A stretch of DNA of 43,930 nt from a virus (taxonomy: Duplodnaviria > Caudoviricetes). The position numbers were made by a program, and so were the translations under genes. This document shows positions 1 through 43,930 of this stretch, in pieces (positions within the stretch are counted from its first letter, which is position 1; every line of letters starts with the position of its first letter). Under the pieces are notes generated by a model. It was not told the DNA's origin and made no database searches. It saw nothing but the letters and a program-made list of their open reading frames with translations. Location: the IMG/VR virus record IMGVR_UViG_3300022697_000068, positions 1 to 43,930 of that record; one strand, 5' to 3'.

Positions 1-290
1 ATAGTCAAAGCGAGTCATCATTTCCAATCAAACCAGATAGTCAAAGCGAGTCATCATTTCCAATCAAACCAGATAGTCAAAGCGAGTCATCATTTCCAAT
101 CAAACCAGATAGTCAAAGCGAGTCAATATCAAAAATAAAACCGGATAAAGGAAGCGGGTCATTTTCGGGAAAGAACACCAGTGAATATTAACGTGCCATT
201 CGGCCTTATAAACCCAAAATGGTGAAGCGTTAAAATAATATTATTTAAATTCCTAAAATTAGAGCGAGCATCATGGAAAAGAATACCAAG
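1..290 (+). repeat. 36-nt-period dual-repeat array (TIGR-like), truncated at window start and degenerating 3'
   Basis: Three exact 36-bp copies (1-108), then units keeping aGCGAGTCA-like motifs (9, 45, 81, 117, 153, 190, 226, 263) and atcAAACCA-like motifs (27, 63, 99, 135, 172, 208, 280) separated by ~9-nt variable segments. Confidence 0.7.
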
Positions 291-539
291 CCGAATAAAG
301 AGACTCGGGAAATTGCGGATAAATATATATGGCCTGCCGAGGGTAAAAATTATTCCGATTTTGTCCAGATGGAACACCTGCTTAATAAAATTGTCAAGGC
401 AACTAAAAAGAGATTTCCAGGGGATTTTGATTTTTGGCTTGAGTCGAGGCAGGGGGAGAAAGATTTCGCTGATTTTATCATCGGATTAATTCCATTCAAT
501 AATGAGGTTGACAGCCAAGCAAGGGAATCCAAGGAATGA
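273..539 (+). CDS. hypothetical protein
   Basis: 88-aa ORF on the coding strand; 5' end overlaps the last degenerate repeat unit, so the start is uncertain. Confidence 0.45.
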   Translation: MEKNTKPNKETREIADKYIWPAEGKNYSDFVQMEHLLNKIVKATKKRFPGDFDFWLESRQGEKDFADFIIGLIPFNNEVDSQARESKE

Positions 540-541
540 GA

Positions 542-736
542 ATGGGATTATTGCCATGCCCGTTTTGCGGTCGGGAGCCGATGGTGTTTTCATCCTAATA
601 AATGATGCCCTGGGTTAAGATAGGGTCGAGGTAAGCCCTAATCGCCTGCAAAGAAAAGTCGTGCAGGATGAGCCCATGCACCCCGGCACTATTATCGCTT
701 GAGCCTGCTGTTGTGTTGTGGAACCAAAGGTGCTAA
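542..736 (+). pseudogene. Lar-family restriction-alleviation protein, inactivated
   Basis: Single frame reads MGLLPCPFCGREPMVFSS**MMPWVKIGSR*ALIACKEKSC...AVVLWNQRC*; LxPCPFCG...C..C...WNxR is the Lar signature; TAA at 596, 599, 632. Confidence 0.8.
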
Positions 737-1271
737 ATGAAAAATAATCTTTTCCTAAATGCCATGGCGACTTTTTCAGAATGCAAGAAACATCGCTTTG
801 ATCTTTGGAGGGTATGGAACCCCGGCGGGAAGTGCGCCACGTTCATCCTATTAAACCCATCGGCTGACGATGAGTGGCAGAATGATCCAACCGTTTTACC
901 CGGTGTCAGAATTATGCAGAGCGTTGGGGGTATGGTGGGCTTCACGTCCTGAATATTTTTTCATTACGGCCAGACGATCCGATGAAATTATATGAATTGG
1001 ATAGGACTAAAATAAGTCTATTCTATGAAAATATACAGAAGATTGTGGGGGTTGTGAAATTCCCCGGGGTTGTGGTTTTCGGTTGGGGAATCATCCTCAG
1101 AAAGCATATCGTGGATTTGAAGGCGCGTTCATAACGACCATTAAATTCCATACAAAGACCGAGTTGAAGGCGTTGGAAATCAATAAAAACGGGTCGCCGC
1201 ACCACCCTCTTTATCTGAAAAAAGATTTAATACCAAAAACCTTAATCATGAAAAAATTGGGAAGAGTATGA
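737..1271 (+). pseudogene. DUF1643-family protein with two frameshifts
   Basis: FSECKKHRFDLWRVW..FILLNPS..NDPTV, then TRCQNYAERWGYGGLHVLNIFSLR..VVFGWG in a second frame, then GNH..NGSPHHPLYL after a further shift; shifts at T-run 894-897 and G-run 1085-1088. Confidence 0.8.
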
Positions 1272-1495
1272 CAGATGCAGGGGAATTCGTTAACTATAAA
1301 TTTAGAATAGGGCAGAAAATTTATAATGAATCAAGACACCAAAATGGTGTTGTGCAAATGAGGAAGCATGTCCAAAGCGGGGAAACCGGAGAAATAACTT
1401 ATCAGGTCTGTTACCGTAAAAGCGAAGGCGGATGTGAATATGAATGGGATAACAGCACTTGGCTGGAAGACGGTCACAGGGATATAATAGATTAA
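1268..1495 (+). CDS. hypothetical protein (possible SH3-like small beta-barrel)
   Basis: 75-aa ORF, ATGA overlap with upstream stop; KFRIGQKI..G.V..YQV pattern. Confidence 0.55.
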   Translation: MTDAGEFVNYKFRIGQKIYNESRHQNGVVQMRKHVQSGETGEITYQVCYRKSEGGCEYEWDNSTWLEDGHRDIID

Positions 1496-1521
1496 ACAGA
1501 ATTTGAAAAAGGGTATTAACT

Positions 1522-1752
1522 GTGAAAGATTTAATAATTACAATTGTAAAGGCATTGGTTGATGAGCCTGAAAAAGTAGGGGTCAATGAGATTAAGGGCG
1601 AGAAAGTGCTTGTCTATGAAATAAGCGTTGCCGATGGTGAAGTTGGAAAGATAATCGGAAAGCAGGGGATAACCGCCAGAGCAATGAGGACCATTGTCAA
1701 TGCCACGGCGACCAAGCTGGGGAAACATGCCGTGCTTGAAATCATGGAGTAG
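1522..1752 (+). CDS. khpA: KH-domain RNA-binding protein KhpA (UPF0109/YlqC)
   Basis: IVKALVDEPEKV...GKIIGKQGITARAMRTIV...LEI with intact GxxG loop; 76 aa, typical length; GTG start. Confidence 0.9.
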   Translation: MKDLIITIVKALVDEPEKVGVNEIKGEKVLVYEISVADGEVGKIIGKQGITARAMRTIVNATATKLGKHAVLEIME

Positions 1753-1754
1753 TC

Positions 1755-1943
1755 GTGGACGTTGATTGTTTCGGAATTGACGAAACTGGGATTATGTTCC
1801 AGTGCCATGAATGCAAAGAATTGTTTTTTTTCTAGCAGACCGCCGATGATATTTTAAGGGAGTTCCTGGAGTTTGACGGCAAAAAAATCATAGGCGGCAG
1901 TGATTTGTATTGCTCAAAGTGTGTGGAACGTAGCAATGGCTAA
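1755..1943 (+). pseudogene. broken small Zn-finger gene
   Basis: FQCHECKELF in one frame and TADDILREFLEFDGKKIIGGSDLYCSKCV in another; break near T-run at ~1824-1832. Confidence 0.45.
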
Positions 1944-2084
1944 GATAACCAGATTTAAAAATTGCTACTGCCATACATGCAAGCGTGATTTTCATTATCT
2001 GGGGATAACTCGCCGAAAAATATATACATTATAATAATATAGAGAGGTATAATCTAAATTTCAAATCATAAGAACGAAGGGGAA

Positions 2085-2417
2085 GTGATGGTAAAAAAAA
2101 TTACAGCGAAAAAAGAAACGCCAAAAAAAACGATTATCAATCAGGATGAAAGTTGCTTGCCGGAGGATGATGTGCTTATGGAAGCAGGGGAATGTTTTAT
2201 CCCTGTTAATTATTTTCAATATTTTTATATTGCTGGCAAGGATGTGACCGGGGCCAAGGAAGGCGACATCGTTTTTGAACTTTTATTCCAGAACGGAAAA
2301 AAAACGATTGTCGAGACTGCCAATAACCATAATCGAAAATCGAAGACCGCCAGGATCAAGCGTCAATACCGCAAGGGCGTTGCCTTGATGTCTGGTAAGG
2401 GTTGGGGAAAACAATGA
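2085..2417 (+). CDS. hypothetical protein
   Basis: 110-aa ORF with AAGGGG RBS. Confidence 0.6.
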   Translation: MMVKKITAKKETPKKTIINQDESCLPEDDVLMEAGECFIPVNYFQYFYIAGKDVTGAKEGDIVFELLFQNGKKTIVETANNHNRKSKTARIKRQYRKGVALMSGKGWGKQ

Positions 2418-2542
2418 TCGAGAAAATAGATGAGGCGCAAACGGAGCTGGTCGCCAAGTTTTTAGGATATGAACCCGGCGGGTCATACGAATCATTGTAA
2501 GAATATTTCGATGCCCATATAAATTATCAAGGTTATGATGGC

Positions 2543-2776
2543 GTGATGACAGACATTGAGATTCTATACTCGGCAGACGGTGAGAGAGCCTTGATAAATA
2601 AGATTAGGGAAACCTGTTCTATTGTGATTGCAGATTCCCCTTTTGATGATTTTAAGGGTAAGGTAACTCTATTTCCAAACAGCCCGAATGGAATGTCATG
2701 CGGAAACGGCAAGGCGCAGTCTATCATCCATGCCTTGTTATTGGCGGCATCGGAATATGCTGGGAGGTCTAAATGA
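2543..2776 (+). CDS. hypothetical protein
   Basis: 77-aa ORF on the coding strand. Confidence 0.5.
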   Translation: MMTDIEILYSADGERALINKIRETCSIVIADSPFDDFKGKVTLFPNSPNGMSCGNGKAQSIIHALLLAASEYAGRSK

Positions 2777-2989
2777 AATGTCAATACTTCGGGGGAGAGG
2801 CCGGGGATGCCGATATCAATAGCTAAGACGATTGCCTTTTCAGCCGTGCCGGGAAAAGTCATGATGACGTTTTAAACGCGCTGATTTAACACGCCTTTCG
2901 TGAAGGATATGTGTCTGGAAAGACCCACGGGAAAAGAAGCCAAAAATCTTTGGATAATCTGGATAGGATGATAAAAAGGATTTTAGATG

Positions 2990-3187
2990 ATGGAAAAATT
3001 AACAAATGCGAAAGTTAAAAGAGAATCCAAGGGAGAGTATTTTGTCGCCGTGGAAACCGCAGACGGTGACGAATGCGACTGCTGGTTTCCGTAAAGTGAA
3101 AGTAGTCCTGAAATATTGGACGGCGGAAAATTTAGCAATTTCTTTGTGAAAAATTATGGAATTGTGCTACCATTCAGGTATGGCTAA
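2990..3187 (+). pseudogene. small phage protein with internal stop
   Basis: MEKLTNAKVKRESKGEYFV..DCWFP*SESS..; TAA at 3092 falls where the common small-phage motif WFPKS has Lys, and the frame stays open afterwards. Confidence 0.55.
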
Positions 3188-3521
3188 CCGAATACCAAGG
3201 CTCATATTTAAAAGATCATGCAGGATTGAAGGAATTCTCCCAGAAATCGCGCTGGCAATCCAGAGTACCTACACCGTTTGGGTGGGCATGGATTTCATTG
3301 GTGATTGTCGTGTAACAAGCGGGACCGATGATGCTCCGGGTAGGTTGAAGACAAGTAAGCATCCGACCGGCGAAGCATTCGACCTCGGCATTTGGGGGGT
3401 CGGGGAAATGGTGGAACAACTTGCCCGAAACATGAGGAAAGCATTAGGTGTTGAATTTGATGTCGTGGTCGAAAAAGATCATCTACATATTGAATTCGAC
3501 CCAAAACCAGACGGACATTGA
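3180..3521 (+). CDS. Zn peptidase, M15/LAS (Hedgehog/DD-peptidase fold), probable endolysin
   Basis: VTSG..SKHPTGEAFD (HxxxxxxD) and DHLHIEFD (HxH); start taken at ATG 3180 (track start 3156). Confidence 0.8.
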   Translation: MANRIPRLIFKRSCRIEGILPEIALAIQSTYTVWVGMDFIGDCRVTSGTDDAPGRLKTSKHPTGEAFDLGIWGVGEMVEQLARNMRKALGVEFDVVVEKDHLHIEFDPKPDGH

Positions 3522-3531
3522 GGGAGAGCAA

Positions 3532-3756
3532 ATGGATATTCCGAAACAGGGGGTGGGGAAAGCCCCTGAAAAGGGAAATGTAAAGATTCCGGCGAAGAAA
3601 AAGAAAGTCAGAATCATCACCAAGACCAAGACCGTGGCAAAGATGACCGAGGTTGAAAAGCCAATGTGGATGTCTACTGGCATGATTGGCGCGGCAGTAA
3701 CCGGGGCCGCACGAAGCCATTCCCCAGCCAGAGGCTATCGGGGAGCCGGACAATAA
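3532..3756 (+). CDS. hypothetical protein, possibly frameshifted (alternative frame continues to 3880)
   Basis: GGAG RBS before ATG 3532; EAIPQPEAIGEPDNNSPIALIHNP..FLWWI reads on in another frame from ~3713. Confidence 0.45.
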   Translation: MDIPKQGVGKAPEKGNVKIPAKKKKVRIITKTKTVAKMTEVEKPMWMSTGMIGAAVTGAARSHSPARGYRGAGQ

Positions 3757-4227
3757 CTCCCCGATAGCCTTGATTCACAACCCCACCAAGAATATCTATG
3801 AAGACCTCAAAGAAAGTTTCTGGAATAAATTTTTGTGGTGGATTAGGCCATCCGCCGTGGTAAAAAAACGGCTGATATGATTCTGGAACACTCCCCTAAA
3901 TACATGATCGGATATTCTTAAGGGTGTATGATTATCATGAATACCTTGAAAACATTGCCTCTTGAATGGAGAATTGGGGTCAAGGTTGTCTTATTTGCCA
4001 GCCAAAAGGTGGATGAGATAGAAGTGTTGAAATTTAATATTTTGCAAATGATGATGATCAAGTAATGGCGCACATCATAGGATCGTCACTCATTGAGGCT
4101 ATTCGATAACCTTGGCATAAGATTTATATTAGGGATGGCGAAGGCCACAGCCTTATAAATTCCTACCTAGACCACATCGAATTTTTAAAAGGATACGAAA
4201 GCAGTATGCTTTCGGAGTTAATCGAAA

Positions 4228-4488
4228 ATGCAAAACGACACAAATCAATCTGAATTAGGCGAAAGGTGCGCCGAGTGTGGCCGTCCACTTGGGATATCTT
4301 TTTTTACGGATGTAAATGGCACCAAGGTTCACCGTGGATGCGTTGCGGCCTCTAAAGTAGTTGCTGCCAGCCACCCAACTGAAGAAATAAGCCACGTTTT
4401 CACAGTAGCGACTTGCGGCCACGAAGGATGCGAAGAGGAAATAGATGATTATAATAAACAGTGCTGGCTTCATTTTGAAAAGCCGTAG
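4228..4488 (+). CDS. small Cys/His Zn-binding protein
   Basis: CAEC..HRGC and CGHEGC..CWLH; GGAG RBS. Confidence 0.6.
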   Translation: MQNDTNQSELGERCAECGRPLGISFFTDVNGTKVHRGCVAASKVVAASHPTEEISHVFTVATCGHEGCEEEIDDYNKQCWLHFEKP

Positions 4489-4495
4489 AGCGGTC

Positions 4496-4699
4496 TTGAA
4501 GTTCGATAACGGTAAATATTACAGTATAGTTTGCCCAGTTTGCAACATGGAAAGCGGGTTGCCTGAAATGGTATTCGGGAATTCTGCCAATCACCATTAA
4601 CCGTGCAAGGTATTTGATGCTGGTGAGAATTTTATCAAGGAATTAAAGTGGCGACCAGCACCGAATGAATATTTAGATAAAAAGAAAAAAAATGGATAG
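4496..4699 (+). pseudogene. small CxxC protein with internal stop
   Basis: MKFDNGKYYSIVCPVC..NHH*PCKVFDAGENFIKELKWRP..; TAA at 4598. Confidence 0.45.
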
Positions 4700-4904
4700 A
4701 CCTTATATCATGTAGGTCATGGTCTTTGTTTCGATAATCGTTTCATTCGCCATCATTCCCAAAGAGACAACCCGGGTGACAAGGATGCCGGAACTTATTC
4801 CTTGCTCCTGAGATAGCGAGTATAGGTGTATTCCCGATGAAGATTACATGAATTTAGTCATTATTTTTTCCGTGTCTCAAGACCTTTTTCCAGGGGGATA
4901 AAAA

Positions 4905-5207
4905 ATGGCAGACCAGACAATCAAGGTTAACCCGATGTTTGTAAAGTTGATAATCGGAATCCTAGCCTTGCTTTTAGGTTTTATATCTGTCATCTTTGTT
5001 GGAGCGGGTTGGGCGATCTGGAACAACACAAACAATATTTCTATATTGGTTTCAAAGAGTTCCGGGGATAAAGCCCAATGGAAAAAAATGAACAGAATTG
5101 TGAGAGAGTCGAAAAAGGACCATTCTGGAACCGATAAGCGGCTAAGGGCGGTAGAAATCAAGGCGGCGTTTCAAGGGGGATTCGCCAAGGGGAAAGCATC
5201 AAAATAA
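4905..5207 (+). CDS. single-TM membrane protein with coiled-coil tail (lysis-related candidate)
   Basis: Hydrophobic LIIGILALLLGFISVIFVGAGWAIW followed by a basic helical tail; GGGGG RBS. Confidence 0.6.
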   Translation: MADQTIKVNPMFVKLIIGILALLLGFISVIFVGAGWAIWNNTNNISILVSKSSGDKAQWKKMNRIVRESKKDHSGTDKRLRAVEIKAAFQGGFAKGKASK

Positions 5208-5222
5208 CCACAGGTATCTACA

Positions 5223-5531
5223 GTGAAAAGTAAGGCAGAAATTATAAAAATTAATAACCTCAATGTTAATTTGATTGAGGGTTTCGAGGCCCAACCAGAT
5301 AAACCACTCCTGACAGTAGTATTCAAGTTAAGAAAATCCCAGAAACAAAAACATAAATTATATTTCAATATGATGAACGGGAAGGAACTCACCGAAAATC
5401 AGGTTATGGATGATTCGTGGACCGGGGAAGACGTGGGACCAGTTTATATAGGGTTGCCGGATTCGGATGTTATGAAAAAAAAGCCAAAACTCAGGAAACA
5501 ACCCAAGAGAAATAAGAAAGGGAACCAGTGA
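5223..5531 (+). CDS. hypothetical protein
   Basis: 102-aa ORF, basic C-terminus. Confidence 0.55.
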   Translation: MKSKAEIIKINNLNVNLIEGFEAQPDKPLLTVVFKLRKSQKQKHKLYFNMMNGKELTENQVMDDSWTGEDVGPVYIGLPDSDVMKKKPKLRKQPKRNKKGNQ

Positions 5532-5567
5532 CAGGTAAAATTCCCCGTCCAATGCCTAATAAAAAAA

Positions 5568-5782
5568 ATGAGTCACTGCCAGGCGCAAGCGATGCATGAA
5601 AGTGTAAGGGCGAGTAAAGGCGGGGGGGCAAATGTTTAGCGTGTCGTGTTGAGTTGTTCGGGGACGCTCAAATCAGGCTGGCAACCAGAAAATGTCCATC
5701 ATGCGGTGAAATGCGGAAGAGTTGGGAAACGGTCAGTGGGTTAATTGCCCGGAATGCGGGTAAAATAATTTCTAGAAATTAA
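5568..5782 (+). pseudogene. broken Zn-ribbon gene
   Basis: KCLAC..KCPSCG lies out of frame with upstream ATG 5568 across the G7 run at 5622-5628. Confidence 0.4.
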
Positions 5783-5807
5783 CCGAAATCAAAATGGGGA
5801 ATCTAAA

Positions 5808-6053
5808 TTGAGCCAGAAAAAGATAGTCAAGATTATCGGGGATGGAAGCCCAAAGGGAACCAAGATCATGTTTGGGGACGTGGATATCACCGGGCAGTTG
5901 AGAATCAAAAGCGTGGCATGGAAACAAGACGGGATGGAAGAGCCGGTGTGTGTTCTGGAAATATACGGGGTGCATATCGAATCGGCAGGGGAGGTTTATA
6001 GCGAAATTGTGGATATTGAGGACACCAACACAAACGGCTCTGGAAATGGTTAA
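5808..6053 (+). CDS. hypothetical protein
   Basis: 81-aa ORF, TTG start, GGGG RBS. Confidence 0.6.
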   Translation: MSQKKIVKIIGDGSPKGTKIMFGDVDITGQLRIKSVAWKQDGMEEPVCVLEIYGVHIESAGEVYSEIVDIEDTNTNGSGNG

Positions 6054-6417
6054 GTGTTTCCATTGCTCACATATCTTTAAAAAGTTGGATGGCGGAATAC
6101 CGAGGAAGGTCTGCCCAAAATGTTTAATAAAGATTTCGAGCCATGCTTATAAAGGTCCAGTGAAACCAATCAACTCCTGTATTTGTTGTCAAGTTGGATT
6201 AAGTGAGGCCGATATTCCCAAAGGGGCGAGTAATTTTCATTTAGGAACATCAACCAGAAGCGTTACGAACAATAAAAACAACACTACGAGTGGAAAATAC
6301 ATCATTGAGTCCAGGGGAATGGTCTGCCGAAGATGTTTTTGGCGTGGAGTCCAAAAGATTGCAGACTTTGAATTGATTAAACTTATGTCGCCATCGGATT
6401 TCAAGAAGCAGAAATGA
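6046..6417 (+). CDS. multi-CxxC Zn-finger protein
   Basis: CFHC, CPKC, CICC, CRRC; start at ATG 6046 overlapping the upstream gene end. Confidence 0.65.
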   Translation: MVKCFHCSHIFKKLDGGIPRKVCPKCLIKISSHAYKGPVKPINSCICCQVGLSEADIPKGASNFHLGTSTRSVTNNKNNTTSGKYIIESRGMVCRRCFWRGVQKIADFELIKLMSPSDFKKQK

Positions 6418-6483
6418 CTGGAGGATTTGTGGGTTAATTCGCACGAATGATTAATATTTTATCCACCCTATAAAAAGAAAATC

Positions 6484-7233
6484 ATGAAAAACGAAGATGA
6501 TGCTCAGTTGGACCGGATCGAAATGGTTTATATCAACCGGGATAAGCTCTATAAATTGCCGGGGAACCCAAGGCGGGTTGATGGCTCTGGAAAGGTGGAG
6601 CGGTTGAAGGCGCAAATACTCGCCCACGGGTTCCAAGTTCCTTTGCAGGTATACCAAGAGGGGAGCGGATACACGGTTCTTTGCGGGAACCATCGGCTCG
6701 AAGCCGGGGGAAGTATTGGCATGAAGGAATTCCCGTGCATTGTCTATTCTGGAACCAAGCAGGATGCGTTGGCTCGTGCGATATCCGATAATAAGACAAA
6801 TGAGTGGACCGAATGGGATATACCGAATCTAGGGGATATGATGACCGGGCTGGATGATGGTTCATTCGATATGTTCAAGACCGGATTCAGCCAGCAAGAA
6901 TTGGCGGCGTTATTCGGTGGCCCCAGTGAAGACCCGTTTGCAGGTGGAGGCCAAAGCAAGGAGGGGGAGGTTAAATTTTCAGAGGTTTTGGGGGAGGCCA
7001 ACAACTATGTGGTCCTGCTTTTCAGGAATGAGGTTGATTGGCTTGCGGCTCGTACTCATTTCAGGATCGACCGGGCGGCTGGATATAGGGCAAACGGGGA
7101 ACAGTGGTCAATCGGAGTTGGGCGGGTTCTGGATGGCGCACAGTATCTGAAAGAGCAGAATTCGGAATTGGACGGGCATCACACAGAAAGGGCCGTACCC
7201 GATCCTTTCAGAGAGTCCGGGGACCAAGAATGA
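6484..7233 (+). CDS. ParB/Srx N-terminal domain protein
   Basis: PGNPRR..I..HGFQVPLQV..VLCGNHRLEA..ISDNK..EWD. Confidence 0.85.
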   Translation: MKNEDDAQLDRIEMVYINRDKLYKLPGNPRRVDGSGKVERLKAQILAHGFQVPLQVYQEGSGYTVLCGNHRLEAGGSIGMKEFPCIVYSGTKQDALARAISDNKTNEWTEWDIPNLGDMMTGLDDGSFDMFKTGFSQQELAALFGGPSEDPFAGGGQSKEGEVKFSEVLGEANNYVVLLFRNEVDWLAARTHFRIDRAAGYRANGEQWSIGVGRVLDGAQYLKEQNSELDGHHTERAVPDPFRESGDQE

Positions 7234-8000
7234 ATTTCGAGATTTATAGCCCGTCTTACAAACGCCCAGATATTTGCACAAGCCATAAATATTTTCCAGA
7301 CCTAACCTACGTTGTGGATGAGTCGGAGTACAAGGCTTATAAAAATGTGCATGATAAGATCATCGCCTTACCGTCAGGCGTTCAAGGGAACATTTCGCGG
7401 GTTCGCAATTGGATCATGGACCACGTTCCGGTTGTCCTAATTATAGATGACGATTACTCCGACATTGGGCGTTGGACCATGCGGGAAGGTCCGGGGGAAT
7501 ATGGAGTCTATGGGAGGAAGTTGACCCCAAATCAGGCAATGGAATTTGTCGAAATGGGTTTTGAATTGGCGGTCGAATTTGATGTAAAAATGTGGGGGAT
7601 CAATCTTGCATTCGATAAGGGAACCTATCGAGAGTACACACCGTTTTCATTATCTAGCATGATATTGGGTCCGCTTCATGGTCACATCAATAGCGACATC
7701 CGGTATGATGAGAAATTGCCGTTAAAGGAAGATTATGATTTTTCAATTCAGGCGTTAAATGAATACCGAAAGATTCTGCGGCTGAATATGTATTATTATA
7801 AATGCGATCAACACGGAAAGCCGGGAGGTTGCGCGGCATACCGGACAATCAATCGAGAAATGCAACAAAATATATTACTCAGGAAAAAGTGGGGAGCGAA
7901 ATTAATTAAATTCGATACCGGCGCATCAAAGACCAATAGAAAAAATGAAATTGGGTTTGATATCAATCCAATCGCAACCGTACCAATCAAGGGAATATGA
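7230..8000 (+). CDS. GT-A glycosyltransferase, TAGT/GREB1-like (phage DNA-modification associated)
   Basis: IYSPSYKRP..YVV..EY..GNISRVRNWI..IIDDD..LKEDYD..LRLN..PGGC; ATG 7230 overlaps the ParB TGA. Confidence 0.75.
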   Translation: MNFEIYSPSYKRPDICTSHKYFPDLTYVVDESEYKAYKNVHDKIIALPSGVQGNISRVRNWIMDHVPVVLIIDDDYSDIGRWTMREGPGEYGVYGRKLTPNQAMEFVEMGFELAVEFDVKMWGINLAFDKGTYREYTPFSLSSMILGPLHGHINSDIRYDEKLPLKEDYDFSIQALNEYRKILRLNMYYYKCDQHGKPGGCAAYRTINREMQQNILLRKKWGAKLIKFDTGASKTNRKNEIGFDINPIATVPIKGI

Positions 8001-8431
8001 ATACAGCAACCACAGAAAAAAAAGACGGCAGAGGTCGCCCTGAATATAAGCGAAATGATTATGACCTTGGAGTGGTGGAGGCTCTAAGTTTGTCCGGGGT
8101 GAATCAAAACGATATCGCCAAGATGATAAAGATTACCAAGAAGACTCTGACCAAGCATTATCGGGAAGAGTTAGACACCACCTCCATGAAAAGAAATTCT
8201 CAAGTGGTGGGCAGGCTTTATCAGGATGCGATTAGAGGAAATACCACGGCGGGTATATTCATTGCCAAGACTCAATTGGGATGGAAAGAAACGACCGTTA
8301 GTGAAAATACCGGCGTTCCGGGTGTCGTGGTCGTGGAAAAACCAATGACCAAGGAAGAGTGGTTGAAGGAATTCGGCGGGGAAGCCGGGATAGATGGAAA
8401 CGACCAAACAGAAACCGGGGGAGAGCAATGA
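7997..8431 (+). CDS. terS: terminase small subunit
   Basis: GRP..HTH (IAKMIKITKKTLTKHYREEL)..GNTTAGIFIAKTQLGWKE; upstream of terL. Confidence 0.8.
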   Translation: MNTATTEKKDGRGRPEYKRNDYDLGVVEALSLSGVNQNDIAKMIKITKKTLTKHYREELDTTSMKRNSQVVGRLYQDAIRGNTTAGIFIAKTQLGWKETTVSENTGVPGVVVVEKPMTKEEWLKEFGGEAGIDGNDQTETGGEQ

Positions 8432-8625
8432 ATAATTTGCAGGGGAACATCATGGAGGTCAAGAGGATCGCAATGTCCGGGTTGAATGTCGAAATAGTCA
8501 GGGACGGGGAAAAGTTTGAAATGGAACTCATGGCAAGGGATTATAACACAGTCAAGATGCCTATTTCAATCGAGGTAGCAAAGTCTTTTAAATTCATGAT
8601 GGAGAGTGAACGCAATGACGCATAA
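8428..8625 (+). CDS. hypothetical protein
   Basis: ATGA overlap with terS stop; GGAG RBS. Confidence 0.6.
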   Translation: MNNLQGNIMEVKRIAMSGLNVEIVRDGEKFEMELMARDYNTVKMPISIEVAKSFKFMMESERNDA

Positions 8626-9004
8626 GAGGATTTACGTTGTTACAGATACGTTTCAAAGATACCAAGTATTTATCGAGAAAAATTCATTAGACACAGAAAC
8701 GTGGAAATTTTGCAGTATGCCGGAGCCGTTGTTTGGCAGAGAGAATTATGATCTGATTTTCATCGAGGGTTATTTGAATATCGACCCAAAGAATTTACAG
8801 AGAATAAAAGACCAATATGCGACAGGCGGAAAAAGATGTTTCCCGGCGGTAAGGGGTCAAAATTTGACTGGCCTATCAAATACATTCGACATTTTAATTG
8901 TAGAATTTTCACGTCACCCGGATGTCAATAAGCAATTGGCGGATCAGGGAAGGCGCGAAATACGAAAGGCATTTGAGACGCTCGAAAGGAGTTACCATCC
9001 ATGA
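8606..9004 (+). CDS. hypothetical protein
   Basis: 132-aa ORF in tight operon; start may be ATG 8615. Confidence 0.6.
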   Translation: MNAMTHKRIYVVTDTFQRYQVFIEKNSLDTETWKFCSMPEPLFGRENYDLIFIEGYLNIDPKNLQRIKDQYATGGKRCFPAVRGQNLTGLSNTFDILIVEFSRHPDVNKQLADQGRREIRKAFETLERSYHP

Positions 9005-9276
9005 AAGCCGTGGTCAGGGTTAGGGGTCACAGGCGGAAAGGGGTATGGGATTGGACGGCAGAGGTCCAAGATAAAGAACTCAAAGAACTTGCAGAGAAAA
9101 ATTTCATCAATGCTCTGAATCAAGGCGGGAATGTTTGGGATATGGTCATGGAGAGGCGGCCAGGAAATATTGCCGTGAGAATCGGAAAGCGATCCAAACC
9201 GTCAATGGGCATGGTAGCTGAAAACTACATGCACCATTCGTTTATGTTTGAAATGAGGCCAATAAATGAAAATTGA
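9001..9276 (+). CDS. hypothetical protein
   Basis: AAGGAG RBS, ATGA overlap. Confidence 0.65.
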   Translation: MKAVVRVRGHRRKGVWDWTAEVQDKELKELAEKNFINALNQGGNVWDMVMERRPGNIAVRIGKRSKPSMGMVAENYMHHSFMFEMRPINEN

Positions 9277-9481
9277 AACACCAAAAGAAGTTGGCGACCA
9301 CATCGGCCTCTATCAATACGATATTACGCTAATGAAAACAGAACACGGATGTACCGTCACGTTAAGATCGCCGAAGGGGACCATGCTCACTTTCGATCCT
9401 GCAAAAAGTTCAATGGAATGTGCCGTGATAAAATCCAAGCAGATGGAAGCCTTGGCGGTCAATGGCAATGTGAAATTATAA
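9266..9481 (+). CDS. hypothetical protein
   Basis: 71-aa ORF, GAGG RBS, operonic overlap. Confidence 0.6.
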   Translation: MKIETPKEVGDHIGLYQYDITLMKTEHGCTVTLRSPKGTMLTFDPAKSSMECAVIKSKQMEALAVNGNVKL

Positions 9482-9493
9482 TCAGGCGATTTC

Positions 9494-10903
9494 GTGAACG
9501 CAGTAAACAGGGCTATAAAGAGAATTTGGAGGGCGCAACCCGGCCCTCAAAGAAATTTGATCCGTTGCCCTTGGGAGGAAATCGGTTACGGCGGCGCACG
9601 GGGAGGCGGGAAGAGTGATGGTATAATAGGGAAATGGATTCAGCACGTCTATGAAGTTGGGGGGGATGCGAGGGGAATTATTTTCCGCCGAACGTATCCA
9701 GAGCTTGAGCAATTAGAACTCAGGGCCATCGAATTATTGGAAGGGTCCGGTTGGCGATATGTAAGCGGAAAAAGAACTTTCATAGACAAAGACGGCGCGC
9801 GGTTAAAACTTCGCTATCTTGATAAAGACCGGGATGCTGGAAATTATCAAGGGCATGAGTATACATTTATTGCCGTTGATGAATATGGGGAATTTCCATC
9901 ACCCGATCCTATTAATAGAATTAAAGTTTGCTTGCGGTCGCCAAAGGTTGATCGAAAAGTTTTTGTTGCATCTTTCAATCCAGGCGGGGTTGGGCATAAT
10001 CATATAAAAAAATATTTCATTGACCCTGCTCCGCCAATGACTCCGATAAAAAATTTGGAGGGAGGGATTAGGATATTTATTCCAGCGAAGTTGCGGGACA
10101 ATATAATCCTACAACACAAAGACCCGAATTATTGGAAGCGCATCAAGGCGAGCGGCATACCAGATTATTTATTGAAGGCATGGCTTTACGGGGATTGGGA
10201 TATAGTTGCTGGCGGTTTCTTTGATGATATTTGGAACCGTAAAATACATATCATTCCACCATTCGATATTCCCCGGTCGTGGATGATCGACAGAAGTTTT
10301 GATTGGGGTTCATCAAAACCATTTTCGGTTGGGTGGTGGGCGGAATCGGACGGAACAGACGTGGAAATAAATACGCCGAATGGAAAGGTAATGAAAAAAT
10401 TTCCTTACGGCACAATATTCAGAATCGCAGAATGGTATGGATGGTCTGGAAAGCCAAACGAGGGATTGAAAATGACGAATTCTGAAATCGCTCGTGGAGT
10501 TCTGGAAAGGGAAAAAATCTATGGCCTTGAAGGGCGCGTCAATCCCGGCCCCGCCGATCCTTCAATATGGGATTGCTCGAGGGGGCCATCTATTGCACAG
10601 GATATGGCGGATACGGGAGTTGATTGGTTGCCCGGCGAGAACAGGCCCGGTTCAAGAATTATCAGGTGGCAAAGAATCAGGCAGATGCTTACCGCGTCAA
10701 AGGGGGGAAGTTTAGAGGAGGCGGGTCTTTACACCTTTCCAAATTGCACCGATGGATTTTTGAGATGTTTTCCTGTTACTCAAAGGGATAAAAAGAAAGT
10801 GGAGGATATAGACACTACTCAAGAGGATCATTGCCAAGATGAAGTTGGCTACCGTGTTATGGGAGAGTCTGGGACCACCCACCAATCAATCATCAGTCAT
10901 TAA
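9494..10903 (+). CDS. terL: terminase large subunit
   Basis: Walker A YGGARGGGKS, Walker B IAVDE, NPGG motif, nuclease domain FDWG..DPS..EDHCQD. Confidence 0.95.
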   Translation: MNAVNRAIKRIWRAQPGPQRNLIRCPWEEIGYGGARGGGKSDGIIGKWIQHVYEVGGDARGIIFRRTYPELEQLELRAIELLEGSGWRYVSGKRTFIDKDGARLKLRYLDKDRDAGNYQGHEYTFIAVDEYGEFPSPDPINRIKVCLRSPKVDRKVFVASFNPGGVGHNHIKKYFIDPAPPMTPIKNLEGGIRIFIPAKLRDNIILQHKDPNYWKRIKASGIPDYLLKAWLYGDWDIVAGGFFDDIWNRKIHIIPPFDIPRSWMIDRSFDWGSSKPFSVGWWAESDGTDVEINTPNGKVMKKFPYGTIFRIAEWYGWSGKPNEGLKMTNSEIARGVLEREKIYGLEGRVNPGPADPSIWDCSRGPSIAQDMADTGVDWLPGENRPGSRIIRWQRIRQMLTASKGGSLEEAGLYTFPNCTDGFLRCFPVTQRDKKKVEDIDTTQEDHCQDEVGYRVMGESGTTHQSIISH

Positions 10904-10913
10904 AGGGAAAATC

Positions 10914-12395
10914 ATGGCCCATAAAAAAGACGACCCAAGGCATTTGTCAAGTTCATATTTAAAGATGGCCCCGGAATGGAAAGTCGTTAGGGATGTTACA
11001 GGCGGAACTCCGTCAATGAGGGCGGCGGGGGAACAATACCTACCAAGGAATCCGCTTGAGAGCTTGGGAAATTATGGCAAGCGTTTACGGCGCGTTTCTT
11101 TCTTCAATGTTTTTAGAGAAACAAAGGTCGGGATGGCAGGAATGGTTTTCAGGAAAGATGCCTCCCTTTCAGATGACACCCCGGAGCAGATAGCGGAACA
11201 CTTGGAGGACGTGGACCTAATGGGTAATGACGTTGATGAATTTGCGTTTCAGGCTTTCGATGAGGGTTGCACGTTAGGCCAGGTTTATGGATTTGTGGAT
11301 TTTACAATCAATAACGGCGTGACAAATCTTGCGGAGGAAAGGGCTTTAGGCTTACGGCCTTATTGGGTCATGATCGAGGCAGAAAATATTTTATCGTGGA
11401 GGACAAGGATTCAAAATGGGAAAGTTATTTTCCAGCAAATTGTTATTCTTGAATACGTCACAGCACCGTCCGGCGATTTCACAGAAGAGATTTTTAGGCA
11501 GTACAAAGTAATTCAGGAAAATTCGTTTCAAGTGTGGAGACATATTATAAAAGACGGAAAAGAATCGGATGATCTGCATATTATTTCAGAGGGAATAAAT
11601 ACCTTGGGAGAAATCCCGCTAGTTATTTTCAATTTCAATAGGCAGGGAATGTTTACCAGCACGCCGCCCTTGTTAGATTTGGCTTATGAAAATATTTCCC
11701 ATTGGCAGAGCCGTTCTGACCATAGAAATAGTTTGCATTTTAGTTCCATCGCCGTGCTTGCTATTTTTGGGCGATCATCTACCGATAAGGGGAAGGCTAT
11801 TGAATGGGCCGCTGATTCAGTTTTAGATTTGCCTCAGAATGCAGAAGCCAAGTTCCTTGAGCATGAAGGAAGGGCATTGAGCGCGACACGCGAAGAGGTG
11901 AGAGATAGTGAAACCAGAATGGCCCGTATGGGTCTATCCTTTATTGTCGAAGGCGACCCGGATATAAAGGCCACGAAGTTAAAGCAGGATAAAGCAGAGG
12001 GCGACAGTAAACTTTCAAAGATGGTTGGGGAATTAAAGCGCGGAATGACACGCATGATGTCTTTCCATCAAAAATGGCTAACCAACGGCGCGGATGATTT
12101 TGGCGGAAAATATATTCCTAACAATGATTTTACGGATCGCCGTATGTCGCCGGAAATGGTGGATAAGTGGAGTCAGTTAGTAAATTCAAATCAGATTTCA
12201 ATTGAAACAATGTGGGATGCCCTCAAGGAAGGCGAAGTCTTGCCGAAAGATTTTGATGAGGGTGCAGAGCGTCAACGGATTCTTGATGAAGAGTCGAAGC
12301 GGATGCAGAATGAAGCGGATGCTTTCAACAGAGAAAGGGAATTGAGCAACGGTAATAACGACGGGGGGGGCGGAGGGGAAGGCGATGACCAATAA
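10914..12395 (+). CDS. portal protein (DUF4055-type)
   Basis: Follows terL; GGTPSMRAAGEQYLP..Y..RL..FFN..VDLMG..RPYW..PPLLDLAYENISHWQ; start at ATG 10914. Confidence 0.9.
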   Translation: MAHKKDDPRHLSSSYLKMAPEWKVVRDVTGGTPSMRAAGEQYLPRNPLESLGNYGKRLRRVSFFNVFRETKVGMAGMVFRKDASLSDDTPEQIAEHLEDVDLMGNDVDEFAFQAFDEGCTLGQVYGFVDFTINNGVTNLAEERALGLRPYWVMIEAENILSWRTRIQNGKVIFQQIVILEYVTAPSGDFTEEIFRQYKVIQENSFQVWRHIIKDGKESDDLHIISEGINTLGEIPLVIFNFNRQGMFTSTPPLLDLAYENISHWQSRSDHRNSLHFSSIAVLAIFGRSSTDKGKAIEWAADSVLDLPQNAEAKFLEHEGRALSATREEVRDSETRMARMGLSFIVEGDPDIKATKLKQDKAEGDSKLSKMVGELKRGMTRMMSFHQKWLTNGADDFGGKYIPNNDFTDRRMSPEMVDKWSQLVNSNQISIETMWDALKEGEVLPKDFDEGAERQRILDEESKRMQNEADAFNRERELSNGNNDGGGGGEGDDQ

Positions 12396-12651
12396 AGAAT
12401 TGTTTGAAGAGAACAGGAATCACCGCGCAAGAATCATAGAGTTGGAGGCTTACATTCGCGGGGCAAGGGAAGCTCACCGTAGGAATGAAAAACTTTTCGC
12501 AGAAAACGAAAAACTAAAAAAGGAAACCGCTGGCCTTAAAGATCGGCTGGAATATAAGGAAGTTGGCCCCACAATAAATTATTTGAATCGTTATGAAAAA
12601 ACATCAAAGAGAATTAAAGATAAGAAAAAGAAGAAAAAAGTAAATGGCTAA
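12385..12651 (+). CDS. hypothetical coiled-coil basic protein
   Basis: 88-aa ORF overlapping both neighbours. Confidence 0.6.
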   Translation: MTNKELFEENRNHRARIIELEAYIRGAREAHRRNEKLFAENEKLKKETAGLKDRLEYKEVGPTINYLNRYEKTSKRIKDKKKKKKVNG

Positions 12652-13729
12652 ATTACCAAGAGACACAACCGGGAAAATGGTCCGGCATATTTTCGATCTT
12701 CGCCGGGTGGAGAACGGGTTGTTTTTTGATATATCTACCCCGTTGAATTTTGCGGAAAAAGAAGTCACCAAAGCATTAATCCAAAGTGATTTGGGTGACG
12801 CTATCCGATTTGACACGAAACAGAGGCGGTTGAATAAATTAATGCTGGAAGCAGATGAGGTGATTGCCGATTCTATATTGGCGATGGATAAGGATTTGAG
12901 AAAAAGTTTAAGGGAATTGGCTATCATGGAATCAGATTTTGCCGGGACGGTGTTGCAGGAAGCCACAGGGAGCAATACGGGGCTAAAAGTCCAGTTCGGG
13001 GTTGGGGTATTGGATGCCGGTTTGCTCAAGCGGATAATCAGGGAGGAGCCTTTTAATGGTATCCAATTAGCAAGCTGGTGGAAAAGGCAAAGATTTGCAA
13101 CGCGAGCGGAATTCAGAAAGCGGTTGAGTCTTGGGCTTGTAAACGGGGATTCAACATCGGAATTGGTTCGGGGGATCAGGGGGACACGGGCCACAGGGTT
13201 TAAAGATGGAATGTTTAAAAGGCAGGGTCTTTCCGGCCATCAAATCAGGGCTATTATTCGGACTTCTGTCAATCAGGTTTCAAACAGGTCTGCCGAGGAA
13301 ACATACCGAGCTAATTCGGATATAACAACGACTTACGAGTATGTGGCTACGCTGGATGATCGAACAACGCCTATTTGTCGAAGCCTTGACGGTCTGATAT
13401 TCAGGTATGATGACGCGGCCGGGTCAAGACCTCCACAGCACGCGGGTTGTCGTTCGGTTATCAGGCCCATAGTGGGTTTCAAGGAATTAGGATTGAAAAA
13501 GCCGGTTGATGGCACAAGGGTGGCGCGTGGCGATACTCCTGGGCCGGTAAAAAGTTCTATTAAATATTCGGATTGGCTTAGAACCCAAGGGGTTCCAACT
13601 CAAAACAGGATATTGGGACCGGAAAGAGCAATGCTTTTCAGGCGAGGAAAAGTGACATTAAATGAAATGCTAAGAAGGGATGGAAGACTTTTAACATTGC
13701 CTGATTTGAGAAAAAGAATAAACAATTAA
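12644..13729 (+). CDS. minor head protein, MuF/SPP1 gp7 family
   Basis: YVATLDDRTTPICRSLDG..PPQHAGCRS..YSDWLRTQ..ILGPERA.LFR.G. Confidence 0.92.
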   Translation: MAKLPRDTTGKMVRHIFDLRRVENGLFFDISTPLNFAEKEVTKALIQSDLGDAIRFDTKQRRLNKLMLEADEVIADSILAMDKDLRKSLRELAIMESDFAGTVLQEATGSNTGLKVQFGVGVLDAGLLKRIIREEPFNGIQLASWWKRQRFATRAEFRKRLSLGLVNGDSTSELVRGIRGTRATGFKDGMFKRQGLSGHQIRAIIRTSVNQVSNRSAEETYRANSDITTTYEYVATLDDRTTPICRSLDGLIFRYDDAAGSRPPQHAGCRSVIRPIVGFKELGLKKPVDGTRVARGDTPGPVKSSIKYSDWLRTQGVPTQNRILGPERAMLFRRGKVTLNEMLRRDGRLLTLPDLRKRINN

Positions 13730-13761
13730 AATATTTTCTGCTATGATTTTGAATCTTGGAG

Positions 13762-13790
13762 TTGACGAACCGGGAATTTATATATAAACT
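13762..13790 (+). promoter_or_regulatory. putative sigma70-type promoter for scaffold/capsid genes
   Basis: TTGACG-17 nt-TAAACT in an AT-rich intergenic gap, followed by GGAGG RBS. Confidence 0.45.
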
Positions 13791-13819
13791 TTTAGTAACG
13801 ATATTCGGAGGGGATTGCA

Positions 13820-14629
13820 ATGAGTTTTTCTAAATTAGAAAATTTGGTAAAATTTGAAGACGACGGGGGAGACAAGGGCGGCGGAACCGGGGGCGGAACG
13901 TTCAACCAGGGTCAGGTTAATGAGGCGGTTGAAGCGGCTGTAAAAAAAGCGGTTGGTGACGTGCAAAACCTCAAGGCCAATAACCAGAATTTGAAAAACG
14001 AAAAGCAAGCGGCCCTTGAAAGGGTTAAGAAATTTGACGGCGTTAGTGATGGCGACCTTACGGAACTCAGCAAGTTCAAGGAGGAAAAGGCCGAACTCGA
14101 AAAAAAGAAAGCGTTGGATGCCGGTAAATGGAAAGACCTTGAAGTGCAGTTGATCGAGAAGCACGATGTAACCATGAAGGAAAAAGACAGTCGCATTAAT
14201 TTCCTCATGACCGAAGTAACCAAACATGTCACTGATTCTCAGCTTACGAAGTCATTGGCAAAGGTAGGCGGTCAACCACACTTGATACTCCACGCATTGA
14301 AGGAGCATGTTAAATTAGTTGAAAATGATAAGGGGATTCATGCGGTCGTAATTGATCCTTTGACCGGAAATGAAAGAATTGCCGATGATAAGGGGACCAA
14401 GATGACTATGGATCAACTTGTCGAAGATTTCAAAAGCAAGGATGAGTGGGCCGGTGCATTTGCTGGTTCGGGTCAAAGCGGTATGGACACGAAAAACAAT
14501 AATACGCGAAAGGGGAACCCCACAGGAGCGCAGATGACACAAACGCAATTTTCTAATCTGGATTTAAAGCAAATGGAATTTGCGAGAGAAAGACGTGCAA
14601 AGGGAGAACTTACAATAGTTGCAGGTTGA
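13820..14629 (+). CDS. capsid scaffolding protein
   Basis: Charged coiled coil, G-rich N-terminus, FAGSGQSG motif, directly before the capsid gene. Confidence 0.8.
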   Translation: MSFSKLENLVKFEDDGGDKGGGTGGGTFNQGQVNEAVEAAVKKAVGDVQNLKANNQNLKNEKQAALERVKKFDGVSDGDLTELSKFKEEKAELEKKKALDAGKWKDLEVQLIEKHDVTMKEKDSRINFLMTEVTKHVTDSQLTKSLAKVGGQPHLILHALKEHVKLVENDKGIHAVVIDPLTGNERIADDKGTKMTMDQLVEDFKSKDEWAGAFAGSGQSGMDTKNNNTRKGNPTGAQMTQTQFSNLDLKQMEFARERRAKGELTIVAG

Positions 14630-14639
14630 TTTATATGCA

Positions 14640-14759
14640 GCCCTCGGTTGGACCGAGGGCGACAAAGTTTAGATTATTAAACGGTTGGACCGTTGCCCAT
14701 TCGGGGTTGGACTCCAATGGATTATTTTTCAATAATTTTTCATCGGAGTTAGACCAATG
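14640..14759 (+). promoter_or_regulatory. structured leader: three GT-TGG-AC hairpins plus anti-RBS
   Basis: GCCCTCGGT-TGG-ACCGAGGGC; AACGGT-TGG-ACCGTT; CCATTcGGGGT-TGG-ACTCCAATGG; GACTCCAATG can alternatively pair with CATCGGAGTT. Confidence 0.75.
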
Positions 14760-15902
14760 GCTAACGATTTCAGCAATTTGTTTCAGAACATTTTAAAATT
14801 CGGAGCCTTGGCTTTGCGTGAAAATTCAATCATGCCAAGGTTGGTTTCTCAGGACTTCGGACCTGAGGAAGCCCAAAAAGGTCAGGTTATTAACATTTCC
14901 ATACCACGACCCAAAACGACAGAGAATGTCGCCCCCGGAGCGGCGCAAACCGGGAATGACCGTCAACACGATTTGCATCCTATCACTATGGACCAGTGGA
15001 AGCAGTCCAGCTTCAACATCACCGACAAAGAAGAGAGGGAAGTTTTCGAGCAAGGAATTTTGCCTGCCGATTCATCCGAGGCTATCAAGGCGTTGATGAA
15101 CGAAGTTGATAATTACATCATCAACAAAATGCTGTTGAAGATGCCTTACACGGTTGGGTCTGCGGCTCCCGTGGCAGTAGCCGACATCGTGGATGCTCGA
15201 ACCGCAATGGTTAAGCAGTTGGCTCCGGTATCTGGATTGAATTACATTATGAATCCAGACACCGAAGGCGCAATGCTGAAATTGGGGACATTCCACCAAG
15301 CGGACCAGAGCGGGAACCTTGCAGGATTGCAGGAAGGAAACCTTGGGCGTAAATTCGGATTCCAGATGTTCATGGATCAGAATTTGACCGGGAAAACTCT
15401 GGTCTCCGGCACGAAGGCGGGGACCATTCTGACCAATGGCGCAATTGTCGTTGGGCAGACCGCTATTCCGATTGACGGCGGAACGGTTTCAACTACGTTG
15501 GTTCCGGGCGACACTGTGAAGTTCGCAGGCGACCCAAATACCTACATCGTGACCAATTCGGTTGCGAGTGTTCTTGCTGGGACCATGAACATCTTTCCGC
15601 CTGCGAAAGTTGCGATTGGGGATGGAGCGGTTGTAACACCTATTTATACTGCCTCGCAGATCGTTACCTATCATTCCATCGCTTCACATCCAACGGCGTT
15701 CGGTTTCGTCAACCGTCCAATGCGGGTTGCCCGTGATGGACTCGGCGTTGTGAGCACGGCTATTGTTGACCCGATTACCGGCCTTAGTTTGAGGCTGGAA
15801 GTCACCCGGAACAACAAGCAGGATAATTGGTCGTGGGATATTCTTTATGGAGGCGATGTAGTACGCCCTGAATTTGGAGCGTTCAACACCGCAATAGTTT
15901 AA
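14757..15902 (+). CDS. major capsid protein (P22 coat/gp5-like, HK97 fold)
   Basis: ALRENSIMPRLV..KGQVINI..GNLGRKFGFQMFMDQN..HPTAFGFV.RP..GLSLRL..WDILYG..VRPE. Confidence 0.92.
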   Translation: MANDFSNLFQNILKFGALALRENSIMPRLVSQDFGPEEAQKGQVINISIPRPKTTENVAPGAAQTGNDRQHDLHPITMDQWKQSSFNITDKEEREVFEQGILPADSSEAIKALMNEVDNYIINKMLLKMPYTVGSAAPVAVADIVDARTAMVKQLAPVSGLNYIMNPDTEGAMLKLGTFHQADQSGNLAGLQEGNLGRKFGFQMFMDQNLTGKTLVSGTKAGTILTNGAIVVGQTAIPIDGGTVSTTLVPGDTVKFAGDPNTYIVTNSVASVLAGTMNIFPPAKVAIGDGAVVTPIYTASQIVTYHSIASHPTAFGFVNRPMRVARDGLGVVSTAIVDPITGLSLRLEVTRNNKQDNWSWDILYGGDVVRPEFGAFNTAIV

Positions 15903-15915
15903 GTTTTTCTGGGTT

Positions 15916-15939
15916 GGGGGCTTCGGCCCCCTTTCTTTT
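15916..15939 (+). terminator. intrinsic terminator after capsid gene
   Basis: GGGGGC-TTCG-GCCCCC followed by TTTCTTTT. Confidence 0.9.
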
Positions 15940-15978
15940 GCCTACCATTATTAATCAATTTAAAATCGAGGTTCCAGA

Positions 15979-16287
15979 ATGAGCGAACAAAAGAATCCAT
16001 GGCTTACGCAAATTCCGACAGTCGAATGTATCCATCCGATTAGCAAGCGAAAAATGCTTGTGAACCATTCGGAGTATCACGCCAACAAATATAAATATAC
16101 GCTTTGTGGTTCTGGCGATGATGCAAAAGATCAGCCTGAAAAAACAGGCGACAATCCTAATTCTGGATCGGCGTGGAATACAAATCCAGAAACAAAACAT
16201 GGCGCAGGCGGAACGATTGAAACTCCAGTAGAGAAAAAAGCTAGAGAGAAAAAAGAAGCAGGAGCCAAGAAGGGCGCGGGTAATTAA
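15979..16287 (+). CDS. hypothetical head-associated protein
   Basis: 102-aa ORF after the capsid gene, GAGG RBS, low-complexity tail. Confidence 0.65.
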   Translation: MSEQKNPWLTQIPTVECIHPISKRKMLVNHSEYHANKYKYTLCGSGDDAKDQPEKTGDNPNSGSAWNTNPETKHGAGGTIETPVEKKAREKKEAGAKKGAGN

Positions 16288-16289
16288 CT

Positions 16290-16781
16290 ATGGCCTTGGC
16301 CCTTGATGCGGCAGTGGGGGGGATATCCTCCAATTCCTATGATACGGTTGCCAATGCTGAATTGTATTTCGATGGCCGAATCAATAAACAAGCGTGGACC
16401 GATGCGGATACGGCGGACAAGCCTGTCGTGTTGGTCCATGCAACCACCGTGCTTGACGCGGAAATATGGAACGGGGAAAAAGCCAACAGCGAACAAAGAT
16501 TAAAATGGCCCCGGTTTGATGTTCTTGATGATGACGGGCTTGAAGTCGATGCAACGATTATACCCAAAGAAATTAAAGAGGCTATATTTGAATTAGCACT
16601 TGTGCTTTTGGGGAGTGATATCCAATCGCATACCGGATTAGAAAAATTCAACCTCCTTAAAGTAGGAGAAATTGAAATCGAACCAAAGGACGGGATTGCC
16701 AATGTCCTCCCAGACGAAGTAACCAAATTAATAAGTAGATTTCAAGCAAGCGGCTCCGGTTCGCGCCGGATTCGTGGATAA
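16290..16781 (+). CDS. head-tail adaptor (family often annotated DnaT-like)
   Basis: SNSYDTVANAELYF..W.GEKA..QRLKWPR..IPKEIKEAIFELA..KVGEIEI. Confidence 0.85.
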   Translation: MALALDAAVGGISSNSYDTVANAELYFDGRINKQAWTDADTADKPVVLVHATTVLDAEIWNGEKANSEQRLKWPRFDVLDDDGLEVDATIIPKEIKEAIFELALVLLGSDIQSHTGLEKFNLLKVGEIEIEPKDGIANVLPDEVTKLISRFQASGSGSRRIRG

Positions 16782-16801
16782 CCTAAAAAGGAGTAAAGTA
16801 A

Positions 16802-19228
16802 ATGGCACTCATCATAGACCCAGATTCATTATCGCAGGGGATTGAAAATGTAGTCGCCGACCTTGCGTTCACCGCTTCGGCGGCGGCTGTCACCACGTTG
16901 GCGGGTGCGGCAACGCTCCCTGCGATTGCCGCGGGCGAGTTTTTTGAAATTCGAGATTCAAGTACCCCTGGGAATAACGGATTGTATATTGAGACAGGTG
17001 GGGCACCCACAACCAGTTTAATCACAGCCGCAAAATTAACAGGAGCCAACCCAGTGAATTTGGCCGCTGAATCGACATCAATATTCGGCACGACCGGGGC
17101 GAGCACGGAAAAGTCAGTTCATTTCGACACCGGCGCAAAAGAAGTGTGGCTTATCGAGCAGGGGAATCTTGACGTTGCTGGCGTGAACGGGCAACCTCTT
17201 TATTCTTTTATAAAAGAAGAGTGGAAAAATGACCAGTTCCTTAAACGATTTCCGTTCCCAATGGCAACGATTGATGCGGATGCCGGAAAATATCTTTGGG
17301 GGACAGACGGTTCAACATTTTCTGGTTGGAAAATGCGTGACGATACTCCGCAGTCAGTAAGGTCAAGAAAGTTGATGAGGCTTGCGGGTTGGTCTGAATT
17401 CGATATCACCGGGGCGTTGAGCCGTGATTATCCTGCAATTAAAACTCTGGGCGGATTCGAGGACACAGCGGCTGACACAGCCTATTATTCTTTCGGAACT
17501 GATAACACGGATACGGGAGCGGCGATTGATTTTGATTTCTCCGGGCCTGTGAATGAATCTATTTTAGCTTATGAGGATTTCGGGAATCCGGGTGCTACCA
17601 CAGCGTTTGCAACGTCAAACACAATAACAAGAACTGCCGGGTCATTCTTGACGGACGGGTATCAGGTGGGCGGTAAAGTAAATTCGAGATTGGCTGAGGA
17701 TGTTGGGAACAACGGGTCATTTGTCATCACAGCGATTGCCGCTTTAACCATAACTGTGACGGGTATTCCTTTCACCGTGAACGCGGACGATACTACCGTC
17801 CAGCTTGCAGTAGACAACAGGACCGTTTTTAACATTCGGTTGCGCGTTCGGGATGGCGATGTAAACGGGAAAACATACGATCAGTCTAATTTGGTTGCCA
17901 TCGGTGAAACGACTCTTTCAAACAGAATTTTTCCTTTTCCTCTTTCAAATATCACTGATACAAATATTTCTGAAACAGATGCCAATATTGACGCCAACGC
18001 GCCATATACTGCGATGCAAATCAGGTATTTCCAAACCGCGTATTCAAAGGATGTTGATAGCGCGACCAATCGCAATTTTGGGATAGTGGCAGACATAGGG
18101 ACTCACTCAGGCGTTGACGGGTCAATAACTGCGGCTGGAACGGTATTAACCACTGCGGTTGGCGGGATAGTCGATGACACGCGGTATGAAGGAGGAACAC
18201 TCACCCTGCATGACGGATCAGACGAAGGAATTGTATTTACCATCGGTTCTGGGGTAGGTGATGTCACGGCGACCACCGTGACCATTTCTGCGGGGACATT
18301 CACGGCGACAGAAACGGTTTCATTTACAATTCAAAGGGCGGCTCCGATTGTCGCAAGTAAATTTCAAATATTTGAATTCCTTCAAAGAGAATTGAGGCGA
18401 GATGCAGATATAAACGCTTTAACCCCTGTCGTTACCGGGAGAACGGCTGGCGAGATTGCGGCCTTTGAAGGTGCTATTCTAAGGTTGGGAGAAAAACTTC
18501 CTATAAATCCTGCGGGCGGCGGATCGGGCGTGATTGTCGAAGGCTTTGACACGAATGATACAAATAATCTTTCGTTTGTCGATAACCTTGGCCTGCGAAG
18601 AACATTCCCGTTTGTTGCCGCCGGATCATTGAACTTCAATGCGGCCCTGGTAAACGATACGGCCCCGGAGTATGTAATGTATTTTGAGTTTACCGTGCAG
18701 ACGGCGGTTTCGGATGGCGTTCTTGCCGCTCCCGCCGGAAGGGATACTACGCTGACATCGGCGGGCGCAAACCTCCCGGTTGTCACCGCAGGTCAGTATA
18801 TAAATATTGCCGGATTCACCGGAGGCGTGGGGAATGGAAGTAATGGAACGTATGTCGTTACAGGAACACCAACAACCTCTTCAATTGCGTTGACGAAATT
18901 TGGCGTGGGAAACCCAGTTGCAGAAACGGCGGTGGCTATCGCGGTTGGCGAAAATCCAATTGACACGCCAGACGCAATAATTGTTCAAGACAATTCTGCC
19001 GCTAATATTTCGGGTGTCATTTCTGGCGCGGTCATTCCTTTTGATTTTGATTATGATAACAACGTGCAAGGCGGAAGGACTGCCGCTACCAATGCAACTG
19101 TCGCTATCAGGGCGATTGGGTTGGAAAGCGGTCAATTTGCGGAGGCAAGAAATCAGATTGTGAGTAGGGCGACTGGGCTTTCATTCACAATCAACGCCGC
19201 GACCGAACGTAATTATGCAAATCCATAA
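16802..19228 (+). CDS. large virion structural protein with repeated beta-barrel inserts
   Basis: 808 aa, A/G/T-rich; LYSFIKEEWK..FPFPM; C-terminal FDFDYDNNVQGGRT..ERNYANP; strong AAGGAG RBS. Confidence 0.75.
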   Translation: MALIIDPDSLSQGIENVVADLAFTASAAAVTTLAGAATLPAIAAGEFFEIRDSSTPGNNGLYIETGGAPTTSLITAAKLTGANPVNLAAESTSIFGTTGASTEKSVHFDTGAKEVWLIEQGNLDVAGVNGQPLYSFIKEEWKNDQFLKRFPFPMATIDADAGKYLWGTDGSTFSGWKMRDDTPQSVRSRKLMRLAGWSEFDITGALSRDYPAIKTLGGFEDTAADTAYYSFGTDNTDTGAAIDFDFSGPVNESILAYEDFGNPGATTAFATSNTITRTAGSFLTDGYQVGGKVNSRLAEDVGNNGSFVITAIAALTITVTGIPFTVNADDTTVQLAVDNRTVFNIRLRVRDGDVNGKTYDQSNLVAIGETTLSNRIFPFPLSNITDTNISETDANIDANAPYTAMQIRYFQTAYSKDVDSATNRNFGIVADIGTHSGVDGSITAAGTVLTTAVGGIVDDTRYEGGTLTLHDGSDEGIVFTIGSGVGDVTATTVTISAGTFTATETVSFTIQRAAPIVASKFQIFEFLQRELRRDADINALTPVVTGRTAGEIAAFEGAILRLGEKLPINPAGGGSGVIVEGFDTNDTNNLSFVDNLGLRRTFPFVAAGSLNFNAALVNDTAPEYVMYFEFTVQTAVSDGVLAAPAGRDTTLTSAGANLPVVTAGQYINIAGFTGGVGNGSNGTYVVTGTPTTSSIALTKFGVGNPVAETAVAIAVGENPIDTPDAIIVQDNSAANISGVISGAVIPFDFDYDNNVQGGRTAATNATVAIRAIGLESGQFAEARNQIVSRATGLSFTINAATERNYANP

Positions 19229-19242
19229 CCGAAAGGAAGTTT

Positions 19243-19689
19243 ATGTCAGGCTTTTGTTTTTATTTTGAGAAGGGGGACCCAGGTGTAGAAAATTGGTTCA
19301 CCACTGCTCAGGCGTGGGGGATTCGGCGACTTGCTTGCATAAAGGCTGTCCACCGGCCCATTCAGATTGAAGTACCACCAGAAATTGAATTAAATGTTTA
19401 CAGAAACGCTGATGAGTGGATAGAGTCTACCAAAATCCCGATTTATATTGTCGGGGCAAATGATTTGGAATCCGGGATTGATTTAAATAAATTTAAGCAT
19501 CCAGTCGAATGTTGGTATTGGTTCGGGCCTCAAGGCGGGCATAGGCGTACTCATCCGATTGTAAATGAGATAATCAGAGTTGGACAACACGGGAAGTATA
19601 GCTTACCTTCATGCTTCACTGCTCCAATCATTGCACAGAGTAGGTATGAGTATGAAACTAAAAAATTATTGAGCATGGTTGATGGGTAG
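19243..19689 (+). CDS. divergent SPOUT (SpoU/TrmL-like) fold protein
   Basis: AWGIRRL..LNKFKHP..YWFGPQGG..IIRV..SLP..APIIAQSRY parallels the SPOUT motifs FGxE..G and SLN..A.I..Y.R. Confidence 0.5.
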   Translation: MSGFCFYFEKGDPGVENWFTTAQAWGIRRLACIKAVHRPIQIEVPPEIELNVYRNADEWIESTKIPIYIVGANDLESGIDLNKFKHPVECWYWFGPQGGHRRTHPIVNEIIRVGQHGKYSLPSCFTAPIIAQSRYEYETKKLLSMVDG

Positions 19690-19728
19690 GGCGACCATGC
19701 CTTGTCAATCTGAATAAAAGGGGCGACC

Positions 19729-20112
19729 ATGATCTTGAAAATCTTCACATTCACAATCCTTGCGGTTATCATTTTTTTTAGTCCTGCCGAAGCCAAGCAC
19801 AAACACCTTGAAAAAGAATATCAATCCGCGTGGTGTAAAATCGGGAAGATGGAACATCGCCTGCCTGACAAGAAACGCGTTGATTGTCTAACTCAATACC
19901 ATGCTATTGAATTTGATTTTGCGGAAAAGTGGGCTGAGGCAGTTGGCCAGGCGTTGCACTACGGGTTGATGACCGGGCGTTCGCCTGGGATTGTCCTGAT
20001 TATTGAGAAGCCCAAAGACATTCTAAATTATAATTTGCTTTTGTTCCTCAATGAGCAATTGAGATTAGGAATTACAGTATGGAAAATAACCCCTGCCTAT
20101 ATTGAAAAATAA
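19729..20112 (+). CDS. signal-peptide protein with PD-(D/E)xK-like core
   Basis: N-terminal hydrophobic stretch ending AEA; E..RVDC..AIEFD..EAVGQALHY..PGIVLI. Confidence 0.65.
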   Translation: MILKIFTFTILAVIIFFSPAEAKHKHLEKEYQSAWCKIGKMEHRLPDKKRVDCLTQYHAIEFDFAEKWAEAVGQALHYGLMTGRSPGIVLIIEKPKDILNYNLLLFLNEQLRLGITVWKITPAYIEK

Positions 20113-20190
20113 GGCGGCGATTGCATTGGGTTTTTTTTAAGATTATTAAATTTTATGCGTGAATTATTTCGCGGAATCTTTGGACCTTGA

Positions 20191-21885
20191 ATGGCGACAG
20201 CTACACTCACATCACAGTTAACAGACACCCTTCTTAATCCGGGTTCCCCTACAAATATAGGGACTGCCAATGCTCAAGCATCTGAAACTGTAATTAATCT
20301 TGAGGGAGCAAACGCGGCGGCTACCGGACATTCGGGATCGGTCGGGCCTGCCTCGCCGAGCACAATCAGTCAATTTCGCGGAATGTATTCGACCGTTACC
20401 GGATTCACCCGCACAGATATGCACCTGCATATTTGGGTGCGCGATCTTTACCCCATACGCAATGTGAATGTCGGGGGGATATCTTTTTACGTATTCGGTT
20501 CCAGCGAAGCCATTTATTATATGGACGGAATTGACAAAGGATATTTAGGTGATTATACGCACCTTGTTTTAAATCTTGATGCAGGCGACCGTCCGGCGGC
20601 AAGTCTTGGGACCGCACCATCCACGAACATCACTCGCGTTGGGTATGCCGGAAATATTTCAGCATCAAAGGCTGAGGCTTTTTTGCAGAATTGTTATTTC
20701 GATGCCGTGCGGCGCGGAACAGGCGGGCAGGGGATAACCTTTCGAGGCGGATTGATTGGGGACAGACTAACGTTCGCAGATTGCGCGACTGCAGACTCGG
20801 CTAGTTATGGATTGCTAAAACCAGACCTGACAGTTGAAGGCCCGTTGATATGGGGAGTGGCGGCGCAGGAAACATGGCTTGACGATAATCTTAAAACACT
20901 AAAGTTTAAAAATTTCACAGTCAATAACGGGGCGGGTGGCAACACGATTGTCACGGCGTTGGCATCCGATTATTATAGAATAATTTTTGCAAACGGAACG
21001 ACCGGCGTAACAAACATAACCCTCGTTGACGTCACATGGCAGGGAGTTTCGAGGAACACTCCATTTTCTTTTAACACTTCTGCGTTATCTAACGGAGATG
21101 CTTTCATTAGCACACGCGGAATTTATATTTTTGGATCGACAATAACATTCGGGGCGCAATCAACTTCGTCCGGCGATAGGTTTATCGAGTGCGTGACCAT
21201 TGTTCCGAATGGAATTACACTTACCAATCCAATATTTTCAAACTGCAATGCAGTAACGCTAATAGCGATCAACGATGTTATTTCAGGCGGTCAAACACAA
21301 CTTCATAGCACTGCAATAAATATACCGTTTGTCACCTCATCAAATCCTTCGGATATCACAGGCCATTTATTCGACAATACCGCCGGGACAGGACACGCCA
21401 TAGAATTTACATCTGCGACTGCGGCGGGAGCGCATACCCTGACAGGCGTTAGGTTTACGGGATACGGCGGCACGCCGGGGTCAAATTTAGTTTCTGCATC
21501 TGGAAACAGTAGCGCGGCAATCTATAATAATTCTGGGAAGGCGTTGACAATTTCAATCGCAGGCGGCGGGGATACGCCATCAGTAAGGAACGGAATAGGG
21601 GCGACAACTATAATCGTAAACAACACGCAGATTACTTTGTCTGGATTAAATAATAATACCGAAGTAACCGTCTTGACAGCAGGAACACAAACCGTCCTGG
21701 ATGAAATCGAAAACACGACCGGGGATTACGCCTTCACAGTGGCGGCGGCGGAAAGTATAGATATTTTTATTCATCATGTGGATTTCTTGAGGATCAATGA
21801 TATTTTAGCATTCACGGTTCCGGGGACGGACATTACAATACCAGTTAGCCAAATCACTGATAATAATTTTTTGAATCCAGTTTAA
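20191..21885 (+). CDS. virion structural protein (beta-sandwich/beta-helix-like)
   Basis: 564 aa, T/G/N-rich; C-terminal AIYNNSG..LTI..PSVRNG..DNNFLNP. Confidence 0.7.
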   Translation: MATATLTSQLTDTLLNPGSPTNIGTANAQASETVINLEGANAAATGHSGSVGPASPSTISQFRGMYSTVTGFTRTDMHLHIWVRDLYPIRNVNVGGISFYVFGSSEAIYYMDGIDKGYLGDYTHLVLNLDAGDRPAASLGTAPSTNITRVGYAGNISASKAEAFLQNCYFDAVRRGTGGQGITFRGGLIGDRLTFADCATADSASYGLLKPDLTVEGPLIWGVAAQETWLDDNLKTLKFKNFTVNNGAGGNTIVTALASDYYRIIFANGTTGVTNITLVDVTWQGVSRNTPFSFNTSALSNGDAFISTRGIYIFGSTITFGAQSTSSGDRFIECVTIVPNGITLTNPIFSNCNAVTLIAINDVISGGQTQLHSTAINIPFVTSSNPSDITGHLFDNTAGTGHAIEFTSATAAGAHTLTGVRFTGYGGTPGSNLVSASGNSSAAIYNNSGKALTISIAGGGDTPSVRNGIGATTIIVNNTQITLSGLNNNTEVTVLTAGTQTVLDEIENTTGDYAFTVAAAESIDIFIHHVDFLRINDILAFTVPGTDITIPVSQITDNNFLNPV

Positions 21886-23144
21886 TGGCAAGTAAAGTCA
21901 CAATTGATTATATAAATAAATTATTCATCGCCAAGGTTGGTGTGCGCTCATTGGATGTGGCGATAGATATCTACTCGGATTACAAGGAAGATGTGAAGCC
22001 GTCAATGGATGACCAGTTAGGTAGATCGCCTCTTGCAATTCGAGCTATAGGCGGCGACCCAATTTCTCCGATACAAGACGCAGGCTCAACTTTCTTCATG
22101 CTAAATGGATGGAGGATAAGACCTGACGAGGCAGACCACGAATTGGAAATAGTGGGGAACCTTTTTACGGCCCCGGTAACAGAGGCGTTGGTGGTGCCGA
22201 CATTAGGAACATTCACGGTTCTTATAAAGCAGAAAGTTTCCAACCTTGTCGATTCATCGGTTGCACGCCTGGACCTTACTCAATTATTGCCAGCCGTTTA
22301 TATTGATTCAACGAATGGAACGGCGGGAACCGTTTCTGGTATTGGGACACCAACAAACCCATCCAGCAATTTAGCGGACGCGACGACCATTGCAAACAGA
22401 GATAATCTGACAGAGTTTATCCTTGTAAACACGGATATCGTATTAACGCAGAATCTGCAAAATTGGACGTTCACGGGTAAGGGGCCGGAGTTCAATTCAA
22501 GTGTTGATATCGCAGGGTTCAATGTGGGCGGGTGCAAGTTTAAATCCGTTGTAATGCTTGGAACTATGCAAGGAAAGATAGCGGCTGAGTGTTGCGGAAT
22601 AAATTTAATTTCTGGACTAGATGGATTATTTAGATCGTGTGGGTTCCAGGTAAATTTTTCAATAGCCGCGAGCGCAAATGTTACGTTCGCAGATTGTTTT
22701 TCTGAAATATCTGGCGCCATAGTTCCGGTTGCGACAATTGGATCGGGCGCAAGTGCTGGATTCCGAAATTATTCCGGTGGATTAGAGTTAAGGGGAATGA
22801 CGGTTGGAAATATAGTTTCAGTCGATCTTGACCCTGGCGACCTTGTCATAAATGCGGACGTTTCGGGCGGGATATTGAGAATGAGAGGGGTAGGCGGATT
22901 CACAAATAACGGAACTGGCCTCACGATAATTGATGATGGATTTTTCGACACAAAAAGATCGTCCATAGCAACTGCGACCCTAATCGACCAGTTGGTTACA
23001 AACCCAGTGACAGGGAACCTGGAATTGTGGAACCCAGCAGGTGACACGCTTCTTTATGCATGGCCTCTGACCGACAATACTGGGTTTGCTCCTTATGATG
23101 GAACATTCAATCCAGACAAGAGAGGGATTCGGGTTGATGTATGA
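21885..23144 (+). CDS. virion structural protein (beta-helix-like C-terminal part)
   Basis: DIYSDYKE..IGGDPI..FFMLNGWRIRP..GNLF; GTPTNPSSNL; TAATG coupling. Confidence 0.7.
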   Translation: MASKVTIDYINKLFIAKVGVRSLDVAIDIYSDYKEDVKPSMDDQLGRSPLAIRAIGGDPISPIQDAGSTFFMLNGWRIRPDEADHELEIVGNLFTAPVTEALVVPTLGTFTVLIKQKVSNLVDSSVARLDLTQLLPAVYIDSTNGTAGTVSGIGTPTNPSSNLADATTIANRDNLTEFILVNTDIVLTQNLQNWTFTGKGPEFNSSVDIAGFNVGGCKFKSVVMLGTMQGKIAAECCGINLISGLDGLFRSCGFQVNFSIAASANVTFADCFSEISGAIVPVATIGSGASAGFRNYSGGLELRGMTVGNIVSVDLDPGDLVINADVSGGILRMRGVGGFTNNGTGLTIIDDGFFDTKRSSIATATLIDQLVTNPVTGNLELWNPAGDTLLYAWPLTDNTGFAPYDGTFNPDKRGIRVDV

Positions 23145-23446
23145 TAGTCGCCAGGGGATTGGGTTTCGGCGGCGGGTCGATTATTGCCCGTGGATACGGG
23201 TTCGATGTGCGCGGGAGGCCAATAATCGGTCGCCGTGGAAGTATTTTTGCACGTTTACAGATTCTTTCCTTAATGAATACGAAGGTTTTGGAAATGGAAG
23301 CCATTGAAGCTAATATTCAGGCAGATCAAATTGCATCCACAGTTGAATTAATTGGCGGGAATATCACTCAAGTAGTGCAAAACTCCGGGGGTACTGTTAA
23401 AATGTCAATTGAGGTCGATTCGATTTCAGCTTCAATAGAGGTCTAA
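23141..23446 (+). CDS. hypothetical structural protein
   Basis: IVARGLG / IIARGYG N-terminal repeat; ATGA overlap. Confidence 0.6.
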   Translation: MIVARGLGFGGGSIIARGYGFDVRGRPIIGRRGSIFARLQILSLMNTKVLEMEAIEANIQADQIASTVELIGGNITQVVQNSGGTVKMSIEVDSISASIEV

Positions 23447-23448
23447 AA

Positions 23449-23757
23449 ATGGCAGTTGCCAAAGATAAAATTTTTGAAGTAGGGCAAAAATTAAGATTCA
23501 ATGTGGAGACAAAGAACAAGGCGGGGGTTCTAACTGATCCAACCACTCTGGTTTTCAGGATCAAGCCCCCGGTTGCCATAGAGTTCACAAAAGTATTCCC
23601 GGCGGATGCAGAAGTTGTTAAGGACGCCGTTGGACAATTTCATATCGAGTTTACATTAGCTGAGGAAGGAGAACACCCCGTCAGGTGGGAAGCAAACGGG
23701 GCGATACAGAATTCAACCGAGGATAGAATTTCCGCAAGGGATGGAGCTTTCAATTGA
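23449..23757 (+). CDS. Ig-like small structural protein
   Basis: GVLTDPTTL.F.IKPP..VKDAVGQFH..EGEHPVRWEA.G. Confidence 0.65.
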   Translation: MAVAKDKIFEVGQKLRFNVETKNKAGVLTDPTTLVFRIKPPVAIEFTKVFPADAEVVKDAVGQFHIEFTLAEEGEHPVRWEANGAIQNSTEDRISARDGAFN

Positions 23758-24005
23758 TGAATAAACTTATTTTATTAGCGTTGATGTTTTTATCGGGATG
23801 TACGATTATCCATGCGGAGTTACCGGATGGCAGAATATACGACTATCGAAGCACAAAAGAATTCGATAAGATCAAAATTATTTATGAAAAGAATCAGGGC
23901 GGTATTTCGGTTAGCGTTGAAGTTGATGGGGTCCAAGAGGATATGAGCGGAAAAATTGCAGAAGGCATTGGAAAGGGGATAGTAAAGGGGACCACGGGCC
24001 GATAA
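23754..24005 (+). CDS. small lipoprotein
   Basis: MNKLILLALMFLSGC lipobox. Confidence 0.7.
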   Translation: MMNKLILLALMFLSGCTIIHAELPDGRIYDYRSTKEFDKIKIIYEKNQGGISVSVEVDGVQEDMSGKIAEGIGKGIVKGTTGR

Positions 24006-24376
24006 TGGGATTATTTGAGACAGTGCAAAGCGCGGCTGGAACCGCGATAAAAGCGACCGGTAATATTGCATTGAAGGTCGTCTATATCAGGATTGTGGGG
24101 CCGTTAACAGCCTTCAAGCCCGGAGTCGCCCCAGAATTGCCAACCGAAGTGAAACATGAAAATATAAATGCCGTTAAATCGAATTTCAAGCAAGGGCAAG
24201 TGGATGGCGAGGTTATAAAGTCAGAGGATTTTAAGTTGCTGATTGCAAACGCCGATCTTGCCATTGGCCCGTCAAAAAGTGATTTCATAGAGGTTGATTG
24301 CATTCGATTTAGGATAGTGAATTTTAAAACGGACCCCGCAGAGGCGGTGTTCACGTTCCAAATGAGGTTGGCATGA
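24005..24376 (+). CDS. head-closure (head-tail joining) protein
   Basis: VDGEVIKSEDFKLLI..P..SDFI..FRIV..DPA..FQMR; position in the neck module. Confidence 0.75.
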   Translation: MGLFETVQSAAGTAIKATGNIALKVVYIRIVGPLTAFKPGVAPELPTEVKHENINAVKSNFKQGQVDGEVIKSEDFKLLIANADLAIGPSKSDFIEVDCIRFRIVNFKTDPAEAVFTFQMRLA

Positions 24377-24789
24377 CCACAACGGTCACACAGGCAAGGA
24401 TATCAATCCAGAAATTTTTTGATCTGGGATGGGCCGATAAAACTCCTATTGCATGGGACAACAGAAAGTTTATAATTGAGCCAGATTCGCCGTGGGTTCG
24501 GTTGTCAGTTTTACATGATGGAAGTCCGCAGGGCGGACAGCAGACGATTGGAACCACGAACATATATAGAAGGACAGGGCATGTAATTGTTCAAATTTTT
24601 GTCCCAAAAGAAACTGGAACAGATTTAGCGGATGGATATGTGCAGGACGTTCTTAACATTTTTGACGGGAAAAATACCACGCCGGAGGAAGTCATTTTCA
24701 GGTCCGGGCGGTCAAGAGAAATTGGACCGGATGGTGTTTGGTCTGGGAGAATTATATTATTCGATTTTCAGTACGATGAAATAAAGTAG
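24373..24789 (+). CDS. tail terminator protein
   Basis: IAWDN..F..PWVRLSV..YRRTG.VIVQIFVP..GT; precedes the tail tube. Confidence 0.8.
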   Translation: MTTTVTQARISIQKFFDLGWADKTPIAWDNRKFIIEPDSPWVRLSVLHDGSPQGGQQTIGTTNIYRRTGHVIVQIFVPKETGTDLADGYVQDVLNIFDGKNTTPEEVIFRSGRSREIGPDGVWSGRIILFDFQYDEIK

Positions 24790-24796
24790 ATTTTAA

Positions 24797-24877
24797 GCTG
24801 GTTGGACCGGCGAGCGGTGGGGTTGGACTTCACCGAAACAATTTAATTTAGTTTCGATAGGAGTTCAAAAAAAAATG
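24797..24877 (+). promoter_or_regulatory. structured leader: two GT-TGG-AC hairpins plus anti-RBS
   Basis: GCTGGT-TGG-ACCGGC; CGGTGGGGT-TGG-ACTTCACCG; alternative pairing GACTTC/GGAGTT with CGAAAC/GTTTCG. Confidence 0.75.
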
Positions 24878-26347
24878 AGTAATACAAATAGAGTCGCCAT
24901 TGGGATCATAAAGGAAGTAACGAAAGGAGTTACCCCTCCCGCTCCCGCATTTCAAGCCTTGAGAATCACGGGAACACCAAACCTCGCCAATACCCCGCAG
25001 GTTGTAGTATCAAACGAATTGGCCCCAGACAGGCAGATTTCAGACCGTCCATTGGTCGGACAGCAGGCGGGCGGTGATATCGGTTTCGAGGTTTCGCCAG
25101 ATGCTCTTGACGACCTTTGGGAAGGCGGGTTGTGGTCGGATTGGATAAATAAACCAGATAAATTGAATGTGACCGCCGATTCAAGTATCACAGATGTCGG
25201 AACCGTTGCGGACACCTATGCGGTTGACGCTGGCGGCGCATCATTTGTAGCCGGTCATCTTGTTAGGGCATCTGGGTTTGTTGATGCGCCAAACAACCAA
25301 AGATTCCGGGTTGTAAGTTCAACTGCAATAACGATTGTCGGCGGAGCCTTGGGTCTCACTATAAACTCGGCTCCGCAGGCGGGAGCAAGGTTGCAGGTTG
25401 TGGGGTTTGAGGGCGCGGCGGATGATCTTGATTTAACCACCGCGGGCGGAAATAAAATGACATCAACGCTGTTAGATTTTACCACGCTAGGCCTTGTGGT
25501 CGGTGAATGGATCAAGATCGGCGGCGGGGTTGCAATCAATCAATTTGCAATACCTGGGAATAACGGATGGTATAGAATTTCATCCATTGCTACAAGTGCG
25601 CTCGGATTTGATATTGTTCCGACCGGATTTGCAATAGAGGCTTCGGTTGGATCATTGCAGGTACAGTGCTGGATCGGCGATTATATCCGAAATGGGGTGG
25701 TAGAGCATACCTTTGCGATTGAGCGGCAGTTTCAGGATCATTCGCCAGTCACCTATGAATATTTCAATCAGCAGACGATTGGGAATCTGAATCTAACAGG
25801 CGGGGCGCAGGCTATTTTGACTGGCGTTGCCACCTTCCTTGGAACTAAGTCGAATATTCAGGATTCAGGGAGATTTTCAGGGGCGACAGATATTGCCGCA
25901 CCCACGAATGATGTTATGAACACATCGAATCACGTTACCAAAATCGGGGAAGGCGGGGTTGAAGTCACCGGACCCAATTTTGTTCTTGGTTTTGGTGTCG
26001 CAATCAATAACCAGTTGCGTGGCAACCCCGGTATTGGTTCGGTTGGGCTTGTTGATATTGGATCGGGTGAGGCGGATATCACCGGAACCCTTTCAACGTA
26101 TTTTGGCGACAAGACTCTTGTCGAGAAAGTTTTAAACAATACCAAAACCGATCTGCATATTGCATTGGAGAACGGAACCGACCTCAAGGCAATCATCATG
26201 GATTTGCCAAGGGTCAAATATACCCAAGGTGCGCCTGCCGTACCGGGTAAAAATAATGACGTTACCTTGCCGCTAGAATTTGGAGCGCAGAAGCATGAAA
26301 CGCTCGGTTATACGATGCACGTTCAAAGGCATCACGAAACAGTCTAG
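24875..26347 (+). CDS. major tail tube protein with two inserted domains
   Basis: EVTKGVTP..LRITG..SNEL..DRQ..GGDIGFE..FAIERQF..ITGTLSTYF..LPRVKY. Confidence 0.88.
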   Translation: MSNTNRVAIGIIKEVTKGVTPPAPAFQALRITGTPNLANTPQVVVSNELAPDRQISDRPLVGQQAGGDIGFEVSPDALDDLWEGGLWSDWINKPDKLNVTADSSITDVGTVADTYAVDAGGASFVAGHLVRASGFVDAPNNQRFRVVSSTAITIVGGALGLTINSAPQAGARLQVVGFEGAADDLDLTTAGGNKMTSTLLDFTTLGLVVGEWIKIGGGVAINQFAIPGNNGWYRISSIATSALGFDIVPTGFAIEASVGSLQVQCWIGDYIRNGVVEHTFAIERQFQDHSPVTYEYFNQQTIGNLNLTGGAQAILTGVATFLGTKSNIQDSGRFSGATDIAAPTNDVMNTSNHVTKIGEGGVEVTGPNFVLGFGVAINNQLRGNPGIGSVGLVDIGSGEADITGTLSTYFGDKTLVEKVLNNTKTDLHIALENGTDLKAIIMDLPRVKYTQGAPAVPGKNNDVTLPLEFGAQKHETLGYTMHVQRHHETV

Positions 26348-26383
26348 CGGGATTGGCAGTCATCGAAAATTAAGGGAGGTTTT

Positions 26384-26788
26384 ATGTCGGACATCTGGAA
26401 ACAATTTGAAACTGATAAGAAGATTGAGCAGGAGGGATTGTGGATCGACTTCGGTGATTATCAGTGGCTATGCAGAAGGGCAGGCGGTTCAAACGTAAAA
26501 TTTAAAGAAGCGTTTGCCCGTGAAACAAAAAAGTTGAAACAGGTTATGGAGTTGGAAGATTTGCCGGACGCAAAAGGCAGAGAAGTTTTGGCCAAGGTAT
26601 TTTCATCCCATGTAGTACTTGATTGGAAAGGGATGGTTGGTAGAAACGGGGATGAGTTGGAGTTCACAATGGAAAATGTCGCTATGATATTTACCGAAAT
26701 CCCAGATTTTTTCGACCGACTCAGGGAGCGGTTAATGGGCCACGGTTTGTTTCTGAAAGATATTGAAGAGGCAGAATTGGGAAAATAA
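26384..26788 (+). CDS. tail assembly chaperone (gpG-like)
   Basis: FETDKKIEQEGLW..RRAGGSN..VLDWKG..IPDFF; ends LGK on a slippery site. Confidence 0.85.
   Translation: MSDIWKQFETDKKIEQEGLWIDFGDYQWLCRRAGGSNVKFKEAFARETKKLKQVMELEDLPDAKGREVLAKVFSSHVVLDWKGMVGRNGDELEFTMENVAMIFTEIPDFFDRLRERLMGHGLFLKDIEEAELGK
26779..26785 (+). other. -1 programmed ribosomal frameshift site GGGAAAA
   Basis: X XXY YYZ heptamer just before the stop; -1 frame GGG AAA ATA ACC GCT TTC ATG is open into ORF 26797. Confidence 0.8.
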
Positions 26789-26796
26789 CCGCTTTC

Positions 26797-27147
26797 ATGG
26801 ATCATAGGTTGGGCATGGGCGAGCATTCGGATGACATCGCCCGTGCCGCCCGTGCAAGCGGCCAGCCTGTACCGCCCGGATGCGATCAACCGAGTATCAG
26901 GGCGGACCTTGTTTTTTTTGTAGAGGCTTACGATACCCTGTCAACTTGTAGAATTGGAGGGCATATACCTTGGACTGCGGTTCTGGAATATGCAAGGTGT
27001 TACGGGGTTTCATTAGACAACGGGTTTGATTTTTTATGGAAAGTCATTCATTCAATGGACCAAATGGAATTAAAGAATAAAAAAAATAAGGTGGATGCCG
27101 ATGAGCGATTTAAAAAGATTCGGGAAAAGGATCGACAAGCTCAGTAA
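26797..27147 (+). CDS. tail assembly chaperone C-terminal extension (gpT-like)
   Basis: AYDTLSTCR..IPWTAVLEYA..YG..I..MD; -1 frame relative to the upstream chaperone. Confidence 0.8.
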   Translation: MDHRLGMGEHSDDIARAARASGQPVPPGCDQPSIRADLVFFVEAYDTLSTCRIGGHIPWTAVLEYARCYGVSLDNGFDFLWKVIHSMDQMELKNKKNKVDADERFKKIREKDRQAQ

Positions 27148-27529
27148 TGAAATGATTATCAAGATTGAGAAAGTTCAACGTGCCGTTGCTTTGGTTGTCG
27201 TGTCTGACCTTATATTGAATACTCCGGTCGATGAAGGGCGGGCGCGGTCAAATTGGCAGGCCAGTTTAGGTAAGCCAGAAAAAGGCAAGGTGGATGCTTT
27301 TAACGAGGGCAAAAAACTTGGCATCGGAGAAATATCAAACGCTACTGCCGCAATTGACGAAGCAAACAGGATAATAGCGGGGCACCTACCATCGCAAGAT
27401 ATCTACATCACAAACAACCTAAAATATATTGGCCTATTGAATGATGGGTCAAGCGAGCAACAGCCTGCCTTATTCGTGGAACGTGCTATCAAGGTTGGGG
27501 AATCCATTAACGTGGGGATCGGTCTTTAA
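27095..27529 (+). CDS. HK97 gp10-like neck/tail-completion protein
   Basis: TPVDEGRARSNWQ..IYITNNLKYIGLLNDGSSEQQPALFV; start 27095 or 27101. Confidence 0.85.
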   Translation: MPMSDLKRFGKRIDKLSNEMIIKIEKVQRAVALVVVSDLILNTPVDEGRARSNWQASLGKPEKGKVDAFNEGKKLGIGEISNATAAIDEANRIIAGHLPSQDIYITNNLKYIGLLNDGSSEQQPALFVERAIKVGESINVGIGL

Positions 27530-30315
27530 TGGCACTTGAACGCATAGAAATACTCATCACCCAAAAAGGCGCCAGGATTGTAAAAAATGCCATCAAGGGC
27601 ATCGGTTCGTCTGCCGTTACCGCAGGGATTCAGGTTGCGAAGTTCACGACCATTGCGGCGGCATTAGGCGCGGGGTTTGCGATCAAACAGGCGGCTGATT
27701 TTGAATCATCAATGCTGAGTGTCGCTAAGACAACGGGGATTGTGGGCGAAGAGCTAAAGGCATTATCTGATGATTTCATAGAGTTAACAAAAAGCGTTCC
27801 ATCATCCGCGGAAGAACTCGCCAACATTGGAGCAATCGCAGGACAACTTGGAATTCAGGCACGATCCGACATAGTCATATTCACAGATACCGTTGCAAAG
27901 ATGGCGGCTGTCACAGACTTATCAGCAGAGAGTGCCGCAACATCACTCGCCGAATTGTCAAACGTATTTAAATTGCCTATCGGCGAAGCGGCAAAACTCG
28001 GATCGGCATTAAATGAAGTTGCAAATACTACAACTGCAAGTGCCGAAGTTTTAGTTAATTTTTCCCAGAGAATAGGTGTCGTAGGCAGGCAGGTAGGATT
28101 ATCGGCGGCTGATGTTATCGGACTATCGGGAACATTAAAAGGATTAGGATTTAACGCTGAATTGGCTGGTACAGCAGTAAGTAAAACATTCATACAATTA
28201 ATTACAAACACAGAAACATTCGCAGAACAATCAGGAGTTTCGGTCAAAGAATTCAGGAAAAATTTAGAAAGAGATGCTATAGGAACTGTAATAAAATGGG
28301 CGGAGTCGATAAATGAATTACCAAAAGAAGAATTAATAAATGCCCTCGATGAAGCTGGGGTAAAGGGTGCTAGAGCTTTACCTGTATTCCTTGCGCTATC
28401 AGGCGCAACGGCGGACCTTGCAAAGAATGTAGGCACATCAAATAAAGCATTCAAAGAAGCAACCAGCCTTCAAGATGAATTTAATATACAGATTGGATCA
28501 ACTGCAAATCAAGCAAAACTTTTAGGAAACGTTATAAACGCATTATTCATTGACCTTGGAACCGATCTACTCCCGACAGTAAAATTAATGATACAGGCCC
28601 TAAAAGAGGTTGCCAATTCAGATGAGGCGATAATATTTTTCGAGAATTTAAAGTTGTCAGCCAATGATATGTCGGAGTCATTCAAGCAGGACGGCGGGAG
28701 CTTCATACAGACTCTAAAATTCATGGCGACTGCCGCAACCGCGTTTGTAAATATTTTAAAGGTCGGGTTTGTTCTTGCTGGGACAGTTTTCAACGGGATC
28801 ATAAAATTAGTTTTACAAGTTGAGCGTGGCTACGAAAAGGCGACACTCGCCTTTCAGAAATTTGCTAAACTATTCCAAGCGGACAGCGCAAAACTTGATG
28901 CGGCAATAAGAAAAACGGAATCAAATATTGTCGGGCTTGATAGTGAAATAGGCGGATTGGATAAATCTATTTCTAATGGATTACAGTCAATAGTGGATAT
29001 GTCAGCCAGCTTTGATACTATGTCAGCCAAGGTACGGGCGGGGACAGATGACCAGAAAAAACTTTCAAGGGATACTCAAAGCGTTGCGGATAGTTTCGAT
29101 AAGGCAAACGATAAATCGAAAAAGTTTTCCGAGGAATTACCGGGAAAAGCAGATATTGAAGGTCTTGCAGATGCGTTAAAATCAATGGCAGATGAAACTG
29201 CACGATTATCCATTGCGAGTGAATCAGCCAGAGAGTTTTCGGATATCATTAATGGCATATCAGAGCAAAACGATGGGGTTGGACTTGATCCTGAAAGTTT
29301 AGAGAAATTAAGAAATGGTTTCCAGAAATTGACAGACGCAAAAACTCTTAATGGATTGAGAGAAATTAAAAAATCATTAAACGAAGAGTTTGTTGACCTG
29401 AGCACCACGGAACCTGCATTGGTAAGGCTCAATCAGCTTTTGCGTGGATTAGGTGACGTTGACCTAACACCAAAAGGAAAACAAGATTTATTAGACCTTA
29501 TAAAAAGAAATGACGACCTCAGAAAATCCGTTGAAGACAGAAACGAGGCTTTCAAACAAGCTGGTGAAATTGCAAAAGATCAAGCAAGAATTCAGAATGG
29601 ATTGACCAGAGAGGAGGCGGCATTAGGGGATGAGCTTCAAAGGTTGGCGGATATTTCCGAGGCCACAGGCGGGAAGTTATTCAACCTTGCATTGGCTCAG
29701 GAAGCCGTGGTCATGAAGTTCGGCGAAACATCAACCGATGTAGCCAAGAAAACTCAGGGTGATGTTCAAGAGGTTTTGGATGCTATTGGGAAAGGAACAG
29801 AGGATGTATTGACAGATATTTTATCAACCGGAACTTTCACGCTTGATTCATTGAACAGCGTTGTGGAATCAGTCACACAAGATATCATCCGGTCTTTTGT
29901 TAGGGCGCAAATTGAATCAGTTAAAACCAGTGCGCTTTCTCAGGGTGGCAAAGGCGGCGGTGGATTCGGCGGATTGATTCAAGCAGGGTTGGGGTTCTTT
30001 GGATTTGCAGAAGGTGGTAGCGCGAGGGTAGGCGGGTCCGGCGGGACAGATAGCACGTTGGTTTCTTTCTTCGCAACTCCTGGGGAGGATGTAACAGTTA
30101 GAACACCAGCCCAACAGGTTGGCGCATCTATTCCTAGATTCGGGGGAGGTGGAAATTTTGCGGTTGGCGATAATGGCGGGAACAATGGCGGAACAACGGT
30201 TATCAATGCCCAAACCACAATCATCACTAAGGATCAAGATTCATTCCGAAAAAGTAGGGCGCAAATCGCAAGTGGGAAACAGAAACAACTTTCACGGGCG
30301 GGGAAATTTAATTAA
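27529..30315 (+). CDS. tail tape measure protein (TP901-family core)
   Basis: AADFESSM..VAKTT..ELANIGAIAGQLGI; long helical body; C-terminal FAEGG..GGSGGTDS..TPGE.V. Confidence 0.92.
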   Translation: MALERIEILITQKGARIVKNAIKGIGSSAVTAGIQVAKFTTIAAALGAGFAIKQAADFESSMLSVAKTTGIVGEELKALSDDFIELTKSVPSSAEELANIGAIAGQLGIQARSDIVIFTDTVAKMAAVTDLSAESAATSLAELSNVFKLPIGEAAKLGSALNEVANTTTASAEVLVNFSQRIGVVGRQVGLSAADVIGLSGTLKGLGFNAELAGTAVSKTFIQLITNTETFAEQSGVSVKEFRKNLERDAIGTVIKWAESINELPKEELINALDEAGVKGARALPVFLALSGATADLAKNVGTSNKAFKEATSLQDEFNIQIGSTANQAKLLGNVINALFIDLGTDLLPTVKLMIQALKEVANSDEAIIFFENLKLSANDMSESFKQDGGSFIQTLKFMATAATAFVNILKVGFVLAGTVFNGIIKLVLQVERGYEKATLAFQKFAKLFQADSAKLDAAIRKTESNIVGLDSEIGGLDKSISNGLQSIVDMSASFDTMSAKVRAGTDDQKKLSRDTQSVADSFDKANDKSKKFSEELPGKADIEGLADALKSMADETARLSIASESAREFSDIINGISEQNDGVGLDPESLEKLRNGFQKLTDAKTLNGLREIKKSLNEEFVDLSTTEPALVRLNQLLRGLGDVDLTPKGKQDLLDLIKRNDDLRKSVEDRNEAFKQAGEIAKDQARIQNGLTREEAALGDELQRLADISEATGGKLFNLALAQEAVVMKFGETSTDVAKKTQGDVQEVLDAIGKGTEDVLTDILSTGTFTLDSLNSVVESVTQDIIRSFVRAQIESVKTSALSQGGKGGGGFGGLIQAGLGFFGFAEGGSARVGGSGGTDSTLVSFFATPGEDVTVRTPAQQVGASIPRFGGGGNFAVGDNGGNNGGTTVINAQTTIITKDQDSFRKSRAQIASGKQKQLSRAGKFN

Positions 30316-31640
30316 TGGGAATCGAAAGGGACAGAGTTTTTTATGCTGATTTTGAAGAAGGGGAAACGGAAACCAGTTTTGTAAATCTTGTGCCGGGGAA
30401 TGTGGTTCAACAAGGGGACGTGTTTAATATAAAAAGGAACAGCAAGATAGACCCATTATTCGGGAAGTCCTACCTTGATATGGATGTCGTTAACATTGAT
30501 AAGTCAGTCGATTTCACAAACCCGCAGGACGTGCGCCCGTTAAATAATAGAACGTTTGACATAAGGTTTGCAATTTATATCCCTACATCCGCGCCGGATT
30601 CTGGGAATCAATTTATGGGAGAAGTTGGAACCGAGTCATGGTTCATAGAAGCGCAGAGCGAGGCCGCAGATGATGCCATTAATTTTATAGTAACACAGGG
30701 AGGCTTGGTCAGAACATTCGCATTCAGCTACGGCGTGGCGGGATTCGCCCGCGATACATGGATAAGGTTTAGGCTCACCTACGACAAAGTGACCATGCGT
30801 TGTTATAAAGATGGCGCGAGACTTGGGACCGGCGTTACAAAGGCCAGTGTCATGACAGGCGATTGGGATGATGCGGACGGAACAGAATTCAGGATCGGAA
30901 GATTTGTCGGCGATGTTCCGACATTGCTCATGGACCATCTATTAATAGAGCGTGGCGCGCCATCAGTATTGACGTCGGCATCCTACGCATTGGAAAATGA
31001 AAGTTTTGCAAAGGAAGCCCCTGTATTGCCAGTTGCCCATAGTCAAGGAAGCGGATCGGGACCGGGATTTAAAACAGACGTGTTGCAAATTTCCAGTGGT
31101 CACGAATTGAGAGAAACGCCGAACGAAAGAAACAGGAACAGCTTTACCGTGAATTTGACAAACAAAACGCAATTAGAATTGGAATCATTTATAAAACTTG
31201 TCCATATTTGCAGAGGGCGTGGGAGGATTTACCGTTTCAAAGATTGGCTTGAATTCACAACCACAACCCCGGACGGGACTATAACGATTTCAGATCAAAC
31301 GATAGGAACCGGGGACGGAACGCAGACAGCGTTCCAATTGACGAAAACATTTTTCAAGGACACAGGAAAAAGTAATATAGATAATATTAGAACGATATCA
31401 AGGCCGGTTCCGGGTACAGTCAGATTAAGCATTGATGACGTCGAAACCTTCGCATTCAGAATTGACCACGGAATAGGGAAAATTTTCTTTGATACGGCTC
31501 CGCTTCAAGGTGAGGTCATTAAATGGGGGGGCGAGTACGATATACCTTGCCGATTCAATAATGACGATATACGATTGAACATGAAAGCGTTTGAGAACGG
31601 CGACAGTAATTTTGATTTGATAGAGGTTTTAAATGGCTGA
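30315..31640 (+). CDS. LamG/ConA-like domain fused to DUF2460 (RcGTA g12-like distal tail)
   Basis: N-terminal beta-sandwich (W..FRLTYD..YKDG..IG..MDHL.I); C-terminal GPGFKTDV..SGHE.R..RGR..RFKDW..GTGDG..FQL.K..P.RF. Confidence 0.8.
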   Translation: MGIERDRVFYADFEEGETETSFVNLVPGNVVQQGDVFNIKRNSKIDPLFGKSYLDMDVVNIDKSVDFTNPQDVRPLNNRTFDIRFAIYIPTSAPDSGNQFMGEVGTESWFIEAQSEAADDAINFIVTQGGLVRTFAFSYGVAGFARDTWIRFRLTYDKVTMRCYKDGARLGTGVTKASVMTGDWDDADGTEFRIGRFVGDVPTLLMDHLLIERGAPSVLTSASYALENESFAKEAPVLPVAHSQGSGSGPGFKTDVLQISSGHELRETPNERNRNSFTVNLTNKTQLELESFIKLVHICRGRGRIYRFKDWLEFTTTTPDGTITISDQTIGTGDGTQTAFQLTKTFFKDTGKSNIDNIRTISRPVPGTVRLSIDDVETFAFRIDHGIGKIFFDTAPLQGEVIKWGGEYDIPCRFNNDDIRLNMKAFENGDSNFDLIEVLNG

Positions 31641-32706
31641 ACCACTAAATGCGGGGAACATTCAATTCCTTCCATCGACCAATGGAAACCTTGGCGGGGT
31701 TGTGCAGTCCGGGCCAATAAAAAGTCAGAGCTTTAATGCCCCGACAAACGTCACGGGCGTTACATTTTTCGATGGATATGCAAATAGCGTTGCCGGTCTG
31801 GGAACTTTGGAATTTTCCGCCGTTGCCGTCAAGCAAGTTGAGCATATTATTTTTAGTGGAGCGTTGGTCACAGGGGATTCAGTTTTTATCGACATTGACG
31901 ATGTTTCATTGGCTCAGGTTTTCGTAACCAGCAATAATGCAACGCTCGATGCTTTGGCGGTAAAGATCGCCTTAGAAGCCGGTGTTGATACTGCCGTAAG
32001 GTCTGGGACCGATACCATTGTGGTGACGGCGGCGGCTGGCGGAACACCAGTCAAAATTGATAATTTTGCGGTGACAGGAGGAACGCCACCGACTATCTCA
32101 ATAAGCCTGATAACTGGCGACAGGGCCGTTGACAGCCTTGCGTGGGTTCCGGTTGGCGGCGGGGTTGTCGATGGAGTTGACGTTTCAAGCCAAGGGCGGT
32201 TTAGAATACCGTCAAATATTAATGGGTCGATAGTTGTTGACGTTGTGACCGCTTCATTGCCAGTTGCCAATCAGAGTGACGCTGATATTCAGGTAACAGA
32301 TTTATTAAACCAGAATTGGGATGATTACGACCGCGCAGATAGTTTTAATGGGGCGACCGAATACCGATGCCATTATATAAAAAATATTCACGGGACAGAC
32401 ACGGCTTTCAATGTGGGAATATTTATTGACGTTGATGCGGTTGGAGGTGATTCGATTGAATTGGGAGTTGATCCGGCGGGTGTCGGGGACGGGGCCACAA
32501 GCGGGATTGCGGCGACAATCCTAACAGATCAAGATGCACCAACGGGGGTAACTTTTTCCGCGCCGGACAGGGGGGGTGCGCTTGCGGTCGGGAATTTAGG
32601 TCCGGGGCAAATGGCGGCGGTCTGGATAAAAAGAATTTTACCTACACTAAATACTCAGGGAACGGTAAAAGACATTTCAATTTTAGGTCTTTTCGCGACA
32701 CTATAA
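31633..32706 (+). CDS. virion structural protein with inserted domain
   Basis: NLGG..NQNWDD..G.TEYRCHYIKN..G.L.PGQ..AVWIKR. Confidence 0.7.
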   Translation: MAEPLNAGNIQFLPSTNGNLGGVVQSGPIKSQSFNAPTNVTGVTFFDGYANSVAGLGTLEFSAVAVKQVEHIIFSGALVTGDSVFIDIDDVSLAQVFVTSNNATLDALAVKIALEAGVDTAVRSGTDTIVVTAAAGGTPVKIDNFAVTGGTPPTISISLITGDRAVDSLAWVPVGGGVVDGVDVSSQGRFRIPSNINGSIVVDVVTASLPVANQSDADIQVTDLLNQNWDDYDRADSFNGATEYRCHYIKNIHGTDTAFNVGIFIDVDAVGGDSIELGVDPAGVGDGATSGIAATILTDQDAPTGVTFSAPDRGGALAVGNLGPGQMAAVWIKRILPTLNTQGTVKDISILGLFATL

Positions 32707-32712
32707 AATATT

Positions 32713-34143
32713 ATGGATGAAATACAGCACTTTCACGTTTATAAAGGATCGACTCCGGGTAGCGTCACCGGGAGCTGGCAAACCCAGTTATCTATCTCGG
32801 GCGCGTCATTGACTGCAAATTCAAGATATCTTGTGATGGCTAGAGGGTCGTTTCAGAATCAAGATAGTGCTGGAACAAAAAAAATACAGCATAGAGTTCT
32901 GGGGGGAGGGGTTGAGATAGTCGGGTCGTTTGGAAGTAGGGGATTTACTAGCGGGGGTGCATACGCGGGATACCAAATGGTCTCTGTGATGAATACGGGA
33001 TCGGTTCCGGTTGATATAGAATTTCAAGTACAAAGCGACACGGCATTCCCTCCCGCCACATTCAGAGATAATTATCAGCTTTTCGCAATGCTTTTAACGA
33101 ATGATTTGATAGAAAATGTCGATTGGGCTTTCGGAGAAGAAAATGTCAATGAAGTTGTAAGCAATACAGTATGGGAAACCAAAGCGTCAATAACATTCAA
33201 TGCGGATCAAGCCGCGAACTGGCTTATATTAGGACAAATGAGAACCGTTCAGCCTGCCGCAACGAATGTGGACGGGATAAAGTATCGAACATCGCTTGAT
33301 AGCGCGACAGTTGGCTCAAATTCTCAGCCTGCTGAGACTTTAGCGAGGAACGAAAATGCGAATTCAGTGGATGACGAGCATATTGATAGGTTGATGAGGG
33401 TTTACCCTGCGTTGCCATCCGGTTCGCATACAATTAATCTTCAATTTCAATCTGTCAGCGCGAACACAAATTTGCAATACGATGGATGTAATTTATTCGC
33501 ATTAAACATAGATAGATTTTTGGACGTTGTTGTTGATTTTACCGGGGCATCACAAGGTGTCAGCTCGCAAGTTGAACTTATAAATAAGTCTGTCACGCCA
33601 ACGGTTGCCGACTCAAATTTTATGATGCTTTTCGGGGCAACTACTCAGAACGCTGGATTTAATATAATCCCATCTATACATATGCAACTTGATGATGTCC
33701 AGATTGATTCTGACCCTGTTGGCGCTGGTGACGACAATGATGTTCCGGTGGAATCTTTCCAGGGCGGTTATCCGTTTTACGGATTATCAGTCTTCCCATT
33801 AGCGGCTGGATTAAGAAATACAGACGTGGATTTGTCAATTGTCGGTTTGGCAAGAAATTTATCACAAAGGTCGTTTGCCTTATTTTCCCTTGAGTTGAAA
33901 CAGGTCAGAAAGGTGCAGGGGACAGTATTGGAAAATGGCTTGGCGGTGTCAAGGACGGTTGTCGCTTATAGGGCGGTTGCGCCATACGAGAAACTTGGGG
34001 AAGCGATTTCCGATGCCGGAACCGGGGCATTTTCTATTTCAAACCTTCCGATTGACAACGTGAATGTGGTCGCCTTGGATGACGCGGCTGGCGATTCATT
34101 CAATGCCTTGATATTCGGAAACGTCACGCCGGTTGCTATATAA
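32713..34143 (+). CDS. tail fibre/receptor-binding-like protein
   Basis: Repeated beta-sandwich blocks; C-terminal VQGTVLENGLAVSRTVVAYR..SD..TGAF..FNALIF..VTP domain. Confidence 0.6.
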   Translation: MDEIQHFHVYKGSTPGSVTGSWQTQLSISGASLTANSRYLVMARGSFQNQDSAGTKKIQHRVLGGGVEIVGSFGSRGFTSGGAYAGYQMVSVMNTGSVPVDIEFQVQSDTAFPPATFRDNYQLFAMLLTNDLIENVDWAFGEENVNEVVSNTVWETKASITFNADQAANWLILGQMRTVQPAATNVDGIKYRTSLDSATVGSNSQPAETLARNENANSVDDEHIDRLMRVYPALPSGSHTINLQFQSVSANTNLQYDGCNLFALNIDRFLDVVVDFTGASQGVSSQVELINKSVTPTVADSNFMMLFGATTQNAGFNIIPSIHMQLDDVQIDSDPVGAGDDNDVPVESFQGGYPFYGLSVFPLAAGLRNTDVDLSIVGLARNLSQRSFALFSLELKQVRKVQGTVLENGLAVSRTVVAYRAVAPYEKLGEAISDAGTGAFSISNLPIDNVNVVALDDAAGDSFNALIFGNVTPVAI

Positions 34144-34976
34144 TGGCATACACAGCCCCCGCATTTGATAAGGTCGATTTTGATTTCACAGCAAGCGGTT
34201 ATGTTGCTATTGGAGGCGGGTTCCTGCTCATGGATATGGCAGGCGGAGGCATACAGCCTCAGAATTTCTTTTTCCAGCAAGTCTATACGGTTAGCCTCCC
34301 GCCTGTCCCGGCTCCTGATTTCTTTTTCCAGCAAGCGTACAGCGTTGTTCTGGATTCAGCATTTTCACCGCCAATATACCCATTGACGCTCAGTTATAAT
34401 TCAATAAGCACGATAAGATATTTTACTGAAATAATTGCAAATCGTGGAGGGGATGAGCAAAGAAATATTTCATGGCCTACCCCGATTTACGAATTCGACC
34501 TAACTCAGGACGTTCAAAGGTGGGAAGATTTAAATAAAATCATTTCTCTTTTTAAAACCACAAAAGGAAGAGAATTAACATTTCTGGTTAAAGACCCGTT
34601 TGATTTCAGGACCGCCAAGATTAATATTGCAGTAACAAGAAATGATGAATTTGTCGCCATAGGGGATGGCGTTACCGGAATTTATAATTTGCAAAAAACT
34701 TATTCAATAGGGAATTTGAGCCAGGCGATAAGAATAAATCACCCTGATATTACAACAGTGTTGATTGCGGTTGATGGAGTTCTGGACAACGCAACGGTTG
34801 ATCCGAATGACGGGCGGATATTTTTTACAAACATCCCGGTAGACGGGGCGGTTATAACAGCAGGGTTTGAATATTTCAGGCGAGTCAGATTTGATTCGGA
34901 AAGTCTTTCAATAGCATTGGAAAATTATAAGCGTGGCGATACCAGTTTGAATGTGACAGAGGTAAGGGGACAATGA
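34143..34976 (+). CDS. second DUF2460 (distal tail-like) protein
   Basis: GGDEQRNISW..F..KGR..FLVKDPFDF..GDG..LQKTY..GAVITAGFEY..VRFD. Confidence 0.85.
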   Translation: MAYTAPAFDKVDFDFTASGYVAIGGGFLLMDMAGGGIQPQNFFFQQVYTVSLPPVPAPDFFFQQAYSVVLDSAFSPPIYPLTLSYNSISTIRYFTEIIANRGGDEQRNISWPTPIYEFDLTQDVQRWEDLNKIISLFKTTKGRELTFLVKDPFDFRTAKINIAVTRNDEFVAIGDGVTGIYNLQKTYSIGNLSQAIRINHPDITTVLIAVDGVLDNATVDPNDGRIFFTNIPVDGAVITAGFEYFRRVRFDSESLSIALENYKRGDTSLNVTEVRGQ

Positions 34977-36481
34977 GAGATATTAGTAAAAATTTAAAGA
35001 CCCATTTAAAGGGCGGCGTGACGACCATTTCGACCTTATGGAAAGTCACAAGAAGGGATGGCAGGATTTTCGGTTATACGGACGCGGTAAACGATTTAAC
35101 GGTATTGGGAGTGCTATTTAAGTCGGGAACCGGGTTTTCTGCATCTGCTATAAGCCATAGCGCAAAATTTAATACTGAACATATTGAGGTTGACGGGTTT
35201 ACTCCGATAGGCGGGATAGATGACGTTGACATTACTGATAAAGATTTGCTTGACGGGAAATATGATTTTGCGGACGTTGAAATTAGCCAAGTAAATTATG
35301 AAAGGCCGGGGGATGGTCAGGTGAAAATATTAAAAGGACATCTTGGCCAATTTGAGCTAAAGCATAATCAGTTTCGAGTTGAATTAATTTCATTGGGAGC
35401 GGCGGCGCAACACAAAATTGGCGCAATATATTCATTGTCATGCCGTGCCAAGTTAGGCGACTTACAATGCAAAATTCCATTGGCAACTACGGCCCAAGAA
35501 TTGATATTTCAGGTAGCGGGACCAATGGTTGCAGGCGACACGATATCCGTTGAAGTAAGCGGGCGGGATATAAATGATTTAATTGTCGGCGGGCCATTAA
35601 CCTCTGGCGATAAAATGTTTGTCACTATAGACGGGGTTGAATTGGTTCAAAGTTTCGCGTCGAATAACGATACGACAATTGACGGCCTCGCGTTGCAAAT
35701 AAATGCCCAGCCTAATGTGGAGTCTGCAATAAGGACAGGAACCGACACGATAAGAGTGACTTCAGTAGGCGATAACACGGCGGTCGCCATAATCAGTTTT
35801 CAGATAATAGGGACGGCCCCACCGTCTGCCGTGATTTCAAACATAGACGGCGCAAATATTTTAGTCTCACAAGTTTTTAGCGCCGATTCAAATTCGACAA
35901 TGGATTTGTTTGCCGCGAAGTTACAATTAAGGCCAAGAATTTTATCGGCGGTGGTTTCAAGCGTTACAGGGACAGACACGGAAAGGGATATCATTTTGAA
36001 GGCCGGAGTCAATGGAACGGATATCCAGTTGGCCAATGAATTAATTTCCCCGTCAACAAATAATATTATAATTACACAAACGGTCGCTGGGAGCGCAGGG
36101 CAAACATTCAACGGGGTAGTCAGCTCCGCTTCAAGTAGGCAAAGATTTTTAGCATTGATGCCATTGAACGTGACGGGAGATTTTGATTTTGGGGTCTTGA
36201 CATGGATCAACGGAGAAAATCAAGGACGGCAGATGGAGGTAAAGGCATTTATAAATGACGGCTTTGGATTAACAATAAATCAGGGGGCGGCTGGCGCGAT
36301 ATTCGATTTATTCCTTCCAATGTCATCGCAAATAAATGCGGGTGATAATTTCACTGTTAATCGAGGTTGCGATTATAAGTTCATTACCTGCAAGGATAAG
36401 TTTGATAATGTAAAAAATTTCCGGGGGGAGCCTCACATACCAACGCCAGAGGATTCAGCGCAAAACCCAAGGACCTTATAA
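34973..36481 (+). CDS. DUF2163/BR0599 baseplate hub protein (RcGTA g13-like) with ~200-aa insertion
   Basis: LWKVTRRDG..GYTD..G.YDFA.V..CRAKLGDLQC; C-terminal G.N.G..GCD..TC..KFDN..NFRGEPHIP. Confidence 0.9.
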   Translation: MRDISKNLKTHLKGGVTTISTLWKVTRRDGRIFGYTDAVNDLTVLGVLFKSGTGFSASAISHSAKFNTEHIEVDGFTPIGGIDDVDITDKDLLDGKYDFADVEISQVNYERPGDGQVKILKGHLGQFELKHNQFRVELISLGAAAQHKIGAIYSLSCRAKLGDLQCKIPLATTAQELIFQVAGPMVAGDTISVEVSGRDINDLIVGGPLTSGDKMFVTIDGVELVQSFASNNDTTIDGLALQINAQPNVESAIRTGTDTIRVTSVGDNTAVAIISFQIIGTAPPSAVISNIDGANILVSQVFSADSNSTMDLFAAKLQLRPRILSAVVSSVTGTDTERDIILKAGVNGTDIQLANELISPSTNNIIITQTVAGSAGQTFNGVVSSASSRQRFLALMPLNVTGDFDFGVLTWINGENQGRQMEVKAFINDGFGLTINQGAAGAIFDLFLPMSSQINAGDNFTVNRGCDYKFITCKDKFDNVKNFRGEPHIPTPEDSAQNPRTL

Positions 36482-36482
36482 A

Positions 36483-36965
36483 ATGATTTTGATTCATACG
36501 ACAAATAAAAAAGAATTGATTGAGGAAAATTTACCTCATTTTAAAAATGCGATTGTCACAACAGCGCGGGAATATCTCGGGACAAAATGGCAACACCAGG
36601 GGAGGTTAAAGGGAAAGTCGATTGATTGCCTTGGATTACTTGTTTGTATCGCAAGGGAGTTTGGGGCGAAGGTAAAAAAAGACAGAACCGATTATGACAA
36701 TCGAAAAATTGATACCGATGCAATGCGTGAAATTTTACGGTATTATATGAAGGAAATCACATTCAAGGAAGCGGTTTCCGGGGATATAATTCTTTTTAAA
36801 ATGAACGGGTCGCCTCAACATCTTGGATTAAAAACGAATAAGGGAATGATACACGCAAACATGCGGACAAGATTTGTAAGGGAAGATAGTATTGACCCGA
36901 AATTAAGGGCGGACATTGTTTGTTGTTATGATTTTAAACCTTGGGAATGGGTGGGCAAAGAATAA
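36483..36965 (+). CDS. NlpC/P60 tail-associated peptidase (RcGTA g14-like)
   Basis: AREYLGTKWQHQGR..IDCLGL..PQHLG..MIHA. Confidence 0.92.
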   Translation: MILIHTTNKKELIEENLPHFKNAIVTTAREYLGTKWQHQGRLKGKSIDCLGLLVCIAREFGAKVKKDRTDYDNRKIDTDAMREILRYYMKEITFKEAVSGDIILFKMNGSPQHLGLKTNKGMIHANMRTRFVREDSIDPKLRADIVCCYDFKPWEWVGKE

Positions 36966-38633
36966 ATGGCTAACTACGCACTTGGAATAGTCGGGGCGGT
37001 TGTCGGCGCACCATTCGGGTTATCTGCGGTTGGTTTCTCAATCGGGTTTGCATTGGGGAGTGCGCTTGATCCTCAAGAGGGGCCGCATGTATCAGGTCCG
37101 GGGTTGTCTGATTTGAGCGTACAGGGAAGCGCGCAGGGCGGAATGATACCAATCGTTTTTGGTTGCGTTCGGACTGCCGGGAACATCGTCTGGAAAACGG
37201 ATTTAAAAGAAGTTGTGACCACGAAAGAAACGGGCGGGAAGGGCGGACCACCATCGCAGAAGGTGGATGAGAAAGCATATTTTCTTACAATGTTATTAAG
37301 CGTCTGCGAGACACCGGGATACATTGCGAGAATTTGGGCAAATGAGAAAATTATTTATGATGGGAGAAACTCTTTCACGTTAAGCGGAACCCCGACCAAG
37401 GATGAGATTCTAGCGGCGGCGGCGGCTAATAAAACTCAGGCAAATAACACCTCTGAAATTCAATTTTTTACCGGGCTGGAAAGTCAACAGCCTAGTTCGA
37501 TCATAGAACAATTTGAGGGGGTCGGAAATGCTCCAGCTTATAGAGGTCAAGTCACAGTTTTGTTTAATGATTTTCCGCTTTCGGATTTTGGAAATCAGGT
37601 TCCGAATTTTTCTTTTGAGGTTTGCCGTTGCTGTTTTGATAGCGATATCGAAATATTAGGACCGACAAATAATCTAATGATGGTCAATGAGTCGTTTGAA
37701 TTTTCACATACAGGATCAGCACTTTGCCCATCGACATGGAGGGTTATAGGCGGGCCAAATGACGGACTGACACATGAAGGCGACACCTTTATAGTGACTG
37801 CGGCCCCCGACCAAACAGGAACCTGTGATAATAATTTTATAGTCGATTTAAATGACGGATGCGCGGTATTACCAGTGGGAGTGAACGAAGCAAGTTCGCT
37901 TGGAACTCAGGCGGCAGTAAGGTCGCCTCGATGGTTCGACAATGGGACTATTTCAAACTCGAATAATGGTTGTTTTTTTCAGAATACAAAATCACTTCTT
38001 CAATTATGTAATGGAGTCCAAGTTATACAACCTGATCAACAAACAAATAACTCTAATATAGGCTGTGTTAATTCTATTGGAACGCCTTGGCAGAATGGGC
38101 CAAATGGATGCTCTGGGCAATGTGTTCAACCGCCATGTAATATTACGCCACCTCAATGCCTTGGCATCGGAAAGTGGTTCCAGTGCGGGCGATACGGATT
38201 CTACCCTTATTCTGGCGGACACGGAATACAGTTGGGAACGCTTACATCGGCGTCAATTTCAAGGGGATGGTTCCCCGGAGTGTGGACCGATTTAAGGGGG
38301 GGAAGGGATGATTTGCTTCAAGGAAATTGTTGCCCGCCATTCTTGTCAATTATTCATGACGAGGCGATAACTCATGAAGATTTTTCGAGGCGAGGCGATG
38401 AGTTTTGGAATGTGTTGCCAACCGATCCAAGCGGAAAAGAATTAACGCTGATAAAAATAGATAATAAACTCGTTGTGCCCCCCGGTTCAGTGGCGGGGGC
38501 ACAATTGTCGGGGTTGGAGCCGATAACTGTCAGGGATATTTGTTGCGGATCGGGTAATATAGAAATTAATTGCCCGGAGGGGAAAGCGTCTTGCCCTGAA
38601 TGCTTCCCGACAGAAAATTTGCCGAATATTTAA
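36966..38633 (+). CDS. tail tip protein, N-terminal part (g15/central-fibre-like) with Cys-rich C-terminal extension
   Basis: GP.LSDL.VQ..G..IP.VFG..R.AGNIVW..RIWAN..PAYRG..L.DFGN..PNFSFEV, then about 21 Cys in the remaining ~335 aa. Confidence 0.85.
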   Translation: MANYALGIVGAVVGAPFGLSAVGFSIGFALGSALDPQEGPHVSGPGLSDLSVQGSAQGGMIPIVFGCVRTAGNIVWKTDLKEVVTTKETGGKGGPPSQKVDEKAYFLTMLLSVCETPGYIARIWANEKIIYDGRNSFTLSGTPTKDEILAAAAANKTQANNTSEIQFFTGLESQQPSSIIEQFEGVGNAPAYRGQVTVLFNDFPLSDFGNQVPNFSFEVCRCCFDSDIEILGPTNNLMMVNESFEFSHTGSALCPSTWRVIGGPNDGLTHEGDTFIVTAAPDQTGTCDNNFIVDLNDGCAVLPVGVNEASSLGTQAAVRSPRWFDNGTISNSNNGCFFQNTKSLLQLCNGVQVIQPDQQTNNSNIGCVNSIGTPWQNGPNGCSGQCVQPPCNITPPQCLGIGKWFQCGRYGFYPYSGGHGIQLGTLTSASISRGWFPGVWTDLRGGRDDLLQGNCCPPFLSIIHDEAITHEDFSRRGDEFWNVLPTDPSGKELTLIKIDNKLVVPPGSVAGAQLSGLEPITVRDICCGSGNIEINCPEGKASCPECFPTENLPNI

Positions 38634-38645
38634 AAAGGGAATAAA

Positions 38646-39002
38646 ATGAAAGTTGAATTTGATACTTTTGATAAAAGGTCGAAGGCGGCAACCCTGCTTT
38701 ACCCGGACGAAAAAAATATAAATGCGCGTGTAAGAAAATTAGAGGCCGAAAATGGGTTGGAGGCGTTCACGATAAAAGAAATTTTATATCAGAGAAGAAA
38801 TCCAGGGCAGATTTCAAAACCTATAAAGCCTATGGAGAGAAAATGCCCACAATGTGATGGTAGGATGTTTGTTAAGGGCGTCTGCCCAAGTTGTGATGCG
38901 TTTGCCCAAGGGATGCGGACCCATTGGATTTGCTCAGGGTGCAACGCAGAACAATATTCAAAAAAGGACCAAGGGACATGGATGAAGGAATTATCGGGTT
39001 AA
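38646..39002 (+). CDS. triple-CxxC Zn-binding protein
   Basis: CPQC, CPSC, CSGC. Confidence 0.7.
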   Translation: MKVEFDTFDKRSKAATLLYPDEKNINARVRKLEAENGLEAFTIKEILYQRRNPGQISKPIKPMERKCPQCDGRMFVKGVCPSCDAFAQGMRTHWICSGCNAEQYSKKDQGTWMKELSG

Positions 39003-39271
39003 TTTTATTGGGAATAGTAACGGAGAATATCACGCACATTTTCCAGCGTGGTAAAATATTTGAAACCGCAAGAAATTTTTTTGAGTTTCGATTGCCTCAA
39101 GTGCATTGCCTTCTCAATTGCCAGTTGTGCCTTTCCTTTTGGGTGGCGTTTGGGGTTTTCGTGGCATACGGTTTTTTTGCGGCTGTGGTCTTAAATTTCT
39201 ACATAGTTTTGTCGGTGCACGCATTTGCGCGTTATGTGGGCGCAATCCATTTTTGGTTAATGAAAATATAA
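38978..39271 (+). CDS. small membrane protein, DUF1360-like
   Basis: IFETAR..LLNCQLCLSFWVA with three hydrophobic segments; start ATG 38978. Confidence 0.65.
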   Translation: MDEGIIGLILLGIVTENITHIFQRGKIFETARNFFEFRLPQVHCLLNCQLCLSFWVAFGVFVAYGFFAAVVLNFYIVLSVHAFARYVGAIHFWLMKI

Positions 39272-41277
39272 TGCCAGCAGACGGATTAAGATTTATAGTC
39301 AGGTCACTTTTGAAGCGGTCAAATATTTTGACCGATAATGATATTGTGACCAGTGGACTATTGGATCATAAGGTACAGGGTTTTGTAATTAAAAACCAAA
39401 AGTCCATACGCAATGCTATAGGCGAGTTACAGAAATTATTTTTCTTTGATGGGAATGAACAAGATTTTAAATTGCATATTGAGAGTCGGGGGAAGTCGCA
39501 AGAAATTATAGTGCTGGAATCTGAAATGGGGTCCGGCGTTGAAATGCCACAGGAAAATGAATCGGTAGAGATAACCCGTGAAACCGAAATAAGTTTGCCT
39601 CAAGAATTAATTTACGAGGCCATGAATATCGACAACGATTATTGGGGACATATTGAACGGAGCCAGCGTCTTGTTATTGAGCAAAATGATAAAAATTCTG
39701 TAAAACTTTCCATTGTGGTGACGGCGGAGCAGTTAGCAAAGGCCGTACAAATAGGACATTCGACTATCTGGGTTGAGCGTGACAAATGTAAAATGACCGT
39801 CATGCGAAAGTTCACAGATGTAACGGTCGGGACAATTTTAAACTTCGTGAAAAAGGGAGTCAGCCACAGATTCAGAATCAATTCCATTGAGACTGCCATA
39901 TCAGGCTTGCTTGTTTTCGAGGGACACAGGGAAGAGGTCGGGCAATTTGATTCTGTTCAAGCTGGAAGTTTTGCGGGGCGTGGAAACGTGGGTCCGGTTG
40001 CGATTGGGAATACGATTATATTTTATCTTGACGCGCCAATGCTCAGGTCGGCAGATGATGACACGGGATTTTCTGTCACGCTTGCCAGAGAGAGCCGTTT
40101 TGTTTCGTGGAAAGGATCGAATCTTTATATCAGCAAGGATGATGCAATTTTCGGCGTTCTGGATAATTACATCATTGAGACTCCGCACGGCGTTTTAAAA
40201 AATAACATATCGAATTCCAATTTCACAACGTGGACCGGGCAGATAATGAAAATAAGCCTTGCCAATGGAGCGTTGTTTTCCGCATCCAAGCCAGATGTTT
40301 TGGGCGGTTCAAATGCTGGATTTCTTTTGGACCCGAATGGGGACGTTGAATATATACAGTGGACCACGGCGACAGATAACGGGGACGGGACATACGATGT
40401 TACCGGGTTGCTTCGTGGAAGGCGTGGAACGGAATTGCAAATTAATTCTCACACAGTTGACGTTGTTTCCACCGTGGACATCGGATCGGTTCCGGGGGAA
40501 AGTTCTATAACATTTACCAGCACGTTGAATGGAGTACGGGGCGATAAAATCAGAATAGAATTTTTGACCCCGATTGATAATCTTCCGCTCGTGGAGTCCG
40601 GCGTTGATGCGAACGGCATTATTAGATTCGTGGTCACCCCCGACAATCAAAATAAAACGGCTCAGGACGTTATAGACCTAGTAAACAGTGATGCCTTTTT
40701 CGCCTCCGCCTGCATGGCAACGAATACAACTGGAAGTGATGGCACTGGCAACGTGGCGGTGGCGGCGGAAACGGCGTTGACCGGGGGAATTGACGGAACC
40801 AAGTTCGGGGAAATTCAGGACGGGAATACAAAGCATTTCCCAAGGGACGTTGACGAAATAGGGTTACAGAGACATTTCAAGGCCGTTACCATCGGGCAGA
40901 ATATTGACAATATTATAAGCGAACCGTACACGAATATAGGGAAAGTAAAATTCCCTTATGCCCCGTCAAACGTCAAGGGCGCAAGGAATGGGGCCGGGGA
41001 TATTACTATCACATGGCGAAGGCGGACAAGGTTCGGCGGGGCGTGGAAAGATTTGGTTGACGTTCCGTTGAATGAGTCAACGGAATCTTATGAGGTTGAT
41101 ATTATGAATGGGGCGGCGGTTGTCAGGGTCATCACTGGGTTAACCTTGGAGACAACAATTTATCTGGCGACCGATCAAGTTACAGATTTCGGATCAAATC
41201 AAGACCCGTTGACCATAAGAGTTTTTCAAATTTCTGCCATAATAGGCAGAGGATTCAAACGAGAGGAAATAATTTAA
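39271..41277 (+). CDS. tail tip protein, C-terminal part (Phage-tail_3-like)
   Basis: V.GFVI..R.AI..L..FFD..R..E..LP..LLRGRRGTE..I.W.RRTR..VPL.E..E.YEVDI; TAATG coupling at 39271. Confidence 0.85.
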   Translation: MPADGLRFIVRSLLKRSNILTDNDIVTSGLLDHKVQGFVIKNQKSIRNAIGELQKLFFFDGNEQDFKLHIESRGKSQEIIVLESEMGSGVEMPQENESVEITRETEISLPQELIYEAMNIDNDYWGHIERSQRLVIEQNDKNSVKLSIVVTAEQLAKAVQIGHSTIWVERDKCKMTVMRKFTDVTVGTILNFVKKGVSHRFRINSIETAISGLLVFEGHREEVGQFDSVQAGSFAGRGNVGPVAIGNTIIFYLDAPMLRSADDDTGFSVTLARESRFVSWKGSNLYISKDDAIFGVLDNYIIETPHGVLKNNISNSNFTTWTGQIMKISLANGALFSASKPDVLGGSNAGFLLDPNGDVEYIQWTTATDNGDGTYDVTGLLRGRRGTELQINSHTVDVVSTVDIGSVPGESSITFTSTLNGVRGDKIRIEFLTPIDNLPLVESGVDANGIIRFVVTPDNQNKTAQDVIDLVNSDAFFASACMATNTTGSDGTGNVAVAAETALTGGIDGTKFGEIQDGNTKHFPRDVDEIGLQRHFKAVTIGQNIDNIISEPYTNIGKVKFPYAPSNVKGARNGAGDITITWRRRTRFGGAWKDLVDVPLNESTESYEVDIMNGAAVVRVITGLTLETTIYLATDQVTDFGSNQDPLTIRVFQISAIIGRGFKREEII

Positions 41278-43157
41278 TGGCAACCATGACACCGAGATTC
41301 ACGCTTACCGATATTGAAGTAAACCAGAGCCAGAAAGAAGTGACGCACAATGAATCTTTGCAGATCATTGACGGAGTTTTGCATGGTGTTTTTCTTGACC
41401 GTGGGTTATCAGCCCCGCCTGTCCTTATTTCGCCTGGTGATGACGGAAAGACGTATTTAGTTTTGGCAACGGGAACCGGGGCATGGGCGGGGCGGGACGG
41501 GAACATCGCATATTTCCGGTCAAGCGGTTGGACGTTCATAGTGCCTGAAAAGGGCATGAGGTTTTGGATTGAAGATGAGGACATTTTTGTTTTATACAAC
41601 GGGACCGAATGGATACCAGAAGGCCAAACGAATTTAAGCAGGCTGTCGATTGAGAGCCAAGGATTAACTGCACCTCCCGGCGGTGAAACAGATGGACAGG
41701 CATGGATTGTCGACAGTGTCGCAACGGGAGCATGGGCGGGGCAGGAAGATGACATTGCAATTTTCAGGGATACCGCATGGACATTTTTAACGCCAATTGA
41801 AGGCGAAACTTTTTGGATAAAAGATAGAGACATTTTTTCTAAGTGGAGCGGGACAGCGTGGCAGGCTATAAGATCGGACGAGTTATTCAAAAAAGGATTG
41901 ACCAGCAGGACGCTATCAGCCCCGCCAGCCTTAACGTCACCTGGCGATGACGGAAAAACTTATATTGTCGGGCCGACAGCAACCGGCGCATGGACGGGGC
42001 GGGAAGATGATATTGCCGTTTTCAGATTGGATACATGGGAATTTTATACACCGCTGGAGGGATGGACGTTTTTTGCAAATGTAGAGAATAAAAAAATAAT
42101 ATTCGATGGAACCGCGTGGGGATTCCCGCCATATGAAATTCTTTTAAGAGCCGGGTTGATCGACAAGGATATTTCTGCAACTCCTGGTTCGCCAACATTG
42201 GGCGACCTCTATATAGTTGGATCGGCCCCAACCGGGATATGGGCCACACACGCCGATGACATTGCGTATTGGAATGGCGTTATCTGGCAGTTTTTTACGC
42301 CGGTCGAAGGTTGGACATTTTGGCTGAATGATGAGAATAGATTTTATACATTCACCGGGGCGGCTTGGCTCCCAGAGGCAGGGCGGCGAAGTCAGAATAT
42401 TATGTTTAATTTTAACGGCGATCCTTTACCGGCGGGAACGTATTACACCGGGGGTTATTATGATGCTCCGGCGGCAGATGCAAATCTTTCTCAATCTGGG
42501 ACCACTCAGGTCCACGGGACCGCAAATATTTCTTATGCGGCACATGCTTTGCTTGTGGCGGCGGGGGCTGGAACTGCAACTGGCGGGGCGGGAGCCGTCA
42601 CAATTGTAGTCACCGGAACATCTATCGCAGATGAAGGGACAAGGACAGCCACGGATTCGGAAACGATAGTCGCAGATATAACCACGATGGCGACCAATCA
42701 GTATTTTGAAACTGCAAAAAAATGGATAGGGCAAATTACATATACCTTGACCGTAGGCGGAGCGGGCCACACGGCTTACGCGGCTGATTTTAATTTTGGG
42801 TTTGCTAAGTATACAGATTTCAAGAATACCGATTTCACATTGCGGGATTTTGATTTAAACGGTTTCGCAAATGCGGCGGATTCGTCTTTTGAATTGGAAT
42901 TACTTGCACACAATTCAATAGGATGGACATACAGCACCGCGGCGTTTACTCCGGGGAATATTCCGGTCGCAAGTTTGGTAGGGGATCATTCCGCCGAAGA
43001 TGAAATTGGCCTCGATCTGCCGTTCGCATGGAAACGTGATAACCTGACATCAGCCATCGCCGGGTCAGGGGCCGAAGGGGTTTTGTTGCGAGTCGTGACC
43101 AGCGTTGCGGATGCGGTCAACCACATAAACATGAATCTGGGTATAACCACCCCGTAA
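41277..43157 (+). CDS. tail protein with four tandem DUF2793 domains
   Basis: QSQKEVTHNE.L..ID, then four copies of APP..G..Y.V..TGAW.G....IA....W.F..P.EG..W. Confidence 0.88.
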   Translation: MATMTPRFTLTDIEVNQSQKEVTHNESLQIIDGVLHGVFLDRGLSAPPVLISPGDDGKTYLVLATGTGAWAGRDGNIAYFRSSGWTFIVPEKGMRFWIEDEDIFVLYNGTEWIPEGQTNLSRLSIESQGLTAPPGGETDGQAWIVDSVATGAWAGQEDDIAIFRDTAWTFLTPIEGETFWIKDRDIFSKWSGTAWQAIRSDELFKKGLTSRTLSAPPALTSPGDDGKTYIVGPTATGAWTGREDDIAVFRLDTWEFYTPLEGWTFFANVENKKIIFDGTAWGFPPYEILLRAGLIDKDISATPGSPTLGDLYIVGSAPTGIWATHADDIAYWNGVIWQFFTPVEGWTFWLNDENRFYTFTGAAWLPEAGRRSQNIMFNFNGDPLPAGTYYTGGYYDAPAADANLSQSGTTQVHGTANISYAAHALLVAAGAGTATGGAGAVTIVVTGTSIADEGTRTATDSETIVADITTMATNQYFETAKKWIGQITYTLTVGGAGHTAYAADFNFGFAKYTDFKNTDFTLRDFDLNGFANAADSSFELELLAHNSIGWTYSTAAFTPGNIPVASLVGDHSAEDEIGLDLPFAWKRDNLTSAIAGSGAEGVLLRVVTSVADAVNHINMNLGITTP

Positions 43158-43167
43158 TGGGGCAAGG

Positions 43168-43425
43168 ATGAAAGACCTCATGCATGAAAAAATACCGGCA
43201 GTAAAATTAACATGGGATTTGGCGGTCTGGATATTCGGGGGAATTGCCATTGCCTTTGGATGGTTTGTCCGTTGGTATATGATGGACGTGAAAAGCGATA
43301 TACAAGAATTGAAAACCACCATCAAAGAACACGACAAAAAGCACTGCAAGGATTTAAATCACGCCCACGAAAGAATTGACGAAATTTTACATAGTGGCGG
43401 GAAATGCCCCCATTGTGGGAAGTGA
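43168..43425 (+). CDS. holin-like single-TM coiled-coil protein
   Basis: One TM (LAVWIFGGIAIAFGWFV), coiled coil, AHERID motif, terminal CPHC; last gene of the tail operon. Confidence 0.55.
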   Translation: MKDLMHEKIPAVKLTWDLAVWIFGGIAIAFGWFVRWYMMDVKSDIQELKTTIKEHDKKHCKDLNHAHERIDEILHSGGKCPHCGK

Positions 43426-43563
43426 GAAAATCCGGCGGGATTCAGGTGGGGCCATAGACCCGGTACCGGGAAATCCGGGTCGTCAGTATAAGGGGCGGGA
43501 AGGAAACAGCTCAAAACGGCTGTGAGGTGGTAAAAGCGCAGGGGAAAAAGCGACCGATAATAT

Positions 43564-43823
43564 CAAAAATATTTTCAGTCCTACCATGCGGAATATAATC
43601 GGGAATGGCGAAAATCCAACCCAGCAACAAAATCCCAGATAAAAAAGATGCCGCCCGGTCATATGCAAATATTGCCCCGCGGCACTGTCAGCTCGCCCCT
43701 TAACCCTGCCTGGATTACGGGTTCGGCGAAGTTGAAATACGCCATGAGGATTATTCTAATATATTGGAAATAATCTGGCTTTGTCGATCATGCCACCTAT
43801 CTCTCCATAAATCCACCGATTGA
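43564..43823 (+). pseudogene. decayed HNH-type endonuclease
   Basis: YHAEYNREWRK..(frameshift in A-run 43641-43646)..ARSYANI..*PCLDYG..RHEDYSNILEIIWLCRSCHLSLH; TAA at 43701; expected Cys replaced by Phe/Tyr. Confidence 0.75.
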
Positions 43824-43930
43824 AATTGCCAGTTTTACAGAGTTCTCCAAAGAAAATGAACCGTTCTTATTACTTTCTCTTGTGTTCTGAGCTATTTCTG
43901 GTATTCTATATCCATAGTTAACCACAAACA

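Follow-up and report, generated by a model that had tools for sequence, protein, structure and literature searches.

The window analysed here, a contig of 43,930 bases that is estimated to be 74% complete, belongs to a long-tailed phage, and its structural genes lie in the order terminase, portal, scaffold, capsid, connectors, tail tube, tape measure and tail tip. The scaffold and capsid genes are separated by an intergenic leader of 127 nt that holds three hairpins, H1 to H3, and a second copy of this layout, overlooked by the first-pass annotation of this DNA, lies upstream of the tail tube gene, where two hairpins with the same apex, T1 and T2, are found at 24797–24835 (Table 1). The scanned region holds eight sigma-70-like matches, against 3.5 ± 1.8 in shuffles. 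The cluster of such matches upstream of the scaffold gene is likely, judging from the consensus, to be the start of a scaffold-capsid message, and its presence together with the terminator-like hairpin downstream of the capsid gene suggests that the two genes probably share one message.

Table 1. Features of the capsid and tail tube leaders and of their surroundings, in window positions.
Feature	Position	Strand	Description
KhpA-type KH-domain gene	1522..1752	+	PF13083, E 4e-20; full-length, GxxG loop
Scaffold promoter cluster (putative)	13691..13790	+	four sigma-70-like matches, 9/12 each, 5' of the scaffold gene; consensus matches only
Head scaffolding protein gene	13820..14629	+	269 aa; phrog_206, E 2e-21
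Hairpin H1	14640..14660	+	GCCCTCGGT/ACCGAGGGC, 9 bp, U-UGG-A triloop; present in ON and OFF folds
Hairpin H2	14680..14694	+	AACGGT/ACCGTT, 6 bp, apex as in H1 and H3; loop 22 nt 5' of the H3 loop
Hairpin H3	14697..14720	+	5 bp, bulged C, 5 bp, one G-U; its bases double as the 5' strand of the OFF helix
Sigma-70-like site TGGACT-17-AATAAT	14708..14736	+	9/12, overlaps H3; such a site in only 1/32 tandem leaders
OFF-helix 3' strand (predicted)	14734..14760	+	holds SD GGAG 14745–48 and capsid AUG 14757–59; from the MFE pair list
Major capsid protein gene, P22-coat-like	14757..15902	+	381 aa; phrog_283, E 4e-59; PF11651
Intrinsic-terminator-like hairpin	15916..15939	+	UUCG loop and U run, 3' of the capsid gene
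Tube-leader hairpin T1	24797..24811	+	6 bp, GGU-UGG-AC apex
Tube-leader hairpin T2	24815..24835	+	9 bp; loop 21 nt after the T1 loop; GGGGTTGGACT common to H3
Tube alternative helix	24823..24868	+	T2 loop and 3' arm pair with tube SD GGAG 24860–63
Tail tube protein gene	24875..26347	+	490 aa; PF18906, E 1e-40

Elsewhere in the window, a perfect 36-bp tandem repeat of 3.5 copies, interrupted by the contig start, occupies positions 1–125 and may represent iterons within a replication gene. A ParB-like gene adjoins a TET-associated glycosyltransferase gene upstream of the terminase (6484–8000), possibly as a DNA-modification module, and two tail-chaperone frames at 26384–27147 match the halves of phrog_8233 in the arrangement usual for a programmed frameshift. 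A 118-aa protein with four CxxC motifs, likely zinc-binding, is encoded with a good SD at 38646–39002, between two separate pieces of tail-tip protein that both match phrog_4271.

The positions given for the three capsid-leader hairpins in the first-pass annotation were all correct, and the apex GGT-TGG-AC is indeed common to them; its description of the stems as fully compensated does not strictly apply to H3, with its bulge and G-U pair. The fold of the capsid leader region is unusually stable (z = -4.68), and none of 200 shuffles folded as well. GTTGGAC occurs 12 times in the window, with a stem of at least 5 bp in five cases, all in the capsid and tube leaders. When any loop sequence was allowed, tandem triloops with the same apex again appeared only in these two leaders, as three pairs and one triple, whereas 100 dinucleotide shuffles gave a mean of 0.07 pairs, a maximum of one and no triple; the whole-genome scan of the window phage likewise returned tandem same-loop hairpins at the capsid and tube leaders only. 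All five apexes read GGTTGGAC. Across these five hairpins 96.7% of positions are paired, with eight two-sided changes in the outer pairs and an invariant apex; the evidence for covariation of the U-UGG-A form comes from these five copies of a single genome.

Distant homologues with 31–40% capsid identity have this layout too, though with different loops, mostly C-GGU-G. A detector for tandem Y-NGN-R triloops marked 32 of 115 capsid leaders, two of these being the window's, so that tandem hairpins are present in 30 of 113 capsid leaders of relatives, including that of Vibrio phage SSP002. The leader type can be described as at least two same-loop triloops with a central G, around 18–23 nt apart and around 30–90 nt before the start of a phrog_283 capsid gene; the loops are spaced 18–23 nt apart in 26 of the 32, and the window fits with loops 22 nt apart and 50 nt before the AUG. 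An unbiased count of triloops was also led by C-GGU-G, with 32 hairpins in 21 of 63 leaders. Compensatory stems, which the first-pass annotation had proposed to look for in homologues, were found: among 18 relatives 98.6% of cells are paired, with 52 two-sided changes and an invariant closing C-G, a pairing figure inflated by the choice of these relatives for a spacing of 18–21 and for stems. When C-GGN-G was picked by sequence alone, stems of at least 5 bp accompanied 50 of 144 occurrences in capsid leaders compared with 372 of 14574 elsewhere. An open frame of 53–56 aa across the window's leader (14626/14635–14796) was considered as a leader peptide and is taken as incidental; only two of 25 tandem leaders are open from the scaffold stop to the SD.

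Read on the sense strand, the exceptions to Watson-Crick pairing in the hairpin stems comprise 13 G-U, two A-C and three other combinations, and this excess of G-U over A-C points to an element that acts at the level of RNA. An operator or hairpin promoter acting as DNA, for which a loop spacing of around 21 nt would equal two helical turns, is extremely unlikely, as it would not account for the G-U bias, and the variation of the arms with compensation around a fixed spacer is the reverse of what a palindromic operator displays.

Where whole genomes were scanned, the capsid leader was the sole site of tandem same-loop hairpins in G002, G004 and SSP002, and G003 and G005 had none anywhere. A blind scan for the C-GGU-G pattern in 14 of 64 collection parts returned 120 loci with 109 distinct matches, mostly due to chance; the real ones were L429 (on the same contig as L162), L374, which has a five-hairpin leader, and L437, the leader of which precedes a capsid belonging to a different family, phrog_212. 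In a tree of 94 capsids, built by a quick search and with near-duplicates left out, hairpin leaders occur in about ten separate lineages and the window capsid sits on a long branch. The sequences, the exclusive placement, the compensatory stems, the sense-strand bias and this spread of the layout over about ten capsid lineages are all direct observations. As a separate matter, the capsid module recurs (L263–L295) in many species of the Alphaproteobacteria Sneathiella, Thalassobaculum and Nisaea, with C-GGGAU-G loop hairpins in many of its leaders, and may there be a domesticated element resembling a transfer agent.

Motif, capsid, scaffold and metagenome scans did not recover the exact U-UGG-A array outside the window phage. 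A scan for triple GTTGGAC in four of 64 collection parts gave 124 loci that were repeats, with no leader among them, and a scan for a double GGTTGGAC followed by an SD gave 41 loci, in no case with a pair of 4-bp stems. Neither the capsid nor KhpA, used as a single-protein query, confirmed a close relative; the metagenome scan yielded one distant locus, the scaffold-clade alignment six, and the nearest capsid homologues among the protein matches are 70–73% identical to the window's. The closing pair of the loop is U-A in the window compared with C-G in the other listed hairpins (52/56). Given this U-A closure and the long branch of the capsid, common descent of the window hairpins with the C-G-closed form is not demonstrated by the sequences.

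The first-pass annotation had proposed that the 3' arm of H3 can pair instead over the ribosome binding site. This pairing is present in the MFE fold, where nine of ten positions pair between GACTCCAATG (14710–19) and CATCGGAGTT (14741–50), with an A14716 x C14744 mismatch, but the helix is longer than was claimed: 14710–15 pairs with the SD strand 14745–50, 14705–08 with 14752–55, and 14697–701 with 14756–60, which includes the AUG. The inner ATTATT/AATAAT stem that was said to close this structure did not hold up, as only 3 bp of the 6-bp stem are in the MFE OFF fold; it appears in suboptimal folds and in the fold with the hairpins formed, and so is not specific to the OFF state. The OFF helix takes in the 5' arm of H3 together with its loop and, when a longer segment is folded, also H2; H1 is kept.

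Opening the capsid start region costs 13.2 kcal/mol, the second highest value among 51 window genes, and forcing the hairpins of the capsid leader reduces this to 6.5 kcal/mol. Prefix folding, which imitates a growing transcript, gives H1–H3 up to 14740 and refolding from 14750. In contrast to this strong switch, that of the tube leader is weak: its alternative helix and T2 are nearly isoenergetic (-22.3 against -22.1), and the opening cost of the tube start falls only from 5.2 to 4.2 on forcing the hairpins. In 28 leaders, counted after four near-duplicates were dropped, forced hairpins cut the opening cost by at least 3 kcal/mol in 13 leaders with their own start region, compared with 26 of 224 combinations with swapped start regions. 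The competing helix is thus genuine and specific to its own start region. Folding, homologue covariation and this swap control together support what the first-pass annotation had claimed more broadly, namely two mutually exclusive folds, an element of sense-strand RNA and the geometry of a switch. The gain is below 3 kcal/mol in the other 15 of the 28 leaders, including the window's tube leader (1.0) and that of SSP002 (0), and as about half of the homologous leaders are without the competing helix, the function must extend beyond freeing the ribosome binding site. What is conserved at the core is the pair of hairpins, to which the OFF helix is an addition.

A promoter motif at the hairpins, which the first-pass annotation had named as a point that could tell against an RNA element, was found in part: a sigma-70-like site with nine of 12 positions matching overlaps H3, but only one of the 32 tandem-hairpin leaders has such a site. 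This site bears on a model of the kind documented for the T4 genes e, soc, 49 and I-TevI (PMC3014915), in which the helix would keep long messages OFF and a late promoter within the leader would start a short message, near 14742 and just 5' of the SD, that is without the anti-SD strand. We consider this distinctly unlikely for the window phage, as no such site was found upstream of the tube gene, chance alone would give 3.5 matches in the scanned region, and H1, H2, T1 and the compensated stems would be left unexplained. The promoter scans covered sites of the sigma-70 type.

We lean, though only slightly, towards the reading that the tandem U-UGG-A hairpins of the capsid and tube leaders form a protein-gated translational ON switch. 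A phage-made protein would bind the tandem U-UGG-A triloops, probably as a dimer across two loops 21–22 nt apart, and lock the hairpins; that a protein does so, that it binds as a dimer and that it turns translation ON rather than OFF is what we infer. Once bound, the protein would keep the last hairpins shut, such that the predicted helix hiding the SD and AUG could not form, and translation would be switched ON for capsid and tail tube, the two virion proteins made in greatest amount. The hairpins would fold first during transcription, and the OFF helix is predicted to displace them once the SD emerges. Since about half of the relatives are without the competing helix, bound hairpins would likely raise output by a second route as well, through ribosome loading or message protection, with the OFF helix as an added tightening. 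Counting against the ON switch, the OFF fold of the capsid leader lies around 10 kcal/mol below the ON fold at equilibrium (ensemble energies of -57.0 free and -47.1 with H2 and H3 forced), a large energy for a small protein to supply if binding does not take place during transcription.

It is also conceivable, if rather unlikely, that there is no ligand, and that the hairpins protect the message or provide a short-lived ON fold, with output set by folding kinetics and by the coupling of transcription and translation. The order seen in prefix folding, with refolding only once the SD has been made, would fit such an account, as would the absence of a switch from about half of the leaders and the hairpin pair of SSP002 and MAR10, which lies just 3' of a terminator and promoter-like sequence and has no competing helix. 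Without a ligand, however, there would be no need for the same loop within a phage, for different loops between phages, or for a fixed spacing of 18–23 nt.

If a protein does lock the hairpins, the reader might be a known RNA-binding protein, either host CsrA on the GGA within UUGGA or a dimer of the phage's own KhpA. A GGA is present in each loop region and the window encodes a full-length KhpA with a GxxG loop, but this reading is nonetheless quite improbable. The consensus of CsrA/RsmA is ANGGA, and the first-pass annotation was right that it does not occur here, the five window loops all reading UUGGA and homologous loops mostly GGU. No CsrA gene was found in the 74%-complete contig or in any of five related records. 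With no phage copy and with GGU the commonest homologous loop, CsrA is disfavoured as the reader, despite a likeness to its targets, in that the hairpins stand in tandem and expose G-rich loops which a dimer could span; the window differs from these targets in lacking an A two bases before GGA and in its triloop geometry.

The KhpA gene is intact, lies outside its usual ribosomal context, and encodes a protein that shares as much as 68% identity with bacterial proteins, of which one is named from Nitrospinales. It may therefore be a captured host RNA-binding protein and hints at the host. A tblastn search with KhpA found no match in 80 related loci (up to 21 kb) or in the five other genomes compared. 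Nothing in the sequence ties this gene to the hairpins, and it is a candidate by virtue of its RNA-binding domain.

A further possibility is that the reader is an RNA, with a phage small RNA pairing to the shared GGGGUUGGACU stretch and opening the helix, as anti-antisense activation. This is very unlikely. H3 and T2 do have 11 nt in common, but this is explained by the need of one stretch to pair both as a hairpin arm and with the SD, and the stems of H1 and T1 would be superfluous for an RNA reader. The best joint duplex among 21,784 windows was -24.6 kcal/mol, and six shuffles gave -23.1 to -27.4; the search for an antisense RNA to the shared stretch thus found nothing above shuffles in 44 kb, with a quarter of the genome missing.

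Among the closest known systems is Com of phage Mu, which activates translation of mom mRNA, where the hairpin loop has the motif CC(N)2-3GAG (PMC6483171). A Com family (PF10122) match was not found in the 74%-complete contig at E 10, and none of the five relatives tested had one over the cut-off. A frame with Com-like cysteine spacing at 5618–5782 has no start codon and opens behind a stop codon, close to seven consecutive G; its similarity to the Com of L131 is weak (E 0.011), it has no Com family match, and it could be a remnant, a frameshift or an assembly slip. In L131 itself, a relative, a gene at 8473–8706 scores above the Pfam cut-off for Com and ends at the tube leader. A motif with the Com consensus is common to the capsid and tube leaders of L131, as is an anti-SD helix, and CC(N)2-3GAG, the motif given in PMC6483171, is present in the capsid leader. 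Com-type control of virion genes therefore probably exists in this capsid family.

The window resembles Mu Com/mom in that a small hairpin adjoins and competes with a structure that hides the start, a competition that in the window is predicted to be strong for the capsid and weak for the tube, in that a protein on the hairpin loop would expose the start signals, and in the true Com gene beside the tube leader of L131. It differs in its loop, which is U-UGG-A rather than CC(N)2-3GAG in all five apexes, in its two or three copies at fixed spacing, in its capsid and tube targets, and in the lack of a Com match. The best reading is that the window element would work like Mu Com/mom by analogy but is not a member of that system.

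Sharing of one motif between capsid and tube leaders was seen in the window phage and L131; in most relatives the capsid loop does not recur before the tube gene, and other conserved anti-SD structures are found there. Phages L149, L152, L156, L180 and L194, which have C-GGU-G hairpins in the capsid leader, have a distinct conserved tube leader with a CGTTCAAA-GCC motif and a CTCCC anti-SD helix. In L184 and L450–L454 the tube leader has a conserved motif followed by a covarying anti-SD helix; these leaders of the L184 relatives were rejected as triloop hairpins, being conserved anti-SD leaders that the detector does not score as triloops.

Other small proteins were also considered as the ligand. 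No small non-structural protein is common to the hairpin-bearing genomes. The small gene 3' of the capsid gene, which gave no usable Atlas match, was rejected, being present both with and without hairpins, as was a zinc ribbon of 38–71 aa, restricted to one C-GGU-G clade and found in two of five records, and the window's zinc-finger frames at 38646, 6046 and 4228, which match no family over the cut-off. The zinc-ribbon gene lies 2.6–3.8 kb after the capsid start and is confined to its clade (L163, L164, L167, L170, L171, L174, L176, L179 and L199).

In most relatives, the protein reader could be free scaffold. By means of an N-terminal domain of 30 residues, the scaffold would activate translation of the coat while repressing its own message, with the window lineage, having lost the domain, using another reader. 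We consider this rather unlikely. After eight near-duplicates were dropped, tandem hairpins were found in 20 of 42 loci with the domain and in one of 22 without it (p 5e-4), loci that are related rather than independent; with leaders restricted to at least 60 nt, the counts are 20 of 35 and one of 13. The pairing of domain and hairpins recurs in several sister contrasts on the quick capsid tree, scaffold leaders with a C-NGN-G hairpin are found in 10 of 21 hairpin-positive loci against four of 43 others, and the scaffold of SSP002 has the domain. Scaffold autoregulation in P22, which is said to be control of the scaffold gene itself, would offer a precedent by analogy.

Against a scaffold reader, the window has hairpins without the domain: an HMM of the domain found nothing in the window, the alignment shows that the window phage clade has replaced the domain, and there is no GTTGGAC hairpin upstream of the window's scaffold gene (13820). 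The relatedness of the loci and the adjacency of scaffold and leader mean that linkage could yield the association, many of the scaffold-leader hairpins are merely the SD itself in a C-GGA-G loop, and 22 of the 42 domain-bearing loci have no tandem triloops by the detector. The domain also shows a weak likeness to the fibritin foldon, a trimerisation module (E 0.67), and its AlphaFold model (pLDDT 84) gave no clear fold match, with which a known fold is still compatible. In likeness to P22, the window has the same capsid family and a candidate post-transcriptional control in the scaffold-coat region, and relatives show the domain association as well as hairpins at the scaffold SD; what is described for P22 is control of the scaffold gene and not activation of the coat, and the window is without the associated domain and also tags the tube.

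Two further comparisons concern the leaders themselves. T4 messages that begin upstream hold SD and AUG in a long helix until a late promoter unmasks them (PMC3014915), a likeness to the capsid leader here; the T4 leaders need no hairpins with fixed loops, and an internal promoter-like site is found in one of 32 leaders here. The Rfam motifs GP20-a and GP20-b and the candidate structured RNAs of phages in PMC10690425, of which there are 10,006, likewise include conserved leaders before head genes of tailed phages, untested in function, but no Rfam match lies at these leaders in the window or in 16 related loci. Rfam 15 gave no match at the gathering threshold in the window, with three chance snoRNA rows far below it, and in the 16 related loci only int-alpA, away from these leaders. 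No description of these leaders was found in the literature searched, and an unnamed supplementary candidate of PMC10690425 or PMC5737381 may overlap the C-GGU-G form. That the first-pass annotation did not recognise a described family agrees with both searches, and the hairpins and helix are a real cis-regulatory RNA without a catalogue entry. A recent preprint is said to describe Com-like zinc-finger enhancers of structural-gene translation in phages; it was absent from the literature searched, and the mechanism would be less novel should such a preprint exist.

A phage has to make capsid and tube subunits by the hundred, but around a dozen copies of most other components encoded in the same operons, and how these ratios are controlled is poorly known beyond a few models. 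The leader marks exactly the high-copy genes, and because it occurs across many lineages, culturable Vibrio phages among them, the question is open to experiment. Vibrio phage RZ01, a culturable relative, grows on V. natriegens. There is some chance, which we consider small but not negligible, that phages of this capsid family widely share an ON switch with a phage-specific loop code, in which the scaffold reads the triloops and matches coat to scaffold supply, and that the window lineage lost the domain and took up U-UGG-A and a new reader for capsid and tube. If this were true, pairs of reader and loop would be natural orthogonal activators of translation, and such loop-specific activators would be useful components for the synthetic control of genes. 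A scaffold reader would tie synthesis of the coat to the state of assembly.

Follow-up and report, generated by a model that had tools for sequence, protein, structure and literature searches.

The analysed window represents a single linear virus contig of 43,930 nt, whose completeness was estimated at 74%. Its plus strand carries a siphophage morphogenesis operon with genes for terminase, portal, scaffold, a P22-type capsid, connectors, tail terminator, tail tube, chaperones, tape measure and a gene-transfer-agent-like tail tip; no replication genes were seen among the annotated ORFs of the contig. Leaders of 127 and 85 nt are located upstream of the major capsid and the tail tube protein genes, respectively, and the majority of the other genes abut. 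The two loci comprise the following features:

13820–14629, plus strand: scaffolding protein gene (phrog_206), lacking the N-terminal domain found in most relatives that bear hairpin pairs
14640–14660, plus strand: hairpin H1 of the capsid leader, 9 bp, loop UGG, outside the predicted switch
14680–14694, plus strand: hairpin H2 of the capsid leader, 6 bp, loop UGG, counterpart of H4
14703–14715, plus strand: hairpin H3 of the capsid leader, 5 bp with one G-U pair, loop UGG, counterpart of H5 and exclusive with the predicted anti-SD helix
14745–14750, plus strand: Shine-Dalgarno (SD) sequence GGAGUU of the capsid gene, predicted to be hidden in the default fold
14757–15902, plus strand: major capsid protein gene, 381 aa (phrog_283, E 4e-59; Pfam P22_CoatProtein)
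24373–24789, plus strand: tail terminator gene (phrog_179), 5' neighbour of the tube gene
24797–24811, plus strand: hairpin H4 of the tube leader, 6 bp with one G-U pair, loop UGG, beginning 7 nt past the tail terminator stop codon, predicted to be formed with P ~0.97
24815–24835, plus strand: hairpin H5 of the tube leader, 9 bp with two G-U pairs, loop UGG, predicted to form in the ON state and to be incompatible with the anti-SD helix
24826–24839, plus strand: predicted anti-SD strand of the tube leader (GACUUC and CGAAAC), sharing bases with the loop and the 3' arm of H5
24851–24865, plus strand: partner strand GUUUCG and SD sequence GGAGUU of the tube gene; shuffling of the spacer restores H5 in the predictions
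24875–26347, plus strand: tail tube protein gene, 490 aa (Pfam Phage_tube_2, E 1e-40), in the order terminator-tube-chaperone

Hairpins of the capsid and tail tube leaders

All five hairpins, two before the tube gene and three before the capsid gene, share the core GG-U[UGG]A-C, and none is found elsewhere on the contig. The first-pass annotation had placed two GGT-TGG-AC hairpins with G-U-containing stems at 24797–24811 and 24815–24835, and these coordinates proved exact. Its further claim that the clustered intergenic motif precedes only the capsid and tube genes was borne out by an exhaustive scan for GTTGGAC, which occurs 12 times on the contig, always on the plus strand (4.5 expected; none of 100 shuffles reached 12). 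Stems of at least 5 bp are present at five of the 12 sites, all of them in the two leaders. Equal frequency of motif hairpins at random positions had been raised as a check at the same time; in 300 shuffles, such hairpins averaged 0.17 and never exceeded 2.

The sequence GGTTGGAC is invariant across the five hairpins (8 nt), while the outer stems vary. In an alignment of the five, 29 of 30 cells pair and eight have changed on both sides, a value reached by none of 500 shuffles, though the count leans toward hairpins because the structure was derived from these same five sequences. The three hairpins that contain G-U pairs fold much more poorly on the minus strand. The G-U pairs, which had been taken as an argument for function at the RNA level, thus point to a single plus strand; the RNA-specific part of that argument does not follow, as they do not discriminate RNA from single-stranded DNA.

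Double-stranded DNA has also to be considered as the site of action, with GGTTGGAC serving as direct repeats, spaced by two helical turns, for a promoter or a late transcription factor. The spacing of 21 and 22 bp would suit such an arrangement, and a sigma-70-like sequence matching at 9 of 12 positions overlaps H3 (14708–14736). A role of this kind is nevertheless judged highly improbable, given that the flanks covary as stems, that G-U pairs function on one strand only and that the triloops of related phages are spaced 17 to 36 nt apart without helical phasing, compared to 21 and 22 nt here. The tube leader, moreover, has no promoter-like match, and matches of this type are frequent (39 vs. 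23 expected).

Several further elements lie close to the two leaders or resemble them. A sixth copy of GGTTGGAC, with a weak 4-bp stem, is located inside the tape measure gene (29274–29288, plus strand). Near its end, 50 nt ahead of H4, the tail terminator gene contains a G-U-rich hairpin of 11 bp with the triloop GGU (24722–24746, plus strand), whose 5' arm includes TTGGAC. The scaffold-capsid unit is bracketed by a sigma-70-like promoter match (13762–13790) and an intrinsic terminator (15916–15941, plus strand). Within this unit, a 54-codon ORF (14635–14796, plus strand) starts 5 nt past the scaffold stop codon, crosses the capsid leader and runs out of frame into the capsid gene; it lacks an SD sequence and, if translated by reinitiation, would melt the capsid leader. 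The tube leader has no counterpart of this ORF.

The final 84–85 nt of both leaders align nearly gap-free, so that H2 corresponds to H4 and H3 to H5, followed by the AU-rich spacer and the SD sequence. The inner anti-SD helices differ in sequence (AUGGA/UUCAU in the capsid leader, CGAAAC/GUUUCG in the tube leader) and retain the same pairing pattern. Given this collinear alignment, the tube leader appears to have diverged from a copy of the capsid leader, and a duplication with subsequent compensatory divergence is inferred from the alignment, convergence being the alternative. Both leaders use the SD sequence GGAGUU, as had been pointed out before, because the GAC of the motif pairs with the GUU of GGAGUU. 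The sequence is not special to them: the ORFs at 4228 and 9001 are preceded by it as well, and in total it stands before ATG or GTG at nine places.

The copy at the tube gene has a narrow distribution. Eighty tube loci yielded 66 distant, non-redundant leaders, none of which contains an N-G-N triloop pair within 120 nt of the start codon. In loci selected by their capsid gene, as in the cultured phages inspected, the tube leaders are for the most part short and contain no such pairs. The closest relatives identified by BLASTP, available as proteins only, are 70–73% identical in the capsid and 71–77% in the tube protein; direct protein scans for close relatives found none, and a metagenome scan returned one distant locus. 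Judged from these leaders, the tube copy is not general among distant orthologues. The first-pass annotation had itself named absence from orthologous tube leaders as counting against its proposal, and this is what the distant orthologues display. As regards the two-gene regulon that it had put forward, the contig supports an element acting as a single strand, most likely as RNA, with a predicted anti-RBS fold that exactly these two genes share; conservation among distant tube leaders is not supported, and such a regulon may be specific to this lineage.

Predicted competition for the Shine-Dalgarno sequences

In the minimum-energy fold of the tube leader, GACUUC (24826–24831) pairs with GGAGUU (24860–24865) and CGAAAC (24834–24839) with GUUUCG (24851–24856), which is the alternative pairing of the last hairpin's 3' arm that had been noticed by eye. 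The predicted default fold of both leaders accordingly has a buried SD sequence and has lost the last hairpin. When folding was followed along the growing transcript, H5 was predicted with P 0.99 until the SD sequence emerges and with ~0.15 thereafter, and H3 was weaker from the outset (at most 33%) before it vanished. Shuffling of the tube spacer alone restored H5 (median P 0.99), only one of 100 shuffles giving a value as low as that observed; on these predictions, the tube spacer is tuned to displace H5.

A tuned spacer bears on the proposal that the hairpins act in processing and stability. Here, an endonuclease would cut in the AU-rich stretch past the upstream stop codon and the hairpins would protect the new 5' end, thereby raising the amounts of capsid and tube mRNA over those of neighbouring genes, with the anti-SD fold being secondary. 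H1 and H4 indeed begin 10 and 7 nt past a stop codon and follow AU-rich bases, and both are folded at all times in the predictions. The phage also requires more copies of the capsid and tube proteins than of its other gene products. However, 5'-end protection requires no invariant loop, yet 8 nt are invariant in this phage and the middle G of the loop is enriched about ten-fold across lineages, and the tuning of the spacer to displace H5 is left unexplained. Processing is therefore considered unlikely as the main function.

With the hairpins held folded, the predicted cost of opening the SD sequence fell from 8.1–10.4 to 2.0–4.7 kcal/mol at the capsid gene and from 2.7–5.7 to 1.6–3.3 kcal/mol at the tube gene (four window lengths each), some of this drop being expected by construction because clamping any hairpin removes competing pairs. 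The predicted effect of the switch is thus strong at the capsid gene and weak (1–4 kcal/mol) at the tube gene. Among 45 start codons, the capsid start is the second most occluded and the tube start lies at about the median. The opening costs do not exceed those of spacer shuffles, 30 of 200 being as high for the tube and 70 of 200 for the capsid leader, and the whole leader folds better than its shuffles, only modestly so for the tube (z = -1.8) and more clearly for the capsid (z = -4.1). All of these values are equilibrium folding predictions. Folding and shuffling results taken together therefore indicate an architecture common to both leaders, in which the predicted gating is tight for the capsid gene and weak for the tube gene. 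The recurrence of the anti-RBS architecture before the tube gene, as initially claimed, holds for the pairing and not for the strength of the predicted switch.

Paired N-G-N triloops in the capsid leaders of related phages

Capsid homologues of 30–40% identity provided 109 loci, from which 65 leaders were retained after partial and redundant ones had been dropped, the leader of the contig included; 41 of these are at least 75 nt long. Leader boundaries were taken from a crude ORF call, and some of the 65 leaders include coding sequence. The class was defined by two middle-G triloops located 15–40 nt apart and 20–100 nt before the start codon, an arrangement that the leader of the contig displays. 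Ninety-seven middle-G triloops were counted in the 41 long leaders vs. 10.2 in shuffles, whereas triloops with the other middle bases remained near background (13, 11, and 9 vs. 7.4, 10.0, and 6.3). N-G-N pairs with a distance of 15–40 nt are present in 28 of the 41 leaders (0.45 expected from shuffles), and in 18 of the 41 there are pairs with identical loops (0.05 expected). The loops vary by lineage (GGU, GGG, AGU, CGA, and others). In the hairpins of the relatives, the closing pair is C-G in 50 of 57 cases and never U-A, the pair that closes all five hairpins here; because this closing pair is atypical, membership of the contig in the class rests on loop and spacing. Within the contig, intergenic N-G-N pairs occur only at the capsid and tube genes.

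Versions of the element exist in cultured phages. The Vibrio phage SSP002 carries two C-GGG-G hairpins downstream of a sigma-70-like promoter, and in YuA (L393, 505–1551) and RcRudolph (L392, 3062–4142) hairpins with G-UGA loops precede the scaffold and capsid genes. The scaffold leaders of L139 and L380 likewise contain hairpins with G-UGA loops. Since SSP002 and YuA can be cultured, the class is open to experimental testing. Start codons are more occluded in pair-bearing relatives (median 11.0 kcal/mol, n = 23) than in the others (6.9 kcal/mol, n = 30), with p 0.02 before any correction for kinship. Holding the hairpins opened the start by at least 2 kcal/mol in 12 of 22 pair-bearing relatives, and the remaining 10 displayed little or no switching. 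What seemed to be a further pair, ahead of the head-closure gene of G011, turned out on inspection to be the coding end of the adaptor gene and was not counted.

Motif scans of viral contigs did not recover a second phage with the U-A-closed UGG variant. A two-motif pattern returned at least 117 loci in 16 of 64 parts of the collection, mostly collagen-like coding repeats; a pattern of motif, SD sequence and start codon returned at least 120 loci in 21 of 64 parts, without any hairpin cluster; and a third motif pattern gave three matches, all unrelated. At the gathering score, Rfam families matched neither the contig nor four related loci. In E-value mode, the tube leader had no match and the capsid leader a single chance snoRNA match on the minus strand. 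No description of triloop pairs in capsid leaders was met in the open-access literature searched, including PMC10690425, PMC5737381, and 10.64898/2026.09.22.753630; supplementary files of PMC10690425 may list such motifs. The hairpins are a variant of a widespread, uncatalogued element that is absent from Rfam.

Candidate readers and a model for translational activation

Phage T4 escapes from SD-sequestering hairpins by means of a late promoter that omits the inhibitory arm, and these hairpins are not known to have a conserved loop code or to be paired. The helices predicted here resemble those of T4 e, soc, 49, and I-TevI, where an RNA helix hides the SD sequence and delays the late protein (PMC3014915). 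In phage Mu, Com reads a CC-NNN-GAG hexaloop, and its binding is proposed to expose the translation start of mom (PMC6483171). As described for Com and mom, a short hairpin with a recognised loop would be located beside a structure that hides the translation start, which folding predicts for both leaders; in contrast to the single gene and CC-NNN-GAG loop of that account, paired UGG triloops are found at virion genes and the Com loop motif is lacking (PMC6483171).

A different comparison is offered by CsrA, which activates ymdA by releasing an SD-sequestering hairpin (PMC7652899), and by RsmE, which binds ANGGA pentaloops, the Csr/Rsm core being A(N)GGAX (PMC4005645). The leaders share with the ymdA and phz2 targets two sites, an SD-sequestering hairpin that would be released and a GGA near the loop (PMC7652899; PMC4005645). 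Conceivably, a CsrA-like dimer of host or phage could recognise each loop as a frayed UUGGA pentaloop and switch on translation in the manner of E. coli ymdA. Every one of the five hairpins contains GGA, which would form the 3' end of such a pentaloop, and two such sites lie within the reach of a dimer, 21 and 22 nt apart. All five nevertheless read UUGGAC, with U in place of the core A, GGA is found in just three of 57 loops of the relatives, and csrA was found neither on the contig, 74% complete, nor in 21 related records, which makes a CsrA-like reader very unlikely. CsrA, in addition, directly destabilises its hairpin (PMC7652899); in the present case, it is an alternative hairpin that would gain stability.

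With Aca2, the element shares a binding platform of two neighbouring mRNA hairpins suited to a phage-coded dimer, motifs that differ between lineages and the possibility that one protein serves several operons; Aca2, however, represses anti-CRISPR operons by blocking the RBS, while activation of structural genes is predicted here (PMC13551039). Post-transcriptional control of a head operon of the same capsid family is described for the autoregulation of P22 scaffolding protein, but that scaffold acts on its own mRNA, and the scaffold of this phage lacks the N-terminal domain that co-occurs with the pairs in relatives (10.1101/2022.12.13.520362). By analogy, the element is predicted to work like Com on mom or CsrA on ymdA, with recognition as in the double hairpin of Aca2; its sequence departs from what these systems recognise, and it is a member of none of them.

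Instead of a protein, a phage small RNA complementary to GGUUGGAC might pair with the anti-SD strand and thereby free the SD sequence. In both leaders, the invariant 8-mer overlaps the anti-SD strand, its UUGG fits the YUNR U-turn of antisense target loops, and by estimate about a quarter of the genome is missing from the contig. Yet the exact complement GTCCAAC is absent from the sense strand of the contig, where only two 8-mers with one wobble were found, both within genes. H1 and H4 carry the motif and take no part in the OFF helix, a closed triloop makes a poor toehold, and only ~5 nt are conserved in the relatives. Such an anti-antisense RNA is accordingly regarded as quite unlikely.

Because the loops are the same throughout a phage and change from one phage to another, a protein reader is probably phage-coded. 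One candidate is present on the contig itself:

1522–1752, plus strand: gene for a KhpA-like KH-domain protein, 76 aa, with GXXG loop (PF13083, E 4e-20)

This gene is situated among small phage-like genes, without the usual rpsP/rimM neighbours, and has no PHROG match. Among its best non-self matches, which are up to 68% identical, one carries the name Nitrospinales and thereby hints weakly at the host. KhpA forms dimers, and a KH domain binds ~4 single-stranded bases (PMC11261784). As it was found in none of 44 related records, including five near-complete ones, KhpA was rejected as the general reader of the class; it could be the reader of the deviant variant in this phage.

Other candidates were followed on the contig and in the relatives. 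A search for Com zinc-finger genes returned no matches, as did the control search, and several unclassified Cys-rich ORFs are present on the contig. One of them (38646–39002, 118 aa), located between two phrog_4271 ORFs, was dropped as a Com-like activator, its predicted fold being unusable (pLDDT 42) and its Atlas matches staying below 0.9. In L154, a small Cys-rich, Com-like reading frame was noticed by eye just before the tube gene (~12870–12980); it has no PF10122 match at E 0.01. BLAST clustering of 2054 ORFs identified no small gene common to the pair-bearing genomes, and only core morphogenesis genes were widely shared. A conserved N-terminal domain of the scaffold (~45 residues), found in L119, L130, L164, L193, L333, L387, and others, co-occurs with hairpin pairs (21/31 vs. 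3/23). It was set aside as the reader, since a test on independent pairs was not significant (median p 0.5) and the domain is absent in this phage, and is retained as a lead for the relatives only.

Given slightly better than an even chance, the favoured reading, which draws on the folding predictions, is that the tube hairpins are a diverged copy of the capsid pair and that both dock an RNA-binding protein, which keeps the hairpins folded and the RBS open. The element would likely be a protein-activated translational switch, extended to a tail gene in this lineage. According to the folding predictions, the hairpins would form first during transcription, and the SD-burying helix would then displace the last hairpin, giving the OFF state. 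If an RNA-binding protein held the hairpins, opening of the SD sequence would become cheaper. The reader, probably a dimer, would span two N-G-N triloops ~21 nt apart and activate translation, so that capsid and tube synthesis may be timed or scaled together, with the capsid gene tightly gated and the tube gene only tuned. An apparent copy of the module at a second gene favours a diffusible reader over local folding alone. A more specific version, rather improbable as a whole, holds that a captured host KhpA chaperone became a sequence-specific translational activator, with the ancestral C-NGN-G pair recoded to U-UGG-A and the module copied from capsid to tube as a two-gene late regulon.

The timing and scaling of the most abundant virion proteins are poorly understood in tailed phages without a dedicated late polymerase. 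The lineage-coded triloop pairs found before capsid genes in many unrelated phages suggest that a layer of translational control has gone unrecognised. What is new in this contig is the apparent duplication to the tail tube gene, the U-A-closed UGG variant and a candidate reader encoded on the same contig.

The remainder of the contig exhibits several other features. Downstream of the tube gene, two tail assembly chaperone ORFs (26384–27147, plus strand) match separate halves of phrog_8233, which suggests a programmed frameshift between them; the second lacks an SD sequence, and its start region is the most structured of the 45. The host-specificity tail protein (36966–41277, plus strand) is split into two ORFs, 36966–38633 and 39106–41277, both matching phrog_4271. 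Large unannotated ORFs (808, 564, and 419 aa) occupy ~7 kb between the head-tail adaptor and head closure genes (16802–23757, plus strand). A ParB-like gene adjoins a TET-associated glycosyltransferase gene (PF20691) at 6484–8000 (plus strand), a neighbourhood that suggests DNA modification. The start of the contig (1–150, plus strand) consists of 36-bp coding repeats in tandem.
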